Part shown: positions 1 through 64,000 of the stretch, piece by piece
Layout of the letters: every line of letters starts with the position of its first letter
How positions within the stretch are numbered: position 1 is the first letter of the stretch
Source: Kofleriaceae bacterium
GTDB lineage: Bacteria; Myxococcota_A; Polyangia; Haliangiales; Haliangiaceae
Assembly (NCBI GenBank): GCA_020633495.1
Contig: JACKDR010000001.1
Location: 374,105-438,104 of the forward strand
Direction: 5' to 3'
DNA length: 64,000 nt
Notes under the pieces: generated by a model
What the model saw: the letters and a program-made list of their open reading frames with translations, nothing else
The model's database searches: none
Told to the model about the DNA's origin: nothing
Translations under genes and position numbers: made by a program

Positions 1-1375
1 GGATGTCGGTGCCGAGGTACTCCTCCGAGAACAGGTCGCGGAAGTCCTGGAAGCTGAGCAGCCGCCCCGGGCGCAGCGCGACGTCGAGGGCGGCCGCGGC
101 CTCGATCGCGAAGGTGTGGGCCTCGCCGGCCGGGTTCTCGAGGCGCAGCCGACCGCGCGGCGCCACCGCGAGCCGCGCCGGCGGCCCGTCGGCCGACCAC
201 CGGGCCTCGCCGTCGCCGTCGGGGCCGACCTCGAGCGCGCCGTGGGCGGTGGCGCCCCGCAGGCGGATCCGGTAGCGGCCGGCCTCGTCGGGGACGTCGA
301 CGTCGACCGCGGCGCCGGCGGCGACCGCCTGCTGCAGCACGATGTGCGGCTTGTTGGCGGGCTCGGCGCTGCAGTAGGTGCGGCGCTCGATCGTCCGGAT
401 CGACGGGTGGACGTGGAACGAGATCTCGACGGTGTCGTCGGCGTCGGTGCCGAACTCGATGCCGCAGGCGGCGCACGCGCCGCGGCCGGGCAGCTCGCCG
501 AGCCGGGCCGTGGCGTCGCGGACGCCGCGGCAGTGCGGGCACACGACGTCCCAGGTCAGCTCGAGCATGCCGGCGCGGGTCGCGTGCAGGCACGCCCGCA
601 GGACGTCGTCCTCGTCGAGGCCCCAGGCGCGCGCCCGCTCGCGCGACCGGATCCGCTCGAGGTCGAGGTCGTCGGCGGTGCGGACCCAGTCGACGAGCCG
701 GCGGACGGTCGTGGCGTCGACGCCGTCGGCGACCAGCTGGTCGCCGAGGCGCGCCAGCCGGGCCGCGGCCGCCGCCGGCAGCGCCGGCGCCGGCGGGTGG
801 TACAACGCGACCGCGTCGAGGCCGGCGCGGGCGGCGTCGGCGCGGGCGACCTCGGCGGCGAGGCAGGGCACGACCCGGCGGTAGGCGCGCCCCATCTTCG
901 CGAACGACAGCCGGATCGGCAGCTCGAGGATGCGGGCCCGCGACACCACGCCCCAGTAGACGTGCAGCCGGGTACCGGCGCCGCGGGGCTCGAGCAGATG
1001 GACGCCGTACAGCGCGCGCATGCCGCCGCGCTGGTAGATGCGCGTCAGCTCGAACCAGCGCCCGGCGAGCCAGTTCCACGGCACCTCGAGCCACTCGTGC
1101 AGGACCCCGCCGTAGCGACCCCGGCCCCACCGCTGGCCGTCGCGCTCGACGAACTGCATCGGCGGGTTGCCGAGCGCGCGGTTGAGCCGCGACACGTCGG
1201 AGATCAGCGGCCACAGCCGGTCCGGCGCCAGGTCGACGTCGACGTGCCACAGCCACTCGAGCCGCCGCGCGTCGGCGAACGCGGCCGGCCACGGGTGCGC
1301 CGCCAGCAGCGTCGCGACGTCCCAGGTCTCGCCCGGCACCAGCGCCCGCGCCGGGTCGCGGCCGTCGTCGGTCAC
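1..1375 (-). CDS. Hypothetical protein with SRPBCC-like N-terminal region and CxxC...CxxC zinc-ribbon. Partial: the C-terminus runs off the window start. Probable GTG start near 1375.
   Basis: Manual reverse-strand translation gives a long open frame with high GC3 (VTDDGRDPARALVPGETWDV...VCPHCRGV...CAACGIEF...). The large plus-strand ORF 116-2857 looks like its antisense shadow (R/G/D-rich). Confidence 0.45.
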   Translation of the reverse strand, partial: MTDDGRDPARALVPGETWDVATLLAAHPWPAAFADARRLEWLWHVDVDLAPDRLWPLISDVSRLNRALGNPPMQFVERDGQRWGRGRYGGVLHEWLEVPWNWLAGRWFELTRIYQRGGMRALYGVHLLEPRGAGTRLHVYWGVVSRARILELPIRLSFAKMGRAYRRVVPCLAAEVARADAARAGLDAVALYHPPAPALPAAAAARLARLGDQLVADGVDATTVRRLVDWVRTADDLDLERIRSRERARAWGLDEDDVLRACLHATRAGMLELTWDVVCPHCRGVRDATARLGELPGRGACAACGIEFGTDADDTVEISFHVHPSIRTIERRTYCSAEPANKPHIVLQQAVAAGAAVDVDVPDEAGRYRIRLRGATAHGALEVGPDGDGEARWSADGPPARLAVAPRGRLRLENPAGEAHTFAIEAAAALDVALRPGRLLSFQDFRDLFSEEYLGTDI

Positions 1376-1543
1376 GCGGCCCCCCCGGGCGTCGCGGCCG
1401 TCGACGCGACGACGCGACCGCCGATCGGGACGCAGGTCACGGCGGCGATCGCCGCGGCGATCGCGATCCCGGGGCGGCGGAGGCCTACCACCCGACGATC
1501 GTGCCCGATCCCGCGGCGCCGGGCCAGGGCCGGGCCGCCGCGA

Positions 1544-2724
1544 TCAGCGCGCCGGCGGCCAGCGCAGCGGGCCGTCGTCGTCGACGACGTGGGTGACCCG
1601 GTGGGCCTCGTCGAGCGCGGGCACCGACCAGCGGCCGAGCATGCGGCCGATCGCCCGCGCCGGCACCGGCCGCGCGCGGTCGCGGTTGCGCGCCGGGTGC
1701 GCGTGCGCCGGCGCCTCGCAGTAGACCAGGTGGACCCGGGCCCGGTAGCCGCGCATCAGCCCGATCACCTTGGCCCGCAGCGACGCCGCCAGGTTGGTGG
1801 CGTTCCACGCGAACGGCGCGCCGGCGCGCAGGTGGACGCGCGCGGCCTCGCGCGCCGCCGCGATGACCTCGCCCTGGCCCTCGGTGGGCTCGACGTCGAG
1901 CTGGTCGCGCAGGTCGTCGAGCGACACCACCGGGCCGACGCCGTGCGCGGCCAGCCAGGTGTCCTTGCCCGACGCCGGCAGGCCGCACATGACGACGACC
2001 TCGGCGGTGGTGTCGTCGTGGGCGGCGACGTCGGGGCGCCGCGCGCCCGGCCGCTCGGCCTCGAAGTACAGCACCCGCGCGTGGTCGTCGGCGAACCGCA
2101 GCGGGGCGTCGACGCAGTCGAGGTCGCGGCACAGCTCGAGCCACAGCGCGGTGTGCTCGAGCATGCGGGCCTGATCGGCGGGGTCGGCGCAGCGCCGGCC
2201 CCGGGCGTCGGCCTCGGCGACCACCGCGAGCCAGCGGTGGCGCAGCCGCAGCGACAGCCGCGCCGCGGTGCGCTCGGCGTCGGCGGGCTCGCGGGTGATG
2301 CCGAAGAACGGGACCTGGTGCCAGCGGATCAGCGCGCAGACGTGCTCGCGGAGCCCGAACGGCACGCCGCGCCGCCACAGCGCCGCCCGCGCCATCGCCT
2401 CGCCGCGCCCCGAGTGGCCGCGCGAGGTCAGCCGGCCGTCGTCGTCGCGGCGGGTCGTCTGCGGCTTGCCGACGTCGTGCAGCAGCGCGGCGGCGAACGT
2501 GACCGCGCGGCCGACGTCGTCGAGCGCGCGCCACGCCGGCAGCGCGACCAGGGCCTCGACGACCATCCGGGTGTGGGTCCAGACGTCGCCCTCGGCGTGG
2601 AACGTGGCGTCCTGCGGGGTCGCGGCCAGCGCGGCGACGCCGCCGAGGCCATCGTCGAGGAAGGCCTCGAGCCGCGACCACGGGATCGGCGCGCCCGGCG
2701 CCGGCGCCAGCGCGGCGAGGTCGG

Positions 2725-2728
<4 letters not shown>
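1544..2728 (-). CDS. HD-Pnk-type end-healing enzyme: N-terminal HD phosphohydrolase plus C-terminal P-loop polynucleotide kinase.
   Basis: HD motif (AALLHDVGKP) and Walker A (GLPASGKDTW) lie in the C-terminal ~395 aa of ORF 1544-3970. The GTG start overlaps the stop of the upstream RNA ligase in a GTGA arrangement. The R-rich N-terminal part of the long ORF was judged spurious. Confidence 0.72.
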
Positions 2729-3531
<803 letters not shown>

Positions 3532-3538
3532 GGGGCGA

Positions 3539-3556
3539 GGCGCGCGCGCGCGCGGG
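3539..3556. repeat. (CG)7-8 alternating dinucleotide tract in the methyltransferase-Rnl intergenic spacer.
   Basis: The sequence reads ggcgcgcgcgcgcgcggg. Confidence 0.8.
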
Positions 3557-3567
3557 CGGCGCGGCGC

Positions 3568-4221
3568 CTAGCGTAGCGCGACCGCGACCAGGTGGCCGTG
3601 GACGCCGTCGATGGTGACGCGGCGAGCGCCGGCGGCGCGGAGCCCGGCCTCCAGGGTCGCCGCGGTGAACAGGTGCAGATGCTCGGGGTTGTCGTCGGCG
3701 TGCGACGGCACGGTCACGACCACCGCGCGGCGCGCCACCCGCACCGCCTCGGCCATCGCCGGCGCCGGATCGACCAGGTGCTCGAGGACCTCGAGCAGCG
3801 TGACGGCGTCGGCGGCGCCGTCGGCCAGGCCCAGCGCGGTGGCGTCCATGCGCGCGGCGGCGAGCCGCGCCACGCCGCCGCGCCGGACCGCCGCCAGGCC
3901 CTCGACCCGGTGGGGCAGGACGTCGAGCGCGAGGACGTCGAGCGCGACGAGCTCGTCGAGCAGCGGCCACAGGAAGGCGCCCCGGCCGGTGCCGACGTCG
4001 ACCAGCGCGGCGACGCCGAGGCCGCGCAGGATGCCGAGGACGCGGCGGACCCGCGGCAGCCCGGCGGTGCGCTTGAAGCGGTGCAGGCGTAGGCCGGCGG
4101 CGACGCCGGCGGCGAGCGCGGCGTCGTCGTCACCGAGGCCGTCGTCGCGCAGCGCGCCGCGGCAGTACGCGGCGGCGAGCCAGCGGTAGTGCGACGCGTC
4201 GTCGATCGAGGCCGCGGTCAC
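3568..4221 (-). CDS. Class I SAM-dependent methyltransferase.
   Basis: 217-aa ORF with SAM-binding motif I (VDVGTGRGAF) and motif post-I (LDVLALD). Confidence 0.72.
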   Translation of the reverse strand: MTAASIDDASHYRWLAAAYCRGALRDDGLGDDDAALAAGVAAGLRLHRFKRTAGLPRVRRVLGILRGLGVAALVDVGTGRGAFLWPLLDELVALDVLALDVLPHRVEGLAAVRRGGVARLAAARMDATALGLADGAADAVTLLEVLEHLVDPAPAMAEAVRVARRAVVVTVPSHADDNPEHLHLFTAATLEAGLRAAGARRVTIDGVHGHLVAVALR

Positions 4222-4239
4222 GACGCCCGCCGCCGGCGA

Positions 4240-5150
4240 TCAGAACGACCAGCCCGCGGTCGCGGTCGCGCCACCGGCGGTGGGGACGACGACGACCCGC
4301 GGGGTCTCGGCGTGGTGCCGGCGCCCGATCAGGTACGCGGCGACGCCGCCGACGACGGCGACGCCGCCGACGACGTAGGCGATCGTCGCGTTGCGATCCG
4401 CGGTCTGGCCCTTGTCCTCGAGCGCGACCGCGTCGGTGCCGACGCACGAGACCGCGCACAGCTCCTCGAGGTCGCCGGCGTAGCCGTGCGCCTTGCTCGA
4501 CCAGTAGCCGCCGAGGCCGACGACCGCGACGCCGACGCCGGCGCTGACGAGGCCGCCGAGGCGGACGCCGCGGAGCTTGTCGGGGCCGCCGCCATCGACC
4601 GGCCCGGCGCCGATCGGGCCGCCGCCGCCGGTGGTGTCGCCGCCGCCGCCGGTGGTGTCGCCGCCGCCGCCGGTGGTGTCACCGCCGCCGCCGGTGGTGT
4701 CGCCGCCGCCGGTGGTGTCGCCGCCGCCGCCGGTGGTGTCGCCGCCGCCGCCGGTGGTGTCGGTGGTGCCGGTCGTGTCGCCGCCGCGCGCCGTGGCGCA
4801 GGTCGCCAGCTCGGAGATGAAGCGGTCGGCCTTGGCGCGGAACTGGCCATCGGGGGCCTCGCGCACGTAGCTCTTGTAGAAGGTGTGGGCGTTGCCGCAG
4901 TCGCCGGCCAGCCGGTAGGCCTGGGCGATGTTCCACAGCAGCAGCGGCTCGGGCACCAGCTTGTACGCCTCCTTGTAGGCGTCGATCGCCGCGGCGTACT
5001 CGGCGAGGTTGTAGTGCCGCGTGCCCTCGTCGACCAGCGCGCCAGCGCGCTGCTCGTCGGTGGCGGTCGGCTGGGCGCGCGCCGACGACGGCGCCAGCGC
5101 CAGGGCGGCCGCGGCGACCGCGGCGGCGACGAGGGAGTGCTTGAGCGACG

Positions 5151-5154
<4 letters not shown>
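4240..5154 (-). CDS. Secreted/membrane-anchored TPR-like protein with a (DTTGGGG)x7 low-complexity linker and C-terminal TM helices.
   Basis: Signal peptide (VTSLKHSLVAAAVAAAALALAPSSARAQ) after a GTG start with a GGAG RBS. GTGA overlap with the kinase stop. TPR-like segment (YNLAEYAAAIDAYKEAYKL...). Confidence 0.62.
4615..4765. repeat. Perfect 21-bp tandem repeat (about 7 copies of gccgccgccgccggtggtgtc), coding for (DTTGGGG)n on the minus strand.
   Basis: Seen directly in the sequence. The plus-strand ORF 4577-4870 (PPPPVVS repeats) is its antisense. Confidence 0.85.
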
Positions 5155-6893
<1,739 letters not shown>

Positions 6894-7073
6894 GGTCCCG
6901 GATCCCTCGGGTCGGCCCGGCGGCGTCGACATCGTGCCGCATTGTGACACCCCGGAGCGCCCCGCGGCCAGCGCTCTGACCTGGCAGGGTGTGATCGGCC
7001 GTACCGTCCTTGACGCGGCCGCCCGATCTGGGGCCTGCTACTGCGACATCTGTTCGAGGGGGAATCCAGCTAC

Positions 7074-7505
7074 ATGTCGATCGACCGCAAGAAGTTCCTG
7101 ATGCTGGCCATGTCGATGGGGGTCAGCACGGGTGCCTGTGTAGTCCCGGCGCCTACCAGCACCAGCACCGGCCCGAGCAACACCACCGATCCCAGCGCGA
7201 CGCCGCCCGGCCCGACCGACGAGGCGATGGTCGCCCCGGCCGACGAGTGCACCGACTGGGACGCCACCGGCGAGTGCGTCGGCTGGGCCAGCCAGGGCAT
7301 GTACCCGCAGGACGAGTGCGTCAACTGGGACGCCACCGGCGAGTGCGTCGGCTGGGCCTCCGACGGCATGTACCCGCCCGACGAGTGCGTCAACTGGGAC
7401 GCCACCGGCGAGTGCGTCGGCTGGGCCTCCGACGGCATGTACGGCCCGTCCGAGTGCGTCGGCTGGGACGCCACAGGCGAGTGCATCGACTGGGCCGGGG
7501 ACTGA
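7074..7505 (+). CDS. Small Cys-rich repeat lipoprotein (four ~23-aa repeats of ECVxWDATGECVGWASxGMYPxD).
   Basis: GAGGGGG RBS lies 10 nt upstream of the ATG. Signal peptide with a lipobox-like STGAC. Four near-identical repeats with 2 Cys each. Confidence 0.6.
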   Translation: MSIDRKKFLMLAMSMGVSTGACVVPAPTSTSTGPSNTTDPSATPPGPTDEAMVAPADECTDWDATGECVGWASQGMYPQDECVNWDATGECVGWASDGMYPPDECVNWDATGECVGWASDGMYGPSECVGWDATGECIDWAGD

Positions 7506-7527
7506 GGCACCACGGGGCCCGGGCCCG

Positions 7528-8748
7528 GTGACCGACGGCAAGGAGATGATGGCCCGGTTCGGGCGCGCCCACGGCGCGCTGCGGACCGCCGCGGTCACCG
7601 GGACCAACGGCAAGACCACGACGACCACGATGATCCAGGCGATCGTCGCGGCCGCCGGCGAGCCGTCGGCGCGAGTCACGACCCTGGGCGCGTGGGTCGC
7701 CGGCGAGACGGTCGAGGCCGCGACCCCCAACGAGACCTTCCTGGCCGCGGTCGAGCGCGCGGTCGAGCGCGGGGTCAAGACCCTCGCGCTCGAGGTCACG
7801 TCGAAGGCGCTGGCCGGCGGCCTGGCCCGCCGCTGGCGCCCGCACGTCGCGGTCTTCACCAACCTCACCCGCGACCACCTCGATCTGCACGGCACCGTCG
7901 AGCACTACCTCGCGGCCAAGGCACAGCTGTTCCTCAACCTGCCCCGCGGCGGCGTCGCCGTGCTCAACGCCGACGACCCGGCGTCGACGCTGGTGCGCGA
8001 GGTCGTGCCGCCGGGCGCGACGGTGCGGACGTTCTCGCGCCGCGGCGCCGACGCCACGCTGTCGGCGATCGCGGTGACGACGTCGCCGCGCGGCACCGAG
8101 CTCACGCTGGCGCCGTCGCGCCTCGGCGACGCGCTGGGCGGACGCCTCAGCCTGGCGGTCACCGGCGGCGTCCACGCCGCCAACGCGCTCGGCGCGGCGC
8201 TCGCCGCCGACGCCCTGGGCTACGGCGCCGACGCCATCCGCGACGGCCTGCGCGGCTTCACCGGCACCGCCGGGCGCTTCCAGATCATCGCCACCGCGCC
8301 CCTGGTGGTCGTCGACTACGCCCACACCCCCGACGGCCTCGACGGCACGCTGACCACCGCGCGCGAGCTGATCGCCGCCGCCGGGCGAGGCCGCGTCATC
8401 TGCGTCTTCGGCTGCGGCGGCGGTCGCGACCGCGGCAAGCGCCCCGAGATGGGCGCGATCGCCGACCGCCTCGCCGACGTCGTCGTCCTGACCAACGACA
8501 ACCCGCGCCACGAGGACCCCGCCGCGATCGCGGCCGAGATCCGCGCCGGGGTCCCGGCGCCCGCGGCGACCTGGCACCAGGAGCTCGACCGCGCCGCCGC
8601 GATCGAGCTCGCGCTGGCCGCCGCCGGCGCGGACGATCTGGTCGTCATCGCCGGCAAGGGCCACGAGGAGGACCAGGAGATCCGCGGCGTCAAGGTGCCG
8701 TTCAGCGACGTCGCGGTGGCGCGGGCGGTGCTGGCGCGGCGCGGCTGA
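7528..8748 (+). CDS. Mur ligase family protein (MurE-like central and C-terminal domains, no N-terminal domain).
   Basis: P-loop (GTNGKTTTT) near the N-terminus. Motifs DYAHTPDGL and VIAGKGHEE. Confidence 0.72.
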   Translation: MTDGKEMMARFGRAHGALRTAAVTGTNGKTTTTTMIQAIVAAAGEPSARVTTLGAWVAGETVEAATPNETFLAAVERAVERGVKTLALEVTSKALAGGLARRWRPHVAVFTNLTRDHLDLHGTVEHYLAAKAQLFLNLPRGGVAVLNADDPASTLVREVVPPGATVRTFSRRGADATLSAIAVTTSPRGTELTLAPSRLGDALGGRLSLAVTGGVHAANALGAALAADALGYGADAIRDGLRGFTGTAGRFQIIATAPLVVVDYAHTPDGLDGTLTTARELIAAAGRGRVICVFGCGGGRDRGKRPEMGAIADRLADVVVLTNDNPRHEDPAAIAAEIRAGVPAPAATWHQELDRAAAIELALAAAGADDLVVIAGKGHEEDQEIRGVKVPFSDVAVARAVLARRG

Positions 8749-8776
8749 CCGCGGCGCGGCGCGGCCGCGCGCCGCC

Positions 8777-9679
8777 GTGCTACCAACGGGCATGGACGCG
8801 GCGCCGCTGCCCTTGATGCTGGTCGGAGATCGCCGGGTCCTGCTGATCGGGGCCGGCGCGATCGGCCGCGAGAAGCTCGAGCGCCTGCTCGAGGTCGGGA
8901 TCCGGCCCGACGTGATCGCCCGCGAGGTCGAGCCGCGGTTCGCCGAGCTGGCGGCGCGCCACGGCCTCGACGTCCAGCGCCGGCCGGTGATCGCCGGCGA
9001 CGCCGCCGGCTACGACCTGGTGCTGGTCGCGGTCGGCGGCGCGCGCGACGTCGCCCGCGCCGTCCACGACGAGGTCGTCGCCCGCCACGGCCTGGTCAAC
9101 TGCGCCGACGACCCCGAGCTGTGCAACGTCTTCCTCAGCGCCAACCTGCGGGTCGGCGGCCTGACCGTCGCGGTGTCGAGCGACGGCGCGTCGTCGGCGC
9201 TGGCCGCGCACGTCCGCGATCGGCTGCGCGCCGCGGTGCCGCCGTGGGTCGCGACCGCGCTGCCGGCGCTGGCCGCGCTGCGGGCCCGCCTCAAGGCCCT
9301 GCCCGACCCCGACAACACCGCGGCGCGGCGGCGGCGCTTCCTGGGTCGGCTGGTCCGCGCGCCCCGCCGGGCCTGGGACGAGGACGCGCTGGTCGCGGCG
9401 TATCGCCGCGGCGAGCTCGACGCCGGCGAGGTCCACGTCGTCGTCGTGCCCGCCGCCGGGCTCGCGGCGCTGACGCTGGGCGACGCCGCCACCCTGGCGC
9501 GCGCCGACCGGGTCCTCCACGCCGCCGACGTCGCCGCCGAGCTCCTCGCGCTGGTGCCGCCGCGCGCGCACCGCGAGGTCGTCGCCGTCGGGGACGACGG
9601 CGCCGCGCGCGCCGAGGCCGCCGCCGCCGCCGGCGAGATCGTCGTGCGGCTGGTGGCGCCGGCGGCGGATCCCGGCTGA
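8777..9679 (+). CDS. Precorrin-2 dehydrogenase / sirohydrochlorin ferrochelatase-like protein (CysG N-terminal type) with a degenerate methylase-like tail.
   Basis: NAD-binding motif (VLLIGAGAIGREK). Motif LVNCADDPELCNVF. The C-terminal ~90 aa weakly resembles the start of a SUMT domain but is decayed. Confidence 0.6.
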   Translation: MLPTGMDAAPLPLMLVGDRRVLLIGAGAIGREKLERLLEVGIRPDVIAREVEPRFAELAARHGLDVQRRPVIAGDAAGYDLVLVAVGGARDVARAVHDEVVARHGLVNCADDPELCNVFLSANLRVGGLTVAVSSDGASSALAAHVRDRLRAAVPPWVATALPALAALRARLKALPDPDNTAARRRRFLGRLVRAPRRAWDEDALVAAYRRGELDAGEVHVVVVPAAGLAALTLGDAATLARADRVLHAADVAAELLALVPPRAHREVVAVGDDGAARAEAAAAAGEIVVRLVAPAADPG

Positions 9680-9702
9680 GCGCGGCTGCTATCCTGGGCG
9701 CG

Positions 9703-10590
9703 ATGTCGCGCCCGGCCGGTCGGCCCCCACCCTCGCGACGGCCGCCGCCCCCGCGCCGCCCCGGCCCACCACGCCGTCCCGGTCCGGATCGCAGCTACGT
9801 CTACGTCCCGGCCTACCTGTCCGACGACGATCGCGCCGAGCTGCTGGCCTGGCTGGCGACGCTGCACCCGCTGTGGGAGCACCGCTACGCGACCCGCCGG
9901 CCGCCGCCCGCCGGCCGCGAGCAGCGCCGCCTGCTGCGCCCGGTCTACTGGCTGGGCAACTGGCAGTTCGCGTGCCTCGGCTACTTCATGCCGCCGCGCG
10001 GCGTCCGCGATCGCTGCGTCGCGGCCGAGCCGTTCCCGCCGCCGCTGGCGCGCGTCGTCGCCGACGTCGAGGCGCGGGTCCGCCGTGGCTTCCCGCCCGC
10101 CGACGTGCCGCCGGGCTGGCGGCTCGACACCTGCCTGGTCAACTTCTACGGCGAGCGCGTCGAGGGCGGCCGCCGCGTCGACGCCGCCCGGGTCGGCGAG
10201 CACCGCGACCTCGAGCCCGGGCCGGTGGCGTCGCTGTCGATCGGCGAGCGCGCGCTGATGCAGTTCGTCGAGCGCGGCGGCGGCGGCGGCACCGTCCGCA
10301 CCCAGTGGCTCGACGACGGTTCGCTGCAGATCTTCGGCGGCCCGCGGTGGAAGGACCAGCTGCTGCACCGGATCCAGCGGGTCGACGATCGCCACGACCT
10401 CGACCTGCCGCCGGCGATCCCGGGCTTCCGCACCCGCCGCATCAACTTCACGTTCCGCCACGTCCCGGCGGCGCACGTCACCCGGTTCGCCCGGCTGTCG
10501 CCGGGCGCCCGCGACGACGTCGCCGACTACGTCGCCGAGCTGGCCGCGCACGCGCCGTTCTGGCGGCGCGCTCTCGACGAGGCGCGGTGA
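9703..10590 (+). CDS. AlkB-like Fe(II)/2-oxoglutarate-dependent dioxygenase.
   Basis: LVNFYGE...GEHRD...H motif pattern. ATG at 9703 follows the upstream R-rich junk of the long ORF. Confidence 0.68.
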   Translation: MSRPAGRPPPSRRPPPPRRPGPPRRPGPDRSYVYVPAYLSDDDRAELLAWLATLHPLWEHRYATRRPPPAGREQRRLLRPVYWLGNWQFACLGYFMPPRGVRDRCVAAEPFPPPLARVVADVEARVRRGFPPADVPPGWRLDTCLVNFYGERVEGGRRVDAARVGEHRDLEPGPVASLSIGERALMQFVERGGGGGTVRTQWLDDGSLQIFGGPRWKDQLLHRIQRVDDRHDLDLPPAIPGFRTRRINFTFRHVPAAHVTRFARLSPGARDDVADYVAELAAHAPFWRRALDEAR

Positions 10591-11840
10591 CCGAGGCGTA
10601 CGCGTACGTCGCGCTGGCCGCGATGCTCGCGGTGGTGCTGTGGCGGCCGCACGGCTGGGGCCCGCCGCTGGGCGCGGCGGTGGCGGTGCTGGTCGCGGTC
10701 GCGGCTGGCCTGGTCGACCGCGACGATCCACGCCAGGCCGCGCTGGTGCTGTGGCGGCCGTTCATCACGCTGACCTCGATCATGCTGATGACGTCGGCGG
10801 CCGAGCGGCTCGGCGTGATCGAGCGCCTGGCCGCGTTCATCGAGCCGCGCACCCGCGGCCCGGTCCGTCACGCGTTCCGGATCACCTTCGTGACCTCGGC
10901 GGTGGTGGCGGCGGTGCTGTCCAACGACGCCGCGATCCTGCTGCTGACGCCGACGGTGCTGGCGCTGATCCGCGCGGTCTACCCGCGCCGCCACGGCAAG
11001 TTCCTGCAGGCGTTCGCGTTCGCGGTGTTCGCCGGCGCCGGGGTCGCGCCGCTGGTGGTGTCGAACCCGATGAACCTGGTGGTCGCGGAGCGCGCCGGCA
11101 TCGGCTTCAACCGCTACGCGCTGACGATGATCCCGGTGGCGCTGGCCGGCTGGCTGGTGACCTACGCGCTGCTGGCGCGGCTGTTCCGCGCGCCGCTGGT
11201 CGACGAGGCGCCGGCGCTGGGCGCGTGGGCGGCGCCGCGCGCGCTGACCCCGGCGGCCCGCCTGGTGGTGATCGTGCTCGGCGTCGTGCTCGCGTCGTAC
11301 CCGGTGGCCGCGTACCTCGGCGGCCCGCTGTGGGCGGTCGCGGCCGCCGGCGCCGCGGTCTGCACCGCCGCCAGCGTCGGCGCGGGCGTGCGGCTGCGCG
11401 CGCTGGCGAGCGGCGTGTCGTGGAACGTCTTCCCGTTCCTGGGCGGCGTCCTGGTGCTGGCGCTGGCGATGCAGCACGCCGGCGTCGTCGATCGCCTGGC
11501 GTCGCTGTTCGTGCCGGGGCCGGCGCGGCTGCCGATCATCGGCGCGGTCGCGGCCGCCGGCTCGGCGCTGCTCAACAACCACCCGATGGCGATCCTCGAC
11601 GCGCTCGCGCTGGAGCGCACGGTCGGCGCCGGCCACGTCGACGTCCTGGCCGCGCTGATCGGCGGCGACCTCGGGCCGCGGCTGCTGCCGTCGGGCTCGC
11701 TGGCCGGGATCCTGTGGATGGACGTGCTGCGCCGCCACGACGTCGACGTCGGCGTCGGCACGTTCGCGCGGGTCGGCGTCGTCCTCACGGTGCCGACGCT
11801 GCTGGTGTCGATCCTGGTGCTCTGGCTGGTCGGGGCCTGA
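10587..11840 (+). CDS. ArsB/NhaD-superfamily anion permease (about 12 TM).
   Basis: Polytopic membrane protein with internal repeat. GTG start overlaps the AlkB stop (GTGA). Confidence 0.68.
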   Translation: MTEAYAYVALAAMLAVVLWRPHGWGPPLGAAVAVLVAVAAGLVDRDDPRQAALVLWRPFITLTSIMLMTSAAERLGVIERLAAFIEPRTRGPVRHAFRITFVTSAVVAAVLSNDAAILLLTPTVLALIRAVYPRRHGKFLQAFAFAVFAGAGVAPLVVSNPMNLVVAERAGIGFNRYALTMIPVALAGWLVTYALLARLFRAPLVDEAPALGAWAAPRALTPAARLVVIVLGVVLASYPVAAYLGGPLWAVAAAGAAVCTAASVGAGVRLRALASGVSWNVFPFLGGVLVLALAMQHAGVVDRLASLFVPGPARLPIIGAVAAAGSALLNNHPMAILDALALERTVGAGHVDVLAALIGGDLGPRLLPSGSLAGILWMDVLRRHDVDVGVGTFARVGVVLTVPTLLVSILVLWLVGA

Positions 11841-11861
11841 GGCCGCGCGCGGCGACCGCCG

Positions 11862-12131
11862 TCAGCGGACCTGCGCCCGCGGCGGCTCGCGATCGCGGCG
11901 GATCCGCGCGGCCTGGCGGAAGTAGACGATCACGCCGATCACGATCGCGAACGGGCCGACGCCCTGCCCGAACCGCTCGCCGCGCGCGCGGAAGTCGGTC
12001 CCGGGCGGCGCGGTGAGCGCGATGATGACGGCGCCGCCGATCGCGAGGACCGCGACCGTGACCACGAACGCGACCACCGCGGCCTTGATCGGCGACCAGC
12101 GCACCGGGAGCTGGTGGGGAGCGGGCTCCAT
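11862..12131 (-). CDS. Small two-TM membrane protein.
   Basis: 89-aa ORF with very high GC3 and two hydrophobic helices. Confidence 0.4.
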   Translation of the reverse strand: MEPAPHQLPVRWSPIKAAVVAFVVTVAVLAIGGAVIIALTAPPGTDFRARGERFGQGVGPFAIVIGVIVYFRQAARIRRDREPPRAQVR

Positions 12132-12188
12132 GGCCTCGAGGATACCGCGACCGTCACCACGGCGGGGCGCCGCCGCGCCGCGCCGCGA

Positions 12189-13097
12189 TCACGGGAACGC
12201 GCGGGCCCGCCGGCGCTCGCGATCGAGCAGGTCGCGCTCGATGCGGGCGGCGTCGTCGAGCCGCGCCGGCGGCATCGCGATCCCGAGGACGACGTCGCGG
12301 ACGACCTCGACGACGTCGGGATCGGCGAGCAGGCGCTGGTGGCCGAGCCCCGCGGTCTCGACCAGCCGCGCCCCCGGCCACGCCTGGGCCGCGGCGACGC
12401 CGTCGGCGAACGGGACCTCGCGGTCGCCGCGGTCGTGGACCACGGTGAGCGCGGCGGTCAGCGCCGGCGCCAGGACCGGCCCGTCGAGCTCGTCGGGGCC
12501 GGCCTGGTTGATCGACGCCAGCTGGCTGCGGAACGCCGCCGCCGCCACCGGCGACAGGCCGACCGCCTCGACGAAGCGCTCGACCGCGGCGCTGACCCGG
12601 AACATCGGCGCCAGGTACACCACGCGGCGGGCCTGGAGGCCGCGCGCCATCGCCACCGTCGTGGCCGCGGCGCCGAACGAGTGCGCGACGACGGCGTCGA
12701 GCGGGCCGACCGCGTCGGCGACCGCGCGCACCGCGCGCGCCATCGCGGCCAGCGTCGTCGCCGGCCCGACGGTGTCGCCGTGCGCCGGCGCGTCGAACGC
12801 GACCACGGTGCGGCCGGCGTTGACCAGCGGCGACACCACGGCGCCGAGCTGGGCGCCGCGCCCGCCCCAGCCGTGGACCAGCAGCACGACCGGGCCGTCG
12901 CCGCCGCCCCACGCCCAGGTCGCGACGCGCTGACCGTCGAGCACGACCGGGATCGGGGTCGCGACCTCGAGCAGCGCGACCTCGCGCGCCGGCCGCGGCG
13001 GCCGCGGCGGGCTCAGGAACGCGCGCAGCGCCAGGTTGGCGGCCACCCGCGGCGACAGCCGGTCGGCGACGCCGAGGGCGGCGCGCAGCGCGGCCAT
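12189..13097 (-). CDS. Alpha/beta hydrolase.
   Basis: HGWGG motif, nucleophile elbow (AHSFGA), catalytic His (GLGHQRL). Start may instead be 13136. Confidence 0.7.
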   Translation of the reverse strand: MAALRAALGVADRLSPRVAANLALRAFLSPPRPPRPAREVALLEVATPIPVVLDGQRVATWAWGGGDGPVVLLVHGWGGRGAQLGAVVSPLVNAGRTVVAFDAPAHGDTVGPATTLAAMARAVRAVADAVGPLDAVVAHSFGAAATTVAMARGLQARRVVYLAPMFRVSAAVERFVEAVGLSPVAAAAFRSQLASINQAGPDELDGPVLAPALTAALTVVHDRGDREVPFADGVAAAQAWPGARLVETAGLGHQRLLADPDVVEVVRDVVLGIAMPPARLDDAARIERDLLDRERRRARAFP

Positions 13098-13100
13098 TTC

Positions 13101-13123
13101 AGAGCGAACGTTCGTACTATTTT
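13101..13123. promoter_or_regulatory. TetR-type operator-like inverted repeat (core AATAGTACGAACGTTC) in front of the hydrolase gene.
   Basis: Near-identical copy of the site at 13779-13802 but in opposite orientation. Contains the palindrome GAACGTTC. Confidence 0.45.
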
Positions 13124-13187
13124 CGGGGCGATGCATGGCTCTCCTCCTCGGGACGTGAAGGGGACGGATCGGGGCGGTGGCTCGGGC

Positions 13188-13772
13188 TCAGCGCGCGGCG
13201 TCGATCAGCGCGTCGAGGGCGCGGCGGGCGCGCGCCGTCGCTTCCGGATCCTCGACCAGGCGGGTCATCGTGTGCAGCGCCAGCATGACGCCGTAGGCGC
13301 CGAACGCGAGCTGCTCGGGGTCGGCGTCGCGGCGCAGGTGGCCCTCGGCGATCGCGACCCGCGCCGCGGTGGCCAGGCTGTCGAGCCAGTCGCGGATCGT
13401 CGCCGCCAGGGCGTCGCGCGCCGGGCCGGGCCGGTCGTCGAGCTCCGCGGCCAGGGCGACGAACAGGCAGCCGCCGGCGTGGCTGCCCCAGCGCATCCAG
13501 CGCTCGAACAGGGCGCGCAGGCGCGGCTCGCCGCGCGGCGCCTTGAGCGCGGGCGCGACGACCTCGGCGACGAAGCGATCCCGCGCGTGCTCGACGACCG
13601 CGACCTCGAGCGCGTCCTTGGAGCCGAAGTGGGCGAACAGCCCGCTCTTCGACAGCTCGAGCGCGCCGGCGAGCTGCCCGATGCTCAGGCCCTGCAGCCC
13701 GACGGTGCGCGCCAGCTCGGTCGCGCGGTCGAGGATGGCCTGGCGGGTGGTCTCGCCCTTGGTCGTCGCCAT
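13188..13772 (-). CDS. TetR family transcriptional regulator.
   Basis: N-terminal HTH (TRQAILDRATELARTVGLQGLSIGQLAGALELSKSGLFAHFGSKDAL). Confidence 0.85.
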   Translation of the reverse strand: MATTKGETTRQAILDRATELARTVGLQGLSIGQLAGALELSKSGLFAHFGSKDALEVAVVEHARDRFVAEVVAPALKAPRGEPRLRALFERWMRWGSHAGGCLFVALAAELDDRPGPARDALAATIRDWLDSLATAARVAIAEGHLRRDADPEQLAFGAYGVMLALHTMTRLVEDPEATARARRALDALIDAAR

Positions 13773-13778
13773 GGACCC

Positions 13779-13802
13779 AGAATAGTACGGACGTTCTATT
13801 TT
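13779..13802. promoter_or_regulatory. TetR operator-like site (AATAGTACGGACGTTCTATT) 7 nt upstream of the tetR start.
   Basis: AATAG...CTATT inverted repeat. Duplicated at 13101-13123. Confidence 0.45.
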
Positions 13803-13863
13803 GCAAGCCCCGTGATCGCCGCCGGGGCGGCCCTTCCCCCCACGGCCCGGCCCGCCCCAGGCA

Positions 13864-14826
13864 TCACGAGTACTTGACCGCCAGGGCGTCCTCGGCGAGC
13901 TCGTCGAACGACATCTGCTGGGCGCGCGCCAGCTCGTCGTCGGTGAACTGCACGGTGGCGGCCCGGGCCTCGCCGCCGAGCAGCCGCAGCAGCAGGCCGC
14001 CGAAGATCGGGCCGATCACCGGGTGGTTGAACGCCTCCTGGACCCGCAGCATGAACCGGGTGAACGGCAGGCGCGCCAGCTGGGGCTTGCGCGCCAGCAG
14101 CTGCATGCGCTTGAACGCCTCGAGGATGCGCTTGCCGCCCGGATCGGTCTTGTCCATCGGCTCGAGGAAGACGCCGCGCATGAACGGCTGGGCGTGGAAC
14201 AGCATCACCGCGAGCGCCCGCCAGCCGCGCGCCCGGTCGCGCAGCGGCGGCTTCGGGCGCCGCGCCCGCGCCGCCAGGAACTCGTCGGTCGCGTACTTCT
14301 CGGTCATGTGGAAGTCGATCGCGATGTGCCGCGACTCGTCGCGGTTGATCAGGTGCATCGCCTGGTGGCTCATCTGATCGCCGACGTAGTCGTCGAGCGA
14401 GCGCAAGAGCGCGACGTCGAGCATCAGCTCGCCGGCGGTGATGTACGCGGTCGCGATCTCCGGCGGCATCAGCTCGACGACGCGCAGGAAGTGGGGCCGG
14501 AACTTCACCAGCGCCGGGTTCATCTCGTAGCGCCGGAGGTGGCGGACGTCGTAGTAGCGGGCCAGCCGCTCGGCGGCGACCGCGTGCCGCTCCTCGTCGA
14601 CCACGAAGCTGTCGAAGATCGCGCGCAGCACCGGGTCGTCGGCCTGGCGGGCCTGGGTGGCGAACAGCGCGCCGGCGAGGCGCTCGATCCCGGCCATGTC
14701 GGTGAAGTACTGGCAGACCGCCTCCTCCTTGTCGCGCGGCAACGTCGGCGGCGGCCGGGACCAGTCGAGGTCGTCGACCGACCACTGGTCGCGCCGGCAC
14801 TTCTCGAGCATGCGTCCGAGATCCAT
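13864..14826 (-). CDS. Ferritin-like di-iron oxygenase (AurF / p-aminobenzoate N-oxygenase-like family).
   Basis: Two E...ExxH motifs (VVDEERHAVAAE and NRDESRHIAIDFH). Confidence 0.55.
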   Translation of the reverse strand: MDLGRMLEKCRRDQWSVDDLDWSRPPPTLPRDKEEAVCQYFTDMAGIERLAGALFATQARQADDPVLRAIFDSFVVDEERHAVAAERLARYYDVRHLRRYEMNPALVKFRPHFLRVVELMPPEIATAYITAGELMLDVALLRSLDDYVGDQMSHQAMHLINRDESRHIAIDFHMTEKYATDEFLAARARRPKPPLRDRARGWRALAVMLFHAQPFMRGVFLEPMDKTDPGGKRILEAFKRMQLLARKPQLARLPFTRFMLRVQEAFNHPVIGPIFGGLLLRLLGGEARAATVQFTDDELARAQQMSFDELAEDALAVKYS

Positions 14827-14897
14827 GGCGTCCTCCCTGAGGCGGCCCGACGCGAGGCCGGCGCCACCGCCATTCTAGCGTCGCGACCCCGACCGGG

Positions 14898-15923
14898 TCA
14901 CTCGAACATGACCTCGGCGAGCGGCCGACGCGGCGTCGGCGGCACCTCGGGACCGACGCCGAAGCGCAGCACCAGCTGCGGGTAGCCGTGGCGACGCGCG
15001 GCGTCGCCGACCCGCGGCCGGATCTCGGCCTCCTCGAGCGCCTGGTTGAGGAACGACGCCGACAGCCCGACGCTGGTCGCCCGCAGCAGCACCGCCTGCA
15101 TCGCCTGCCCCGCCGCCAGCCAGTCCGACGGGTCGTCGAGGTCGGTGCCGAGCACCGCGAGCAGCGGCGACGCGGTCGCCAGCTCGGCCTCGCGCGCGGC
15201 GATGCCGCCGCCGCGATCGAACGATCGCACCAGCAGCGTCGCGGCCAGCGGGATCGCGGTCATGACGTCCTTCTTGATCATCGGGATGCCGTCGCGGCGG
15301 CCGCTGCCGCGCGGCACCAGCCAGCGCGCCAGCTCGTCGCGGAACGCGGGGTCGGCGAACTGCTTGCGATCCGCGGTCGCCACCAGGTCGGCGACCGCGA
15401 GCTTGTCGTGCGGGTGCAGCCGGCACAGCCACGCGCCCTCGGCGCCGGCGTCGTGGGCCAGCTCGTCGGCGATCACCGCGCTGACCGGCCGCGGCAGGTA
15501 CGCGGCGCGGCTGGTGCGGCGGCGCGGGATCGCCGCGAACAGCGCCTCGTCGCGCTCGGTCGGCGTGATCGGGCCACGCGATCGCAGCACCGCGAGCAGA
15601 TCGGGGTGGGTGGCGGACGGCAGCAGGTCGACGTCGTCGGCGTGGCCGTGGCGGCGCAGCGCGATCCGCAGGTTGAACAGCGCGGCGCCGCAGCTCATCA
15701 GCAGCTGCCGGTGGGTCGGATCGATGCGCGGCAGGATGCGGCCCGGATCGGACCACACCTCGATCGCGTCGCCGGTGACGCGGAACCGCCACGGCTGCGT
15801 GTTGTGGGTGCTGGGCGCGAGGATCGCGTAGCGCACCAGGGTGCGCAGGAGCTCGGGGAGCGGCGTGTCGTGGGCGACCTCGTCGGTGGCCACGTCCCAC
15901 GCCTCGATGCCGGGACCATGCAT
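14898..15923 (-). CDS. Nitroreductase-family protein (two-domain type).
   Basis: Motif APSTHNTQPWRF. ATG (MHGPG) chosen over the R-rich 5' extension of ORF 14898-16109. Confidence 0.68.
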   Translation of the reverse strand: MHGPGIEAWDVATDEVAHDTPLPELLRTLVRYAILAPSTHNTQPWRFRVTGDAIEVWSDPGRILPRIDPTHRQLLMSCGAALFNLRIALRRHGHADDVDLLPSATHPDLLAVLRSRGPITPTERDEALFAAIPRRRTSRAAYLPRPVSAVIADELAHDAGAEGAWLCRLHPHDKLAVADLVATADRKQFADPAFRDELARWLVPRGSGRRDGIPMIKKDVMTAIPLAATLLVRSFDRGGGIAAREAELATASPLLAVLGTDLDDPSDWLAAGQAMQAVLLRATSVGLSASFLNQALEEAEIRPRVGDAARRHGYPQLVLRFGVGPEVPPTPRRPLAEVMFE

Positions 15924-16047
15924 GCCCCGTCGGTGAAGCAAGCCGCGGGCCGCGCGGCGACACGCTCGCGCGCCGCGATTCGCGCAAAGCTTGCGCGACG
16001 GCCCCGCGCGCGCCCGATTTGCGCCGCCGATCGGCGACCCTCTGGGG

Positions 16048-17054
16048 ATGTCCACCCCAGCGGTCCCCCCGGCGCTCGCGCGACGGCTGGCCGGGATGCT
16101 CGCCGGCAACCTGCGCCGCGAGTATCCCAGCCAGCTGTCCCACCGGCTGTTCGACGACGGCGACGTCCGGCCGCCGCGCCAGCTGACCCCGGTGTTCTTC
16201 GGCTGCTACGACTGGCACTCGGCGGTGCACTCGCACTGGGCGCTGGCCCGGCTGCGCGGCGCCGGCGCCGAGCCGCGCGCGATCGCCGACGCCGCGCTGG
16301 CGTCGTCGATCACCGAGGCCGGCGTCGCCGGCGAGCTGGCCTACCTGCAGCGCCGCGCCGCCTTCGAGCGCCCGTACGGGCTGGCCTGGCTGCTGGTGCT
16401 GGCCGCCGAGCTGCGCGCCGGCGCGCCGGCGCTGGCGACGACGCTGGCGCCGCTCGAGGCGCTGGCCGCGGCCCGGCTGGTGGCGTGGGCGCGCGAGCTG
16501 CCGGCGCCGATCCGCAGCGGCGAGCACGCCCAGAGCGCCTTCGCGCTCGGGCTCGCGCTCGACTGGGCCCGCGCCACCGGCGACGGCGACGCCGCCGCGG
16601 CCATCACCGCCGCGGCCGAGCGCCTGCACGGCGACGAGCGCGACGCGCCGCTGCACTGGGAGCCCAGCGCCCACGACTTCCTGTCGCCCGCCCTCGGCGC
16701 CGCGGCGCTGATGGCGCGGGTCCGGCCCCGGCGCGGCTCGCGGCCTGGCTCGACGGCTTCGCGCCCACCCTCAGGCGCAGCGCGGCCCTGGCGCCGCCGG
16801 CGGCGCGCGATCGCGGTGACGGCAAGCTGGTCCACTGGGACGGCCTGGCGCTGTCGCGCGCCTGGATGCTGGCCGAGCTCGCCGCCGCCCTGCCCGACGA
16901 CGATCCGCGCCGCGCCGCGCTGGCGGCGCACGCCGCCGCCCACGGCACCGCCGGCGTCGCCGCGCTCGACGACATGAGCTACGCCGGCGCCCACTGGCTG
17001 CCGACGTTCGCGATCTACTGGCTCGCCGGCGCCGCCGCAGCGCCGCCGCGGTAG
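16048..17054 (+). pseudogene. DUF2891-family protein with a frameshift near 16735 (could be a sequencing indel).
   Basis: N-terminal part (FGCYDWHSAVHSHWALARL) is in ORF 15991-16977. The C-terminal part (AAWLDGFAP...HWLPTFAIYWLAG) is in a second frame of ORF 14988-17054. Confidence 0.5.
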
Positions 17055-17064
17055 GCTCCGCGCC

Positions 17065-17862
17065 ATGGCGACGATCCAGCGCGGCGGCTCCTCGATCTAC
17101 TACGAGGTCACCGGGACCGGCCCGGCGATCGTGCTCGGCCACAGCCTCTTGTGCGACGTCGAGATGTGGCGCGGCGTCGCGCCGGCGCTGGCCGCGCACC
17201 ACACCGTGATCAACGTCGAGGCGCGCGGCCACCGCCGGTCGACCGCCGCGGCGCCGTTCACGCTCGAGGATCTGGCCGCCGACTGGCTGGCGATCCTCGA
17301 TCGCGAGGGCATCGATCGCGCCGTGCTGTGCGGCCTGTCGATGGGCGGCATGACCGCGATCCGGCTGGCCCTGGTCGCGCCGACGCGGGTCGCCGCGATG
17401 ATCCTGATCGACTCCAACGGCGACCGCGAGGAGCCGGCGAAGCGGGCCCAGTACGCCGCGATGGGCGCGATCTACCGGCGCCTCGGCATGCTGCGGCCGC
17501 TGGCCCGGCGCACCGCGACGATCATGCTGGGCCGCACGACCCTGGCGCGGCGCCCCGGGATGGTCGACGAGCTGCGCGCGGTGGTCGCCAACCACGACCG
17601 TCGCCAGATCCCGCGCGCGCTGCGCGCCGTGTTCGGGCGCGGCCCCATCCTCGACCGCCTCGGCGCGATCGCGTGCCCGACGCTGGTGCTGGTCGGCGAC
17701 GAGGATCGCGCGACCCCGGTCGTCAAGTCGGAGCGGCTGGCGTCGGCGATCCCGGGCGCCCGCCTCGAGATCGTGCCCGAGGTCGGCCACCTTTCCGCGC
17801 TCGAGGACCCGGCCGCGATCCTGGCCCGGATCGAGCCGTTCCTCGCCGACCTCGACGGCTGA
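17065..17862 (+). CDS. Alpha/beta hydrolase.
   Basis: GLSMGG nucleophile elbow. 265 aa, clean ORF. Confidence 0.8.
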   Translation: MATIQRGGSSIYYEVTGTGPAIVLGHSLLCDVEMWRGVAPALAAHHTVINVEARGHRRSTAAAPFTLEDLAADWLAILDREGIDRAVLCGLSMGGMTAIRLALVAPTRVAAMILIDSNGDREEPAKRAQYAAMGAIYRRLGMLRPLARRTATIMLGRTTLARRPGMVDELRAVVANHDRRQIPRALRAVFGRGPILDRLGAIACPTLVLVGDEDRATPVVKSERLASAIPGARLEIVPEVGHLSALEDPAAILARIEPFLADLDG

Positions 17863-17878
17863 GCTAAGCTTCGCGGGC

Positions 17879-18346
17879 ATGGCCGAGCCCGTCCCCAGCG
17901 CCCCGCGCGCCCCCGCCGACCCCGCCGCCGCCGACGACGCGGCGCCGGTGCCGGCGCGGCTGATCCTCTACGACGGCGTCTGCGGCCTGTGCAGCCGGTC
18001 GGTGCGGTGGCTGATCAAGCGCGATCGCGACCGTGCGCTCCGCTACGCGCCGCTGCAGGGCGACACCGCGACCCGCCTGCGGGCGCGCCACCCCGAGATC
18101 CCGACCACGCTCGAGAGCGTCGTGCTGATCGTCGACGGCAAGGTCTACCTGCGCAGCAAGGCGTTCCTGTACGCGGCCCGGTACCTGACCCGGCCGTGGC
18201 GCTGGGCCTACCACCTCCGGTGGCTGCCCGGCTTCCTGCTCGACCTCGGCTACCGCCTGATCGCGCGGCTGCGCTACCGCATCTGGGGCAAGCACGACAG
18301 CTGCGAGCTGCCGGCGCCCGACGAGCGGGCCCTGTTCCTGCCGTAG
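17879..18346 (+). CDS. Thiol-disulfide oxidoreductase DCC family (DUF393).
   Basis: LYDGVCGLCSRSVRW motif. Confidence 0.75.
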   Translation: MAEPVPSAPRAPADPAAADDAAPVPARLILYDGVCGLCSRSVRWLIKRDRDRALRYAPLQGDTATRLRARHPEIPTTLESVVLIVDGKVYLRSKAFLYAARYLTRPWRWAYHLRWLPGFLLDLGYRLIARLRYRIWGKHDSCELPAPDERALFLP

Positions 18347-18378
18347 CCGCGCCCCCGGCGGCGGCGCACCCGCCGGCA

Positions 18379-19617
18379 TCAGCTCAGCAGCGCCGCCAGC
18401 TCGAGCAGCGGCACCTCCTCGCCCGGCTTGTCGGCCTCGTTGAGCTCGGCGTCGATCAGGTGCAGGACCGCGCTGCCGCGCGCCGCGGCGCGGACGCCGG
18501 CGTGGTAGGTGACGGCGTCGCCGTCGACGATCAGCGTGCGCAGGCCGCCTCGGGTCAGGGCCGCGGCGTCGGGCGCGATCCAGCCGCGCAGCTCGGTGAG
18601 GCACTTGCGGTGGTTGGTGTGGCCGGCGATCTGGGCCAGACCGGCGGGCAGCTCGCGGGGGTGGAAGCGGCGCCGCCGCGGGTCGGTCTCCCACGCCCGG
18701 TCGACCCGATCGGCGGCGGTCGGCGGGCGGTCCGGGTTCGACGGCCGGTGATAGAGCAGCCCGCCGCCCTCGTCGGGCTGGCGCCCCGGCAGGTGCAGCG
18801 GCGCCAGATCGAGCGGGTCGAGGCGGCCGGCCTGCCACGCCGCGCGCCGGGCCTCGACCGCGGCGGCGAGGTGGCGATCGAGCGCCGCCGCCAGCTCGAC
18901 CGCGCCGGTGCCGACGCCGAGCTGGTCGACCTCGCGCGTGGTCACGCCGGCGTGGGTCAACAGCGCGGTGCGGCCGTCGCCGAGGCGCCCGGCGGCGGCG
19001 AGCCGGAACCTCCCGGCCAGGAGCATCGCCATCACCAGCGCGCGCTGCGCCTCGCCGTACGAGGCGTAGTCGCGCGCGATCAGGCCGGGGGTCGGCACCT
19101 CGGGGAACGCGGGCTCGAACTCGGCGCGCAGCCGGCGCCGGTACTCGTCGGGCACCGCGCTGGCCAGCGGCGCCAGCGCGGCCGCCGCGGCCTGGGCCGC
19201 GGCGAAGCGGGCGTCCGACAGCCCGATCAGCTCCTGGACCCGCGCGACGTCGTGGTTGCCCGCCAGGATCACCGCCTGCTGCGGGTGGTGCTCGGCGAGC
19301 CAGCGCAGGATCGCGGTGCCGTCGCGGCGGGGATCGGTGTCGTCGTGCGATCGGTAGTCGAAGTGATCGCCGATCGACACCAGCTGGACGTCGTCGGCCA
19401 GGAAGCCGTCGATGCCGAGCAGCTCGTGGGCGACCAGGACCTCGACGAAGCGCTCCAGCGAGGTCTGCGGATCGCCGATCACGCGCACCCGGGTCGGCGG
19501 CCGCGGCGGCGCCGGCCGGGGCGCCGCGAGCGGCTTGCCCGCCAGCTCGCGGGCGCGGGCCACGGTCGCGGTGAAGGTGAGGCTGATTCCGCCGCTGAGG
19601 TCCGATCGCATCGGCAT
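18379..19617 (-). CDS. Metallophosphoesterase (calcineurin-like).
   Basis: GDHFD and GNHD motifs. The true start may be downstream (GTG at VRVIGDP). Confidence 0.68.
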   Translation of the reverse strand: MPMRSDLSGGISLTFTATVARARELAGKPLAAPRPAPPRPPTRVRVIGDPQTSLERFVEVLVAHELLGIDGFLADDVQLVSIGDHFDYRSHDDTDPRRDGTAILRWLAEHHPQQAVILAGNHDVARVQELIGLSDARFAAAQAAAAALAPLASAVPDEYRRRLRAEFEPAFPEVPTPGLIARDYASYGEAQRALVMAMLLAGRFRLAAAGRLGDGRTALLTHAGVTTREVDQLGVGTGAVELAAALDRHLAAAVEARRAAWQAGRLDPLDLAPLHLPGRQPDEGGGLLYHRPSNPDRPPTAADRVDRAWETDPRRRRFHPRELPAGLAQIAGHTNHRKCLTELRGWIAPDAAALTRGGLRTLIVDGDAVTYHAGVRAAARGSAVLHLIDAELNEADKPGEEVPLLELAALLS

Positions 19618-19626
19618 TGGTAGATC

Positions 19627-21036
19627 CTACTTTCCTCCGCCTTTGGGGCGGGCTGTCGCAAGACCCCCGTTCAAACCGTGCGTGCGGATTTCCCGCACAC
19701 GGCTTACCGGTGGTCGGTCAGGGAGCGGCATCGTACGGTCGCCGGGATAGCGGACAGTCCCGCGCAAGCGGTGGAGCCCGAGGCGAACGAACTCATCGCG
19801 GGTCCAGCGCGCCATCTCGCCGGGCCGCAGGTTCCGGCCCTTGCGCTTGCGCACCAGGGCACGGAGCCGCTGCCAGACGTAGCTGTCGAGCTGATTGAAC
19901 TTCCGCGCGGCGTTGCCGGTCTTGAAGTAGTTGCCCCAGCCGCGCAGCACCGGGTTGAGCGTCGCGATCGTCTCGCGAAAATCCCGGTGACACGCCGCTC
20001 GCGGGGTCAACTCCTTCACGCGCTGACGCACCCGCTTCATGCTCCGGTCCGACGGCCAGCGCTGCAGGAAGTAGCGTCGCTTCTTCTCCGCGGCCCAGAT
20101 CCGTCCCGACATGCGCTTGTGCAGGTGACACCCCAGGAAGTCGAAGCCCGCCTTTCCGTCGGCAAGCTCGACTCTCCGGGTCTTCTCCGGGTGCAGTTCC
20201 AGCTTCAGACGCTTGAAGATGATCTTCACGCACCGTTCCGCTTCCTCGACCTTCGCCTTCGTATCGCACAGGATGACGAAGTCGTCCGCGTACCGGACGA
20301 GCGTCCCCAGGTGGGCACACTGCCTCGTCCACCGCTCGTCGAGGAACGCCAGGTAGATGTTCGAGAGCAACGGCGAGATCACGCCGCCCTGCGGCACTCC
20401 GCTGAGCATCGCGATCGCGCGCCCCTCCTCCATCACCCCGGCCTCGAGCCACATCCGGATCAGCCTCAGCACCCGCCGGTCGCTCACCCGCCGCCTCACG
20501 CGCTCCATCAACACCCCGTGATCGAGGCTACCGAAGAAGTCGTGGATATCGGCGTCCAGCACGTGGTTGCCCCCGCGCGCCCCTCGGACGCGCAGGACCT
20601 CCAGCGCCTGCGTCGCGCTGCGACCGGGCCGGAACCCGTATGAGCAGTCCTGGAAGTCGACCTCGAAGATCGGCTCGAGCACCAGCTTCGTCGCCGCCTG
20701 CACCACGCGATCGCGCACCGTCGGGATCCCCAGTCCTCGCCGTCCTCCGTTCGCTTTCGGGATCCAGCACCGCCGCACCGCTTGCGGTCGGTACGTGCCT
20801 GCGCGGAGCCGCTCGCCGAGATCCGCGATGAACGCGTCCTCGCCGAGCGTGCGGATCGCGGCAATCGACTCCTCGTCGATACCCGCCGATCCACCGTTCC
20901 GCGCGACCCGCCTCCACGCTTCCCGGAGGATGTCAGCCCTCCAGATACGGTCGTACAGCGCGTGGAAGCGCCTTCCCGGCCCTCGCTTGGCCGCCTCCCC
21001 AGACGTCGTTGCAGCCGCTGCGTGGTCGACCGGCAT
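19627..21036 (-). CDS. Group II intron-encoded reverse transcriptase/maturase (IEP). En-minus: no HNH domain.
   Basis: RT motifs (PQGGVISPLLSNIYL, YADDFVI) and maturase X (LRGWGNYF). The C-terminal ~35 codons read through domain V. Confidence 0.88.
   Translation of the reverse strand: MPVDHAAAATTSGEAAKRGPGRRFHALYDRIWRADILREAWRRVARNGGSAGIDEESIAAIRTLGEDAFIADLGERLRAGTYRPQAVRRCWIPKANGGRRGLGIPTVRDRVVQAATKLVLEPIFEVDFQDCSYGFRPGRSATQALEVLRVRGARGGNHVLDADIHDFFGSLDHGVLMERVRRRVSDRRVLRLIRMWLEAGVMEEGRAIAMLSGVPQGGVISPLLSNIYLAFLDERWTRQCAHLGTLVRYADDFVILCDTKAKVEEAERCVKIIFKRLKLELHPEKTRRVELADGKAGFDFLGCHLHKRMSGRIWAAEKKRRYFLQRWPSDRSMKRVRQRVKELTPRAACHRDFRETIATLNPVLRGWGNYFKTGNAARKFNQLDSYVWQRLRALVRKRKGRNLRPGEMARWTRDEFVRLGLHRLRGTVRYPGDRTMPLPDRPPVSRVREIRTHGLNGGLATARPKGGGK
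19662..19695 (-). ncRNA. Group II intron domain V (catalytic hairpin with AGC triad and GAAA loop).
   Basis: Matches the D5 consensus GAGCCGUAUGCG-GNRA-CGCACGUACGGUUC closely. Confidence 0.65.
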
Positions 21037-21849
21037 ACGACGGTCGGGGAGTTGGATCGCCGGCGGGAGGGGTTACCTGTTCCGCGTTCCGCGACCATGC
21101 CCTTGTGCCTGCGGCCTTCGCCGTCATGACCACCCCAGGGACCCTTCCCTCCGCCGGCGTTCTGCGGCGCCGGCCTCCTCGGTACTACGATCCCTCGGAC
21201 TTCCGCTGCACCGCGGTCGCACCGGCACTCGGCCTCCTCGATTCGCGTCGCCCCGACAAGGGCCGTGCAGACGGATCTCCCGTGTTCCGTGCTTCTCCTT
21301 GAACGCGTGCTGCGCCCCCTACCCCGGAGGGACGCGACGACCGCTTCGGATCTCGATCGTCGCGCGTGGCCTTCGCCGTGACATGAGCGGCTCGGCTCCC
21401 CCATTGTTTCTCTGTCGAGACTGCAGGCTTCACTTCATGTTGCGGCCCGCGTTCTTGCTCCCCGGTGTTCCCGGGCTCCTGACGCCGCGCTTCGGCACCG
21501 AGGATCTCTCCTCGCTCCGGCGGCCTGCTACCCGGCGCTCCGACGCCTACCGGGACGGGACTTCCACCCGCTGGAGAAGCGCAGCAAGACGCATCCTGCC
21601 CCTGCGGGCCATCGGCGTCGTCACGGCGCACCATGATCGAAGCGTACTCCCAGCTCCCGGCCCGGCGGAGGTGTCCGATCCCCGGACGAATGTGACCCGG
21701 CTTCCCCGAAAAAAGCGCGATTCAGCGCAGTTGAACCGTGTTCCTTACCTCCCGTTAACACGCCGTGCATGTGGCGGACGCGTTCGCCCGCTAGCGTCCT
21801 TTCGCGTCGGGCAAGGACCTGCATCGCCCGACGAGGAGGAGAGGAACAG

Positions 21850-23179
21850 ATGCTCACCCGCACCGCCCCCGCCCTGGCCCTGGCCCTGGTCGCCGCGCTC
21901 GCGCCCGACGCCAGCGCCCAGCCGACCAACGACCCGGCGACGCCGACCCCACCCGCCGCGGCCGCGCGCGCCGCTGCCGGCGCCCGCGCCGGCGGCGGAC
22001 GCCACCGCGACCGACGCCGCGCCCGCGCCCGCGCCTGAGGCCGACGTCGAGCCGGCGCCCGAGGCCGCGCCCGCCCCCGCCGAGGTCGCGGTCGCCGACG
22101 CCGACGTCGCCGACGACGCCGCGGTCGCCGCCGCGCCGGAGGCGCACTGGTACGACGCGCTCATGGTCAACGGCTTCGCGTCGGTGGGCTTCACGCTCAA
22201 CACCAACCGGCCCGCCGACGACGCCAACCAGCTGCGGGTCTTCGACACCGAGGACAACGCGTTCAACGTCGACGTCATCGAGCTGGTGGTGCAGAAGCCC
22301 GCCGCGGAGCCGGGTCAGGCCGGCTTCCGCATCGACCTGACCGCGGGCTCGGCGATCCCGGCGGCGACCGCGTCGGCCGGCCTGTTCCGCGACGCCGACG
22401 GCGTCGCCCAGGACGTCGACCTGCAGCAGGCGGTGGTCTCGTACATCGGCAACGTCGGGGGCAAGGGCCTGCGGCTCGACGTCGGCAAGTTCGTCACCCA
22501 CATGGGCTACGAGCTGATCGAGGGCTACGACGGCTACAACGACAACTACTCGCGGTCGATCCTCTTCGGCTACGCGATCCCGTTCACCCACACCGGCGTC
22601 AAGCTCGGCTACCCGCTGACCGACAAGATCTCGGGCATGGTGATGATCGCCAACGGCTGGGACAACGTGAAGGACAACAACAGCGGCAAGACGCTCGGCC
22701 TGCAGCTGGCCGGCAGCTTCGACGCGGTGGCCGCCTACCTCAACTACGTCGGCGGCCCCGAGCAGGACGGCGACAACGGCAACCTCCGCCACGTCGTCGA
22801 CCTGGTCGCGACCTACGCGGCGTCCGACGTCCTGTCGTTCGGCCTCAACGGCGACTACGGCTACGAGGCCAACGCCGCCGGCATGGGCGACCAGGCCGCG
22901 ACCTGGATGGGCGCGGCGCTGTACGCCAAGTGGAGCGCGTCCGACGCCGTGTCGCTGGCGCTGCGCGGCGAGGTCTTCGACGACGCCGACGGCGTCCGCA
23001 CCGGCGCGGCGCAGACCGTCTACGAGGGCACGCTCAGCCCCTCGGTGAAGCTCGGAGACAACGTCGTGCTGCGCGGCGACGTCCGCTTCGACCGGTCGTC
23101 GGTCGAGTCGTTCATGACCTCGGACGGGACCTCCAAGCAGCAGGTCACGGTCGCGCTCAACGCCATCGGCGTGATGTAG
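21850..23179 (+). CDS. Outer-membrane beta-barrel (porin-like) protein. Apparent frameshift near 21970-21990 between the signal peptide and the barrel.
   Basis: GAGGAGGAGAGG RBS. Signal peptide (MLTRTAPALALALVAALAPDASAQ) is in ORF 21769-22038. The barrel portion (alternating hydrophobic strands, aromatic-rich) is in ORF 20567-23179. Confidence 0.5.
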
Positions 23180-23254
23180 CCCCGACGGGGCGCCCCCGCG
23201 ATCCCGACGCCCGCGAGGCCCGCCTCGCGGGCGTCGTTGTTGTAAGGTCCGGCG

Positions 23255-24175
23255 GTGCACCGTCGACCCCTCGTCCTGGCCGTGCTGGCAGGCGCGCTCG
23301 CGCTGACCGGCTGCAAGAGCTGTCGCAAGACGTCGTCGTCCAGCGCGCCTCCCGCCGCGGCCGCGCCGGGAGGCGACGCCGGCGCCCCCGGGCTCGCCCA
23401 CAAGAAGCTGCCGCCGGCGACCGAGCCCGATCCCGACTACGAGGCGCGCCGCGACGAGCTGCTGCGCCGGGGCAACCCGGAGATGATGAAGCCGGGTGAG
23501 GTCATCGACGTCAACGCCGAGCCCGAGGTGTCGGCGGCCGAGATGATCAAGCCGGTGTCCAAGGACGTCATGATGGTCAAGGACATCAAGGTCGACCTCG
23601 CGAAGGGACGCGCCGAGCTCCCGGCCCACGTCTCCCTCAACATGGGTCCGCTCGAGTTCGTCGCGGTCACCACCGGCGGCAAGGCCTACGAGAGCCTGCT
23701 GACCGTCGACTCGAGCGTGGTCGAGCTGCGCCTCGCGCTGACCCTGCTCGGCTTCGAAGGCGTCGTCCCCGACGCCCAGGGCGGCCTGCCGCCCGCCGAC
23801 GACAGCAACAGCGTCCACCTGCTGCTGCGGGTCGGCGACAAGGAGGCGCCCATCGGCGACTTCATGATCGACCGCCGCACCGGCAAGCCGGCGCAGGACG
23901 CCGCCTGGCAGGTGGTCGGCTTCGACGACGCGGGCCGCAAGAGCGCGCTGACCACCAAGCAGCTGGCGACCGTGATCGCCCGTGACGCCGAGGTCCCGCT
24001 GCGGATCACGACGGACGCCGGCAACCCGTACGCCGGACCCGATCAGGGCCTGGTGCCCAACAGCGCCGCGCTCCCGGCGGCCACCAGCGACGTCGTCCTG
24101 ATCCTCCAGCGCCACGGCGCGGCGCCCCAGGATACCCGTAGCCCCGGCGCCGCCGTCGACAAGGTGCAGCCATGA
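23255..24175 (+). CDS. Lipoprotein of unknown function.
   Basis: Lipobox (LALTGC) after a GTG start. 306 aa. Confidence 0.6.
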   Translation: MHRRPLVLAVLAGALALTGCKSCRKTSSSSAPPAAAAPGGDAGAPGLAHKKLPPATEPDPDYEARRDELLRRGNPEMMKPGEVIDVNAEPEVSAAEMIKPVSKDVMMVKDIKVDLAKGRAELPAHVSLNMGPLEFVAVTTGGKAYESLLTVDSSVVELRLALTLLGFEGVVPDAQGGLPPADDSNSVHLLLRVGDKEAPIGDFMIDRRTGKPAQDAAWQVVGFDDAGRKSALTTKQLATVIARDAEVPLRITTDAGNPYAGPDQGLVPNSAALPAATSDVVLILQRHGAAPQDTRSPGAAVDKVQP

Positions 24176-25167
24176 ACCCGACCCGGATCCTCGACCTCGC
24201 CAGCGCGTTCTGGAGCTCGGCCGCGCTGCTGTCGGCCGTCGAGCTCGGCCTGTTCGCTGCGCTCGACGGCGCCGCCGACGGCGTCACCGCCGACGAGGTC
24301 GCGCGCCGCGCCGGCGTGGCCGCGCGCCCGGCCGCGATGCTGCTCGACGCGGTGGTCGCGCTCGGCCTGTGCAGCCGCGACGGCGACCGCTACCGCAACA
24401 CCCCGGAGGCGGCGACGTTCCTGGTCCCCGGCAAGCCCGGCTCGCTGGCCGGCGCCCTCGGCTACAACGCGCGCCTGTTCGGCGCGTGGGCGCGGCTCGC
24501 CGAGGCGGTGCGGACCGACGCGCCGATCGTGACGACGCCGACCTACGTCGGCAAGGACGCTGCCGGCACGCGCGCGTTCGTCGAGGGCATGCACCACCGC
24601 GCGCTCGGCATGGCCCAGACCCTGCTGGGCGCGGTCGATCTCACCGGCCGCAAGCACCTGGTCGACGTCGCCGGCGGTCCCGGCACCCTGTCGGTCCTGC
24701 TCGCCCGCAAGCACCCCGAGCTGCGCGCCACCGTCCTCGAGCTGCCAGGCATCGCCGCGGTCGGCCGCGAGCTGGTCGCGGCGCAGGGCCTGGCCGACCG
24801 GGTCGTCCACCGCGACGCCGACGTCTTCGTCGACGACCTGGGCAGCGGCTACGACGCCGCGCTGGTGTCGGGCCTGCTGCACCGCGAGCCGCCCGACGTC
24901 TGCCGCGAGCTGCTGCGGCGCCTGCACGCCGCGGTCGAGCCCGGTGGCGTCGTCTACCTGATCGACGTCATGCGCGACGACAGCCGGGTCGGCCCGCCGT
25001 TCGCAGCGCTGTTCGCGCTCAACATGCTCTTGACCAGCGAGCGCGGCGGCTGCCACGCCGACGTCGACCACGCGGCCTGGCTCGAGGACGTCGGCTTCGG
25101 CGACGTCGCGATCACCCGTCCGGTCGCGCCCGCGGTCCACACCGTGGTCCGCGCGACCCGTCGCTAG
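24172..25167 (+). CDS. Class I SAM-dependent O-methyltransferase (COMT-like, with dimerisation domain).
   Basis: SAM motif (LVDVAGGPGTLS). ATGA overlap with the upstream lipoprotein gene. Confidence 0.75.
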   Translation: MNPTRILDLASAFWSSAALLSAVELGLFAALDGAADGVTADEVARRAGVAARPAAMLLDAVVALGLCSRDGDRYRNTPEAATFLVPGKPGSLAGALGYNARLFGAWARLAEAVRTDAPIVTTPTYVGKDAAGTRAFVEGMHHRALGMAQTLLGAVDLTGRKHLVDVAGGPGTLSVLLARKHPELRATVLELPGIAAVGRELVAAQGLADRVVHRDADVFVDDLGSGYDAALVSGLLHREPPDVCRELLRRLHAAVEPGGVVYLIDVMRDDSRVGPPFAALFALNMLLTSERGGCHADVDHAAWLEDVGFGDVAITRPVAPAVHTVVRATRR

Positions 25168-25387
25168 CGGGCCGAGCTACGCGGCGCGGCCGGGCGTGGC
25201 GCGGCCTGGTCCGGCGCCCGTGCCCCTGCCCGTGCCCGATCTGGACTCGGGCGCGCCGCCGTCGCACGTCGCCCGCCCGGCCGCGACGGTGCCCCTTCAC
25301 ACGCCCCGAAACGCGCGACGGCGCGACGGTCTCCCGTCGCGCCGTGGCAGGACACGATGTCCCCGGGCTTTCCCGGGGCGGCGGAGG

Positions 25388-27205
<1,818 letters not shown>

Positions 27206-28594
27206 GGGTCCTCCCCCGCACGCCCCGCAGGGGACGCGCCAAGACGATCGAGCCCGAGAGCGCGGTCGAAGTCGACCTCGAGCAGCATGAACGAACAGGA
27301 CGGGCAGATCAGCCAGCCCGGCACCGGGAAGCGGCGCGCGGCGCGCAGGGCGTACAGCTCGCGCTGCAGCCTGACGTAGAGCGTCGGCGGGATGCCGTCG
27401 GTGATCTTGTAGCTGGTGCCGTCGATCGGCCACAGCGGCGAGTACAGCGGCGCGATGCCGTGATCGAGCAGGAACGTGGCGCCCTCGACGACGCTGGCGA
27501 CGAAGGCGTCGTGCGACAGGCACGGCCCCGGCGGCACCAGCTCGAGCCCGGCGACGAACGCCGAGCCGACGTTGCCGCGGCCGAAGGCGTCGACGGCGCC
27601 GAGCAGGCCGTCGATCCAGCGCTGCCGGCCGACGTACTTGGCCTTGCCCGGGCAGCACGCCTCGAAGGTGGCGGCGTCCCAGGTCTCGAGGTTGTAGCAG
27701 GCGCTGTCGGCGCCGGCGTCGCGGTAGCGGCGCGACCCGGCGGGGTCGACCGCGCCGGAGCCGATCGTGACCCGCAGCCGGTCACCGACGCCGCGGCGCA
27801 CCGCCTCGATCACCGGCAGGAAGCGCTCGACCTCGAGGACGGGGTCGAGCACCGAGCCCCCGGTGATGTAGACGTGGCGGGCGTGCGGCGCGCTGGGCTC
27901 GTCGACGCCGGCCGCGGCGGCGCGCAGCACCGCCTCGATGCGCTTCGGGGTCAGCTCGTCGAGGGCGAGCCGGCCCTGCTCCTGGCCGAGGGTCAGGGAC
28001 CGCCGGTCGAACCGGCCGTAGGCGCAGAACGAGCACTTCTGGGGCGCGCCCGGCCCGCCGCCGTCGGCGCGCTCGGCCCGGACCGAGAAGTACTCGCAGC
28101 CGGGCGCGACGTTGACGACGATCATGTCGCCGAGCTGCTCGGCGCCGGCGGCGAACGCGTCGAGGCCGTCCGCGGTGCGGAAGTCCTGCCAGCCGTGCTT
28201 GCGCACGAACTGGACCTCGCACAGCTCGCGGGGCGCGGCGCCGACCGACCACAGGGCGTAGCGCCCGGCGTCGTCGCGCCGGACCTCCATGCCCGCCCGA
28301 TCGTCGACGCGGATCCGCGCCACCGCCTGGCCCCCGAGATCGAACAGGTACGGCACCTGGATGCTGTCGACCTGGCCCGACTCGTGGCGCCGTCGGTAGG
28401 GATAGAAGTTCGGCGCGGCCCCCTCCTCGACCGCGCGCGCGAGCGCGTCGGTGAAGCGAAGACCTCCGAACATGAGCTCCGCCTTCCAGAGGACGATCTC
28501 CGGCAGGTCGGGGAAGTGTTCGCGCAGCGCGAGCTCCATGGGAAATGGCGGAAGGGGCCGGCCGCGCGAGCGACCGGCCCCTTTCCGTGAAGAG

Positions 28595-31500
28595 CTACGC
28601 CCGCGCCCCGCGGCGACGCCGCGCGACCATCAGGCCGAGGCCGACCAGGACCAGGCCAGCCGCACCGCCCTCGCCGCCACCGGTCGAGCAGCCGCCGCCG
28701 TTGACCACGACCTCCGGGTTGTCGATGGGCGCCGCGACGACGAACGAGTTGGGCTCGGAGAACTCGCTCTCGGCCCCCTCGGCATCGACCGCCTTGGCGT
28801 GCCAGGTGTACGTCGCGCCGTTGTCGAGCTGGCCGGCCATCGAGGTGACGGTGCCGCTGACGCCGGTGACGGACGCCACCACGGTATCGGAGGAGTCCAT
28901 GACCTCGACCACGTAGGTGATGTTCTCACCCTCGGGGTCGGTGGCCGGGGCCCACGAGAACACCGGCGCGGTGGTCACGACGCTGCTGCCGTCCGACGGG
29001 TTGTTGAGCGTCGGCACGGTCGGCGGATCGTTCACCGTCGACACCAGGAAGCAGGCGGCGTTGTACGCGCTGGTGGCCTGGCCGTCATCCGACCGGGCGC
29101 GCCAGCAGTACCGGGTGTCCTCGTCGAGATCCGCGGCCAGGTTGAACGCGGTGTTCTGGACGCCCTGCGCGTTCACGTTGGTGCCGCTGTCGATGATGGT
29201 CCCGAAGGTGTCATCGGTGGCGAGATCCCAGTCGTAGACCACGACGTCGAGGTCGGAGTCGTCGGCGTTGAGGATGATCAGCTCGGGGCGAACCGTCGCG
29301 ACGATCGTCCCGTTCTGCGGCGACACCAGCACCGGCGCCTCGGGGGCGGCGTTGACGGTGGTCACGAAGAACTTGCCGTTCTGGCTCCAGTCGCCGTCCA
29401 GGCCCTCGTCGTCGGTGGCCCGCGCGCGCCAGTAGTACGTGGTGTCCTCGACCAGGGTCGCCGTGGTCACCCAGCTGGTGGTGCCGGTGCCCGAGGCGAC
29501 GCCGTTCTCCGACGCCACCAGGTTCGACAGCGCCGGGTCGGAGTAGACCTCGAAGGTATAGGTCAGCGGATCCATGTCGACGTCGGTCGCGTTGTCGACG
29601 GTCAGGGTCGGGGTCAACGAGTTGACCTGACCACCGAACGCCGGCGTGTTGATGCGCGGCGCGCCCGGGGCCTCGTTCACGGTGTTGACGAAGAAGCTGC
29701 AGGTCGCGCTGAACTGGCCGAAGGTGAACTGATCCTCGGCCCGGACGCGCCAGTAGTAGGTCTGGTTCTCGAGCAGGTTGACCGGGACCGACCACTGGGT
29801 CTGGCCACCGACGCCCTCCGGGATGCCCGCCTGCGACGCCACCAGGATGGTCAAGCCGACATCGCTGTAGAGCTCGAACTCGTAGTCGAGCGCGGTGCCC
29901 TGCGGATCGACCGCGTTGTCCGCGACCAGGATGGTCTGCAGGCTGTTGATCTCGCCACCGCAGGTCGGCGAGGCCGCGACCGGCGCCGACGGGCCGTCGT
30001 AGGTCAGCGGGTCGGTGACATTGTTGAACTCCTGGAGGTTGTTCATGCCGTCGCCGTCGGGGTCACCGAACTGATCCTGCGACGTGATGTCGCCGAAGTT
30101 GGCGTTCTCCCACGAGTCGGGCAGGCCATCACCGTCGGTGTCGACGAAGGTCACGTCGATGTCGAAGCTCTGGCAGGTCTGGCCGTTGTCGTCGTCGGTG
30201 ACACAGACGGTGACCGGCGCGCTGGCGCCGAGGGCCTGGGTGAAGTTCGGGGTCCAGTCGACGGTGCAGCCGGTCAAGGTCATCCCGGCCGGCACCACCG
30301 GCGCCGAGCAGGTGTGCGTGTCCGCGACGCCCGGGTCGGTGAACGTCACGGTGTAGGTGTACGCCGTGCCCTCGACTGCGGAGGTGCCCGGCGTCGAGGT
30401 GATCGTGGGCGCGACGTTGTTGACGGTGACGGTGAGCCCCGAGTTGCCGACGCCGCCGTCGTCGTCGGTCACGGCGACGGTGACCGCGTACGTGCCGTTG
30501 TCGGCGTAGGCGTGGTTCGGGTTCTGGGCGGTGTCGCCGGTGGTGTCGCCGAAGGTCCAGGCGAACGTGTGGGTGTCAGCGGTGCCCGGGTCGGTGAAGG
30601 TGACCGCGAACGGCACGGCGTCACCCTCGTTGGCCACCAGGTCGGGCCCGGCGTTGGCGGTGGGCGCGACGTTGGTGATGACCACCGGGATGGTATCGAC
30701 CGAGGTGCCGCCGATGCTGGTCGAGGTCAGGGTCACGTCGAAGGCGCCGTCATCGGGGAACGCGTACGTCACGTTCTGGCCAGGCAGCGTGTCGCCGTTG
30801 GCGAAGTCCCAGGTGTAGACCGGGTTGCCGGTGCCGGGATCGCTCTCCGATCCGTCGAAGCTGATGACCGTGCCCTCGGGCGCGGTGGCGACGCTGGACT
30901 CGCCGATCGCCAGCGGCGGGATGGCGTCCGGCGACAGCACCAGGATCGCCCAGACCGCACGCAGCGTCGGACCGCCGGTGTTGTCGCTGTTGGCGCCGTT
31001 GGCGTAGGACCAGTTCCAGCCGCCGTCCGCGGCCTGGTTGTTGATGAAGTACTGGGAGAACAGCCGGGCCCACTCGTTGCCGCCGAACTGGGTGATCTCG
31101 GGGACGACCGCGCGGGCGGCGTCCTGCCAGTGCAGCATGGCGTAGTGCGTCCCCTGGCCGTCGACCCGGGAGAAGTCACCGCCCGTCACGAATCCGGTGT
31201 TCCACCCGATCGACCCGGAGTAGCCGGTCAGGAACCGGTTGCCGATGAAGTTCAGGATGGCGTCGTGGTGGGTGCGCAGCGCGCCACGGGTGATCGTGCT
31301 GTAGCCGGGGAACGCGATACGGGTGTCGGTGGCGTCGAAGGTGTTGGCCCCGACCCAGCCCATGGCCAGCGTGCTCAGCGCGGTGGTCGTGAAGCCTGGG
31401 GTGGTGTAGCCGGTGCTATAGGCGTTGCCGCGCTCGCCGGCCGCCGGGCTCTGGTAGTTGGTCGCGACGAACACCGCCAGGCGCGCCTTGGCCAGGTTGG

Positions 31501-32644
31501 GGACGATGACGCCCCAGCCGCCGGCGAACTCGTCGGCGTGCCAGAGCCCGGTGACTCCCCACAGCGACGTCGACGTGTCGGTTCCGCCAGCGTTCGCGGT
31601 GTAGTACCAGGTGCCGGTGCCGGTGCCGGTGTCGTTCTGGGCGTAGACCATGCCGTCGACCATCTGCTGGACGATGTACTCGAAGCGGCGGCCGAGGACG
31701 TAGGTCGGGTCACCGACCTGGGCGACGAAGCCCTTGAGGTTCGAGACCGCGAACGACGCCAGCATGTGGCCGAAGACGTAGGAGTCTTCGCCGCTGGTGT
31801 GCCAGAAGGCGACGCCGTCGTCGGTGCCGTTGATCGGGGTCTTCTGGACCTCGGGGTAGAAGCCGCTGAGGTTGGACTCGTCCGCGGCCGGGATGCCGGT
31901 GAGGATCACGAAGCGGGGCAGCATGTAGTTGACCGCGCGCATCGCGTCCTCGGCGTACGGATCGTTGTCCCAGCGGGCGCTGTTGTCGGCGGCGTCGGGG
32001 AGCGCGCCGATGTAGGCCGGCGGGAACGCCGCGAAGTGGCCGTTGAGCGACAGCGACCACAGGAAGCCCGCGGTCGCCGCCTCGGGGTAGCCGGCGGGGA
32101 TGTTGCCGCTTGCCTGGGCACCGTAGAGGGCATCACCCTCGTTGCCGGTGCGAGTCATCTGGTTGTGCAGGTACCAGAGCGCGTCGTCGACCGCGACGCC
32201 GCGCATGACCTGGAGCTGGCGGTCGGTCGCCGTCCCCGGGTCGGCGGGAACGTCGGCGAAGACGCGCACCGGGTAGGTCCCGGTGACGGTCTCACCGTTC
32301 GAGGTCACCCGGACCACCGCGTTGAAGCCGGTGGTGGTGACCTGGTCGGGGTACGTGAAGGTGGCCGCCAAGTTGTAGCGGTTGGTCGTGGGGAAGGTGG
32401 TGTCGAAGGTACCGTCACCGTCGAAGTCCCACTCGACGGTGTAGTTGCCGTCGCCGCCGCGCGCGATCGCCTTGAAGGTGGTCGCGTGCCCGTTGTAGGC
32501 CTGGTGCGGCACCGTGGGGTCCGTCGCCACCCAGGGCACGGGTATCACCTTGAGGTTCTGGGCCGAGGCGGTTCGACCGACGGCGAGCGCCACCAACGAG
32601 ACGATGGCAGCAAGCAAGTAGCGCTGGACGCGAGCAGGCATCAC
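28595..32644 (-). CDS. Large secreted multi-domain protein with PKD-like repeats, a possible alpha/alpha-toroid domain, FN3-like repeats and a MYXO-CTERM sorting signal.
   Basis: Signal peptide. Repeated PKD motifs (WDFGDGT / FAWTFGD / NHAYADNGTY). C-terminal GGGCSTGGGEGGAAGLVLVGLGLMVARRRRG. Confidence 0.82.
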   Translation of the reverse strand: MMPARVQRYLLAAIVSLVALAVGRTASAQNLKVIPVPWVATDPTVPHQAYNGHATTFKAIARGGDGNYTVEWDFDGDGTFDTTFPTTNRYNLAATFTYPDQVTTTGFNAVVRVTSNGETVTGTYPVRVFADVPADPGTATDRQLQVMRGVAVDDALWYLHNQMTRTGNEGDALYGAQASGNIPAGYPEAATAGFLWSLSLNGHFAAFPPAYIGALPDAADNSARWDNDPYAEDAMRAVNYMLPRFVILTGIPAADESNLSGFYPEVQKTPINGTDDGVAFWHTSGEDSYVFGHMLASFAVSNLKGFVAQVGDPTYVLGRRFEYIVQQMVDGMVYAQNDTGTGTGTWYYTANAGGTDTSTSLWGVTGLWHADEFAGGWGVIVPNLAKARLAVFVATNYQSPAAGERGNAYSTGYTTPGFTTTALSTLAMGWVGANTFDATDTRIAFPGYSTITRGALRTHHDAILNFIGNRFLTGYSGSIGWNTGFVTGGDFSRVDGQGTHYAMLHWQDAARAVVPEITQFGGNEWARLFSQYFINNQAADGGWNWSYANGANSDNTGGPTLRAVWAILVLSPDAIPPLAIGESSVATAPEGTVISFDGSESDPGTGNPVYTWDFANGDTLPGQNVTYAFPDDGAFDVTLTSTSIGGTSVDTIPVVITNVAPTANAGPDLVANEGDAVPFAVTFTDPGTADTHTFAWTFGDTTGDTAQNPNHAYADNGTYAVTVAVTDDDGGVGNSGLTVTVNNVAPTITSTPGTSAVEGTAYTYTVTFTDPGVADTHTCSAPVVPAGMTLTGCTVDWTPNFTQALGASAPVTVCVTDDDNGQTCQSFDIDVTFVDTDGDGLPDSWENANFGDITSQDQFGDPDGDGMNNLQEFNNVTDPLTYDGPSAPVAASPTCGGEINSLQTILVADNAVDPQGTALDYEFELYSDVGLTILVASQAGIPEGVGGQTQWSVPVNLLENQTYYWRVRAEDQFTFGQFSATCSFFVNTVNEAPGAPRINTPAFGGQVNSLTPTLTVDNATDVDMDPLTYTFEVYSDPALSNLVASENGVASGTGTTSWVTTATLVEDTTYYWRARATDDEGLDGDWSQNGKFFVTTVNAAPEAPVLVSPQNGTIVATVRPELIILNADDSDLDVVVYDWDLATDDTFGTIIDSGTNVNAQGVQNTAFNLAADLDEDTRYCWRARSDDGQATSAYNAACFLVSTVNDPPTVPTLNNPSDGSSVVTTAPVFSWAPATDPEGENITYVVEVMDSSDTVVASVTGVSGTVTSMAGQLDNGATYTWHAKAVDAEGAESEFSEPNSFVVAAPIDNPEVVVNGGGCSTGGGEGGAAGLVLVGLGLMVARRRRGARA

Positions 32645-32742
32645 GTTCCCCCGTGGAATTAGTCCGGGACGCGGCTACACGTATAGCCGAGACCCCGTGA
32701 CACTGTTACGCAGAACCTGCGCGGAACGCAAGTCCTCCGGGC

Positions 32743-35446
32743 CTACGGGATTCTCCGATTTCCCAGCGTCGGGATCGCGAGGGTGATCAACGCGAGCATC
32801 GCGAGCACGGTCGCGGCGACGGGAAGCGAGTGGATGACTCGCTCGCGGCGGCTCACCGGTGGCGTCGACGGCGTCGACCAGATCGCCGGCCCGAGCGCCG
32901 CATGCTCCGGATCTCCGAGGACGATCGTGGTCCGCGCGCCCGCCGCGACGAGCTCGAGGTCGGTGTCGGACGGCACCACACGCACCACCGCGCCGAGGTG
33001 ATCGAAGCCGCGCGCGATCAGCGCGACGGTCCGACCGGTCTCACCGGGACGGTCCGGCGACCGGACATCGAGCTGCCCCACCGCTACCCCATCCGGTGAC
33101 GCGACGGTGACATCGATCGCGCTGGGCGCGCTGGGCGCGGTGGGCGTGGTCGCCGCGGCGACCTCCAGCTCGACCCCGGCGCGCGGCACCGCGACGTCAC
33201 GGATCAGCGCCGCGCCGAGGTCGGGCGGCACCCACGCGCCGCCGAGATCGGCGGTCCACGCCAGGACCCGTCCGGCGCCGTGAGGGCGCCACGCCAGCAA
33301 CGGCTCGGCGGCGACGTCGGCGAGCACCTCGGCGTCCCCGGTCGGATGCAGACCCACGTGTCCGATGACCGGCGCGTTCTCGAGGCCGGCCGGCGGCGCG
33401 CCGAGCAGCCGCGCCCACGCGGCGCGCACCGCGGCGGTGCCGGCGGTGGTGGCCGGCGCGCCCGCGGTCCGGATGGCGGGCAGCGCCGCCGCGACGCCGC
33501 CGTCGTCCGGATGGACCTCGCCGCCGCCGGCGCGCGCCAGCGCGGCGAGCCGCGCGGCGGCGGCCTCGTCAGGCTCGCCGGTGGCGATCACCTCGAGGCG
33601 GACGCCCGCGCCGGCCAGGGCCCGCGCCGCGTCGAGCGCGGCCGGCGCCGCCGCGGCGAAGCCACCGTCGCTGACCAGGACCGCGACCCGCCGGGTGTCG
33701 GCGGGGGCCGCGGTCAGGCGGCGGGCGGCGAGCCGCAGCGCGGCGGTCGGATCGGTGCCGCCGCGCGCCGGCGGCGGCAGCGTCGGCACCGCGGCGCCGG
33801 TCCCGACCGGCGCCAGCGGCACCCAGTCAGTGGCGTCGACGTCGAACGCGATCGCGCCGAACAGATCGGTGGGCTCCAGCGCGGCGCCGGCGGCGGCGAC
33901 GTCGGCGGCGCCGGGCACCGCGCCGCGGCGCCCAGCGGCGTCGATCGATCCCGAGCGATCGACGACGAGCAGCAGCGCGACGCGCGGGCCGTCGCCGGGG
34001 CGCAGCGGCAGCAGCCAGGCCACCTCCCCACCCCGCCGGCCGCGACCGCCGGGCCGGCGGCCCACAGCAGCGTGCCGCCGCCGGTGACGAAGTCGTCGAC
34101 GGCGGCGACCGCGTCGGGCGACAAGCGCCGCCGCCAGGACGTCGTCGAGCACGGCGACGTCGACGGCGGCCAGCGCCGGCGCCACCAGCGCCGCCGCCGA
34201 GGTGGCGTCGACGCGGAGCAGCCAGGGCGGCCCGGCGACGTCGACGCGGGCGCGCGCGTGATCGGTGGCGGCCACCGGATCGCCGGCCGCGACGATCGTG
34301 ACGTCGAGGTCGGCCGGCCCGGCGGCGTCGTGGGTGACCGGCACGGTGAGCGCGGTGCGGCCGGCGCCGACCTCGACGTCGCGGTGGGCGATGACGGCGC
34401 CGCGGTGCCGGACCTCGACCGCGACGGCGAGCGCGACCAGGCCTCGATCACGACCGGCAGCGCGAACGGGCGGCCAGGCGCGGCGCGGCGCGACGTCGCC
34501 GGGACCTCGACCCGCGCCAGGTCGCCGCTGTCGACGGCGGCGAGCTCGAGCCGGCGGCCGATGCGCGCCAGGGACGTCGCCACCGCGGCGTCGCCGCGGA
34601 CGCTGTCGCGGCCGTCGCCGACCACGACGAGCTCGCCGCCGCCGCCGCCCAGCGCAGCGCCGGCGACCGCCAGCGCGGCGCCCAGATCCGTGCGCGCCGG
34701 ATCGACGCCGAGCGCGACGGCGTCGACCAGGCCGCGCCGCGCCCACCGCGCCACCGCCGCCGGCGGACCGAGCGGAACGACGACGCGGGCGCCGCCGGCG
34801 CGACGATCAGCGCGGCACGATCGTCGGGGCCGAGCGCGTCGGCGCGGCGCGCGACCTCGGCGCGGGCCGCGGCCTCGGCAGGCGCGACGCTCGCCGAGAC
34901 GTCGAGCACGAAGCCGACCCGCCGGCCGTCGCGCGTCACCCCGCCCCAGGCCAGGGCGCCGAGGCCGGCGACCAGCGCGACGCGGGCGGCCAGCGCGCCG
35001 CGGCGGGCCCGGGTCGCCGCGGCCTCGATCGCGATCAGCAGCGCGGCGACGATCAGCAGCGCCCGCACCGGCCAGCCGCGCCGGGGCGCCAGCTCGCCGG
35101 CAGGGACCGCCGGCGCGAGCGCCGGCGCCTCGACCGTCACCACCTCGGCGCGCGCCACCGGCGCCAGCGGCGGCGCCGCCAGCGCGTCGGCCAGCACCAC
35201 CGGCAGGACCGGCCCGTCGAGCCGCGCGGTCAGGCGCAGCGTCGGCGTCGCGGCGACGTCGAGCCACAGCGCCAGGTGCGGCCCGGCGCGCAGCCACACC
35301 GCGCCGGGTCGATCGCGTGATCCGCGGGCGTGACGTCGACCGGCGCCGCGGCGTCGAGCAGCGCCGCGGTCGCGCCCGGGCAGCGGCGCGCCCGGCACCC
35401 GCAGCAGCGGCTCGGTCGCGCCGCCGGCGGCGGCGTCGACGACGAT
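32743..35446 (-). pseudogene. One or two vWA-domain (BatA/BatB-like) genes fragmented by frame changes. Boundaries unresolved.
   Basis: vWA MIDAS-like segments (LLLVVDRSGSI, VGFVLDVSASV, LVVVGDGRD) are spread over three frames (ORFs 32743-34746, 33714-35471, 34448-36370). Confidence 0.35.
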
Positions 35447-36388
35447 CACCGCGCGCGCCAGGCCCCGCCACGACGGCGACGCCACCACCGCGATCGCCCG
35501 GGCGCCAGCGCCGCGACCGCCGTCACCGTCGGCAGCACCGCGAGCGCGCGCGCCACCGGGCCGCCGGCGAGCGCCGGATCGATCCACACCGGCGCGGGCG
35601 CCAGCGGCGGCAGCCACACGGTCGCGCGGTCGTCGGCGGCGATCGGGTCGGCGGCGCCGTCGGCGATCAGCGTCAGCGCCTCGTCGCCGTCGCCGGCGTA
35701 GTCGAGGACCGCGACGGCGCGATCGTCGCCGGCCGCGGTGACCGCGCCGCGGCCGCGGATCGCGCCGTCGGCGGCGCGGGCCTCGACCAGCGCCGGCGCC
35801 GCGACGCCGCCGTGGCGGGCCAGCGTCACGATGATCCGGGCGTGGCGCGGCGCCGCGGCGTCGCGCGCGACCTCGATCGCGGCGATGCCGACGTCGAGCC
35901 ACGGCGGCGGCGCTGGCGCCAGCTCGACCGCGCGGGCGCCGGGCAGCGCGGCCGCGACCGCGTCGGCGAGGCCGGCGGCGTCGACGGTGCCTGGCCCCGG
36001 CACCAGCGCCGCCGCGGCGGCGCGGCGGCGAGCCAGCGCGGCGGCGCGCCTGGGACCGCGAGGACGACCTCGTCGAAGCCGGCGACGCGGCGCGCGCACG
36101 GCGTCGAGATCGAGGGCCCGGGTCGCCGACAGGTCGACGACCAGGACCCAGGCGCCGCCGCGGTCGACCACCATCGGCGCCGCGGCGGCCAGCGCGATCG
36201 CCGCCACCGCGGCGACCCACAGCAGCCGGCTGCGCGCGGCGCGGCCGCCGCGCCGCCGCCCCGACGCGCCGGGCGCGATCAGGAACCACATCAGGTGCGC
36301 CACCGGCGCGCCGCGCGCCCGCCGCGCCAGCCACGCCGCCACCGGCACCAGCGCCAGCAGGCCCAGCCACGCCGGCGCGGTCAGCTCC
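35446..36388 (-). CDS. BatA-like vWA-domain membrane protein.
   Basis: GTG start overlapping the DUF58 stop. N-terminal TM (PAWLGLLALVPVAAWL). Motif VLVVDLSAT. The C-terminal tail may be frameshifted. Confidence 0.45.
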
Positions 36389-37244
36389 ACAGCGCCACCA
36401 GCTCTCCCGCGGCGTCGACCAGCCGCGGCGGCGAAGCCGCGTCGATCACGACCACCGGCACGCCGCGGTGGCGCAGGCCGTCGACGACGCGGCGCCGCCA
36501 GCCCGCGATCGCCGCGGCGAAGCCGGTGGCCGCGGCGTCGTCGAGGCGGCGCCGCGCGCCGGTCTCGGCGCAGCGCAGCTCGTCGACGCCGCCGCCGAGC
36601 TCGGCGTCGCGGCCGTCGACCAGGTGGACGCACGCGATGCGGCGGGCCAGCCGCGCCACCGCCGCCGCCAGCTCGTCGGGCGGCGCCGGATCGGCGAGGT
36701 CCGACAGCAGCACGACCTGCTCGTCGGGACGGACCGCGCGACAGGCCCGCGCCAGCGCGTCCCCGAGGCCGAGCGTGCCGCCGCGGCCGAGCGCGCCGAG
36801 CCGGGCCAGCGCTCGCTGCGCGCCGGCGGCGTCGAGCCGCGCGCGGTCGGCGCCGCCGCGGCGACCGGCGCCGGCGAGGCCGTCGATCGCGACCGGCAGC
36901 GCCGCCGCGCCGGCCACGACGGCGAGCGCCGCGGCCAGGCGCGCGGCCACCGCCCGCCGCGCCTCGGTCATCGACGCCGAGTCGTCGACCATCAGGCGCA
37001 CGCCGCCGTCGCCCTCGGCGCGGTGGCGGCGCACCCACAGCTCGCCGGTGCGCAGCCGGGCCCGCCAGTCGATGGCGCGGGCGTCGTCGCCGGGCCGGTA
37101 CGGATCGTGGCCGTGCAGCTCGTAGCCGCGGCCCAGCCGCGCGGTCGCCGCGGTGCCGGCGGCCTCGCCGGCGCGGCCGCGGACGCGTGCGGCCAGCGCG
37201 GCCAGCTCGCGCAGCTCGTCGCCAGTGAGCAGCGCCGCGGTCAC
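36381..37244 (-). CDS. DUF58-domain protein (MoxR-associated).
   Basis: Signature GYELHGHDPYRPGDDARAIDWRA. Confidence 0.75.
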   Translation of the reverse strand: MTAALLTGDELRELAALAARVRGRAGEAAGTAATARLGRGYELHGHDPYRPGDDARAIDWRARLRTGELWVRRHRAEGDGGVRLMVDDSASMTEARRAVAARLAAALAVVAGAAALPVAIDGLAGAGRRGGADRARLDAAGAQRALARLGALGRGGTLGLGDALARACRAVRPDEQVVLLSDLADPAPPDELAAAVARLARRIACVHLVDGRDAELGGGVDELRCAETGARRRLDDAAATGFAAAIAGWRRRVVDGLRHRGVPVVVIDAASPPRLVDAAGELVALWS

Positions 37245-38235
37245 GACGCGGCGGCGAGGACGTCGTCGACCAGCGCCACCCGCGAGGCGCCCTCGGCCTC
37301 GGCGGCCCAGTCGAGCAGGAGCCGGTGCTCCAGCACCGGGTGCGCGAGCGCCCGGACGTCGTCGCGCGAGACGTGGCCGCGACCGGCGGCGAGCGCGCGG
37401 ACCCGCGCCGCGGCCAGCAGGGCGCGCGCGCGCGCGCCGACACGCCGCCGCGGACCGCGCGCCGCACCGTCGCAGGCGCGACCTCGGCCGCGGGATCGGT
37501 ACAGCGGACCAGCCGCGCGATCAGCGCCGCGACCTCGGGCGCGACGACCGCGCCGGCGGCGGCGCGCCGCAGCTCGAGCAGCGTCGGGCCGTCGACGACG
37601 GCGCGGGTCGCGGCCAGGCTGGCCTGCGGATCCGCGGCGAGGATCCGGATCAGCTCGTCCTCGCTGGGGCCGGTCACGGTCAGCCGCATCAGGAAGCGAT
37701 CGAGCTGCGACTCGGGCAGCGGGTAGGTGCCCTGGTCGAACGGGTTCTGGGTGGCGAGCACGACGAACGGCTCGTCGAGGGTGCGGGTGCCGTCGGGGGT
37801 CGTGACCTGGCGCTCCTCCATGACCTCGAGCAGCGCGGCCTGGGTGCGCGGGCTGGCGCGGTTGAGCTCGTCGGCGAGCACCAGGTTGGCGAACACCGGG
37901 CCGGGCCGGAACTGCAGCTCCTCGACGCCGCCGGGGCCGCGCCGCAGGCTGGGGCCACCGAGGATGTCGGCGGGCAGGAGGTCGGGCGTGAACTGGATGC
38001 GCGCGAACGCCAGGCCCGCGACCTTCGCGATCGTCTTGCACAAGAGCGTCTTGCCGGTGCCGGGCGGGCCCTCGAGCAGGACGTGGCCGCCGGCGATCAA
38101 CGCCGTGAGGACGCCGTCGACGGTGTCGTCGCGGCCGACCACGACCTCGCCGATGGCGTGGCGCAGGGCCAGGAACCGGTCGCGGAACCGGATCACCGGA
38201 TCGTCGTCGTCGACGCGCGAGCTGGCGGCGGTCAC
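37241..38235 (-). pseudogene. MoxR-family AAA+ ATPase with a +2 frameshift inside a (GC)8 tract (about 37462-37477).
   Basis: Walker A (GPPGTGKT) and Walker B (ADELNRA). The C-terminal part (LAAARVRALAAGRGHVSRDDVRALAHPVLEHRLL) is in the other frame (ORF 37241-38041). Confidence 0.7.
37462..37477. repeat. (GC)8 dinucleotide microsatellite inside moxR.
   Basis: The sequence reads ggcgcgcgcgcgcgcgcc. One GC unit more than needed for the intact frame. Confidence 0.8.
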
Positions 38236-41200
38236 GGCGTGGCTCCCGGGGCGGTGGCGAGGTAGGCCGCGACCATCGCGCGGTAGCGATCCGGGACCTC
38301 GGCGACCGCGGCGGCGGCGCCGCCGACCGCGGCCGGGGCGTCGACGGTGCCGGACGGCGCGCTCGCCGCCACCGGCGCGCCAGGGGCGCGCCGCGACGGC
38401 GCCCGGCCCGGTGCCGTCGCCGGGGCCGGTGCCGCCGCCGTCACCACGATCGGCGGCGGCCGCGCGATCCGCCGCGCCGTCGCCGCGCGCGCCGTCGTCG
38501 GCGCCGTCACCACGATCGGCGGCGGCCGCGCCGGCGCGATCCGACGCGTCGCCACGATCGTCGGCGTCGACCGCGGCCAGGACGTCGGCGCCGCGCGCGC
38601 CGCCCGCGACGATCACCGCGCCGCGGGCATCGGCGCCGACCGCAGGGGGCGGCGGCGCCGGTCGCGACCGCCGGCGCCGTGACGTCAGGCGCCGCGGCCG
38701 GCGCCGCGGCGGCGTGCGACCGGGTCAGGTCGCCGGCGCCGCGACCAGCGCGACCGTCGCGACCGCCGCGGCCGCGGCCGGCCACAGCGACGGCGGCCGC
38801 ACCGCCACGGCCCGGCGCGCCGCCGCGACCACCACCGCGGGCGCCAGCCCGTCGTCGGCGATCGCGCCGGTGGCGACCGCGGCGCCGCTGACGATCAGAT
38901 CGTCGCGCTCGGCGTGGCCGTCGAGCCAGCCCGCCGGCGACGCCGGCGCGCGCCCGCGCGACGCGATCCACCGCCGGCCAGCGCGGCCGCGGCCCTGAGC
39001 GCCGCCGCGGCGGCGCCGCCGATCAGCCACGCCGGCGCTGCGACCAGCGCGGCGCCCGCGGCGGCCCCCAGCGCGACACGACGCGCCGCCAGCCGGCGCG
39101 CGACCGAGGTCACCGCACCGGTCAGGATCGCGACCTCATCCCCGGGAGGAGCACGGCGCGACGTTAGCACACCAGCGCGATCGCCGACCCGACCGCGACG
39201 ACGGCACCGACCGCGCGGCGGCGCGCCGCCGCGCAGCCCAGGTCACGCCGGCGGCCACGATCGCCGCGGCCACGACCAGCGCGGGAACGATCGCGACCGC
39301 CGCCGCCAGCGCCGCCGCCAGGCGCCACGCCCACACCGCCGGCACCGACGCCACCGCCGCGGCCAGCGCGACGGCGGCGACGTCGCCGGCGACCAGCGCG
39401 GCGGCGCGCAGCCGCGGCGGCGCGCCGGTCTCGCGCAGCATCGCCGGCCACGCCCGCGCCGCCGCCGCGCGCGTCGCCGACCACGTCGCCGCCGCGGCGA
39501 CCGCGCCATGGCGGCGGCGGCGCACCAGGTCAGCAGACGCAGCGACGCCGCGGCGCCGATCGGATACCAGAAGCCCTCGTGGGCGGCGACCACCACCGCG
39601 GCCAGCGCGGCCCACGCCGCGATCAGCGCGGCCAGCACCAGCGCCGGCGTGGCGCCGACCGACGCCGCCGCGAAGCGCGCGATCGCGCGGGCCGCGACGC
39701 CTGGCGCGGGCGCGCGCCGCGCCGCGTGCGCCACCGGCCGCGCCGACGGCGCGCCGGCGGCGACGGTGACGACGCGGTCGCTGCGGTCGCGGCCGGGCGC
39801 CGCCGTCCACACCAGCGCCCCGGCGCCGCCCCGCACCGCCTCGGCGGCGGCCTGCGACCGCCGCGGCGCCGTCGTCGTCGAGCGCGCCGTCGATCAGCCA
39901 CACCGGCGCCGCGATCGCGCCGCCCCGCGCCGCCGCCGCGCCGTCGCCGCGCGCGCCGTCGCCGTCGCCGACGCCGGCGGCGACCGCGCTGGCGCCACGG
40001 CCGCCCAGCCCGGCGAGCGCGGCCCACAGCGCGACCGCGCTGGCCTCGACGCCGGCGGGCATGCGCTCGCCGGCGCGCACCACCAGCGGCACCGCGTCGC
40101 GGCGCACGACCTCGCCGGCGCGCGGCGCGCGGCGCCCCGCGATCACGTCGAGCACCGCCGACACCACCGGCGCCGGCCCGTCGAGGCGCACGACCTCGCC
40201 GCGCCGCACCGCCAGCGACAGCGGCGCGGCCCCGGCGATCGCGACCACGCCGCGCAGCTCGATCACGGCACCTCCGCGCCGCGCGCGCGGCGCCCGCTCG
40301 AGGCGATCGGCCCAGCCGCCGGCGTCGGCCGGCACGAAGCCGCGGATCCGGAAGCTGCCGGCGCCGGGCAGCCGGCCGGCGAGGCCGACGTCGTCGAGCG
40401 GCCGCAGCGCGGCGTCGCCGGACGGCTCGATCCACAGATCACCGTCGAGCCGGACCGCGCCGCCCAGCGCCGACGCGCCGACCTCGGCGGCGACCCAGTC
40501 CTCGCCGCCGCCGGCCGCGACCCGCGTGCCGCGCACGGCGGGCCCCGGCACCGGCGACCACCACACCGGCGCCACCGCCGCCGCCGCGCACGCGGCGACC
40601 ACGACCGCGGCGCGCCACCGCCGGCGCCGGCCGCGCAGCGCCAGCGTCGCCGCCACCGCCAGCGCCAGCGCCAGCGCGACCCCGCCCAGCGCCCGCGGCA
40701 CCGCCGCCAGCGCCGCCGACGCGCGGGTGCGGGGCACTGGCGCGCCGCCGCGGCGCGCCCGCACGCCGGCGCCGCTCCGTCGACGACGCGGCACACCGTG
40801 GCGCCGGCGCCGAGCGCCCGCGTCACCTGGCGGGCCACCGCCGGCGGCAGCGCCGCGACCGGGCGATCGATCACGACGGCGCCGACGCCGACCAGCGCCT
40901 GCCAGCGCCCGGGCAGCGCCGCCGGCGTCACCGCCACCGGCTCGCCGTAGCCACGGTCGCGGCGCCACGCGTCGATCCCCGGCAGCACCGTCGCGGCGTC
41001 GTCGGTGACGACGACGACCGGGCGGTACACGACGCGCGCCGCGGCCGCCGCGGCGTCGACCGCGTCGCCGTCGCGCGTGGCGACCCGCACCGGCACCGCG
41101 GGCAGCTCGACGATCCCGGGCGGCACCCGCCGCGCCAGCGTCACGCCCTGGCGGCCGCGCGCCGCCAGCTCGACGGCGCGGACGCGACCGTCGACCACCA

Positions 41201-41402
41201 GCGACACCTCCAGCGGCGCCCCGGCGGCGCTGGTCAGCTCGACCTCGACGACGTCGATGCCGCCGGCGGCGACGACGCCGGCGACGCCGCGGGTGACGCG
41301 GACCTCGACCGGCGGCGCGGCGTGGGCCGCGGTCACGCTGACGCTGGCGGCGATCGCCAGCGCGACGACCGTCGCGATCAGCGCGCGGCGGCCGCCGGCC
41401 AC
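38236..41402 (-). CDS. Two to three Bat-operon-associated secreted/membrane proteins upstream of moxR. Frames unresolved (apparent frameshifts).
   Basis: Signal-peptide protein starting at 41402 (MAGGRRALIATVVALAIAASVSVTAAHA). TM-containing segments appear in ORFs 40263-41402 and 39136-40968. Confidence 0.3.
38437..38565. repeat. Two imperfect direct copies of a ~66-bp unit (gccgtcaccacgatcggcggcggccgcgc...).
   Basis: Seen in the sequence. Encodes an RIAPARPPPIVVTA repeat on the minus strand. Confidence 0.6.
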
Positions 41403-41409
41403 GTCGGCG

Positions 41410-43179
41410 TCACTTCTTCATGGCGTCGAGCGTGTGCTCGAGCGCCAGCAGCGCGCGCGCCGTGGCGATCGCGGGGTTGGACTCCCAGTAGGTCTGGTCG
41501 GTGTTGGCCCACGACCCGTCGGGCTTCTGCATCGACAGCAGCTTGCCCGCCAGCTCGGCGGCCCAGTCGTGCTCGTGGCCGTCGCTGTCGACGATCGTGC
41601 GCTGGCCGATCAGATCGAGGGCGCGCGCCATCAGGTGGTAGTAGTAGAAGAGGCCCTTGAGCCCCATGCCGGGGTTCTCGTCGACGCTGTAGTTGGCGCG
41701 GACGTAGTCGAGCGCGGCCGCGACCCGCGGGTCCTTGGCGTCGGCCGCGGTGTAGAGGAACCCGGCGATGCCGGCGTAGGTCATGCTGCCGCTCGACAGC
41801 GTGCCGCCGGCCTTGGACTCGCCCGGCTCGTAGACGAAGCCGCCGTCGTTGGTCGCCCACGGCTGGTCGTTGGACTCGCTGCGGTTCTGGCACCGCTCGA
41901 GGAACTTCTGGGCGCGAGCCAGGACCTCGGGGCGATCCTTGAGCGTCGAGTCCTTGAGGGCGTCGAGGGCGAAGTGCATGTTCGACAGGTCGGCGTCGGG
42001 CTCGTTGGGATCGGCGCCGTAGCCGACGCCGCCGTAGTTCTTGTCCTTGGGATCGGTGCCGGTGGCCTCGCCGAACTGCTTGCCGGCCAGGTAGCCCTGC
42101 GCCTTCTCGATCAGGTCGGGGTGGACCTTGGCCTGCTGGAACGCGAGCGCGCTGATCGCCGTGACGTAGACCGGGTAGTCCTTGTCGACGATCGAGCCGT
42201 CGGGCTTGGCCAGGCCGGCGAGCAGGTCGAGGCTGGGCTTGAGGCGCGGATCGTCGGCGGTGACGCCGGGCGCGCCGGCCATCGCCAGCGCGGCCATCGC
42301 GGTGCTGCCCGGGTGGCCGCCGATCAGGCCACCGTCGGCGACCGACTTGCCGAGGAAGTCGACGCCCTTGGCGATCGCGGCCTCGAGGTCGGCGACGGTC
42401 GGGCCCTTGGCGGCGGGCGCCGCCGAGCCCGTGCCCGAGCCCGAGCCCGACGCCGCGCCGGTGCCGGCGGACGCACTGCCGGTGCCGGCCTTGGCCGGCG
42501 GCGACTTGTCGCCCTCGTCCTTCTTCTTGCAGCCGGCGATCGCGACCGCCAGCAGCAGCGCGGTCGCGGCGACGCGGAGGTGACGAGGCCGGCGGCGCCA
42601 CAGCGCCAGCGACGACAGCAGGGTGCCGGCGAGCGCGAACGCCCCAGCGGTCCAGAACCAGGTGATCATGTGCATCTCCATCACGGCTGCGGTGAAACGC
42701 CCGTACAGGGCACGGTCGTGGACGACGTCGACACCGAGGACGACCGACGCCACGAAGGGAGGACTGGCGGCGTAGGCGGCGCTGCGCACCGTCACGCCGT
42801 CGACGCGATCGAGGGTGGACGCCAGCGCCTCGCCGGGGGCGGGCGCCGCGACCAGGACCAGCATCAGCAGGGCGGCGACCGCCGCGGCGACGCCGGCGTC
42901 GACGCGGACCCGGCGCAGCAGCGCCGCGGCGCCCCAGGTCGCGATCGCCTCGGCGGCGAACAGCGCGCGGACCCGCAGCAGCGCCGCGGCGTCGCCGGGG
43001 CCGCCGGCGACGGTCCACGCCACCGCGGCGACCGCGGCGTGGCCGATCAGCACGATCCCGAGGGTGGCGACGCCGCGGCGGCCCGGCGAGGCCGCGCCCA
43101 GCGACGCGTACGCGATCGCCACGGCCGAGGCCTCGAGCCACAACAGCAGCGCCGCCTGGGAGGTCGACACGGCGCGCAT
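41410..43179 (-). CDS. Membrane-anchored protein with prenyltransferase / squalene-oxidase (alpha/alpha-toroid) repeats. N-terminal polytopic domain, then an internal lipobox-like AIAGC.
   Basis: Repeated QxxDGSW/QxxDGGF-type motifs (KPDGSIVDKDY, TNDGGFVYEPG, MQKPDGSWANTDQTYWES). High GC3 throughout. Confidence 0.55.
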   Translation of the reverse strand: MRAVSTSQAALLLWLEASAVAIAYASLGAASPGRRGVATLGIVLIGHAAVAAVAWTVAGGPGDAAALLRVRALFAAEAIATWGAAALLRRVRVDAGVAAAVAALLMLVLVAAPAPGEALASTLDRVDGVTVRSAAYAASPPFVASVVLGVDVVHDRALYGRFTAAVMEMHMITWFWTAGAFALAGTLLSSLALWRRRPRHLRVAATALLLAVAIAGCKKKDEGDKSPPAKAGTGSASAGTGAASGSGSGTGSAAPAAKGPTVADLEAAIAKGVDFLGKSVADGGLIGGHPGSTAMAALAMAGAPGVTADDPRLKPSLDLLAGLAKPDGSIVDKDYPVYVTAISALAFQQAKVHPDLIEKAQGYLAGKQFGEATGTDPKDKNYGGVGYGADPNEPDADLSNMHFALDALKDSTLKDRPEVLARAQKFLERCQNRSESNDQPWATNDGGFVYEPGESKAGGTLSSGSMTYAGIAGFLYTAADAKDPRVAAALDYVRANYSVDENPGMGLKGLFYYYHLMARALDLIGQRTIVDSDGHEHDWAAELAGKLLSMQKPDGSWANTDQTYWESNPAIATARALLALEHTLDAMKK

Positions 43180-43251
43180 GTTGGCGCCCCGGGGGCCCGG
43201 AATCAAGCGGGGGGCCCGCCGCCTTGACGGCGCCGGGCCCCCGCGGTAACC

Positions 43252-44124
43252 GTGAGCATGGCTTTCGATGTCGACGGGGCCCTCGCCGAGCTGCTGCGGT
43301 CACGCGCGCGGCCGGAGGGATTGACGTGGCTCGAGCAGGTGATCGCGGACGTCGCCGCGGGCGCCGATCCCGAGGTCGCGTTCCCCGCGGTCGGGCGCCA
43401 CGTCGGGCGCGGCGGCCTCGACGTCCCGGGCGCGACGCTGACCACCGCGACCGGCGAGGTCGTGCCGCTGGCGGCGTGGCGGGTCGACGACGCGGCGCGG
43501 GTCCGAGTGCTGCTCGCGGCGGCGCGCCACGACGCCGCCGGCGCGCTGGCGACCGCGGCGCGGCTGTACGCGCAGGGCGACGCGCGCGAGCGCACCGGCG
43601 CGCTGCGCGCGCTGCCGTTCCTGCCCGGCGCCGCCGACGACGCCGCGGCACTGCCGGCGGTGCTCGACGCCATGCGCGTCACCCAGGGCGAGATCTTCGA
43701 GGCCGCGATCTGCGACAACCCCTACGGCTCGCGACACCTGCCGCAGCTCGAGTGGCGCAAGGCGGTGCTCAAGGCGCTGTTCGTCGGGCTGTCGATCCAC
43801 CGCATCCCCGGCCTCGACGATCGCGCCGACGCCGACCTGGCGCAGAGCCTGTGCGACTTCGCCGCCGAGCGCGAGGCCGCGACCCGCGCGGTGCCGCCGG
43901 AGCTGTGGCCGCTGGCCGCCCGCCACGCGCCGCCGGGGCTGGCCGCCAAGCTGATCGGCTACCTCGAGCACCCCAACCCGGTGCACCGCGCCGCCGCCGC
44001 GACCGCGCTCGGTCACGTCGTCGCGACCGACGCCCGGGTCCGCCCCTTCCTCACCGATCGCGCCGAGCGCGAGCGCGACGACGTCGTCGCCGCCGCGCTC
44101 CGCGGCGCCCTGGCCCGCGGCTAG
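43252..44124 (+). CDS. eboA: EboA-family protein (first gene of the ebo cluster).
   Basis: Conserved position immediately upstream of the TatD / EboE / alkaline-phosphatase trio. No known catalytic motif. Confidence 0.6.
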   Translation: MSMAFDVDGALAELLRSRARPEGLTWLEQVIADVAAGADPEVAFPAVGRHVGRGGLDVPGATLTTATGEVVPLAAWRVDDAARVRVLLAAARHDAAGALATAARLYAQGDARERTGALRALPFLPGAADDAAALPAVLDAMRVTQGEIFEAAICDNPYGSRHLPQLEWRKAVLKALFVGLSIHRIPGLDDRADADLAQSLCDFAAEREAATRAVPPELWPLAARHAPPGLAAKLIGYLEHPNPVHRAAAATALGHVVATDARVRPFLTDRAERERDDVVAAALRGALARG

Positions 44125-44155
44125 CCCCCGCCTCCCTTCGCCCTGCGAGGTCCCC

Positions 44156-45025
44156 ATGCGCATCTTCGAGCCGCACGCCCACATGTTCTCGCGCATCACC
44201 GACGACTACGAGACCATGGCGCTCGCCGGCGTCGAGGCCATCCTCGAGCCGGCGTTCTGGCTGGGCCAGCCGCGCACCCACGTCGGCACGTTCCTCGACT
44301 ACTTCGACACGCTGCTGGGCTGGGAGCGCTACCGCGCCGCGCAGTACGGCATCCACCACTTCTGCGCGATCGCGCTCAACCCCAAGGAGGCCAACGACGA
44401 TCGCGTCAACGCCGGGGTGATCGAGGCGATGCCGCGTTACCTCGAGAAGGACGGCGTCCTCGCGGTCGGCGAGATCGGCTACGACGACATGACCGAGCGC
44501 GAGGAGAAGTTCTTCGCCGCCCAGCTCGACCTCGCCCGCAAGCACGACCTGCCGGCGCTGATCCACACCCCGCACCGCGACAAGAAGCGCGGCGTCCAGC
44601 GCACGCTGGATCTGATCCGCGACGTCGGCTTCCCGATGGAGCGCGCCCTCGTCGATCACAACAACGAGGAGACCGTCACGCTGTGCGCCGACACCGGCTG
44701 CTACATCGGCTTCTCGATCTACCCCGACACCAAGATGGACGAGGCCCGGATGGTGTCGATCCTGCAGCGCTGGGGCACCGACCGGATGGTGCTCAACAGC
44801 GCCTGCGACTGGGGCAAGAGCGATCCGCTCAAGGTCGCGCGCACCGCGCACCGCATGAAGCGCGGCGGCTTCCCCGCCGCCGAGGTCGACAAGGTGGTCT
44901 GGCACAACCCGATCGCGTTCTTCGCGCAGTCGGGGCGCCTGAACCCGGCCGACCTCGACGCCCGGCCGGTGCTCGACGGCGAGCTGTGGCAGGGCAACAG
45001 CATCCTGCGCGGGCAGGGCGGGTAG
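44156..45025 (+). CDS. eboB: TatD-family metal-dependent hydrolase (EboB).
   Basis: Motifs FEPHAHM, GEIGYD, HTPH. Confidence 0.8.
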   Translation: MRIFEPHAHMFSRITDDYETMALAGVEAILEPAFWLGQPRTHVGTFLDYFDTLLGWERYRAAQYGIHHFCAIALNPKEANDDRVNAGVIEAMPRYLEKDGVLAVGEIGYDDMTEREEKFFAAQLDLARKHDLPALIHTPHRDKKRGVQRTLDLIRDVGFPMERALVDHNNEETVTLCADTGCYIGFSIYPDTKMDEARMVSILQRWGTDRMVLNSACDWGKSDPLKVARTAHRMKRGGFPAAEVDKVVWHNPIAFFAQSGRLNPADLDARPVLDGELWQGNSILRGQGG

Positions 45026-45031
45026 CGTCGC

Positions 45032-46183
45032 GTGCGGCTGGCGCTGTCCGGTGACCGGACCGTCCACCTCGGCTACTGCTACAACGTCCTGCCCGGCGAG
45101 ACCGCCGCGGCGCTGATCGATCAGGTCCGGCGCATCTGCGGGCCGGTGCGGGCGCGCCTCGGCGTCGCCCGGCTCGGCGTCGGGCTGTGGATCGCGCGCC
45201 CGGCCGCCGCCGAGCTGATCGCCGACGCCGCGGCCCGCCGCGCCCTCGCCGCCGCGCTCGCCGCCGAGGGCCTCTACGTCTTCACGCTCAACGGCTTCCC
45301 GTACGGCGGCTTCCACGCGCCGCGGGTCAAGGCGCGGGTGTTCCGGCCCGGCTGGGACGACGACGCCCGCGTCGCCTACACGATCGACCTGGCGCGCATC
45401 CTGGTCGAGCTGTTGCCCGACGACGTCGCGCGCGGCTCGATCTCGACCCTGCCGCTGGGCCCGGCCGACGTCGATCGCGCCGCGGCGCGCGCCGGGCTGC
45501 GCCGCGCCGACGACGCCCTCGCCGAGCTCGAGGCGACCACCGGCCGCCGCGTCGAGCTCGCGGTCGAGCCCGAGCCGGGCGCCGGCTTCGAGCGCGTCGA
45601 CGTCATGGCGCCGTGGCTGGCCGAGGCCGACCGCGGCCGCGCCGGCCGGCTCGGCGCCTGCGTCGACCTGTGCCACGCCGCGGTCGTCGACGAGGCCGAG
45701 ACCGCGCCGTTCGTCGCGCTCGCCGCCGCCGGCGTCCGCTGCGCCAAGGTCCAGGTGTCGAGCGCGCTGGTGGTGCCGCGCCCGGACGACGACGCCGCGC
45801 GCGCCGCGCTGGCCGCGTTCGACGAGCCGCGCTTCCTGCACCAGGTCCGCAGCAGCCGCGGCGGCGCGATGGACCTGCCCGAGGCGCTCGCCGACCTCGA
45901 TCGCGGCGTGCCGTGGCGGGTCCACTTCCACGTCCCGGTCCACCGCGACGTGGTCGGCCCCGGCGGCGCGTTCGCGACCACGGCGCCGACGATCGCGCCG
46001 ATGCTGGCGGCCGCGCTGGCCGCGCCCGGCGAGCCGCCCCACCTCGAGGTCGAGACCTACACCTGGGGCGTCTTGCCCGAGGCCGAACGGCCGCGCGACG
46101 ACGCCGGCCTGTGCGACGGCATCGCGCGCGAGCTGGCCTGGACGCTCGGCGAGCTCGCCGCGCTGGGAGTGCACCCGTCATGA
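45032..46183 (+). CDS. eboE: EboE-type TIM-barrel protein (sugar-phosphate isomerase/epimerase-like, 'metabolite traffic protein').
   Basis: 383 aa. N-terminal motif LGYCYNVLPGE. Position between the TatD and the alkaline-phosphatase-family gene. Confidence 0.62.
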   Translation: MRLALSGDRTVHLGYCYNVLPGETAAALIDQVRRICGPVRARLGVARLGVGLWIARPAAAELIADAAARRALAAALAAEGLYVFTLNGFPYGGFHAPRVKARVFRPGWDDDARVAYTIDLARILVELLPDDVARGSISTLPLGPADVDRAAARAGLRRADDALAELEATTGRRVELAVEPEPGAGFERVDVMAPWLAEADRGRAGRLGACVDLCHAAVVDEAETAPFVALAAAGVRCAKVQVSSALVVPRPDDDAARAALAAFDEPRFLHQVRSSRGGAMDLPEALADLDRGVPWRVHFHVPVHRDVVGPGGAFATTAPTIAPMLAAALAAPGEPPHLEVETYTWGVLPEAERPRDDAGLCDGIARELAWTLGELAALGVHPS

Positions 46184-47604
46184 GCCCGTCCCCTGCCCCG
46201 TCCGGCGCCGCGCCGGTGGTCGTGCCCGTCGTCGTGATCGACGTCGTCGGGCTAACTCCCGACCTGTTGCCGCACATGCCCCGGCTGTCGGCGTTCGCGC
46301 GCGACGGCTGGCAGGCGCCGCTGGGCACGGTGCTGCCGGCGGTGACCTGCTCGGCGCAGTCGACCTTCCTCACCGGCGCGCCGCCCACCGAGCACGGCGT
46401 CGTCGGCAACGGCTGGTTCTTCCGCGAGCTGTCCGAGGTCTTCCTGTGGCGGCAGTCGAACCGCCTGGTCGGCGGCGACAAGGTGTGGGACGCGGCGCGG
46501 CGCCTGCTCGGCACCGCCGAGCGCCCGATCACCTGCGCCAACCTGTTCTGGTGGTACGCGATGGGCGCGTCGACCGACGTCTGCGTGACGCCGCGGCCGG
46601 TCTACCACGCCGACGGCCGCAAGGGCCCGGGCGTCTACACCCGGCCGGCCGCGCTCGGCGGCGAGCTGGCGCGGCGGCTCGGCGAGTTCCCGCTGTTCGA
46701 CTTCTGGGGGCCGCGCGCCGGGCTGCCGTCGTCGAAGTGGATCGCCGACGCCGCCCGCTGGGTCTTCGACCAGCAGCGCCCCGACCTGACGCTGGTGTAC
46801 CTGCCGCACCTCGACTACGACCTGCAGCGCTTCGGCTCGCGCGGCGCCGAGGCCCGCGCCGCCGCCGCCGCGATCGACGAGATCGCGGGCGCGCTGATCG
46901 ACCACGTGCGCGGCGCCGGCGCCACCGTGCTGGTGCTGTCGGAGTACGGCATCACCGACGTCAGCCGGCCGGTCCACGTCAACCGCCGGCTGCGCGAGGC
47001 CGGCCTGCTCGAGGTCGCGTTCAACCCCGCCGGCGAGCTGCTCGACACCTTCGCGTCGCGGGCGTTCGCGGTCGCCGATCACCAGGTCGCGCACGTCTAC
47101 GTCAACGACCCGGCCGACCTGGCCGCGACGCGCGCCGCGCTCGCCGACCTGCCCGGCGTCGCCGAGATCCTCGACGACGACGGCAAGCGCGCCGCCGGGC
47201 TGGCGCACCCGCGCGCCGGCGACCTGGTGCTGGTCGCCGAGCCCGACGCCTGGTTCACCTACTACTACTGGCTCGACGACGCGCGCGCGCCCGACTTCGC
47301 GCCCACCGTCGAGATCCACCGCAAGCCCGGCTACGATCCGGCCGAGCTGCTGTTCGACGGCGGCGCCGCCAAGGCGCGCGCCGCGCTGCGCCTGGCCCAG
47401 AAGGCGCTCGGCTTCCGCTACTCGATGGACGTGATCCCGCTCGACGCCTCGGGCGTGCGCGGCTCGCACGGCCGGCTGCCGGCGCGCGACGAGGACGGCC
47501 CGGTGCTGCTGTGCAGCGACCCGCGGTTCGCCCGCGACCGCGTCGAGGCGACCGAGGTCAAGGGCTTGATCCTCGACCTCATGGGCGCCGACGGCCGGCG
47601 GTAG
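46180..47604 (+). CDS. eboF: Alkaline phosphatase / nucleotide pyrophosphatase-phosphodiesterase family protein (EboF).
   Basis: ATGA overlap with eboE. Motifs VIDVVGLTPD, TCSAQSTFLTG, LPHLDYDLQ. Confidence 0.75.
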   Translation: MSPSPAPSGAAPVVVPVVVIDVVGLTPDLLPHMPRLSAFARDGWQAPLGTVLPAVTCSAQSTFLTGAPPTEHGVVGNGWFFRELSEVFLWRQSNRLVGGDKVWDAARRLLGTAERPITCANLFWWYAMGASTDVCVTPRPVYHADGRKGPGVYTRPAALGGELARRLGEFPLFDFWGPRAGLPSSKWIADAARWVFDQQRPDLTLVYLPHLDYDLQRFGSRGAEARAAAAAIDEIAGALIDHVRGAGATVLVLSEYGITDVSRPVHVNRRLREAGLLEVAFNPAGELLDTFASRAFAVADHQVAHVYVNDPADLAATRAALADLPGVAEILDDDGKRAAGLAHPRAGDLVLVAEPDAWFTYYYWLDDARAPDFAPTVEIHRKPGYDPAELLFDGGAAKARAALRLAQKALGFRYSMDVIPLDASGVRGSHGRLPARDEDGPVLLCSDPRFARDRVEATEVKGLILDLMGADGRR

Positions 47605-47698
47605 CGGGCGCCGTCGGCGCCGGCGAGGCCGCCGACCTTGGTGGGCGCGGGGCCGCCGACCGCATCCAGTGCGCGCGCACCGGCGCGCCAGCGCGGCG

Positions 47699-49701
47699 CT
47701 ACAGCGCGACGCCGAGCCGGCGCGCCAGCCGGTACAGCGTGCTGCGCGCGATGCCCAGCTCGCGGGCCGCGGCGCTGACGTTGCCGCCGCTGGCGTCGAG
47801 GGCGCGCCGCAGCGCCTCGGCCTCGGCGCGATCGAGCGCCCCCGTGGTCGGCGTCGTCGGCCTGGCGCGGCGGCGCGCGCCAGGTCCGCCGGCAGGTGCG
47901 CCGCCGCGATCTCGATCGCGCCGGCGCCGCGGGCGGCGATCAGCGCCACCTCGAGCACCGACATCAGCTCGCGGACGTTGCCCGGCCAGGCGTGACGCGC
48001 CAGCAGCTCCTCGACCTCGGCCGACAGCGTCGGGGCCGGCCACCAGCCGGCGCGCTCGGCGCAGACCGCGAGCAGGCGGTGGGCGAGCGCGACCAGGTCG
48101 CGGCGATCGCGCAGCGCCGGCAGCCGCAGGATCGCGCCCTTGAGCCGGTAGTAGAGATCCTGGCGGAACGTGCCGCGCGCCACCGCGTCCTCGAGGTCGC
48201 GGCAGGTCGCGCAGATGACGCGGACGTCGCAGCGCTCGACGCGCGCGTCGCCGACCCGCTGGAACCGCCCCGACTCCAGGACCCGCAGCAGCGCCGCCTG
48301 CATCGCCAGCGACATCTCGGCGACCTCGTCGAGGAACAGCGTGCCGCCGCTGGCGGCGTGGAACAGGCCGGTGCGGCCCCGGCGATCGGCGCCGGTGAAC
48401 GCGGCCGGCGCGTAGCCGAACAGCTCGCTCTCCAGCAGCGTCGGCGCGACCGCGCCGCAGTTGATCGCCACGAACGGCCCCGGCGCCCGCGCGCTGGCGG
48501 CGTGGATGGCCTGGGCGAACAGCTCCTTGCCGGCGCCGGTCTCGGCCAGCACCATCACCGGCAGCTCGCTGCGCGCGACCAGCCGCGCCCACGCGATCGC
48601 CTCGAGCAGGCGCGGGTCCTCGGCGAAGATCGGCGCGAACGCGTCGCTCGGCGGCGGCGGCGGCGGCAGCGACCGCGCCGCCACGACCTCACCGCCGGCG
48701 CCCCCGCGCGCCGTCACCACCGGCGCGGCCTCGAGGTACGCGATCACCGCGAGCGGCCCGCCGGTGGCGCCCATGACCGGCTCGGCGTGGAGGCGGAACC
48801 GCCAGGCCCCGGCCGCGGTCGGCCGCGCCAGCGCGCGCCCGCCGGGCGTCGGCGCCATCGCCTCGTCGACCAGCGCCGCCCAGTCGAGGCCGAGCAGCGC
48901 CCGCACCGGGCCGCCGGCGGCGACCCCACCGAGCGCGATCCGCGCCGGCGCGTTCATGCGCGCGACCCGCCCCGGCGCCTCGATCAGCAGGGCCGGCGAG
49001 GTGGCGCGATCCAGCGACCGCGCCAGCACCCGCAGCACCGAGCCGCCGGCGGTGGCGTAGGCCTGCAGGCGCAGCAGCTCGGTCAGGACCTCGGCGGCGC
49101 CGAACACCGCGGCGCCGACCTCGTCGGACGCGTGATCGACGCGCGAGGTGGCGTCGAGGACGCCGACGACACGGCCGTGCAGGTCGAGGATCGGCGCGGC
49201 GTAGCAGGCCAGCTGGTGGTAGCTGGCGGCGAAGTGGGCGCGGCCGAGCACGACCGTGGGCCGCCGCTCCGACGCCGCGGTGCCGATCGCGTTGGTGCCG
49301 CGCGCGGCCTCGCTCCACGCCGCACCCTCGATCAGGCGGACCCGCCGGGCCTCGTCGCGGAACTCGCCGCCGCCGTCGCTGCGCACGACGACGCCGTCGG
49401 CGTCGGCCAGCAGCAGCACGAAGTCGTGGGCCGAGACCTGGCCGGCGGCGCGCGCCAGCGCGACCGAGCCGAGCGACTGGACGACGTCGACGTGCTCGGC
49501 GTGGAGCCGGAACGCCTCGCCGCGGATCAGCGCGTCGTCGATGGGATCGCCGCGCCACGACGCGCCGAGCCGCTGCGACCGGCTCCAGCGCTCGACGTGG
49601 CGCTCGGGCGCGACCGCGCGGCGGTGCGACCGTCCCTCGTGGAACGCCCGCCACGTGGCCTCCGGGACGTCCTCGAGGACCAGGGCGTCGGTGCCTCCCA
49701 T
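47699..49701 (-). CDS. AcoR-like sigma-54-dependent activator (GAF sensor, AAA+ domain, Fis-type HTH) with an apparent frameshift in the linker (about 47840-47880).
   Basis: AAA+ motifs (ETGAGKE, GAFTGA, ESELFGY). The C-terminal HTH (GNVSAAARELGIARSTLYRLARRLG) is in a second frame (ORF 47699-48592). Confidence 0.65.
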
Positions 49702-49905
49702 GCGGACAAGTTGCAGCGGAAACGCGGTGATCACAAGCCTGACGCCTCGACCGTCGCGGCCCGCGACAGCCGCTGTCGCGGATCGCTCCACCGTGACGCG
49801 CCGAGTCGGGCGGCAAGTGCGCGGGACGGCGCGATCGCGGGGCCGCACGCGGCGCTGGCGCGCGACGTGAACTGACGACGGGCTCAACCCCAGGAGGCAT
49901 CGACG

Positions 49906-51426
<1,521 letters not shown>

Positions 51427-51442
51427 GCCGGGTGGTGACCCG

Positions 51443-51829
51443 GTGAGCGATCCGGATCAGGACGCCGTCGCGGGCGGCGCCGACGCGACGGTGGCCCCCC
51501 CGCCGGGCGTCGACGCCACCGCGGCGGCGCTCGACCTGGTGCGCGCGCTGATCGAGGAGCACGGCCCGCTGATGTTCCACCAGTCGGGCGGCTGCTGCGA
51601 CGGCAGCGCGCCGATGTGCTACCCGCTCGGCGAGTTCCGCCTCGGCGCCCGCGATGTCCAGCTCGGCACGATCGCGGGCTGCCCGTTCTACATCGGCGGC
51701 GACCAGTACGAGCGGTGGAAGCACACGCGCCTGCTGATCGACGTCGTCCCCGGCCGCGGCGCCGGCTTCTCGCTCGAGGTGCCGCGCGGCGTGCGGTTCG
51801 TGATCCGCTCCGAGCTGTGCGCGGTGTAG
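51443..51829 (+). CDS. DUF779-family protein (commonly paired with aldehyde dehydrogenases).
   Basis: GGCCDGSAPMCYP...GCPFY Cys pattern. Confidence 0.7.
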   Translation: MSDPDQDAVAGGADATVAPPPGVDATAAALDLVRALIEEHGPLMFHQSGGCCDGSAPMCYPLGEFRLGARDVQLGTIAGCPFYIGGDQYERWKHTRLLIDVVPGRGAGFSLEVPRGVRFVIRSELCAV

Positions 51830-52413
51830 CTCGGGGGACGGTGATCCGTGCGACGTGGCGCTCGGTGCCGACGTAGACGAAGACGTAGTCGCCCGGGCCC
51901 AGCGTCGCGGCTGCGCCGAGAAGCTGCAGGTGGAGCGCGTCGGAGAGGGGCGCCACCTGGATCCCGCTGAGGTCCGGCTGGCCGGCGCGGCCGAAGCGCG
52001 ACAGCCGCAAGCCATCTGCCTCGTAGATCGCGACGCTCGAGCTCCCCTCGACGGCGATCGCGGCGGCGAGCACCGTCACACCGGTCGGGTCGCCGACGGC
52101 GCCCACGATGCTCACCGGGCTTGTCCCCCGCGTCCCACAGGTCGTCCTGGTCGAGGGGCTCGCCGTCAGCCCCGAAGCGCCAGCGATGCACGACGCCGCG
52201 CCTCGGGGCGATCACGACGTAGGCCCTGCCGTCCCAGACGAGCGTCGGTGGGAACTGGTGGTCCGTACCGTCGAGGCGGGTGCAGCCCGCGGCGACGATG
52301 CCCATGTCCCGATCGACGACGCAGAAGCGTCCCGGAGCCGCTACAGCCGATGAGCAGCGCCGCGAAGCACCACCACCGCAGGCCGGGCATCAGCGCGAAC
52401 GCTCGGGCAACAG
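51830..52413 (-). pseudogene. Lipoprotein gene broken into three frames.
   Basis: Lipobox (MPGLRWWCFAALLIGCSG) in ORF 52166-53368. Coding-like pieces are in ORFs 51688-52305 and 51366-52115. Confidence 0.3.
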
Positions 52414-52485
52414 CCAAGACCTTCGGAGATGGTGCCATGGTCGGCGTACATCCGCCCAGGTGACCGTCGCCCCGGGGCGCGCGGT

Positions 52486-53196
52486 TCACCCTGCCCCGGG
52501 ACGCTCCCAGGGTGACACCTTGCGGTGGCGCTTCCAGCCGGTGGTGAGCAGCCACGTCGTCGGGAACGCGACCGGCAGGATCTCGGCGTCGGGGCGCAGC
52601 CGCGTCACGACGGGGCCGTCCGCCCAGCCGTCCCAGTGCGCGCCGGTCGCGTACGGATCGAGCCGTCCGGGGCGGGCGCCGCGGTCGGCGCCGTGGCGGC
52701 GCCAGGTGTTGAGGACGTAGGCGAGGGCGTGACGTGCTTGCCTGGGGCTGGTGATGACGCGCGGGTGGTAGCGGTCGGCGAAGACCTGGCCGCGGCGGCG
52801 GGCGCCGGTGCGACGGCCGATGGCGCGGTTGATGTGCTTGGCCGCGGAGATCTGGAGGCCTTGCATGCCGCGCGCGAGCGCGGTCGCGTTCGTGGCCTCG
52901 ACGACGAGGTGGATGTGGTTGCCCTGGATCGACAGGTGCACGACCCGGAAGTCGTCGCGGCGGAGCGAGGTGATCAGCGCGCGGCGCATGGCGCGGTAGA
53001 CGTCGCGGCGACGCAGGCGACCGAGGCCCTCGACCACGCGCAGCGTGACGTGGACCGGGTGTTCCTTGCGCAGGGGCGCGCGCGCCTCGTGACGCTCGCT
53101 GGCGCGCGGTCCGCGCGGGGGTCGCCCGGCGCCGGGCCGGCGACCACCTCGTGGATCGCCGAATCGCAGCTGTCCCTGTCGTCTCGAGGTGGCCAT
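52486..53196 (-). mobile_element. Y1 (HUH) transposase of the IS200/IS605 TnpA / REP-associated tyrosine transposase type.
   Basis: HxH motif (NHIHLVV) and catalytic Tyr context (ADRYHPRVI). R/G-rich N-terminal extension. Confidence 0.68.
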
Positions 53197-53267
53197 TTTG
53201 ATTTCGCCGATATTTATCAGAGAGGGCTGACATTCGGTCTCCGTGACACCGCGACGCATCGTGTAGC

Positions 53268-53432
53268 AGCGCGTCGCGGGTCGTGCGTCGCGGGTCGTGC
53301 GTCGCGGGTCGCGGGTCGCGGGTCGCGGGTCGCGGATCGTGCGCCGCGGGTGGTGCGTCGCGGGTCACCGCGCCGCGGGGCGTACGTCGCGGGTCACCGC
53401 GTCGCGTACGTCGCGGGTCACCGCGTCGCGAA
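53268..53432. repeat. Tandem array of GTCGCGGG / GTCGCGGGTCGTGC-type short repeats (REP-like) immediately 5' of the Y1 transposase.
   Basis: About 12 copies of the 8-mer core, seen directly. Confidence 0.7.
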
Positions 53433-54035
53433 CGTCATCGGTCCCGGGTAGCCGTTGCCACGCGGGATCTCGACGACGAGCTGCGCGGCGTCGCCCCACC
53501 AGCGCTCGTCGTCGTCGCAGGTCGCGTCGGCGATCACGGGCAGCCCGCGGGTGGCGGCCCGTGACGCGCCGTGAGCGCCGTCGACGATGTCGAAGCCGGC
53601 GGGGTGCGCGACCAGCGCGCGCCACAGGATCGCCTGGGTCAGCAGCTGGCGGCCGTCGCGCGCCGACGGCCGCGACACGCCCTCGACCATCGCCGCGCAG
53701 ACCCAGCCGCGGCCGGCGGCGTCGAGCGTGTAGATCGTGTCGTCGACGCCGAAGATCACCGGCACGAGGTCGCGCTCGTGGCCGGTGTACGGCCCGGCCG
53801 AGAAGCACCCGTACGGGCCGACGACCAGCGACGGCACCGCGGGGTCGGCCGCGGCGTCGAAGACGCGCAGGCCGCCGTACGCGGCCTCGAAGTCGAGCAC
53901 GGCGGCGTGCGCGGGGAAGCCACGGCCCTCCAGCAGCGCGGCGGCGGCCGCGCGGTCGGCACGGGCGCCGGCGCGGTCGGCGCGCTGGTCGGCCAGCCAG
54001 CGGAGCACCAGGGGCGGCAGGTCGAGCTCGAGCAT
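53418..54035 (-). CDS. Hypothetical protein.
   Basis: 205-aa ORF with high GC3 and no recognisable motif. Confidence 0.4.
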   Translation of the reverse strand: MLELDLPPLVLRWLADQRADRAGARADRAAAAALLEGRGFPAHAAVLDFEAAYGGLRVFDAAADPAVPSLVVGPYGCFSAGPYTGHERDLVPVIFGVDDTIYTLDAAGRGWVCAAMVEGVSRPSARDGRQLLTQAILWRALVAHPAGFDIVDGAHGASRAATRGLPVIADATCDDDERWWGDAAQLVVEIPRGNGYPGPMTFATR

Positions 54036-54062
54036 CGGCGGCCTCGGGGCGCGGCGCGCCGG

Positions 54063-54896
54063 CTACGCCAGCGCCGGCGCCACGAACTCGAACGCGCGGC
54101 GGGCGATGCGCGCGGCGTCGTGGGAGTGGCGCGACAGCTCGAACGTCGCCGGGCCGGCGTAGCCGGTGGCGCGCAGGGCGCGGACCACGCCGACGACGTC
54201 GAGGTCGCCGTCCCACGGCACCAGGTGATCGTGGTCGGGGCGGCGCATGCCCTCGACGTGGACGTTGACGATGTCGTCGGCCCACGCCCGCACGGTGGCG
54301 TCGGCGCCGGCGGCCTCGGTGAGGTGGGCGTGGCCGACGTCGAGGGTCAGCCGCAGCGCCGGGTCGTCGACCCGGGCGCGGATCCGCGCGAACGCCGCCA
54401 TGTCCTCGACGTACATGCCGGGCTCGGGCTCGAAACCGACGACGACGCCGGCGTCGCGGGCCCGGCCGCACACGGCGCGCAGGCCGTCGGCGAGGCGGGC
54501 GTCGAGCGCGTCCTGCCCGGGGGCGTCGTCGGCCGCGCCCGACCACAGCGACACCACCGGCGCGCCGATCGCCGCCGCCGCCGCGATCGCCCGGCCCAGG
54601 AAGTCGACGCGGACCGCGCGCTCGGCGGGATCCTCGGACAGCAAGGTCGGCCGGTGCTTGCGCCGCGGGTCGAGCAGGAAGCGGGCGCCGGTCTCGATCA
54701 CCGGCACCAGGTCGAGGTCGCGGCACGCCGCCGCCACCTCGCGCAGCTCGGCGGCGTGGCCGGGCGCGAACGGATCGAGGTGGTGGACGTCGAGCGTGAT
54801 CGCCACCGACCGGTAGCCGACCTCGGCGATCACCGCCAGCGCGTCGGGCAGGCGGTGGTGGGCGAAGCCGTTGGTGTTGTAGCCGAGCCGCATCAC
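54063..54896 (-). CDS. Sugar phosphate isomerase/epimerase (xylose-isomerase-like TIM barrel).
   Basis: Family hallmarks GYNTNGF, VGFEPEPGM, LDVGHAHL. Confidence 0.75.
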   Translation of the reverse strand: MMRLGYNTNGFAHHRLPDALAVIAEVGYRSVAITLDVHHLDPFAPGHAAELREVAAACRDLDLVPVIETGARFLLDPRRKHRPTLLSEDPAERAVRVDFLGRAIAAAAAIGAPVVSLWSGAADDAPGQDALDARLADGLRAVCGRARDAGVVVGFEPEPGMYVEDMAAFARIRARVDDPALRLTLDVGHAHLTEAAGADATVRAWADDIVNVHVEGMRRPDHDHLVPWDGDLDVVGVVRALRATGYAGPATFELSRHSHDAARIARRAFEFVAPALA

Positions 54897-54905
54897 GCCC
54901 CGCGC

Positions 54906-55796
54906 TCAGGTCGGCGAGAAGAACTGCTTGAGCACCAGCGCCGGCACCGCCAGCAGCGCCACCGCGACCGCCCAGAACGGCGTGCCCGCCACCGCCGCGA
55001 TCGACGCGTCGATCACCGGGATCAGCAGGATGCCGCCGCCGATGGCCCGCCCCGTCGACGGCCCGTCGTGGCGCCGCCACAGCGGCGACCAGTTCTTGTA
55101 CGCCAGGGTCAGCGCGACCAGCACCCACGGCCACGCCCACGCGCTGCGCGGCACGCTCGGACACACGACCAGCCCGACGAGCACGCCGGCGCCGAGCACC
55201 GCCATGAAGGTCAGGCCGGTCCGCGCGCGTCGCGCGGTGTTGCCGTCGACCTCGTCGCGCGCGATGTAGGTCAGACCGGCGACGTAGAGCGCCAGCACGA
55301 TCGGCCCGGCCAGCGCGGCCACCGGCCAGCCACCGGCCCACGGCAGCCCGACCGAGATGCCGAGCGCGACGTCGAGGCCGCGGCACGCGCCCATCGCGAG
55401 CGGCCCCAGCTTGGTGTGCTTGAGGATCGTGTCGTAGGCGAGGATCGTCCCGGCCAGCACGGTCGCGACCACGGCCGGGGTCCGGCCCAGCGTCGCCGCG
55501 ATCGCGACGCCGGCGGCCATCAGACCGACCCCAAGCATCGCCGCGAAGCGCACCGAGATCTCGCCGCTCGGGATCGGCCGGGTCGGCCGCTCGCGGGCGT
55601 CGATGTCGCGATCGAAGACGTCGTTGAGGACGATGCCCGACAGGTACAGGCACGCCGACGCGATCAGCACCGCGGTGGCGCGATCCGGGACCTCGATGCC
55701 GAGGCCCCACAGGACCAGCAGGCCGGCCAGGGCGTCGGCCATCGCGGTGAAGACGTTGGGCGGCCGGATCAGCCGCAGCAGCGCGCCCACGTTCAC
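54906..55796 (-). CDS. UbiA-family prenyltransferase (candidate EboC equivalent).
   Basis: Asp-rich motif (NDVFDRDIDA). 8-9 TM. GTG start overlaps the upstream stop (GTGA). Confidence 0.75.
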   Translation of the reverse strand: MNVGALLRLIRPPNVFTAMADALAGLLVLWGLGIEVPDRATAVLIASACLYLSGIVLNDVFDRDIDARERPTRPIPSGEISVRFAAMLGVGLMAAGVAIAATLGRTPAVVATVLAGTILAYDTILKHTKLGPLAMGACRGLDVALGISVGLPWAGGWPVAALAGPIVLALYVAGLTYIARDEVDGNTARRARTGLTFMAVLGAGVLVGLVVCPSVPRSAWAWPWVLVALTLAYKNWSPLWRRHDGPSTGRAIGGGILLIPVIDASIAAVAGTPFWAVAVALLAVPALVLKQFFSPT

Positions 55797-56965
55797 GGCG
55801 CGGCCTCGACGGCGAGGTCGGCGCCGATCACCGGCAGCAGGTGGCCGATCAGCGCCAGCCACTGCAGCTCGAGGCGGTGCTCGCTCGAGCCGATCGGGTT
55901 CTTGAAGAAGACCGCGAGGTGGGCGAGCACGCCGCGCTCGCCCTGGCGCTGGGCCAGGGCGGCGAGCCGGATCAGATCGATGCACAAGGGCGCCGCCAGC
56001 GAGGTGTCGCTGCCGCGCCAGGTCAGCTCGAGCGTCATCTGCGCGCCGCCGAAACCCTCGAAGCAGATGCGGTCCCACGCGACCTTCCAGTCGCCGTAGC
56101 TGGGGACGTAGTCGATGCCGACCCGGCTCTCCGGGGCGTAGCCGAGGATCGCCGCCAGCGACGCGCCCTTGGAGTGCTGCTTGGCGGCGCGCGGCCCGGG
56201 ATCGTCGAGGGCGCGGCCGTCGTCGTTGCCGAGGATGTTGTGGCTGACCCAGCTGTTCACCTGGAGCCGGCGGATCGCGAACATCGGCGCCAGCGCGGTC
56301 TTGATCAGGGTCTGGCCGGTCTTGCCGTCGGAGCCGGCGTGGACCGCGCCGCGCGCCAGCGCCAGCGCGTGCAGCGCCGGCAGGTCGCTGCCGGTCGACG
56401 GCGTGAAGTTGACGTAGGCCAGGCCGAGGTCGAGCGCCGCGGCCGCGTAGATCGCGCTGGCCGGCAGGCGCAGGCCGCCGCGCAGCGCCTCGAACAGGCC
56501 GTCGGGCGTGGCCGGCACCTGCTCGAGGCCGTCGGGGCGCGCCTCGGTCGAGGCGACGTTGAGGACGACGACGTGGGCGCAGCCGTGGCGGTCGCGGAAC
56601 CGGGCCAGGTCACCGCGCACCCGCTCGAACGCGTCCCAGCCGACCAGCCCGGTGACGCCGCGGCACACCTCGGCGGCGGTGGCGGCCAGCGCGGCGCGCA
56701 CCGGCGCGGCCTCGACCACGGCGGCGGGCAGGATGCCCTCGGCGACCAGGCCGCGGACCGCGTCGGCGACGCTGCGGCCGCCGATCTCGTGGCCACCGAA
56801 GACGACGTCGTCGAGCGGCGCCAGCGGCAGCTCCGACAGCGGCGGCGCGGCGGTCACCAGCCCGGTGGGGGGCAACAGCTCGGCGCGCACCGCCGCCCAC
56901 CCGGCGATGGTGCAGGCGCCGACGTTGCCGGCGGGGCCGATGACCCAGACTCCCAGTGCGACCAT
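55793..56965 (-). CDS. myo-Inositol-1-phosphate synthase family protein (inositol-3-phosphate synthase-like sugar-phosphate cyclase).
   Basis: N-terminal Rossmann ([17 protein letters not shown]) and conserved [12 protein letters not shown] region. Confidence 0.72.
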
Positions 56966-57012
56966 GTCGGCGCAGCATATCCCCTCGCGGGAGTGGGTGG
57001 TAGCGTGGGACC

Positions 57013-58104
57013 GTGCGTCTCGCCGTCGCGCTCGCCTTCGCGATCGTCGTCGCGCCGGCCCGCGCCGGCGCCTCGGTGGACTTCGCACCGGTGCCGCCGC
57101 GGCCGGGCGCCGTGCCCCACCTGCTCTACGTCGACCGCTGCCCGCAGGGCTGCGCGATCGGCGCCGGCGACGACGACGCCCGCGCCGACACCTCGTCGGT
57201 GACCTCGGCGGGCACGCTGACCGCCCTGCCCCGCCTCGACCTGGCGTGGGCCAGCCTGCTGCTGTGCCTCGACGACACCTTCGCGCCCTACGGCCTCGAG
57301 GTCGTCACCGAGGAGCCGGCGGCGACCGCCGACTACGTCGAGATCAAGATCGCCGGCCTGCCCGGGGATCTGGGGCTGGCCGCCGAGCGCCGCTCGATCG
57401 CGCCGATCGCCAGCGACTGCACGCCGCTCGATCACGGCCTCGGCTTCGTCTTCGGCAGCCTCTGGGATCTGACCGACATCGTCGACGCGCCGGTCGACCT
57501 CTGCGGCGAGGTCGGCCACGTCGCCGGCCACCTGCTCGGCCTCGATCACGTGCTCGAGGCCGGCGATCCGATGGCGGCGGCCGGCGGCGGCCGGCGCCGC
57601 TTCGTCGACGGCCCGGTCGACTGCGGCGAGGACGGGCTGCCGCGGGCGTGCCTGTGCCGCGACAGCCGCCAGGACGACCACGGGCTGCTGGTCGGGCGGC
57701 TCGGCGTCGGCGCCGGCGAGCCGCCGCCGCACCTGACGTTCGTGACGCCGGGCGACGGCGACACCGTGCGCGCCACCGTGACGCTCGAGGTCGAGGTCGA
57801 CACCGCGCGTCCGGTCGATCACCTCGAGCTGTGGCGCGACGGTCGCCTGCTCGCGCCCCTGCCCGGCGGCGACGCCGGCGGTCGCTACACGATGCGTTGG
57901 GTGCCGGATCACCTCGTCGGCGATCACCGGCTCGAGGTCCGCGCCGTCGACGACCGCGGCGACCAGGGACGCGCGGCGATCGAGGTCTACTGGGCCGACG
58001 ACGCGCTGTGCACGACGGGCGGCCCGGCGACCCTGGCCCCGACCGCGCTGCTGCTGCCGCTGCTGCTGCGACGCCGGCGCCGCGGCGCGCGGAGCCGGCC
58101 ATGA
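57013..58104 (+). CDS. Secreted metzincin-like protein with MYXO-CTERM. The zinc motif reads [11 protein letters not shown], i.e. catalytic Glu replaced by Val.
   Basis: Signal peptide. Metzincin-type HExxHxxGxxH alignment with E to V. C-terminal [26 protein letters not shown]. Confidence 0.58.
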
Positions 58105-58946
58105 TCGACGACCTCGCCGCGATGCTCGCCGACCGCCGCGTCGTCGCGCTCACCGGCGCCGGATGCTCGACCGAGTCGGGGATCCCCGACTATCGCGGCC
58201 CCGGCGCGACGACGCCGCGGCGGCCGCCGATCCAGTACCGCGAGTTCATGGATCGCCCCGACGGCCGGCGCCGCTACTGGGCCCGCGCGGTGCTGGGCTG
58301 GCCGCGGATCCGCGACGCCACGCCCAACCCGGCGCACCGCGCGCTCGCCGGGCTCGAGCGCCGCGGCGCGCTCGCCGGCCTGATCACCCAGAACGTCGAC
58401 GGCCTGCACGGCGCCGCCGGCAGCCGGCGCGTCGTCGAGCTGCACGGCGCGCTCGCCCTGGTCCGCTGCACCGGCTGCGGCGCGCGCACCCCGCGCGCCG
58501 ACCTGCAGCGCCGCCTGCTCGACGCCAACCCCGGCTGGCTCGAGGTCGGCGACCGCGCCGCCGCCGCGGCGCCCGACGGCGACGCCCAGCTCCCCGACGA
58601 CGCGGTCGCCGGCTTCGTCGTGGTCGCGTGCGAGGCCTGCGGCGGCGTGCTCAAGCCCGACGTCGTGTTCTTCGGCGAGAACGTGCCCCGCGACACCACC
58701 GACGCGGCGTGGGCGCTGTTCGATCGCGCCGAGGTGCTGCTGGTGGTGGGCTCGTCGCTGACCGTGTTCTCCGGCTACCGCTTCGTGCGCCGCGCCGCCG
58801 AGCGCGGCGTGCCGGTCGCGATCGTCAACCGCGGCCCGACCCGCGGCGACGACGCCGCGCAGGTGCGCGTCGACGGCCTCGCCGGCGAGGTCCTGCCCGC
58901 GCTGGCCGCGGCGCTGGGCGGCCCGCGCCCCGACATCACTCGGTAA
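58101..58946 (+). CDS. Sir2-family NAD-dependent protein deacylase.
   Basis: Motifs [22 protein letters not shown]. Zn ribbon (CTGCG...CEACGG). Confidence 0.8.
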
Positions 58947-58985
58947 TGCGCCGCGTCAGCCGTCGCGGTTGCGCGCGCGGCGGGA

Positions 58986-60839
58986 TTGCGACTAGTGTCC
59001 GCCGCCGTGACCGAGAGTCAGACCTCCGCCACCGCCTCGTCCTCCGCGTCGGCCGCCGCCCCCCGCGGCGAGCTGACCGTGCCCGCGATCATCGCGGCCT
59101 TGCTGGTCGCCGCGATCATGGGCGCCAGCTACCCGTACATGGTGCTGAAGCTCGGCTTCGGCCCCAACGTGTCGGTGGTCGCGGCGTTCTTCGGCTTCAT
59201 CATCCTGAACCTGATCTCGTACCGGACCTACGATCGCTGGCAGAACAACATCGTCCAGACCGCGGGCACCTCGGCGGCCCAGACCGCCTTCATGTGCGTG
59301 CTGCTGGGCGCGTTCGACATGCTGCGCGAGGCCAAGGCGATCGACGTCGAGCTGAGCCCGTTCGGCTCGTTCCTGTGGCTGACCACCGCGTGCAGCCTCG
59401 GCGTGTTGCTGGCGGTGCCGCTGCGCCGCCACTTCATCGTCGACGAGAAGCTGCCGTTCGTCGACGGCGTCGCCGCCGGCGAGACGCTGATCGTGCTGGA
59501 TCCGCCGCGCGGCAAGGACCGCGACCCGGAGCTGTTCAAGAAGGCCAAGCAGGCCACCTGGGCCCTGGTCATCGGCGTCGTCGCGTCGGGCGCGTTCATG
59601 GCGGTCCGCGACGAGGCCCAGATCCTCAAGTGGGTGAGCGACGCCTGGGTGCCGACGTGGGTGATCGGCTCGGTGGTGCTGGCCAAGATGGGCGTCGGCT
59701 ACGCCTACGGCTTCCTGTCCCTGGGCTCCGGCATGCTGATCGGCCTGCGCATCAACGTCAGCATGATGCTCGGCGGCGTCCTCGCCTGGATCGTCCTGCC
59801 GCCCCTGCTGGTCGACCACGGCATCGTGCCGCCCAACCCGACCAAGACCCAGGTGCTGCTGACCTGGGTGATGTGGCCGGCCACCGGCATGCTGGTCGCC
59901 GGCGGCCTCGCGGCCCTGGCCCTGCGCTGGCGCCTGCTGATCGACACCTTCAAGAGCCTGCGCAACGCCCGCATCGGCTCGACCGAGTTCCCGCTCAAGT
60001 GGGTGGTCGCCGGCATCTGCGTCCTCAGCGTCGCGCTGTGCGCGGTGCAGTACATCATGCTCGACATGCCGATCTGGATGACCACCGCGGCCATCGTGCT
60101 GTCGGTGCCGCTGATGCTGGTCGGCCTGCGCGTCCTCGGCGAGACCAACTGGGGCCCGATCAGCGCGCTGTCCAACATGATGCAGGGCGTGTTCGCCGCG
60201 ATCGCACCGGGCAACATCGGCGCCAACATGGTCGCCAGCGGCACCGCCGGCACCGTCGCGGTGTCGTCCGAGGCCATCATGCAGGACTACAAGTGCGGCG
60301 AGGTCCTGGGCTCGACGCCGCGCAGCCTGACCATCGCGCAGCTGCTGGCCGTGCCGGTCGGCGCCGCCGCGGTGGCGTGGACCTACCAGGCGCTGGTCGG
60401 CACCTACGGCATCACCGCCCAGAACTTCCTGATGCACCCGGCCAAGGAGATGACGGAGCCCGGCCTGGCCTCGCCGATCTCGGTCAAGTGGGCCGGCTTC
60501 GCCCAGATCCTGCGCGAGGGCGTCGGCGTCCTGCCGAGCTCGGCGCTGTGGGCCCTGCTCGGCTTCTCGGTGCTCGGCATCATCCTCACCGTCCTCGAGA
60601 GCCGGCCCCGCCTGAAGAAGTGGGTGCCGTCGCCGACCGGCATCGGCATCGGCATGCTGGTGCCGTTCGCGGTCATCGCGGCGATGTTCGTCGGCGGCAT
60701 CCTGGGCACGGTCTGGGAGAAGACCGACAAGAAGTCCGCGGACACGTACATGGTGCCGTTCGCGTCCGGCCTGATCGCCGGCGAGGCCATGGTCGCGGTC
60801 CTGGTGCCGCTGCTGCTGTGGCTCGGCCTCGGCGGCTGA
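58986..60839 (+). CDS. OPT-family oligopeptide transporter.
   Basis: 617 aa, about 16 TM. Typical OPT N-terminal organisation. Confidence 0.78.
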
Positions 60840-60858
60840 GCGGCCGCCGCCGCGCGCG

Positions 60859-61998
60859 CTACAGGCCCAGCACGATCGCGGCCCAGTAGGCGCCCCACAG
60901 CCCGACGTCCTTGCCATACACCGGCCGACCCGGCAGGCTGGCGGCGGTGCCGCCGCCGCGCGCCGGCGCGACGCCGGTGGGCGCCACCGGGTAGCCGTGG
61001 GCCATGCCGTCGACGGTGACCGTCGCGATCAGCAGGCGGCCGTCGCCGTCGCGGTACTCGCGGTAGACGTGGCCGGCGTGGCCGGGATCGAGGCGGCCCT
61101 CGACCTCGGGGGTCTGGTCGGCGCCCTGCGCCGCGGTCCACTGATCGACGAGCTCGCGGGTGAAGCTGGGGTGCACCGTGGCGTCGGCGGTGCCGACGAT
61201 CGCGATCACCGGCGGGTACGGGCCGGGGCCCGGCATGACCGCGGCGCGCGCCGCCGGGGTCTCGTCGTGCTCGGTGAAGAAGTAGCCGAGGGCGCCGACG
61301 TCGGTGCCGGTGTAGCCGCGGTACGGCAGCGCGGCGTCGACGACGGCGCCGGCGAAGCGCCCCGGGTGGACCGCCAGCAGATCGACGACCAGCGCCGCGC
61401 CCGACGAGAAGCCGGCGAGGTAGACGCGGTCGGGATCGACGTCGACCGCGGCGGCCGCGGCGTCGATCATCGCGACCACGCCGGCGGCGTCGCCGCCGCC
61501 GGCCTGGGCCTCGGCGCTCCACCAGTCGAAGCACTGCTGGACCTGGCTCGCCTCCTCGGCGTGGACCGTGACGAAGCCGCGGGCGTCGGCGAGCTGGTTC
61601 CAGCCGCCGTTGGCGGCGTGGACCGCGGCGTCCTCCCAGCAGCCGTGCAGCACCACCACCAGCGGGCGCGGCTCGCCCACCGGTAGCCCGGGCGGCACGT
61701 GCAGGTAGCCGGCGAGCCCGCCGAAGTCGCCGGCCAGCGGCGCGAACCCGACCGGGTCGTGCAGCGCGGCGTCGGGCGCGACGACCGCGGCGTCGATCGT
61801 CGCGTCGGCCGGCGACGCCGCGTCGGGCGTCGCGGCGTCGAGCCGCGCCGCGTCGGGCGACGCCGCGTCCGGGGCGACGTCGTCGCCGGCGCCGGCGTCG
61901 GGATCGTCGGCGGCCCACGGCGGCTTGGCGAACGCGCAGCCCGCCGCCGCCGCGACGGCGGTGACGACGACGGCGGCGACGACGGACGGAGCGCGCAT
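60859..61998 (-). CDS. PHB-depolymerase-family esterase (lipoprotein).
   Basis: Lipobox (AAAGC). Motifs [12 protein letters not shown] and AGFSSGA. Confidence 0.68.
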
Positions 61999-62016
61999 CG
62001 GAGCCTCCTGGGGGCG

Positions 62017-63345
62017 CTACAGCACCACGCGAGCGGTGAAGAACAGCGACCGGTGGCCGGTGGCCTGGTCCTCGCCGCCGACCTGGCGCACGAAGAACGC
62101 GGCGCGCAGCCCGACCGACAGCGAGTCCTCGACCCAGTACGTGGTCGCGACGTTGAGGTAGTGCTCGCGGGTGTGCTGGTCGAGCTCGAGGGTGTCGACC
62201 ATCGCGTACTGCACGCCGACGCCGTCGTGGCCGCGGTAGTCGTAGTCGACCCCGCCCGACGCCGTGTACGAGTGGTACGTCTGGGTCAGGCGCATCGTCG
62301 CGTCGGTGCCGTCGAGCATCTCGTTCTCGTTGCGCGACAGGTTGACGAACGGCCGCAGCTGACCGCCGTCGAGCTTGGCCATCAGGTTGGCGCGCAGGTT
62401 GTAGCCACGGATCGCGTCGTCGGAGGCGATCGCCATCTGGGTGTCGAGCGAGTACAGCTGCACCGCCGCCTTGGCCTCGAGGAAGCCGTCTTTCCAGGTC
62501 ACCGACGGGGTCGCGAAGTAGATGTGCAGGTTCTGGTCGGGCAGGTTGTTCTGGCTGCGGCCGACCTGCGCCGCCGCCAGGTAGAACGGGCGGTCGAACG
62601 GGTGCAGCTCGCCGCCGATGATCAGCGTGCCGGTGATGCCGGTCGGGTTGGTCGAGTGGAACGCCAGCCCGGCGGTGACGTGGTCGGTCAGCGCCACCGA
62701 GCCGAACAGGCCGGTGCCGCGATCGGCGCCCGAGAACAGCAGCGGATCGCGGGTGTAGACGTCGGTCAAGAGGAGATCGGCGACGTGCGCCGACACGAAG
62801 TCGAAGGTCGCCTCGTCGACGACGCGCCCGGCGGCGATCGACACCCGGCCGCGGGTGTAGCGCAGGTACTGGCTGCGCACCGCCAGCGCCGCCTGGCCCT
62901 CCCAGACGCTGGCGCCGTAGCCGAGGCCGCCGCCGAGGCTGGCCTCGAGCTCGCTGGCGAACTGGACGTGGTCGCCGAGCTGGCCGGCGATGCCGAGCCG
63001 CGACACCGCGACGGTCGGGTGGCGGGCCTCGGCGGTCTCGTCGGGGCGCTGGTGCAGGCTCTCGAGCCGCATGCCGCCGGCGATCGCGCCGATCGGCTCG
63101 ATCTTGCGCCACGGCCGGGTCGACGCGCCCGGCGCCGCCGCGGCGAGCGTCTCGGTGTCGAGCACGGTGGCCGGCGCGTCGTCGATCGCGACGTCGACGA
63201 CGTCGGCGCCGTCGTCGTCCACCGGATCGCCGCCGTCGTCGTCGTCGGTGGCGACCGCCACCGCGGGCCGCAGGCCGGCGCCGGCGCGCGCCGGCGCCGC
63301 GATCGCGACCAGCGCCAGGGGGACCAGGGTCAGGGTGGCGCGCAC
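62017..63345 (-). CDS. Outer-membrane beta-barrel protein.
   Basis: Signal peptide after a GTG start. Alternating amphipathic strands. Confidence 0.5.
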   Translation of the reverse strand: MRATLTLVPLALVAIAAPARAGAGLRPAVAVATDDDDGGDPVDDDGADVVDVAIDDAPATVLDTETLAAAAPGASTRPWRKIEPIGAIAGGMRLESLHQRPDETAEARHPTVAVSRLGIAGQLGDHVQFASELEASLGGGLGYGASVWEGQAALAVRSQYLRYTRGRVSIAAGRVVDEATFDFVSAHVADLLLTDVYTRDPLLFSGADRGTGLFGSVALTDHVTAGLAFHSTNPTGITGTLIIGGELHPFDRPFYLAAAQVGRSQNNLPDQNLHIYFATPSVTWKDGFLEAKAAVQLYSLDTQMAIASDDAIRGYNLRANLMAKLDGGQLRPFVNLSRNENEMLDGTDATMRLTQTYHSYTASGGVDYDYRGHDGVGVQYAMVDTLELDQHTREHYLNVATTYWVEDSLSVGLRAAFFVRQVGGEDQATGHRSLFFTARVVL

Positions 63346-63346
63346 G

Positions 63347-64000
63347 TCAGTCCTCCAGGGCGGCGACGACCTTGGCCAGGCCGGCCTCGCTGCGCACGCT
63401 GCCGTAGTGGTTGCGGAAGAAGCCGTTGTAGAAGTAGCCGCTGGTGTCGAAGTCGTTGAGGCCGTCGAGCAGGTTGGCGGCGCATGCGGTCGGGTACAGG
63501 CGCGACGCGTGCTCGGACACGAACTCGTCCTGCTGGCTGCCCTGCTCGATGTCGCGCATCGTGATCGTCGTGTACGCGACGGTGTGGCCGTCGCAGGCGT
63601 CGCGGCGCCCGAACGCGTAGTCACCGTCGGCGCACGGCGTCTCCCACCAGCCGCCCCACTCGCCGCCGGTGTCGGCGATGGGCGGGCCGTTGAGCGGCCG
63701 GCCGAACGCGGTCTGGGTGTACTGGTTGCGCTGCCCCATCTCGCAGGTGACGGTGCCGCGCATGGTCAGGTTGGCGCCGCACTGGCTGGCGAAGCTGACG
63801 ACGCCGTGGTGGGCGCCCGACGCGACGATGACGTCGCGGATCCGGCCGAACGGGTTGATCGACCAGGTGCCGTCGACCCACTCGACCCACAGGCGGCGCA
63901 GGGCGTCGCGCACCGACGTCGCGCCCAGCGAGAACCCGACCACCGACAGCTCGCGGTCGGGGTTGGCCTCGGCGACCCGTCGGATCAGCTCCTCGACGAT
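63347..64000 (-). CDS. Alpha/beta-hydrolase lipase/esterase. Partial: the N-terminus lies beyond the window end.
   Basis: GxSxG elbow (VVGFSLGA). The open frame continues past 63943. Confidence 0.5.
   Translation of the reverse strand: MVEELIRRVAEANPDRELSVVGFSLGATSVRDALRRLWVEWVDGTWSINPFGRIRDVIVASGAHHGVVSFASQCGANLTMRGTVTCEMGQRNQYTQTAFGRPLNGPPIADTGGEWGGWWETPCADGDYAFGRRDACDGHTVAYTTITMRDIEQGSQQDEFVSEHASRLYPTACAANLLDGLNDFDTSGYFYNGFFRNHYGSVRSEAGLAKVVAALED

Follow-up and report, generated by a model that had tools for sequence, protein, structure and literature searches.

Graspetides and microviridins, together with RimK acting on ribosomal protein S6, are leader-guided side-chain ligation systems. 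Bufferin-type RiPP precursors carry a Sec signal peptide and conserved cysteines, and their modification is believed to take place while they are still in the cytoplasm. The M domain of cyanophycin synthetase, which is Mur-ligase-like, ligates arginine to the aspartate side chains of a peptide. Braun's lipoprotein (Lpp) is a small outer-membrane lipoprotein whose own C-terminal lysine is tied to peptidoglycan by periplasmic Ldt enzymes; we know of no Lpp homologue in Myxococcota.

In canonical MurE, domain 1 is the uridine-binding domain, and a DNPR motif and E468 are the determinants of meso-diaminopimelate (mDAP) (PMC3829189). T157, T158 and S184 of the E. coli enzyme hydrogen-bond UDP-MurNAc-tripeptide (PMC9441312). 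Beta-flower proteins have beta-hairpins in tandem, the tips of which read [DNEQ]xxG, and lipoproteins occur among them (Durairaj et al. 2023, PMC10584680). Here, we describe a locus within a 64-kb stretch of DNA (the window) in which a gene for a small repeat lipoprotein adjoins a gene for a MurE-type ligase without domain 1 (deltaN-MurE). From the sequences of the two families, we propose that the lipoprotein may be a dedicated substrate of the ligase encoded directly downstream.

The repeat lipoprotein gene and its product

The reading frame singled out by the initial annotation is real: it encodes 143 residues (Table 1), its homologues have invariant Cys, Trp and Glu positions, and dN/dS in the frame is below 1, ranging from 0.17 to 0.66. 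GC3 in the frame is 0.93. Tandem Repeats Finder reports 3.8 copies of a 69-nt unit at 7235-7496 with 88% matches, and, in addition, a 27-nt sub-period. An antisense gene at 7070-7513 (minus strand) was considered and rejected; its frame is also open in most homologous loci, with stops in L022 and L026, and it stays open because third codon positions are shared in DNA of 72-78% GC. The flanking genes are as previously described, with a Ser/Thr kinase gene (5151-6950, minus strand) on one side and the Mur-ligase gene on the other.

Table 1. Features of the lipoprotein-ligase locus, in window coordinates.
Feature	Position	Strand	Basis
Shine-Dalgarno-like GAGGGGGA	7056..7063	+	11 nt 5' of lipoprotein ATG; read from sequence
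143-aa repeat lipoprotein gene (leader plus PxxE/Cys-Trp hairpin repeats)	7074..7505	+	ATG 7074 to TGA 7505
Putative signal peptide, lipobox-like S-T-G-A-C end (Cys22)	7074..7139	+	Sequence features, Cys22 conservation
Leader motif I-D-R-K-K-F-L (residues 3-9)	7080..7100	+	Conserved among 30 diverse members
Pro/Thr/Ser-rich linker, residues 23-57, with PTDE and PADE (P-x-x-E)	7140..7244	+	AlphaFold, homologues
Predicted hairpin unit 1, ECTDW-DATG-ECVGW (E58-W71)	7245..7286	+	AlphaFold strands 59-62, 68-71
Predicted hairpin unit 2, ECVNW-DATG-ECVGW (E81-W94)	7314..7355	+	AlphaFold strands 82-85, 91-94
Predicted hairpin unit 3, ECVNW-DATG-ECVGW (E104-W117)	7383..7424	+	AlphaFold strands 105-108, 114-117
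Predicted hairpin unit 4, ECVGW-DATG-ECIDW (E127-W140)	7452..7493	+	AlphaFold strands 128-131, 137-140
406-aa MurE-type ligase gene without domain 1 (deltaN-MurE)	7528..8748	+	Pfam, MurE models, adjacency

The protein consists of MSIDRKKFLMLAMSMGVSTGAC, followed by a Pro/Thr-rich linker and four units of the form ECxxW-DATG-ECxxW. An alignment of 30 diverse members shows no variation at leader positions R5 and F8 and at least 90% conservation of D4; in a six-frame search of the whole window, the leader pattern matches the lipoprotein ORF alone. The putative signal peptide has a positively charged n-region, then 11 hydrophobic residues as its core, and ends at Cys22, a residue that does not vary in alignment A2 (30 diverse members). 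The -3 residue of the putative lipobox is Thr in the window protein, which is non-canonical. These features suggest that the 143-aa product is probably secreted and lipid-anchored, and the earlier description of a small secreted protein of Cys-rich tandem repeats stands. Export as a Tat substrate, which would call for consecutive Arg residues in S/T-R-R-x-F-L-K, was considered and rejected; the window protein has R-K, R-R occurs in just 10 of 107 members (~10%), L036 and L039 have R-E, and PF10518 matches only 4 of 19 family members, weakly.

Modelling of the lipoprotein gives separate hairpins and no globular fold. In two AlphaFold runs, four separate beta-hairpins are predicted on disordered linkers, with pTM of 0.21 and 0.26 and with pLDDT of ~75-89 in the hairpins and below 50 in the linkers, including the segment that follows Cys22, whose sequence differs among homologues. 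The unit consensus was built from 347 units; in the window protein, W85, E90 and C91 of unit 2 are invariant in alignment A1, as are C105, E113 and C114 of unit 3 in alignment A2. Of the two motifs initially listed as invariant, WDATGEC is indeed present four times, while GWAS occurs three times, the fourth copy reading DWAG. Eight Glu-Cys pairs and eight Trp residues fall within 86 residues. The two cysteines of each unit (C-x8-C) are most simply read as an intra-unit disulfide formed outside the cytoplasm. Nothing supports the earlier suggestion of a disulfide-knotted module: the four hairpins are modelled independently of one another, and family members have one to six repeats, so that each unit stands alone.

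An undescribed myxobacterial family

The repeat lipoprotein is a member of an undescribed myxobacterial family. A single-sequence search found 18 homologues and a profile search at least 111 clusters; all 111 come from Myxococcota MAGs, with one to six repeats each, and the Cys count of family members is always 1 + 2 x repeat number. Because the copies have a conserved core and variable spacers and their number runs from 1 to 6, these proteins resemble multi-core precursors.

The lipoprotein falls outside every Pfam, NCBIfam, PDB and PADLOC family, which agrees with the first impression that its repeat has no named domain; the only hit, to PF21784 (Bflower), scores 16.8 bits where 25 are required. 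The Myxococcus cysteine-rich repeat and other named Cys-repeat domains gave no Pfam or NCBIfam match even at E <= 10, a PDB search with the lipoprotein sequence and profile returned nothing meaningful, and the PADLOC defence models matched neither the lipoprotein nor the partner ligase. Matches to zf-CCCH, ShK and ComS are spurious and driven by the C-x8-C spacing.

Pairing with a MurE-type ligase gene

The deltaN-MurE gene starts 22 nt past the lipoprotein stop codon. A lipoprotein gene and a gene for a ~400-aa MurE-type ligase stand side by side in the same orientation in 31 of 32 loci, among them 20 of the 21 from distinct species-representative genomes. The two genes overlap by as much as 19 nt or are up to 42 nt apart, and all other neighbours differ. 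This synteny persists at 35-66% lipoprotein identity amid shuffled neighbourhoods, and gene order can invert while the pairing of ligase and small protein persists. Three further loci, picked by their ligase, each have a previously undetected member of the lipoprotein family upstream. The initial annotation had placed the Mur-ligase gene correctly but treated it as a mere landmark; it is the partner gene that has been conserved, and it is what makes sense of the locus. Other surroundings are seen as well: the deltaN-MurE gene of L038 neighbours a 2OG-Fe(II) oxygenase gene, with no leader protein on its 3-kb contig, and a LysM/Peptidase_M15 gene adjoins that of P0286.

A common leader in proteins with unrelated repeats

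In two other lineages, deltaN-MurE is paired with small secreted proteins of different repeat content. L036 and L037 encode a MurF-deltaN-MurE fusion together with a lipoprotein (MKVNREKFL...LAGC) that carries (NENIAP)x6-7, and L039, from Bradymonadia, encodes deltaN-MurE together with a secreted MKIDREGFL... protein that carries (RSPAAEAGxRPR)x7. The NENIAP and SPAAEAG repeats are unrelated in sequence to the Cys/Trp repeat and contain neither Cys nor Trp. Common to the three repeat types are the N-terminal motif M-K-I-D-R-x-x-F-L and tandem P-x-x-E; the leader's R, F, L and A do not vary among them. MurF-deltaN-MurE fusions are represented by P0234 and P0250; the fusion locus is not set among dcw genes, and its lipoprotein is of the leader-plus-PxxE type.

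Across 107 mature proteins, 684 P-x-x-E motifs were counted where shuffled sequences give 134 +/- 11, and Pro stands at position -3 for 58% of all Glu residues. A C-terminal Glu, with which 34% of members end, was considered as a modification site and is better explained as the P-x-x-E of a truncated linker. A pattern that joins leader and P-x-x-E finds exactly one ORF, always beside the ligase, in each of the 34 loci from L001-L039 that were listed. A relaxed form of it matched in 0 of 80 control loci around other Mur-ligase genes, which were taken from a metagenome scan with P0246 and are mostly canonical Mur ligases at 27-42% identity.

Domain composition and pocket residues of the ligase

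According to Pfam, the partner ligase comprises Mur_ligase_M and Mur_ligase_C only, without the UDP-binding domain 1, and it aligns to MurE models from model position ~76-110 onward; its ~120 closest homologues are 369-445 aa long. An N-domain in an overlapping frame was rejected, as the ligase frame, although free of stops as far back as 7144, encodes a Pro/Ala/Ser/Thr-rich low-complexity repeat there. The DNA upstream of the ligase leaves no space for domain 1, and a split N-domain ORF was not found either; the small ORFs of L001, L002 and L004 have no Mur N-domain. The ligase scores 335 bits against TIGR01085 (murE; cut-off 257) and is 34-47% identical to canonical MurEs, which is typical for a cross-phylum comparison. 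The short MurE subfamily is currently auto-annotated as ordinary MurE.

Residues were compared between 118 short (deltaN) forms and 69 canonical MurE forms, in which the substituted positions are 84-100% conserved (94-100% for T157, S184 and R192). In the short forms, the TTP motif is lost, with T157 deleted in 118 of 118 and T158 and P159 variable. S184 is replaced by Thr, again in 118 of 118, H186 by Lys, R192 by Leu, Ile, Val or Phe, G141 by Thr and N307 by His. From the E. coli MurE structure, we take R192 to be a precursor-contacting residue of the acceptor pocket. Kept in 97-100% of the 118 short forms are K119, E182, H210, K224, R389, D413-N-P-R416, G464 and E468. Since the ATP/Mg catalytic residues and DNPR are kept, the ligase retains its ATP and mDAP sites, and the pattern of replacements suggests an enzyme altered where a new acceptor would bind.

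Compared with canonical MurE, then, the ligase is alike in its central and C-terminal domains, P-loop, Mg/ATP residues, carbamylated-Lys position and mDAP site (R389, DNPR, G464, E468), but it differs in the absence of domain 1, in the replaced TTP motif, S184, H186, R192 and N307, in its non-dcw setting and in its leader-plus-PxxE partner. No dcw genes occur in any ligase locus examined, and there is no second Mur ligase within the window. From the altered pocket and the non-dcw context, we infer that the short MurE is an accessory paralogue.

Proposed function and alternative readings

We tentatively favour leader-guided modification, in which Glu side chains would receive mDAP from the ligase ahead of export, a credible reading that stops short of probable. 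Judging from its sequence features, the protein is made with a leader M-x-I-D-R-x-x-F-L, a hydrophobic core and a lipobox Cys. The domain-1-less ligase would recognise the leader in the cytoplasm and, driven by ATP, would form an acyl phosphate at the gamma-carboxylate of Glu in the repeated P-x-x-E, which is here embedded in P-x-x-E-C-x-x-W half-hairpins. Next, mDAP would be joined to the activated Glu carboxylate by the chemistry that MurE applies to the D-Glu of the peptidoglycan precursor, and each Cys/Trp hairpin would present its two Glu residues. Finally, the mDAP-decorated protein would be exported and lipidated. The Glu-gamma-mDAP branches would mimic peptidoglycan stem peptides and could be cross-linked by ordinary transpeptidases, and anchoring of the lipoprotein to peptidoglycan is a plausible purpose. 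A fuller scheme, which we consider unlikely, is that the MurE derivative without UDP-binding domain adds mDAP to the P-x-x-E Glu, that MurF fusions (P0234, P0250) add D-Ala-D-Ala, and that D,D-/L,D-transpeptidases then cross-link the branches into the sacculus.

Two RiPP-like features are found here, a conserved N-terminal leader with a variable core and an adjacent, co-inherited enzyme gene. Among the three readings offered at the outset, the precursor-like peptide lies closest to the comparative evidence of leader, adjacent ligase and repeats. Several points count against modification by the ligase. Because the enzyme is cytoplasmic and its substrate exported, modification must precede Sec translocation. 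The usual acceptor of MurE is D-Glu with its alpha-carboxylate free, but the Glu here would be L and chain-internal. The window protein has just four P-x-x-E, its second half-units being A-T-G-E, and evolution of the small protein has outpaced that of the ligase (35-66% versus 52-76% identity). In the literature, no paper was found on a Mur ligase acting on a RiPP, a lipoprotein or a protein, and we know of no Mur-family enzyme that modifies a ribosomally made protein.

The described systems each share part of this arrangement. As we understand graspetide-type systems, they are alike in a conserved leader, in short repeated cores of variable number and in a neighbouring gene for an enzyme that uses ATP to turn an Asp or Glu carboxylate into an acyl phosphate, but they employ ATP-grasp enzymes, form intramolecular esters or amides and have precursors without signal peptide or lipobox. 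In bufferins, again to our understanding, the cysteines are modified by an MNIO (DUF692) enzyme; the locus has no gene of this kind, and the sequences are unrelated (no Pfam/NCBIfam match). The cyanophycin synthetase M domain is, like the ligase, a Mur-family module without UDP-binding domain and is among the matches of the ligase, although far more weakly (115 versus 335 bits); it makes a non-ribosomal polymer, is fused to ATP-grasp and has no leader or repeat protein as partner, unlike the locus described here. Lpp would be alike, if the anchoring idea is right, as a small outer-membrane lipoprotein covalently bound to peptidoglycan via an amine and an mDAP residue. It differs in that Glu side chains would here acquire the reactive diamino acid while still in the cytoplasm, and the two proteins have no similarity in sequence.

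Alternatively, the two genes may encode partners that are not enzyme and substrate: an envelope lipoprotein, for example a peptidoglycan or muropeptide binder, and an alternative MurE-type ligase whose substrate is small and not a nucleotide, for instance L-Ala-D-Glu peptides (recycled or lipid-linked) or an intermediate of secondary metabolism. This arrangement would accommodate the strict operon linkage, the complete mDAP site and the occurrence of deltaN-MurE beside the oxygenase gene of L038 and the LysM/Peptidase_M15 gene of P0286, and it would remove the topology problem. We nonetheless regard it as rather unlikely, as it leaves unexplained the common leader motif and P-x-x-E of three unrelated repeat proteins and a pairing that survives a flip in gene order. 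A binder would also be expected to retain the module it binds with, but other lineages have entirely different repeats in place of the Cys/Trp hairpins.

Further removed is a stand-alone periplasmic lipoprotein, either disulfide-stabilised or metal-binding (Cu/Zn), in which each C-x8-C unit would make up a Trp-capped site for redox chemistry or metal, and the link to the ligase would be no more than synteny. The density of Glu-Cys pairs and Trp and the strict relation of Cys count to repeat number are consistent with such a protein, as are weak, non-significant matches to C-x8-C zinc-finger profiles and CutA, but these matches are all below threshold. The ligase synteny holds at 35-66% lipoprotein identity in otherwise shuffled neighbourhoods, and two relatives with the same leader and ligase have neither Cys nor Trp. 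The metal-binding protein initially suggested finds nothing in its favour beyond the EC pairs, and we consider the stand-alone reading improbable.

The short ligase might also be the housekeeping MurE of this clade, working with a UDP-binding partner such as MurF, with the lipoprotein as a lineage-specific, independent neighbour. A score above the TIGR01085 cut-off and an ordinary degree of identity to canonical MurEs would be expected of such an enzyme, and the MurF-deltaN-MurE fusions could provide the UDP-binding domain in cis. This is quite improbable, however: among the loci seen, the ligase is never in a dcw-type cluster, nearly invariant precursor-contact residues are lost (the TTP motif, S184 and, on its presumed role, R192), and the fusion locus is also non-dcw and has a leader-plus-PxxE lipoprotein. 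Finally, the lipoprotein might be a Cys-rich four-fold beta-flower (PF21784), lipid-anchored and with four hairpin 'petals' that close up as a shallow 8-stranded barrel. In favour are the sub-threshold Pfam match (E = 0.009) and the features that PMC10584680 lists for this fold, namely four hairpins, the [DNEQ]xxG tip (DATG here, DPSG or TPTG in homologues) and a lipoprotein signal, here with a lipobox Cys. We rejected it as highly improbable, since the match falls short of its cut-off and recurs in only 2 of 19 members (E < 1), neither AlphaFold run closes a barrel, and members with 1, 2, 3, 5 or 6 units are ill-suited to a fixed closed fold.

Whatever the mechanism, two unannotated families are defined, namely the leader-plus-PxxE secreted proteins and the domain-1-less MurE, and M-K-I-D-R-x-x-F-L with tandem P-x-x-E beside a short MurE provides a rule for substrate searches. 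If leader-guided mDAP ligation is correct, it would be the first protein modification by a Mur-family ligase, a peptidoglycan-precursor enzyme turned protein modifier, and Glu-gamma-diaminopimelate would be a new post-translational modification. The resulting attachment would constitute a third, previously unknown covalent route between protein and cell wall, besides sortase and Lpp/Ldt, and would offer a concrete hypothesis for how Myxococcota might tether outer-membrane or surface proteins to the cell wall.

A repeat lipoprotein of predicted β-hairpin units

The small lipoprotein gene is an ATG-to-TGA frame of 143 codons (7074-7505, +), with a GAGGGGGA run 11 nt 5' of its start. Its product consists of MSIDRKKFLMLAMSMGVSTGAC, a Pro/Thr/Ser linker and four E-C-x-x-W-D-A-T-G-E-C-x-x-W units, and in the gene a 69-nt unit recurs in tandem (3.8 copies, 88% matches, sub-period 27 nt), bearing out the 143-aa four-repeat protein of the initial annotation. 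GC3 is 0.93 in this frame (window GC, 69-83%), and sense-frame pairwise dN/dS values run from 0.17 to 0.66. An antisense ORF (7070-7513) was rejected as a gene; it is open in most homologous loci because third codon positions are common to both frames in very GC-rich DNA, but it contains stops in two of them (L022 and L026).

The annotation was also right that the repeat is no named domain: the sole Pfam match, PF21784 ('Bflower'), is sub-threshold (16.8 bits against a cut-off of 25), and searches of NCBIfam, PDB and PADLOC for the small protein gave nothing useful. The family, having no Pfam, NCBIfam or PDB relative, is unnamed. A single-sequence search found 18 homologues and a profile built from 30 diverse members found 111 clusters, all annotated 'hypothetical'. 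All homologues with an organism name come from Myxococcota MAGs (Sandaracinus, Kofleriaceae, Polyangiaceae, Polyangiales); the L030 locus lies on a contig that is binned as Vulcanimicrobiota but may be mis-binned.

The consensus of 347 units is A-P-[AT]-[DQN]-E-C-[VTI]-x-W-[DT]-P-[TS]-G-E-C-[IVN]-x-W, with the first Glu conserved in 92%, the second in 97%, and the first and second aromatic positions (W/Y/F) in 97% each. Family proteins carry 1 to 6 units, and those inspected have two Cys for every unit in addition to the one of the lipobox; each unit is therefore self-contained. Since single-unit members exist, it is most parsimonious to expect a C-x8-C disulfide within each unit, and the AlphaFold register argues neither for nor against it. 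Two AlphaFold runs, the first on the full window protein and the second on its mature part together with four-repeat homologues, both gave four separate β-hairpins with strands C-x-x-W / C-x-x-W (pLDDT ~75-89 in hairpins and <50 in linkers; pTM 0.21 and 0.26). As modeled, the protein is a string of beads, neither the disulfide-knotted module first suggested nor the closed barrel described for β-flower proteins (PMC10584680).

Pairing with a MurE-type ligase lacking domain 1

A ~400-aa Mur_ligase_M and Mur_ligase_C protein adjoins the small gene on the same strand in 31 of 32 loci, assessed on contigs long enough to show the neighbor; among them are 20 of the 21 distinct loci from species-representative genomes. 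The two genes overlap by up to 19 nt or lie up to 42 nt apart, and the remaining neighborhood differs between loci. Three loci picked from the ligase side (L033-L035) each have an upstream family member, of the WTPTGECNKW type, that the first search had missed. Taken together, the loci show the small gene and the short MurE ligase to be a pair. The only unpaired locus, L032, comes from a MAG (ACE_MYX12) in which a paired copy is present as well; its second short paralogue, an orphan, resembles an extra precursor gene.

The window ligase scores as MurE (TIGR01085, 335 bits), with the match starting at model position ~76-110, and lacks domain 1, the site of uridine binding in MurE (PMC3829189). 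There is no space for domain 1 upstream and no split N-domain ORF there; a hidden N-domain in an overlapping open frame was rejected, as that frame translates to a low-complexity repeat. The ligase frame itself stays open for 128 codons 5' of its start (7144-8748, +), overlapping the lipoprotein gene, and in such GC-rich loci gene callers could wrongly extend MurE models at the 5' end, making them look 'full-length'. Automatic annotation labels the short ligases as ordinary MurE. None lies in a division/cell-wall (dcw) cluster context in the loci seen, and no other Mur ligase was found in the 64-kb window.

We set 118 short forms against 69 canonical MurEs of 470-535 aa, using E. coli numbering. 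The ATP/Mg and catalytic residues K119, E182, H210 and K224 are kept at 97-100% in both groups, as is the whole meso-diaminopimelate (mDAP) site (R389, D413-N414-P415-R416, G464, E468), the mDAP-determining residues being DNPR and E468 (PMC3829189). The short forms deviate where canonical residues are 84-100% conserved: G141 becomes T, T157 is deleted (118/118), T158 and P159 are variable, S184 becomes T (118/118), H186 becomes K, R192 becomes L/I/V/F and N307 becomes H. R192 reportedly lies beside the D-Glu α-carboxylate in the 1E8C structure. In E. coli MurE, T157, T158 and S184 hydrogen-bond UDP-MurNAc-tripeptide (PMC9441312). The same signature occurs in every short form tested, distant ones included. 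At residue level, the comparison shows that the acceptor pocket is altered and that the mDAP and ATP sites are retained; the enzyme has therefore kept 'ATP plus mDAP' and rebuilt or lost all that holds the nucleotide-sugar-dipeptide acceptor.

A leader and P-x-x-E motifs common to unrelated repeat proteins

Relatives of the ligase were sought exhaustively among 1.84 billion representatives. The nearest include P0234 (909 aa), a full-length MurF-like ligase fused to a domain-1-less MurE, and P0250 (877 aa), of the same architecture. A small lipoprotein gene overlaps the end of the P0234 fusion gene by 4 nt, and its product reads MKVNREKFLAAAMVLSAATASTALAGC..., then (NENIAP)x6-7. In L039 the secreted protein (133 aa; MKIDREGFLAAAMLMALSHQTSA..., beginning MKIDREGFL) continues as (RSPAAEAGxRPR)x7 and is without a lipobox Cys; with this Bradymonadia locus the module reaches beyond Polyangia.

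Both repeat proteins are free of Cys and Trp and have no repeat similarity to the window protein. Common to all three are a leader, M-K-[IV]-[DN]-R-x-x-F-L-x-x-A (R, F, L and A invariant), and tandem P-x-x-E motifs. Each hairpin of the Polyangia family has its two Glu residues within P-x-x-E-C-x-x-W 9-mers (APADEC..W, DPSGEC..W), half-units that explain the 27-nt DNA sub-period, and 177 further P-x-x-E motifs occur in linkers and tails (e.g., MAPTGE, WEPRNE). Among 107 mature proteins, 684 P-x-x-E motifs were observed versus 134 ± 11 (maximum 168) in composition-preserving shuffles, and Pro stands at -3 of 58% of all Glu residues. In each of the 34 loci covered from L001-L039, a leader-plus-PxxE regex matches exactly one ORF, always beside the ligase, and the leader regex matches only ORF 7074-7505 across six frames of the 64-kb window; a relaxed leader-plus-PxxE regex gave 0 matches in the surroundings of other Mur-ligase genes (80 control loci). 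These comparisons show the architecture of the small protein, with a leader and P-x-x-E motifs common to unrelated cores.

Variants were also seen. The ~520-aa L030 protein has a leader-like 'AIQRDEFL' without a hydrophobic core, which hints that the leader motif is not merely part of an export signal. No leader protein lies on the 3-kb contig of L038, and the short-MurE subfamily may have other uses. The 323-aa protein of L040 has a leader-like 'LERTAFL', no tandem PxxE repeats and a C-terminal Cys/Arg-rich tail, which we take to resemble a MYXO-CTERM sorting signal. At the P0286 locus, a 207-aa ORF without a Pfam match precedes a domain-1-less MurE and an overlapping LysM plus Peptidase_M15 (VanY-like) gene, which may connect the locus with peptidoglycan or D-Ala-D-Ala chemistry. 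P0233 (979 aa) has two tandem full-length MurE modules, unusual and unrelated to the lipoprotein-ligase finding.

Features of the window and of the compared loci (window positions unless prefixed by a locus)
Feature	Location	Strand	Remarks
Repeat units of window protein	residues 58-71, 81-94, 104-117, 127-140	+	from sequence
Partner ligase gene	7528-8748	+	starts 22 nt after lipoprotein stop codon
P0234 fusion and lipoprotein	L036:10001-13212; L037:1261-4493		67% GC, outside dcw
Domain-1-less MurE, then secreted protein	L039:4001-5668		Bradymonadia MAG GCA_046290225.1
L030 module	L030:2449-5411		three ECSQWDATGECTGY units, ~300-aa C-terminal extension without Pfam match; short MurE-like ligase downstream, 63% identical to the window's
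Orphan paralogue (P0018/P0227)	L032:6001-6240		80-82 aa, one or two units, no ligase adjoining
More distant domain-1-less MurE (P0256)	L038:875-2661		overlaps 2OG-Fe(II) oxygenase gene
323-aa protein, then domain-1-less MurE	L040:894-3146
RNA ligase (PF09414) gene, then directly SAM methyltransferase gene	2725-4221	-	upstream of Ser/Thr kinase region
885-aa protein	20522-23176	+	OmpL-like β-barrel porin domain (PF07642) at its end
1,359-aa PKD/Ig-domain surface protein	28598-32674	-
GC-rich region	33000-41000		81-83% GC, AT skew strongly positive (0.19-0.27); both strands with long open frames, most without family match
MoxR-type AAA ATPase gene	35449-38616	-

A candidate leader-guided ligation

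We infer that the locus may encode leader-guided carboxylate ligation by a Mur-type enzyme. In the cytoplasm, the short ligase would bind the leader of the small protein, phosphorylate the γ-carboxylate of Glu in P-x-x-E and join mDAP to the activated group, and the modified protein would then be exported and lipidated. With an acceptor Glu inside a polypeptide, rather than a terminal D-Glu with a free α-carboxylate, loss of domain 1 and a hydrophobic residue at R192 would be expected. Side-chain ligation on a peptide has a precedent in the Mur-like M domain of cyanophycin synthetase. For the leader-and-core logic, graspetides and RimK offer precedents, although they use ATP-grasp enzymes whereas the partner here is a MurE-type ligase.

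Small protein and ligase could instead be functional partners with no substrate relation, as their pairing would allow; we consider this rather unlikely, since it leaves the common leader and P-x-x-E motifs across unrelated repeats unexplained. A stand-alone disulfide or metal-binding lipoprotein is improbable, as relatives without Cys, the variation in copy number and the AlphaFold models all conflict with it. That the short ligase is a housekeeping MurE beside an unrelated lipoprotein gene is a little less probable still and leaves the same common motifs unexplained. A β-flower protein, despite the Pfam match, is very improbable, conflicting with the Cys-free relatives, copy number and models alike.

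At the level of sequence, the comparative evidence at the locus is strong and specific. Our literature search found no paper connecting Mur ligases with a substrate that is a ribosomal peptide or lipoprotein, and to our knowledge the Mur ligase family has never been seen in leader-guided carboxylate ligation. Most speculatively, the MurF fusion in some lineages and the LysM/Peptidase_M15 gene after another domain-1-less MurE point toward a peptidoglycan-stem-like product (Glu-γ-mDAP, possibly with D-Ala-D-Ala) and hence covalent wall anchoring. The locus might then represent, though we think this unlikely, a categorically new mode of protein attachment to peptidoglycan.

Follow-up and report, generated by a model that had tools for sequence, protein, structure and literature searches.

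A full-length, ORF-containing group II intron that lacks an endonuclease domain (En-minus) occupies positions 21631..19615 (2017 nt, GUGCG ... CUACCAAUG) on the minus strand of the 64,000-nt stretch of DNA that was analyzed (hereafter the window). The intron sits exactly between the native ATG (21634..21632) and codon 2 (CCG, 19614..19612) of a metallophosphoesterase gene and ends in an AUG of its own (19617..19615), in frame with the host ORF. The best explanation as a whole, with a probability of about 80%, is that the intron inserted directly after the ATG of a gene with leaderless promoter architecture (TACGCT, 6 nt, ATG) and that it is a member of a widespread En-minus lineage specialized for start codons of this kind. 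The terminal AUG stands in place of an AY 3' end and, being in frame, would let unspliced and spliced RNA encode an identical protein.

The intron is delimited by Rfam matches, by homology with relatives that ends at 21635 on one side and at 19609-19615 on the other, and by covariation of the exon-binding sites. Several elements of the initial annotation are confirmed: the intron start (GTGCGCCGTGAC at 21631, minus strand), a full-length group II intron that reads in the direction of the phosphoesterase gene, and the dismissal of the plus-strand ORFs across it as antisense artefacts. The 5' end (GUGCG, 21631..21627) fits GUGYG and is kept in relatives. The domain I core (21573..21435, minus strand) matches RF02003 (group-II-D1D4-4) over the whole model length with 81.2 bits (gathering score 49), the domain I-IV core gives a partial RF02005 match (46.6 bits), and the covariance model RF00029 (D5/D6) scores domain V at 43.4 bits, above its gathering score of 40. 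The whole 5' ribozyme comprises 595 nt, with the domain I core starting at intron nt 59, and a comparison of relatives places only a variable hairpin of 0-45 nt between nt 12 and 57. The domain V sequence is found once in the window and lies, as annotated, inside the RT ORF that ends with TAG 19629..19627, but its coordinates are 19705..19673 and not 19695..19662; its pairs are kept in 56 relatives. Similarly, domain VI does contain the bulged branch-point A (19621, position -7 from the 3' end) but is not a short hairpin: both the MFE fold and the consensus fold of 56 relatives give a 50-nt helix (19668..19619), and 7-22 sequences per pair show compensatory changes. Multi-copy genomes exist, and the window intron is a predicted self-splicing mobile element.

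The RT/maturase ORF (21036..19627, minus strand, 469 aa, stop UAG 19629..19627) was correctly identified as En-minus with YADD and RGWGNYF motifs. It matches RVT_1 and GIIM in Pfam and TIGR04416 in NCBIfam (401 bits), among solved structures it comes closest to group II RTs, and no HNH/En match was found in Pfam or NCBIfam, with approximately 70 aa following domain X. Relatives occur in the Myxococcota, Acidobacteria, Planctomycetes, and Bacillus (a B. thuringiensis plasmid match shows 48.5% identity).

The window copy is 99.5% identical to a copy at a different site (L077), which is intact, and the insertion is therefore recent. Pairwise alignment with L077 reveals four small deletions within 21195..21000, at 21195/21194 (G run), 21050/21049 (C run), 21022/21021 (2 nt), and 21001/21000 (G run). 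Because of these deletions the reading frame that the host ATG opens into domains I-III breaks after 149 codons (21634..21185), compared with 626-674 codons in intact relatives, and a conserved internal AUG (GGGCAUGG, 21098..21096, present in 97% of 35 relatives), the probable canonical start of the intron-encoded protein, is thrown out of the RT frame. The window copy thus appears to be either decaying or mis-assembled. That it is a dead remnant, with ribozyme and RT inactivated by the indels and the phosphoesterase translated from the intron-terminal AUG only or not expressed, is a serious contender at somewhat less than even odds: the deletions also stand out against a second relative (L001), one of them affects a conserved ribozyme segment (GUCCGAGGGGAUCGUAGUACC), and the displaced AUG 21098 points in the same direction. 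However, three of the four deletions fall in homopolymer runs, the porin gene in the window (21769..23179, plus strand) is frame-split as well, and L030 is deleted in the same G run, a pattern typical of assembly error; the copy otherwise remains nearly identical to an intact one.

In 37 out of 67 relatives, including L077 (670 codons), the host ATG opens a single ORF that crosses domains I-III and continues into the RT, and gene calls of 625-680 aa are present in public databases. Introns without any stop codon are found for frame 0 only (37/67, compared with 0/67 each for frames 1 and 2; stop totals 61, 328, and 461), and the first intron base and the RT0 motif are separated by a multiple of three nucleotides in 47 out of 64 introns, with 15 distinct lengths. 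The N-terminal ~200 aa of the long ORF gave no match in Pfam or the PDB. Codon periodicity is almost nil in the domain I-III part (entropy 0.65/0.69/0.74 vs. 0.60/0.48/0.97 in the RT), and protein-level selection therefore does not act on the upstream peptide itself. Frame 0 is interrupted in sub-lineages, by a single UGA at codon 70-71 (Planctomycetota type) or by an RT in frame +2 (actinobacterial type). High G+C content and RNA constraints might accordingly have produced the long frame as a by-product, with translation of the RT starting in every case at the conserved internal AUG in domain IV. The conservation of this internal Met, the lack of codon periodicity, the interruptions in several sub-lineages, and the many gene callers that place the start internally (491-575 aa) speak for such a by-product, which is nevertheless an unlikely account: the absence of stop codons is confined to frame 0, the spacing to RT0 keeps to multiples of three over the 15 lengths, and the exceptions look organized, with either a single conserved UGA or a stop-start overlap (AUGGUGA).

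The contacts between intron and exons were identified by covariation across the family. EBS1 (5'-CAUG-3', 21385..21382, minus strand) is located in a domain I hairpin loop of 9 nt and comprises only 4 nt, CA(U/C)N, that pair with N(A/G)UG. Its partner in the window is IBS1 (CAUG, 21635..21632, minus strand), whose last three bases are the native phosphoesterase ATG and the end of the 5' exon, as indicated by the EBS1 pairing and by the single ATG of an empty site described below. Among 55 distinct family cases, 52-55 show EBS1 pairing at exon positions -1 to -4; the fourth EBS1 base covaries with exon -4 in all four Watson-Crick combinations and CAC variants face GUG targets. Pairing at exon positions -5 and -6 is at chance level (20/55 and 22/55), and EBS2-IBS2 pairing was not detected, as no alignment column covaries with exon -5 to -16. 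EBS3 (G21319 on the minus strand, following GGGGUA) has the first base of the 3' exon as its partner in 44 out of 45 distinct introns, with all four Watson-Crick types. An EBS/IBS-compatible 5' exon and a domain I structure (the RF02003 match) are thus both present and, as shown by the covariation, the intron RNA reads just five target bases.

The target sites were compared among ~70 relatives from many phyla that were chosen by RT similarity only; these sequences are phylogenetically non-independent and counts refer to unique 5' flanks (n = 62). The flanks end in ATG (47), GTG (14), or another triplet (1), and 56 of the 62 sites carry a TANNNT box 6-8 nt before the start codon, a leaderless type of promoter architecture. 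The gap measures 6, 7, 8, or 10 nt in 31, 20, 5, and 1 sites, respectively, and all other offsets together account for 6 occurrences. By comparison, TANNNT at a gap of 6 or 7 nt precedes 0.37% of all ATG/GTG triplets in the window, and the box at these gaps is absent from all 97 CATG|C sites of the window. In the host gene the box is TACGCT (21646..21641, minus strand), a -10-like hexamer of the same class as in the family sites and in intron-less orthologs (L070-L074), and a putative promoter element. A simple sigma-70 scan of 21500..21950 did not find a full promoter, and the host gene is presumed leaderless from its promoter architecture. The only terminator-like hairpin in the window lies 84 nt upstream of the insertion (21738..21718). 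The target genes are diverse and do not represent one housekeeping gene, and a start codon led by an SD sequence is nearly absent among the targets (1/62, L103). Internally deleted copies (L007, L042, and L063) also reside at TANNNT/start-codon sites, and in L110 a second intron is inserted after the terminal ATG of the first, at TAGGGT-CTACCA-ATG. Furthermore, a sister clade is inserted in the stop codon of ssb, which is regenerated (T|GA), and follows the same logic at the opposite end of a gene.

An insertion at any N(A/G)TG|N site, with the association with TANNNT and gene starts arising purely from later selection (other copies being lethal, silent, or quickly lost) and the -10 element going unrecognized, is possible but improbable. 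The five bases read by RNA pairing are compatible with such selection, RT expression requires a promoter and perhaps a start codon so that only suitably placed copies propagate, and the variable hexamer spacing (6, 7, 8, or 10 nt) is more easily reconciled with a flexible RNA polymerase than with a rigid protein-DNA contact. In contrast, the box is found in 57 of 62 independent sites against the low background, copies dead on arrival (intergenic or in dispensable genes) should linger and yet are almost absent from a sample drawn by RT similarity, the internally deleted copies occupy the same kind of site, and SD-led starts, which would be equally good for expression, account for the single case mentioned above.

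The position of the intron within the host gene is supported by uninterrupted sites. The 3' exon consists of the metallophosphoesterase ORF from codon 2 (IBS3 = C19614) to the stop codon (19614..18379, minus strand; homologs carry PF00149 or are so named), and the N-termini of orthologs (MGMRSDLSGG and MPMRSGSSGG) align from residue 1. The empty site of an intron-less syntenic ortholog, L070, reads TAGGCT-TGTCACC-ATG|GGCATGCGCTCG with one ATG only, while the window exons once ligated read TACGCT-TCGATC-ATG|CCGATGCGATCG; further intron-less orthologs (L071-L074) also have an empty site. The expected spliced junction from the assigned boundaries is ...TCGATCATG|CCGATGCG. The boundaries are fixed because EBS1 covaries with exon -4 to -1 and EBS3 with the base after the terminal AUG. 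A shift of up to 3 nt, in which the 5' ATG is intronic and the 3' ATG belongs to the host, or in which both ATGs form a target-site duplication, is very improbable. Cyclic permutation over the ATG...ATG repeat does yield identical DNA and two introns (L003 and L089) have GTG as both triplets, but 12 sites combine GTG at the 5' junction with ATG at the 3' end, and the shifted register is rejected because the covariation of EBS1 with exon -4 and -3 (CAC with GUG, four Watson-Crick types at -4) and of EBS3 with the base following the 3' AUG would then not exist. Moreover, the sister clade end CUA-CUCUAC aligns with CUA-CCAAUG at equal length to the end, and retrohoming does not produce a target duplication.

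The assigned 3' end, which follows from the 3' ends of relatives and from the EBS3 covariation that sets the splice site after the AUG, departs from the initial annotation. The intron ends ...CCAAUG (UG and not AY) throughout the clade, whereas the sister clade has the canonical ...CUCUAC, and the end ...GGAUCUACCAAUG is conserved in ~70 relatives before unrelated genes. The terminal AUG precedes, in frame, diverse real genes: domains were identified in 17 of 20 tested and many of the Pfam matches begin at profile positions 1-3. The intron end had been placed at 19600, which is 15 nt too far and stems from a weak Rfam D6 alignment; the true end is G19615. The insertion had also been assigned to the 5' side of GGAGGA, 20-40 nt before the start codon, but GGAGGA (19638..19633) and the ATG 19617..19615 are both intron sequence, and the claim that splicing is needed for normal expression is doubtful, since it does not follow given the in-frame terminal AUG. 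The underlying model of an intron in the 5' leader, with a host ATG 19617, a host GGAGGA ribosome binding site and obligatory splicing, gains what appeal it has from the window alone, where GGAGGA-N15-ATG followed by a 412-codon ORF resembles an ordinary gene start, and from the 3' end left ambiguous by the D6 alignment, but it is refuted by the empty site, where GGAGGA and the second ATG are absent, and by covariation (EBS3 with the base after the AUG, and in D6, which puts the branch A 7 nt before G19615), as well as by the recurrence of the same end ahead of unrelated genes, and retains a negligible probability.

In the window copy the RT stop codon UAG and an AGGA motif are located 12 nt and 7 nt before the terminal AUG, an arrangement that would allow reinitiation or SD-led initiation at this AUG. 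The SD-like AGGA is only partly conserved, as is a TANNNT-like sequence at the 3' end (strict TANNNT in 15/78, xAxxxT in a further 35/78). Both lie within the D6 helix and could be explained by RNA structure.

No description of this start-codon lineage was found in the literature. The lineage resembles the organellar "core creep" ORFs, in which the intron ORF is extended 5' through the ribozyme in phase with the upstream exon and host expression signals are borrowed; yeast mitochondrial aI1 and aI2 are examples of such exon-fused intron ORFs. It differs in that the upstream exon provides only a start codon and that the fusion is broken in the window copy. Core creep has been described for organelles and we know of no bacterial case. 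As summarized in PMC12584367, the nearest known case is the IIB1 clade (Michel et al. 2007 Biochimie 89:542; Avi.groEL and EcKTE56.groEL), whose introns lie within or adjoin start or stop codons and which differs in defining features. Insertion of Avi.groEL changes UAA to UAG, and in both cases the translation signal is preserved. [quoted passage not shown] An En-minus RT and a short IBS1 (3-4 nt) with IBS3 are shared with group IIC, although these shared properties are not proof of membership. Since exon pairing is short in both, specificity would need a second target feature that is not read by RNA base pairing. Group IIC introns use sites downstream of terminator or attC hairpins, whereas the window family inserts after start codons behind a -10-like box, and no such hairpin was seen in the 5' flanks of the family. 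The window family also has a larger ribozyme and an EBS3 coordination-loop arrangement, and the window intron (GUGCGCCGUGACGAC and UCUACCAAUG) deviates from the class C boundary consensus (5' GUNYGCCNRGCAUGG, 3' CCUACYCGAU; PMC4028801). The architecture of RT plus X without D/En is shared with the En-minus classes D, E, former F, and g1-g4 (Toro and Martinez-Abarca 2013, PMC3552965); mentions of a start codon, ATG, or initiation are absent from the searched text and legends of that study.

As part of the best explanation, the element is inferred to rely on the host promoter for its transcription and probably on the host start codon for translation of its RT, by analogy with core creep, and to keep the insertion harmless through the replacement AUG, with the same host protein made from spliced and unspliced RNA. 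The -10 box would be recognized other than by RNA pairing, through the intron protein or the promoter state, or be imposed by selection after insertion. A more detailed mechanism is tentative and somewhat short of an even chance. In this mechanism, the element would home to position +3/+4 of the target transcripts by combining 5-nt RNA-DNA pairing with recognition of the promoter (its -10 element or its opened state), host-driven transcription would give it a 5' exon of 3 nt, the RT would be translated by read-through from the host start codon, and the replacement AUG would serve as a built-in repair. For a transcript that starts at the A of the ATG, the 5' exon would measure 3 nt and exon ligation should be inefficient. 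If the mechanism is true, the lineage, together with the ssb stop-codon sister clade, would represent retroelements that target translation signals and not sequences.

A scan of the window at the Rfam gathering thresholds returned two matches on the minus strand, RF02003 (group-II-D1D4-4; 21573..21435, 81.2 bits over the full model) and RF00029 (domains V and VI; 19707..19600, 43.4 bits), and an Rfam E-value scan added a partial D1D4-6 match on the same strand (21422..21321). The minus strand also carries a 469-aa RT/maturase ORF (21036..19627) that matches RVT_1, GIIM and NCBIfam TIGR04416 (401 bits). Domain searches that included NCBIfam found no endonuclease domain in this ORF, and a lookup of the exact protein matched no record. 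The matches to domain I and domains V and VI, together with the En-minus RT, therefore confirm the full-length, ORF-containing, En-minus group II intron of the initial annotation. That annotation held up in part: the intron is real and the string assigned to domain V is correct (it occurs once in the window), but its coordinates were off by 10–11 nt (19705..19673), and the position and consequence of the intron were misread.

The Rfam alignment of domain VI was poor, and relatives were therefore collected by RT similarity (69 genome loci, 80 metagenome loci, and annotated plasmid copies). The 3′ end that the Rfam alignment implied, at 19600, was rejected because it requires a 32-nt insertion and two non-canonical pairs; it is also contradicted by the family alignment and by EBS3. 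In the closest copies (88%, from Kofleriaceae/Haliangiales MAGs) nucleotide homology ends at 21635 and at 19609-19615. All clade members share a 5′ end, GUG(C/U)G directly following ATG or GTG, and a 3′ end, ...(G)GAUCUACCAAUG, beyond which the sequences are unrelated and readable as protein N-termini; at 21631 the minus strand of the window reads ...GGGAGTACGCTTCGATCATG|GTGCGCCGTGAC... When 56 D5-D6 segments were folded to a consensus, domain VI formed a helix with compensatory changes at four pairs (in 7-22 sequences) and a bulged A seven bases before the intron end. In the window, domain VI lies at 19668..19619 (minus strand) with the branch A at 19621. The end CUA-CCAAUG aligns base for base with the canonical CCUA-CUCUAC end of a sister clade, a separate set of relatives found in ssb stop codons.

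EBS1, 5′-CA(U/C)N-3′ in the family, is located in a 9-nt hairpin loop of domain I (CUCAUGUCA in the window; 21385..21382, minus strand). It pairs with exon positions -1 to -4 in 52-55 of 55 distinct intron/site combinations, its fourth base G, C, A or U facing C, G, U or G and the CAC-type EBS1 (L003, L089, and L133) standing opposite GUG; pairing at exon positions -5 and -6 is at chance level (20/55 and 22/55). In an unbiased scan of every alignment column in the first 600 nt, one column alone, the base following GGGGUA (G21319, minus strand, in the window), pairs with the first 3′-exon base; this EBS3 pairing is found in 44 of 45 distinct introns and comprises all four Watson–Crick types. 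No column of these 600 nt covaries with exon positions -5 to -16, and the column scan found neither an EBS2 nor any intron column that pairs with the -10 box, so that the target bases read by the intron RNA are only N(A/G)UG|N. The covariation of EBS1 and EBS3 therefore places the 5′ splice site after the ATG at 21634..21632 and the 3′ splice site after the AUG at 19617..19615. As far as sequence covariation goes, this proves an intron of 2017 nt (21631..19615), with a predicted ligated exon junction of ...TCGATCATG|CCGATGCGATCGG.

The interrupted gene encodes a metallophosphoesterase with hundreds of homologs, mainly in the Kofleriaceae, many of which carry PF00149 or a metallophosphoesterase name. 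The best homolog (75% identity) lies on a syntenic contig (L070) that, like the window, has a divergent BBP2 porin upstream and DCC1-like and alpha/beta-hydrolase genes downstream. The uninterrupted insertion site, which the initial annotation had suggested looking for, is present in this intron-less ortholog: its start region reads GGAGTAGGCT-TGTCACC-ATG|GGCATGCGCTCGGATCTCAGC, the window exons once ligated read GGAGTACGCT-TCGATC-ATG|CCGATGCGATCGGACCTCAGC, and two more orthologs carry TACGAT-N7-ATG and TACCAT-N7-ATG. Since the empty site has a single ATG, with neither a GGAGGA nor a leader, the original placement of the intron 20–40 nt upstream of the start codon and 5′ of its RBS is wrong, and the GGAGGA and ATG taken for host signals both belong to the intron's own 3′ end. 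The divergent intergenic region holds a terminator-like hairpin followed through a T run (CGGTTCAACTGCGCTGAATCG CGCTTTTTTC; 21718-21738, minus strand), which lies 84 nt from the insertion on its upstream side and does not adjoin the intron.

The same type of site recurs across the family, which is common in the Myxococcota, Planctomycetota, Gemmatimonadota, Acidobacteriota, and Actinomycetota and is represented by at least 3 copies in a cultured host, Nannocystis pusilla Na p29. Of the 62 unique 5′ flanks, 47 end in ATG, 14 in GTG, and one in another triplet. A TANNNT hexamer precedes this final triplet with a gap of 6 nt in 31 flanks, 7 nt in 20, 8 nt in five, and 10 nt in one, all remaining offsets together accounting for six occurrences, and a G is frequent two to three bases ahead of the hexamer. 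As a background, TANNNT stands at a gap of 6-7 nt before 0.37% of all ATG/GTG in the window (75% G+C) and before none of the 97 CATG|C sites in the window that match the intron pairing. Three internally deleted copies that lack most of domains I-III (L007, L042, and L063) still lie at TANNNT-N6/7-GTG sites. Leaderless genes of Actinobacteria and Deinococcus have this architecture, with a -10 box 6-7 nt ahead of the start codon A/G and no SD, and the target genes of the family are probably leaderless as well. A sigma-70 consensus scan of 21500..21950 detected no promoter; the scan demands 9 of 12 matches including a -35 box and is therefore uninformative for TANNNT-only promoters.

The terminal triplet of the intron is AUG whether the target start is ATG or GTG, with the exception of three introns that end in GUG (L003, L089, and L103). 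EBS1 is CAC in L003 and L089 and CAU in L103; of the three CAC introns, which pair only with GUG starts, two (L003 and L089) end in GUG and the third is L133. Possibly EBS1 and the terminal triplet are coupled, or one ancestral change may be shared. The terminal AUG opens ORFs that are real, diverse genes: domains were found in 17 of 20 tested, with Pfam matches that often begin at profile positions 1-3, and the hosts include aldehyde dehydrogenase, DapA, cyclophilin, a PLP enzyme, a HAD hydrolase, PBP1, Pol X, a sigma-54 activator, M16 peptidases, an OPT transporter, and a kinase. In the window, the RT stop codon UAG (19629..19627) lies in frame 12 nt before the terminal AUG and an AGGA 7 nt before it, so that reinitiation or SD-led initiation is possible. 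A conserved SD GGAGGA as the driver of the terminal AUG was rejected: its spacing is 15 nt, and the nearer AGGA (7 nt) occurs in only about half of the family. The intron 3′ end (TAGGAT-CTACCA-ATG in the window) could itself be a TANNNT-N6-ATG promoter copy, an idea kept at low confidence because the match is strict in only 15 of 78 sites (xAxxxT in a further 35 of 78) and lies inside the domain VI helix.

Of 67 distinct introns, 37 are free of stops across the first 600 nt in the frame that the host start codon sets (frame 0), and frames 1 and 2 are open in 0 of 67 each; the stop totals for frames 0, 1, and 2 are 61, 328, and 461. The open frame runs for 626-674 codons through the entire RT, and intron base 1 and the RT0 motif are separated by a multiple of three nucleotides in 47 of 64 introns, with 15 different lengths. 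Public gene calls of 625-680 aa exist, some of them named "group II intron reverse transcriptase/maturase" by NCBI. The first ~200 residues of the long ORF have no Pfam or PDB match, and alignments to solved group II RTs start at query residue ~195-228. Codon periodicity is almost absent from D1-D3 (entropy 0.65/0.69/0.74, versus 0.60/0.48/0.97 in the RT), a negative result for protein-level selection on the D1-D3 peptide, and an internal AUG (21098..21096 in the window) is kept in 97% of relatives. The weak D1-D3 periodicity and the conserved internal AUG weigh against a simple fusion protein. Our reading is that the frame is kept open so that ribosomes from the captured start codon reach the RT, the peptide itself being unimportant, with the internal AUG as a possible second entry point. 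A precedent is "core creep", in which organellar intron ORFs extend into the upstream exon (PMC8393795). In introns of the Planctomycetota type, one conserved UGA interrupts the frame at codon 70-71 and the same frame continues beyond it, which could be read-through or a separate upstream ORF; the UGA is held in a GGG-UGA-ACC motif (intron nt 208-213 in L008, L009, L010, L114, L115, and L119). The actinobacterial type places the RT in frame +2 and has a stop and a start overlapping in AUGGUGA, which looks like translational coupling. The +2 frame is consistent over eight different lengths (L015, L075, L134, and L135; intron nt 367-384), and the ORF begun at the host ATG finishes with ...CAAUGGUGA, where its stop is overlapped by an RT-frame AUG or GUG.

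The window copy is 99.5% identical to a copy at a different site (L077; TATCCT-N7-ATG, intact 670-codon ORF), which indicates that its mobility is recent. Relative to L077 it has four deletions, at 21195/21194 (G run), 21050/21049 (C run), 21022/21021 (2 nt), and 21001/21000 (G run). Read from the host ATG, the frame closes at 21185 after 149 codons; the AUG at 21098, conserved in relatives, is out of frame with the RT, and only the ATG at 21036 opens the RT. Assembly error is as likely a cause as decay, because three of the four are homopolymer deletions, a deletion also affects this G run in another relative (L030), and the divergent porin-like gene (21769-23179, plus strand) is split over two frames. 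The signal peptide of the porin (MLTRTAPALALALVAAL...) is in the 21769..22038 frame and its beta-barrel part in the 20567..23179 frame, the ortholog in L070 being PF07642 BBP2; the split suggests indel errors in the assembly or a real frameshift.

Beyond the observed insertion point, 4+1-nt pairing, terminal in-frame AUG, -10 box association, and open frame 0, the intron would be transcribed from the host promoter with a 3-nt 5′ exon. The RT would be translated from the host AUG, the internal AUG, or both, and the host protein would be made after splicing, which would restore a leaderless mRNA, or by initiation at the terminal AUG of RNA that is still unspliced. Five paired bases correspond to about 1.5 candidate sites per kb, and the -10 box must therefore be recognized, whether by the RT or via the state of the promoter, or else imposed by selection. 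Recognition of the -10 box is favored over selection alone, at odds of roughly 60:40, because non-promoter sites hold almost no dead copies and start codons led by an SD are nearly unused (1 of 62 targets). Both views fit a tandem of two family introns (L110:1935-4055) in which the second (GTGTGTCC) begins right after the terminal ATG of the first, whose end, TAGGGT-CTACCA-ATG, is the site of the second insertion. On a linear replicon of Embleya sp. NBC_00896, the 5′ flank TACG-GTGCGTCC-ATG|GTGCGTCCTGAA (L075:1875-1890) has the initial 8 nt of an intron and an ATG ahead of a full copy, possibly as the footprint of recombination between tandem copies.

Copies from Streptomyces NBC_01450 plasmids (16 places) were rejected as family members, being of a different intron type with another 3′ end. 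IIC introns have short pairing in common with the family but target hairpins and have other boundary consensus sequences (PMC4028801). The nearest described introns are a IIB1 clade at start and stop codons of housekeeping genes (Michel et al. 2007, summarized in PMC12584367), the hallmarks of which, as outlined in that summary, are a 300-700-nt insertion in domain I, a CL1 RT with an endonuclease domain, and a canonical EBS2. The window family has none of these three features, and the likeness looks like convergence, not membership. The introns of the sister clade (L022-L041 and L141-L156, e.g., L035:2340-2380 and L024:2340-2380) encode an RT of 40-47% identity, begin with an unusual GAGYGG, and have the canonical 3′ end CUCUAC (CCUACUCUAC). 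Their site is within the ssb stop codon, ...DDDIPF-T|GA (GAT GAC GAT ATT CCG TTC T|GA), where the first two intron bases regenerate TGA; the ORFs upstream are PF00436 SSB and one DUF3127. Back-to-back copies also occur in this clade (L034, L050, and L142). Judged from their sequences, both clades target and restore translation signals. No description of the start-codon or ssb stop-codon behavior was found in the full-text literature, coverage of which was incomplete so that an earlier account is possible, and the window feature is a member of a widespread, apparently undescribed group II intron variant.

Bacterial group II introns are thought to persist in intergenic DNA or mobile elements, or by clean splicing, and we know of few specialized targeting strategies, namely terminators and attC (IIC) and the groEL stop codon (a IIB1 clade). 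The strategy of this family differs, in that it combines the first codon of probably leaderless genes, five paired bases, a -10 box that almost always adjoins, and a substitute start codon. If confirmed, it would be a testable case of a retroelement that recognizes a promoter or start site and, as far as we know, the first bacterial exon-fused intron ORF. For annotation, it would mean that the true start of the host gene is 2 kb upstream, the apparent RBS and ATG being intron, and that the 625-680-aa "RT/maturase" calls open with a host codon. The introns would also be a natural marker of leaderless promoters in uncultured phyla and a possible design for neutral, promoter-proximal targetrons.

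Follow-up and report, generated by a model that had tools for sequence, protein, structure and literature searches.

The ebo genes are needed for the formation of thallusin, an algal morphogen (10.64898/2026.05.21.724671), and EboC farnesylates hydroxyquinaldic acids (10.64898/2026.05.21.724671; PMC9235831). While the canonical eboABCDEF cluster of Bacteroidota, Cyanobacteria, Pseudomonas and eustigmatophyte plastids (PMC5133447, PMC6282210) contains eboD, an Actinomycetota-type cluster without eboD and with ino1-3 has been described in Saccharomonospora sp. CNQ-490 (Kallscheuer et al., bioRxiv 10.64898/2026.05.21.724671). This preprint of May 2026, on which the thallusin link stands and which also connects ebo with saccharoquinoline, is not peer reviewed. 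On plasmid unnamed1 of Streptomyces sp. NBC_00019, genes for an inositol-3-phosphate synthase, a prenyltransferase annotated by NCBI as 'SCO3242 family prenyltransferase' (model NF045897), a sugar-phosphate isomerase, an EboA-domain protein, a TatD protein, EboE and an NPP-family protein follow one another in a single co-directional operon that holds no DHQS-like gene. In addition, MIPS, NPP, TatD, two TIM barrels and UbiA are clustered on pHV3 of Haloferax volcanii (HVO_RS01025-01055), and likewise in Natronomonas and Halorubrum.

The window, a 64-kb stretch of Kofleriaceae (Myxococcota) DNA, carries the same seven genes as the Streptomyces operon at two sites (Table 1), and all seven proteins match members of that operon at 39-66% identity. 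With a probability of roughly 85%, both sites are one eboD-less, inositol-type ebo biosynthetic unit with the gene set of the Actinomycetota-type or SCO3242-type clusters, and the 6.5 kb at their junction are unrelated, partly decayed cargo. The analysis confirms each of the seven as a real and intact gene, located where the earlier note had placed it. The note had found no eboD at the first site; neither the scanned ORFs of the window nor any orthologous locus examined yielded a DHQS-like gene.

Table 1. Features of the ebo-type locus (positions in the window; MIPS and UbiA genes and other minus-strand pathway genes given from start to stop).
Feature	Position	Strand	Family match or remark
Candidate accessory gene, terpene-cyclase-like	41410-43170 (also given to 43179)	-	
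eboA, EboA-domain protein	43252-44124	+	C-terminal HEAT-like extension
eboB, TatD-family metal-dependent hydrolase	44156-45025	+	PF01026, 56.7 bits
eboE, EboE-type xylose-isomerase-like TIM barrel	45032-46183	+	NF035939
eboF, nucleotide pyrophosphatase/phosphodiesterase (NPP), alkaline-phosphatase superfamily	46180-47604	+	PF01663, 195 bits
Lineage-specific insert between the 3' ends of both operons	47605-54062	.	Outside pathway
Sigma-54 activator	47699-49701	-	Pfam; HTH in another frame from ~47860-47885
Aldehyde dehydrogenase (ALDH, Aldedh)	49906-51426	+	Pfam
DUF779	51443-51829	+	Pfam
Degenerate lipoprotein-like ORF	~51830-52440	-	Broken
Y1 transposase, IS200-like	52486-53259	-	Y1_Tnp, Pfam
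Tandem repeat	53269-53436		7/14/24-nt unit, single local array
205-aa orphan	53418-54035	-	
Second xylose-isomerase-like TIM barrel, sugar-phosphate isomerase/epimerase/dehydratase type	54896-54063	-	PF01261, 126 bits
EboC-like UbiA-family aromatic prenyltransferase	55796-54906	-	PF01040, 66 bits
MIPS-family NAD-dependent sugar-phosphate cyclase (inositol-3-phosphate-synthase-type)	56965-55793	-	PF07994, 137 bits; PF01658, 106 bits

The first operon was recognised in the earlier note as EboA, TatD, EboE and alkaline-phosphatase-family genes, and profile matches bear this out. EboA reaches 145.7 bits against NCBIfam NF035938 (EboA_domain; cut-off 50), with a HEAT_2 match at residues 224-288, and its orthologues in relatives (48-74% identity) contain Pfam PF28008 EboA. 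EboE reaches 340.7 bits against the NF035939 equivalog (cut-off 250); membership of the EboA and EboE families, on which the earlier reading had been staked, thus held for both proteins. No solved structural relative of EboE was found by sequence. The TatD/EboB protein shares 82-88% identity with its closer myxobacterial orthologues (L001-L003, L009), 75-77% with more distant ones (L012, L019) and 59% with that of Streptomyces, and EboF is 66% identical to its Streptomyces counterpart. The ATG of eboF overlaps the stop of eboE in ATGA, and the GTG start of the UbiA gene likewise overlaps the MIPS stop in GTGA, so that eboE with eboF and MIPS with UbiA are translationally coupled.

In the second operon, the MIPS-family protein is 43% identical to MIPS of Archaeoglobus fulgidus across 247 residues and keeps D225, N255, L257, K274, K278, K306, D332 and K367, which means that every catalytic residue of the validated MIPS is retained. 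It corresponds to Ino1 and shares 44% identity with the synthases linked to ebo genes in Streptomyces and Haloferax. The suggestion that a MIPS-type cyclase takes the place of the DHQS-like EboD finds support in the Streptomyces operon and in the Actinomycetota-type organisation of the preprint. The UbiA protein, with an NDxxDxxxD motif present as 'NDVFDRDID', scores slightly higher on the EboC model (NF035940, 204.5; cut-off 250) than on the SCO3242 family model (NF045897, 183.8; cut-off 260), its top NCBIfam matches, and lies below the curated cut-offs of both equivalogs. The second TIM barrel, which starts 9 nt past the UbiA stop, has weak NCBIfam matches only (UlaE, IolE and similar) and 46% identity to the 'sugar phosphate isomerase/epimerase' at the same position in the Streptomyces operon; it is probably the counterpart of Ino2 or Ino3 of the preprint. 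The opposite-strand, GTGA-coupled operon described earlier therefore stands, except that MIPS, not UbiA, comes first, followed by UbiA and the TIM barrel.

The earlier proposal of a cluster split by insertion is upheld by synteny. Six related loci of Kofleriaceae/Myxococcales have the two halves as convergent operons that abut 3'-to-3', without the cargo found here, their ends ranging from a 17-nt overlap to at most 2.7 kb apart. The layout MIPS>UbiA>TIM> <EboF<EboE<EboB<EboA, with the MIPS half contiguous and facing eboABEF, is seen in L001, L002, L003, L009/L010 and L012/L013, with gaps of -17 nt, ~0.5, 1.4, 1.9 or 2.7 kb and a different gene in the gap each time. In a further relative (L011/L019) the break of ~27 kb lies instead between eboF and eboE, leaving EboF with the MIPS half; with the break placed differently, linkage has been kept through different rearrangements. 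The seven genes were not seen as a single operon among the examined loci of the myxobacterial lineage. Overall, the gene set recurs in at least nine independent loci of Myxococcota, Actinomycetota and Halobacteria, a co-occurrence far beyond chance.

The junction of the convergent operons has repeatedly served as a landing site of variable genes, and the insertion in the window has widened an existing junction to 6,458 nt and broken no transcription unit. As both operons retain their own 5' region, expression of either should be undisturbed. None of the genes of the insert were found at the operon junction in L001-L003 or L009-L013, and homologues of its 205-aa protein lie elsewhere, in a tandem paralogue array without ebo context. 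GC content is 0.745 in the insert and 0.754 in its flanks. The sigma-54/aldehyde-dehydrogenase module and Y1 transposase previously noted between the two sites are present, while the supposed REP-like repeats are one tandem array and not dispersed REP elements within the window.

On the other side of eboA, across ~80 bp, lies a divergent gene that is the first of an operon running on to MoxR-DUF58-VWA genes (to ~33175). Its earlier label of a prenyltransferase/squalene-oxidase-repeat protein needs amendment: the protein had no match in the local Pfam scan, and its homologues carry PF13243 SQHop_cyclase_C. NCBI lists a 586-aa protein of 100% identity under the name 'terpene cyclase/mutase family protein [Kofleriaceae bacterium]'. 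The protein (AlphaFold model, pLDDT 84.5) begins with a helical membrane domain, continues with a linker that contains a lipobox-like AGC, and has as its C-terminal part one (alpha/alpha)6 toroid, which is related to class II terpene cyclases. Foldseek matches it best (E 5e-6 to 1.5e-4, TM ~0.6 relative to target) to MstE, a monodomain class II cyclase of meroterpenoids, and to the monodomain 'SHC' structures 8paj/8pak from myxobacteria, all of them likewise single toroids of ~330 residues, and profile matches agree (8paj 4e-6; MstE 1e-5). Identity to these proteins is only 14-21%, however, and the canonical DxDD is not retained in the family, which has D-L-S-N with one invariant Asp. Unlike them, the protein has the membrane domain and lipobox-like motif and heads a MoxR-DUF58-VWA operon. 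The membrane domain, the lipobox-like motif and the signal-peptide-like N-termini of standalone relatives point to a location outside the cytoplasm. Relatives adjoin ebo-type genes in other phyla, and the gene is a candidate accessory gene of the ebo pathway.

Based on published ebo work, the MIPS-type enzyme would use an NAD-dependent aldol route to cyclise a hexose 6-phosphate, the substrate probably being glucose 6-phosphate. The extra TIM barrel, EboE, TatD and EboF could then convert and dephosphorylate the cyclitol to a deoxy-inosose-type precursor, which EboD yields directly in other phyla. With aspartate, this precursor would give a hydroxylated quinoline acid, and farnesylation by the membrane-bound EboC-like UbiA would lead to a meroterpenoid of the saccharoquinoline/thallusin type or a near relative. 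As the window has one extra isomerase-type gene and the preprint two (Ino2, Ino3), the bypass chemistry may differ or draw on a gene elsewhere.

Alternatively, with the same enzymatic logic, the end product could be something other than thallusin or saccharoquinoline, namely another prenylated metabolite derived from a cyclitol or quinoline. Or the cluster could serve in 'metabolite traffic', as proposed for ebo in the export of scytonemin. The UbiA protein, below both equivalog cut-offs and hence divergent, would fit this possibility, as would the single Ino2/3-type gene, the terpene-cyclase-like neighbour missing from the Streptomyces and Haloferax clusters, and ebo phenotypes that vary from precursor export in Nostoc (PMC6282210) to nematode repellence in Pseudomonas (reviewed in PMC12904256). 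Yet the gene set is identical to that of the Streptomyces operon, and an eboD-less layout with MIPS is that of Saccharomonospora sp. CNQ-490, a confirmed producer of thallusin and saccharoquinoline; the same preprint detected thallusin in Nostoc too and reinterpreted the scytonemin effect as indirect (10.64898/2026.05.21.724671). A different product is thus possible but rather doubtful.

It is unlikely that the cluster is a decaying remnant that has lost its product, with the insertion and frameshifted neighbours as marks of relaxed selection. The insert does contain a transposase, a sigma-54 activator with its HTH in another frame and a broken lipoprotein-like ORF (~51.8-52.4 kb), and a frame change is found in the homologue of a 372-aa gene that lies downstream from the cyclase-like gene. 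All damaged genes nevertheless lie outside the seven, which are full length, match the L001 orthologues along 92-100% of their extent (68-88% identity) and have a third-position GC of 0.90-0.99 in the stop-to-stop ORFs holding six of them, EboF excluded; the insertion sits between two stop codons, not within a transcription unit, and other insertions are tolerated at the same junction in relatives. Apparent frameshifts affect three nearby genes and none of the seven, possibly through assembly indel errors. Very improbable, finally, are two unrelated neighbouring operons, with MIPS-UbiA-TIM making an inositol-derived lipid or other prenylated inositol and eboABEF as an incomplete ebo fragment. 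The halves do lie on opposite strands with unrelated genes in between, and MIPS and UbiA-type enzymes also take part in making inositol lipids of the archaeal type and ether lipids. All seven genes, however, share one operon in Streptomyces, their haloarchaeal partners are reshuffled yet together, with MIPS co-directional with the NPP gene, and EboF stays with the MIPS half in L011/L019. The fusion of EboA to a xylose-isomerase-like domain in some Actinobacteria (PMC5133447) further connects the half that holds TIM2 with that of EboA.

Read as one unit, the locus shares with the Actinomycetota-type cluster and the Streptomyces operon the gene content, the absence of a DHQS-like EboD and the order inside each half. 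It differs in its host phylum, in its two convergent operons with 6.5 kb of cargo, in the one Ino2/3-type gene recognised and in its terpene-cyclase-like neighbour. Neither the ScyD/ScyE genes nor the multicopper oxidase genes that border the Streptomyces operon were found at the matching flanks of this locus. The haloarchaeal cluster resembles the window in combining a MIPS-type synthase, NPP, TatD, UbiA and xylose-isomerase-like barrels without a DHQS-like gene, but has two TIM2-like barrels and another gene order and strand layout; EboA was not detected there, nor any match to the window's EboE at E<=1e-5. With the canonical cluster, the window has EboA, EboB, an EboC-like UbiA, EboE (above the equivalog cut-off) and EboF in common, as well as the relative order A-B-...-E-F. 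Canonical eboC lies between eboB and eboE, whereas that of the window is in the other operon, and in place of EboD there are an enzyme of the MIPS family and the additional TIM barrel. This variant is already described, and the Kofleriaceae cluster adds another member to it.

The seven genes of the two ebo-related sites are best read, on comparative data, as one unit. A Streptomyces linear plasmid (Streptomyces sp. NBC_00019, unnamed1), found by protein search of annotated plasmids, carries an operon of seven co-directional genes in the order inositol-3-phosphate synthase, SCO3242 family prenyltransferase, sugar phosphate isomerase/epimerase, EboA domain protein, TatD hydrolase, eboE and nucleotide pyrophosphatase/phosphodiesterase. 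All seven window proteins match these consecutive genes (39-66% identity), and the order is the same within each half. The MIPS-type gene is linked to the ebo core, in a position kept in nine loci. A further tie between the TIM-barrel half and the EboA half comes from Actinobacteria, some proteins of which combine EboA and a xylose-isomerase-like domain in one fusion (Yurchenko et al. 2016, PMC5133447). That the seven genes are rearranged differently across lineages is good comparative evidence for one pathway, the MIPS-type enzyme and the second TIM barrel included. The earlier note had considered a variant pathway in which a MIPS-type enzyme takes the place of the DHQS-like EboD, and the Streptomyces operon with the same seven genes supports this idea. 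The eboD-less variant is real and has already been described (preprint 10.64898/2026.05.21.724671), and its prenyltransferase already has an NCBI model. No DHQ-synthase-family match was found among the window ORFs scanned, and no DHQS-like EboD among the called genes of the related myxobacterial loci L009-L013 and L019 or of the Streptomyces plasmid locus (L017).

Features of the window and of two unrelated metagenomic contigs that carry an ebo-like operon
Feature	Position	Strand	Support or remark
RNA ligase gene	2725-4239	-	PF09414; next to a SAM methyltransferase gene
Reverse transcriptase/maturase, group II intron type	19627-21072	-	RVT_1 + GIIM
Operon of the terpene-cyclase-like protein	33175-43170	-	
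VWA	36366-33175	-	same operon
DUF58	from ~37235	-	same operon
MoxR-type AAA+	38166-37226	-	same operon
Terpene-cyclase-like protein	41410-43170	-	first gene of the operon
eboA	43252-44124	+	NF035938 EboA_domain, 145.7 bits (cut-off 50)
eboB, TatD hydrolase	44156-45025	+	PF01026, 56.7 bits
eboE	45032-46183	+	NF035939 equivalog, 340.7 bits (cut-off 250), profile positions 1-378 of 379
eboF, NPP/alkaline-phosphatase family	46180-47604	+	PF01663, 195 bits
Inverted repeat	47584-47620		across the eboF stop codon
Sigma-54 activator	47699-49701	-	GAF, AAA+
Lipoprotein-like ORF	~51830-52440	-	signal peptide, LIGC lipobox
Tandem repeat array	53269-53436		~9-14 copies, 7/14/24-nt period
Xylose-isomerase-like TIM barrel	54896-54063	-	AP_endonuc_2; begins 9 nt past the UbiA stop
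UbiA prenyltransferase	55796-54906	-	best models EboC (NF035940) and SCO3242 family (NF045897)
MIPS-family gene	56965-55793	-	both Pfam MIPS domains, PF07994 + PF01658
SQHop_cyclase_C-like > YdjY > AP_endonuc_2 > TatD > AP_endonuc_2 > UbiA, contig L015	3528-8810		
Same operon, contig L020	792-6037		

At about 75% G+C, spurious frames swamp plain ORF lists of the window, and the real genes were chosen by third-position GC. The genes eboA, eboB, eboE and eboF are contiguous, and the eboE stop and the eboF start share an ATGA overlap. Membership of EboA and EboE in their families, as proposed from the sequence, is borne out by scores above the curated cut-offs of the domain and equivalog models. 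Against the full-length subfamily model NF035937, eboA reaches 121.4 bits (cut-off 320), and its orthologues carry PF28008 EboA. The sequence GGCGCCGACGG ... CCGTCGGCGCC, a perfect inverted repeat of 11 bp across the eboF stop codon, is a possible T-less terminator hairpin.

On the opposite strand, the TGA of the MIPS-family gene is overlapped by the GTG start of the UbiA gene, so that the two are translationally coupled. The prenyltransferase finds its best match in NF035940 ('UbiA-like protein EboC'; 204.5 bits over 2-290 of 292 positions, curated cut-off 250), followed by NF045897 ('SCO3242 family prenyltransferase'; 183.8 bits, cut-off 260), and its similarity places it as a protein of the EboC/SCO3242 kind, though it lies below both curated thresholds. 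The MIPS-family protein scores only 29 bits with the actinobacterial INO1 equivalog TIGR03450 (cut-off 638) and aligns with the biochemically validated MIPS of Archaeoglobus fulgidus (1u1i) at E 3.8e-60, with 43% identity over 247 residues. Compared with the latter, D225, N255, L257, K274, K278, K306, D332 and K367 are all kept, which are taken to be the catalytic residues on the basis of mutant structures of that enzyme (3qvw, 3qvx, 3qw2). From its sequence the protein is predicted to be an active NAD-dependent sugar-phosphate aldol cyclase. There is one extra AP_endonuc_2 TIM barrel in the window, and no second candidate is kept in the myxobacterial loci. A PDB sequence search with EboE returned nothing at E<=0.01 and one with the second barrel returned only distant matches (UlaE, 3e-6), so that a specific reaction can be assigned to neither barrel.

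Relatives from the Myxococcales and Kofleriaceae, with MIPS identities of 53-75%, all share one layout, MIPS>UbiA>TIM> facing <EboF<EboE<EboB<EboA. The stop-to-stop distance between the two operons ranges from an overlap with no content (-17 nt, L009/L010) through ~0.5 kb with nothing detectable (L003), 1.4 kb with a lipoprotein and an ATPase (L001) and 1.9 kb with CotH (L012/L013) to 2.7 kb with a DUF222-HNH gene and a secreted protein (L002). In the window this distance is 6,458 nt, occupied by a GAF/sigma-54 activator, an aldehyde dehydrogenase, DUF779, an IS200-like Y1 transposase, a tandem repeat array, a broken lipoprotein-like ORF and a 205-aa orphan, and none of the insert genes is found at the operon junction of the relatives. 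A cluster split by insertion, as the earlier note suggested, is therefore the right reading, with the refinement that the unit consists of two convergent operons in this lineage and no transcription unit is interrupted. Comparison of these loci indicates that the 3'-3' junction is a recurrent landing site in this lineage. Physical splitting of the gene set is evidently tolerated, as on the 1,067,772-bp contig ERZ25072999 of another relative MIPS-UbiA-TIM...EboF (L011) and EboE-EboB-EboA (L019) lie ~27 kb apart, with the break between eboF and eboE. There, a DUF222-HNH gene is found at each edge of the break and a pair of integrase (rve) and AAA_22 genes, IS21-like in look, at one edge, which suggests a rearrangement mediated by repeated mobile genes.

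That the insert is compositionally foreign DNA is not supported: its GC content is 0.745 and that of its flanks 0.754, although the value falls to 0.70 in the ALDH-DUF779 part. The 205-aa gene was considered as an eighth pathway gene and ruled out: none of the orthologous loci contains it, and its homologues belong to a tandem array of paralogues without ebo genes. The REP-like repeats of the earlier note are not dispersed REP elements in the window, since the motif (consensus GCGTCGCGGGTCGT) is essentially confined within the window to one tandem array between the start of the Y1 transposase and the 3' end of the 205-aa gene. In the sigma-54 activator, the Fis-type HTH (PF02954) lies in another frame, with the change near 47860-47885; the gain or loss of one base within a GC-only run would account for this, and the gene is either a pseudogene or carries an assembly error. 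The lipoprotein-like ORF seems to run through two frame changes and is likely a degraded gene or an indel artefact. Genes near the cluster show apparent frameshifts at three places (~47.87, 40.6-40.8 and 51.8-52.4 kb), all of which may stem from assembly errors. Scans of 43.1-57.1 kb found no promoter-like sites for sigma-70 and terminator-like sites at chance level, and both are uninformative at this GC content. Elsewhere in the window, a group II intron-type reverse transcriptase/maturase gene is present, and an RNA ligase gene directly adjoins a SAM methyltransferase gene, a pair that could be an RNA-repair module.

Divergent from eboA lies a gene for a terpene-cyclase-like protein, the first of an operon running on to MoxR, DUF58 and VWA. 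The 38-41 kb stretch of this operon reaches 82-84% G+C, and the homologue of its 372-aa second gene switches frame between ~40785 and 40536. The neighbour, which is 100% identical to a Kofleriaceae protein in NCBI, adjoins eboA in five of the seven myxobacterial lineages sampled. In L001, L009/L010, L012/L013 and L019 the two genes are divergent and their starts 68-137 bp apart; in L002 and L003 the gene is not beside eboA. Inspection of the divergent intergenic regions of five genomes revealed no shared motif beyond the start codons. A Pfam and NCBIfam scan of the 598/586-aa protein gave no significant family, and a single-sequence PDB search gave only low-complexity noise. In its AlphaFold model (pLDDT 84.5), a disordered linker that contains a lipobox-like AGC joins a helical membrane domain to a single (alpha/alpha)6 toroid. 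Foldseek matches the model best to structures of monodomain myxobacterial 'SHC' proteins (8paj), to drimenyl diphosphate synthase (SsDMS) and to the monodomain meroterpenoid cyclase MstE. A family profile matches squalene-hopene cyclase (SHC) at E 1e-18, SsDMS at 1e-8 and MstE at 1e-5, and model and profile together indicate homology to SHC-type cyclases in their (alpha/alpha)6 beta-domain fold. The protein seems to face the envelope.

MstE uses a DxD motif (PMC12414744). Neither DxDD nor an MstE-type DxD is kept in the neighbour, where the segment HMMER-aligned to SHC D374-V-D376-D377 reads D-L-S-N, in a register that may be off by two residues. Across 24 homologues only a single Asp, D394, is invariant; the D before it in 'DAD' is not conserved. 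A standalone homologue of the toroid domain occurs directly upstream of the ebo-type MIPS gene in a Planctomycetota MAG. Of five standalone homologues sampled, two belong to an SQHop_C > YdjY > TIM > TatD > TIM > UbiA operon on two independent contigs (L015 and L020), and this ebo-like core has neither EboA nor EboF nor any cyclitol cyclase in its vicinity. A further homologue is part of a YdjY...MoxR-DUF58-VWA operon, and others stand in two unrelated contexts. The recurrent association with ebo genes is suggestive because the published pathway is without a dedicated cyclase; the link of the neighbour to the ebo pathway is nevertheless unproven. It is rather improbable, in our estimate, that the neighbour and its standalone relatives form an unrecognised component of ebo-type pathways, either as a cyclase that folds the farnesyl chain into the drimane rings or as a partner that binds or processes the prenylated product on the envelope side. 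The neighbour is a concrete and testable candidate for a step to which the current pathway model assigns no enzyme.

Family assignments, kept residues of presumed catalytic function and kept linkage are what is observed here, and the pathway itself is inferred from the literature. The MIPS-type enzyme would cyclise hexose-6-phosphate, and the two TIM barrels, TatD and the phosphodiesterase would tailor the cyclised product; a hydroxyquinoline acid would then be made with aspartate and farnesylated by the UbiA enzyme. Farnesylation of hydroxyquinoline carboxylic acids by EboC-type enzymes is known (PMC9235831). In a preprint of May 2026 (10.64898/2026.05.21.724671), ebo genes are tied to thallusin and saccharoquinoline, and thallusin is abolished on deletion of eboB, C, E or F. 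The same preprint describes an 'Actinomycetota-type' organisation that has no eboD and contains ino1 (inositol-3-phosphate synthase), ino2 and ino3, which are proposed as a bypass to the same cyclitol, and reports ebo core genes in Myxococcota. On both the Streptomyces plasmid and Haloferax pHV3, the inositol-type ebo cluster has a multicopper oxidase gene close by, and a ScyD/ScyE-family gene stands ahead of the Streptomyces operon; such genes may be partners for oxidative tailoring.

The window adds a myxobacterial instance of the inositol-type ebo cluster with a different operon architecture, which suggests that myxobacteria of soil and sediment may produce meroterpenoid signals of the thallusin type. 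Cluster callers that demand contiguous genes would count the locus as two partial clusters, and its gap is approximately at the limit of the preprint, in which gaps of <=6 ORFs were allowed in cluster calling.

Canonical eboABCDEF is one co-directional operon of six genes including EboD, whereas the window holds two convergent operons 6,458 nt apart, with a MIPS-family gene and no DHQS-like gene. Of the Ino2 and Ino3 named in the preprint, only one gene of this type is recognisable in the window, and the Streptomyces operon likewise has a single extra barrel. On Haloferax volcanii pHV3 and on contigs of Natronomonas and Halorubrum, NPP, TatD, UbiA and two TIM barrels cluster with the MIPS-type gene, and the layout is again a different one. 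The same gene set in Kofleriaceae and Streptomyces, and a related one in haloarchaea, point to horizontal spread of the whole unit.
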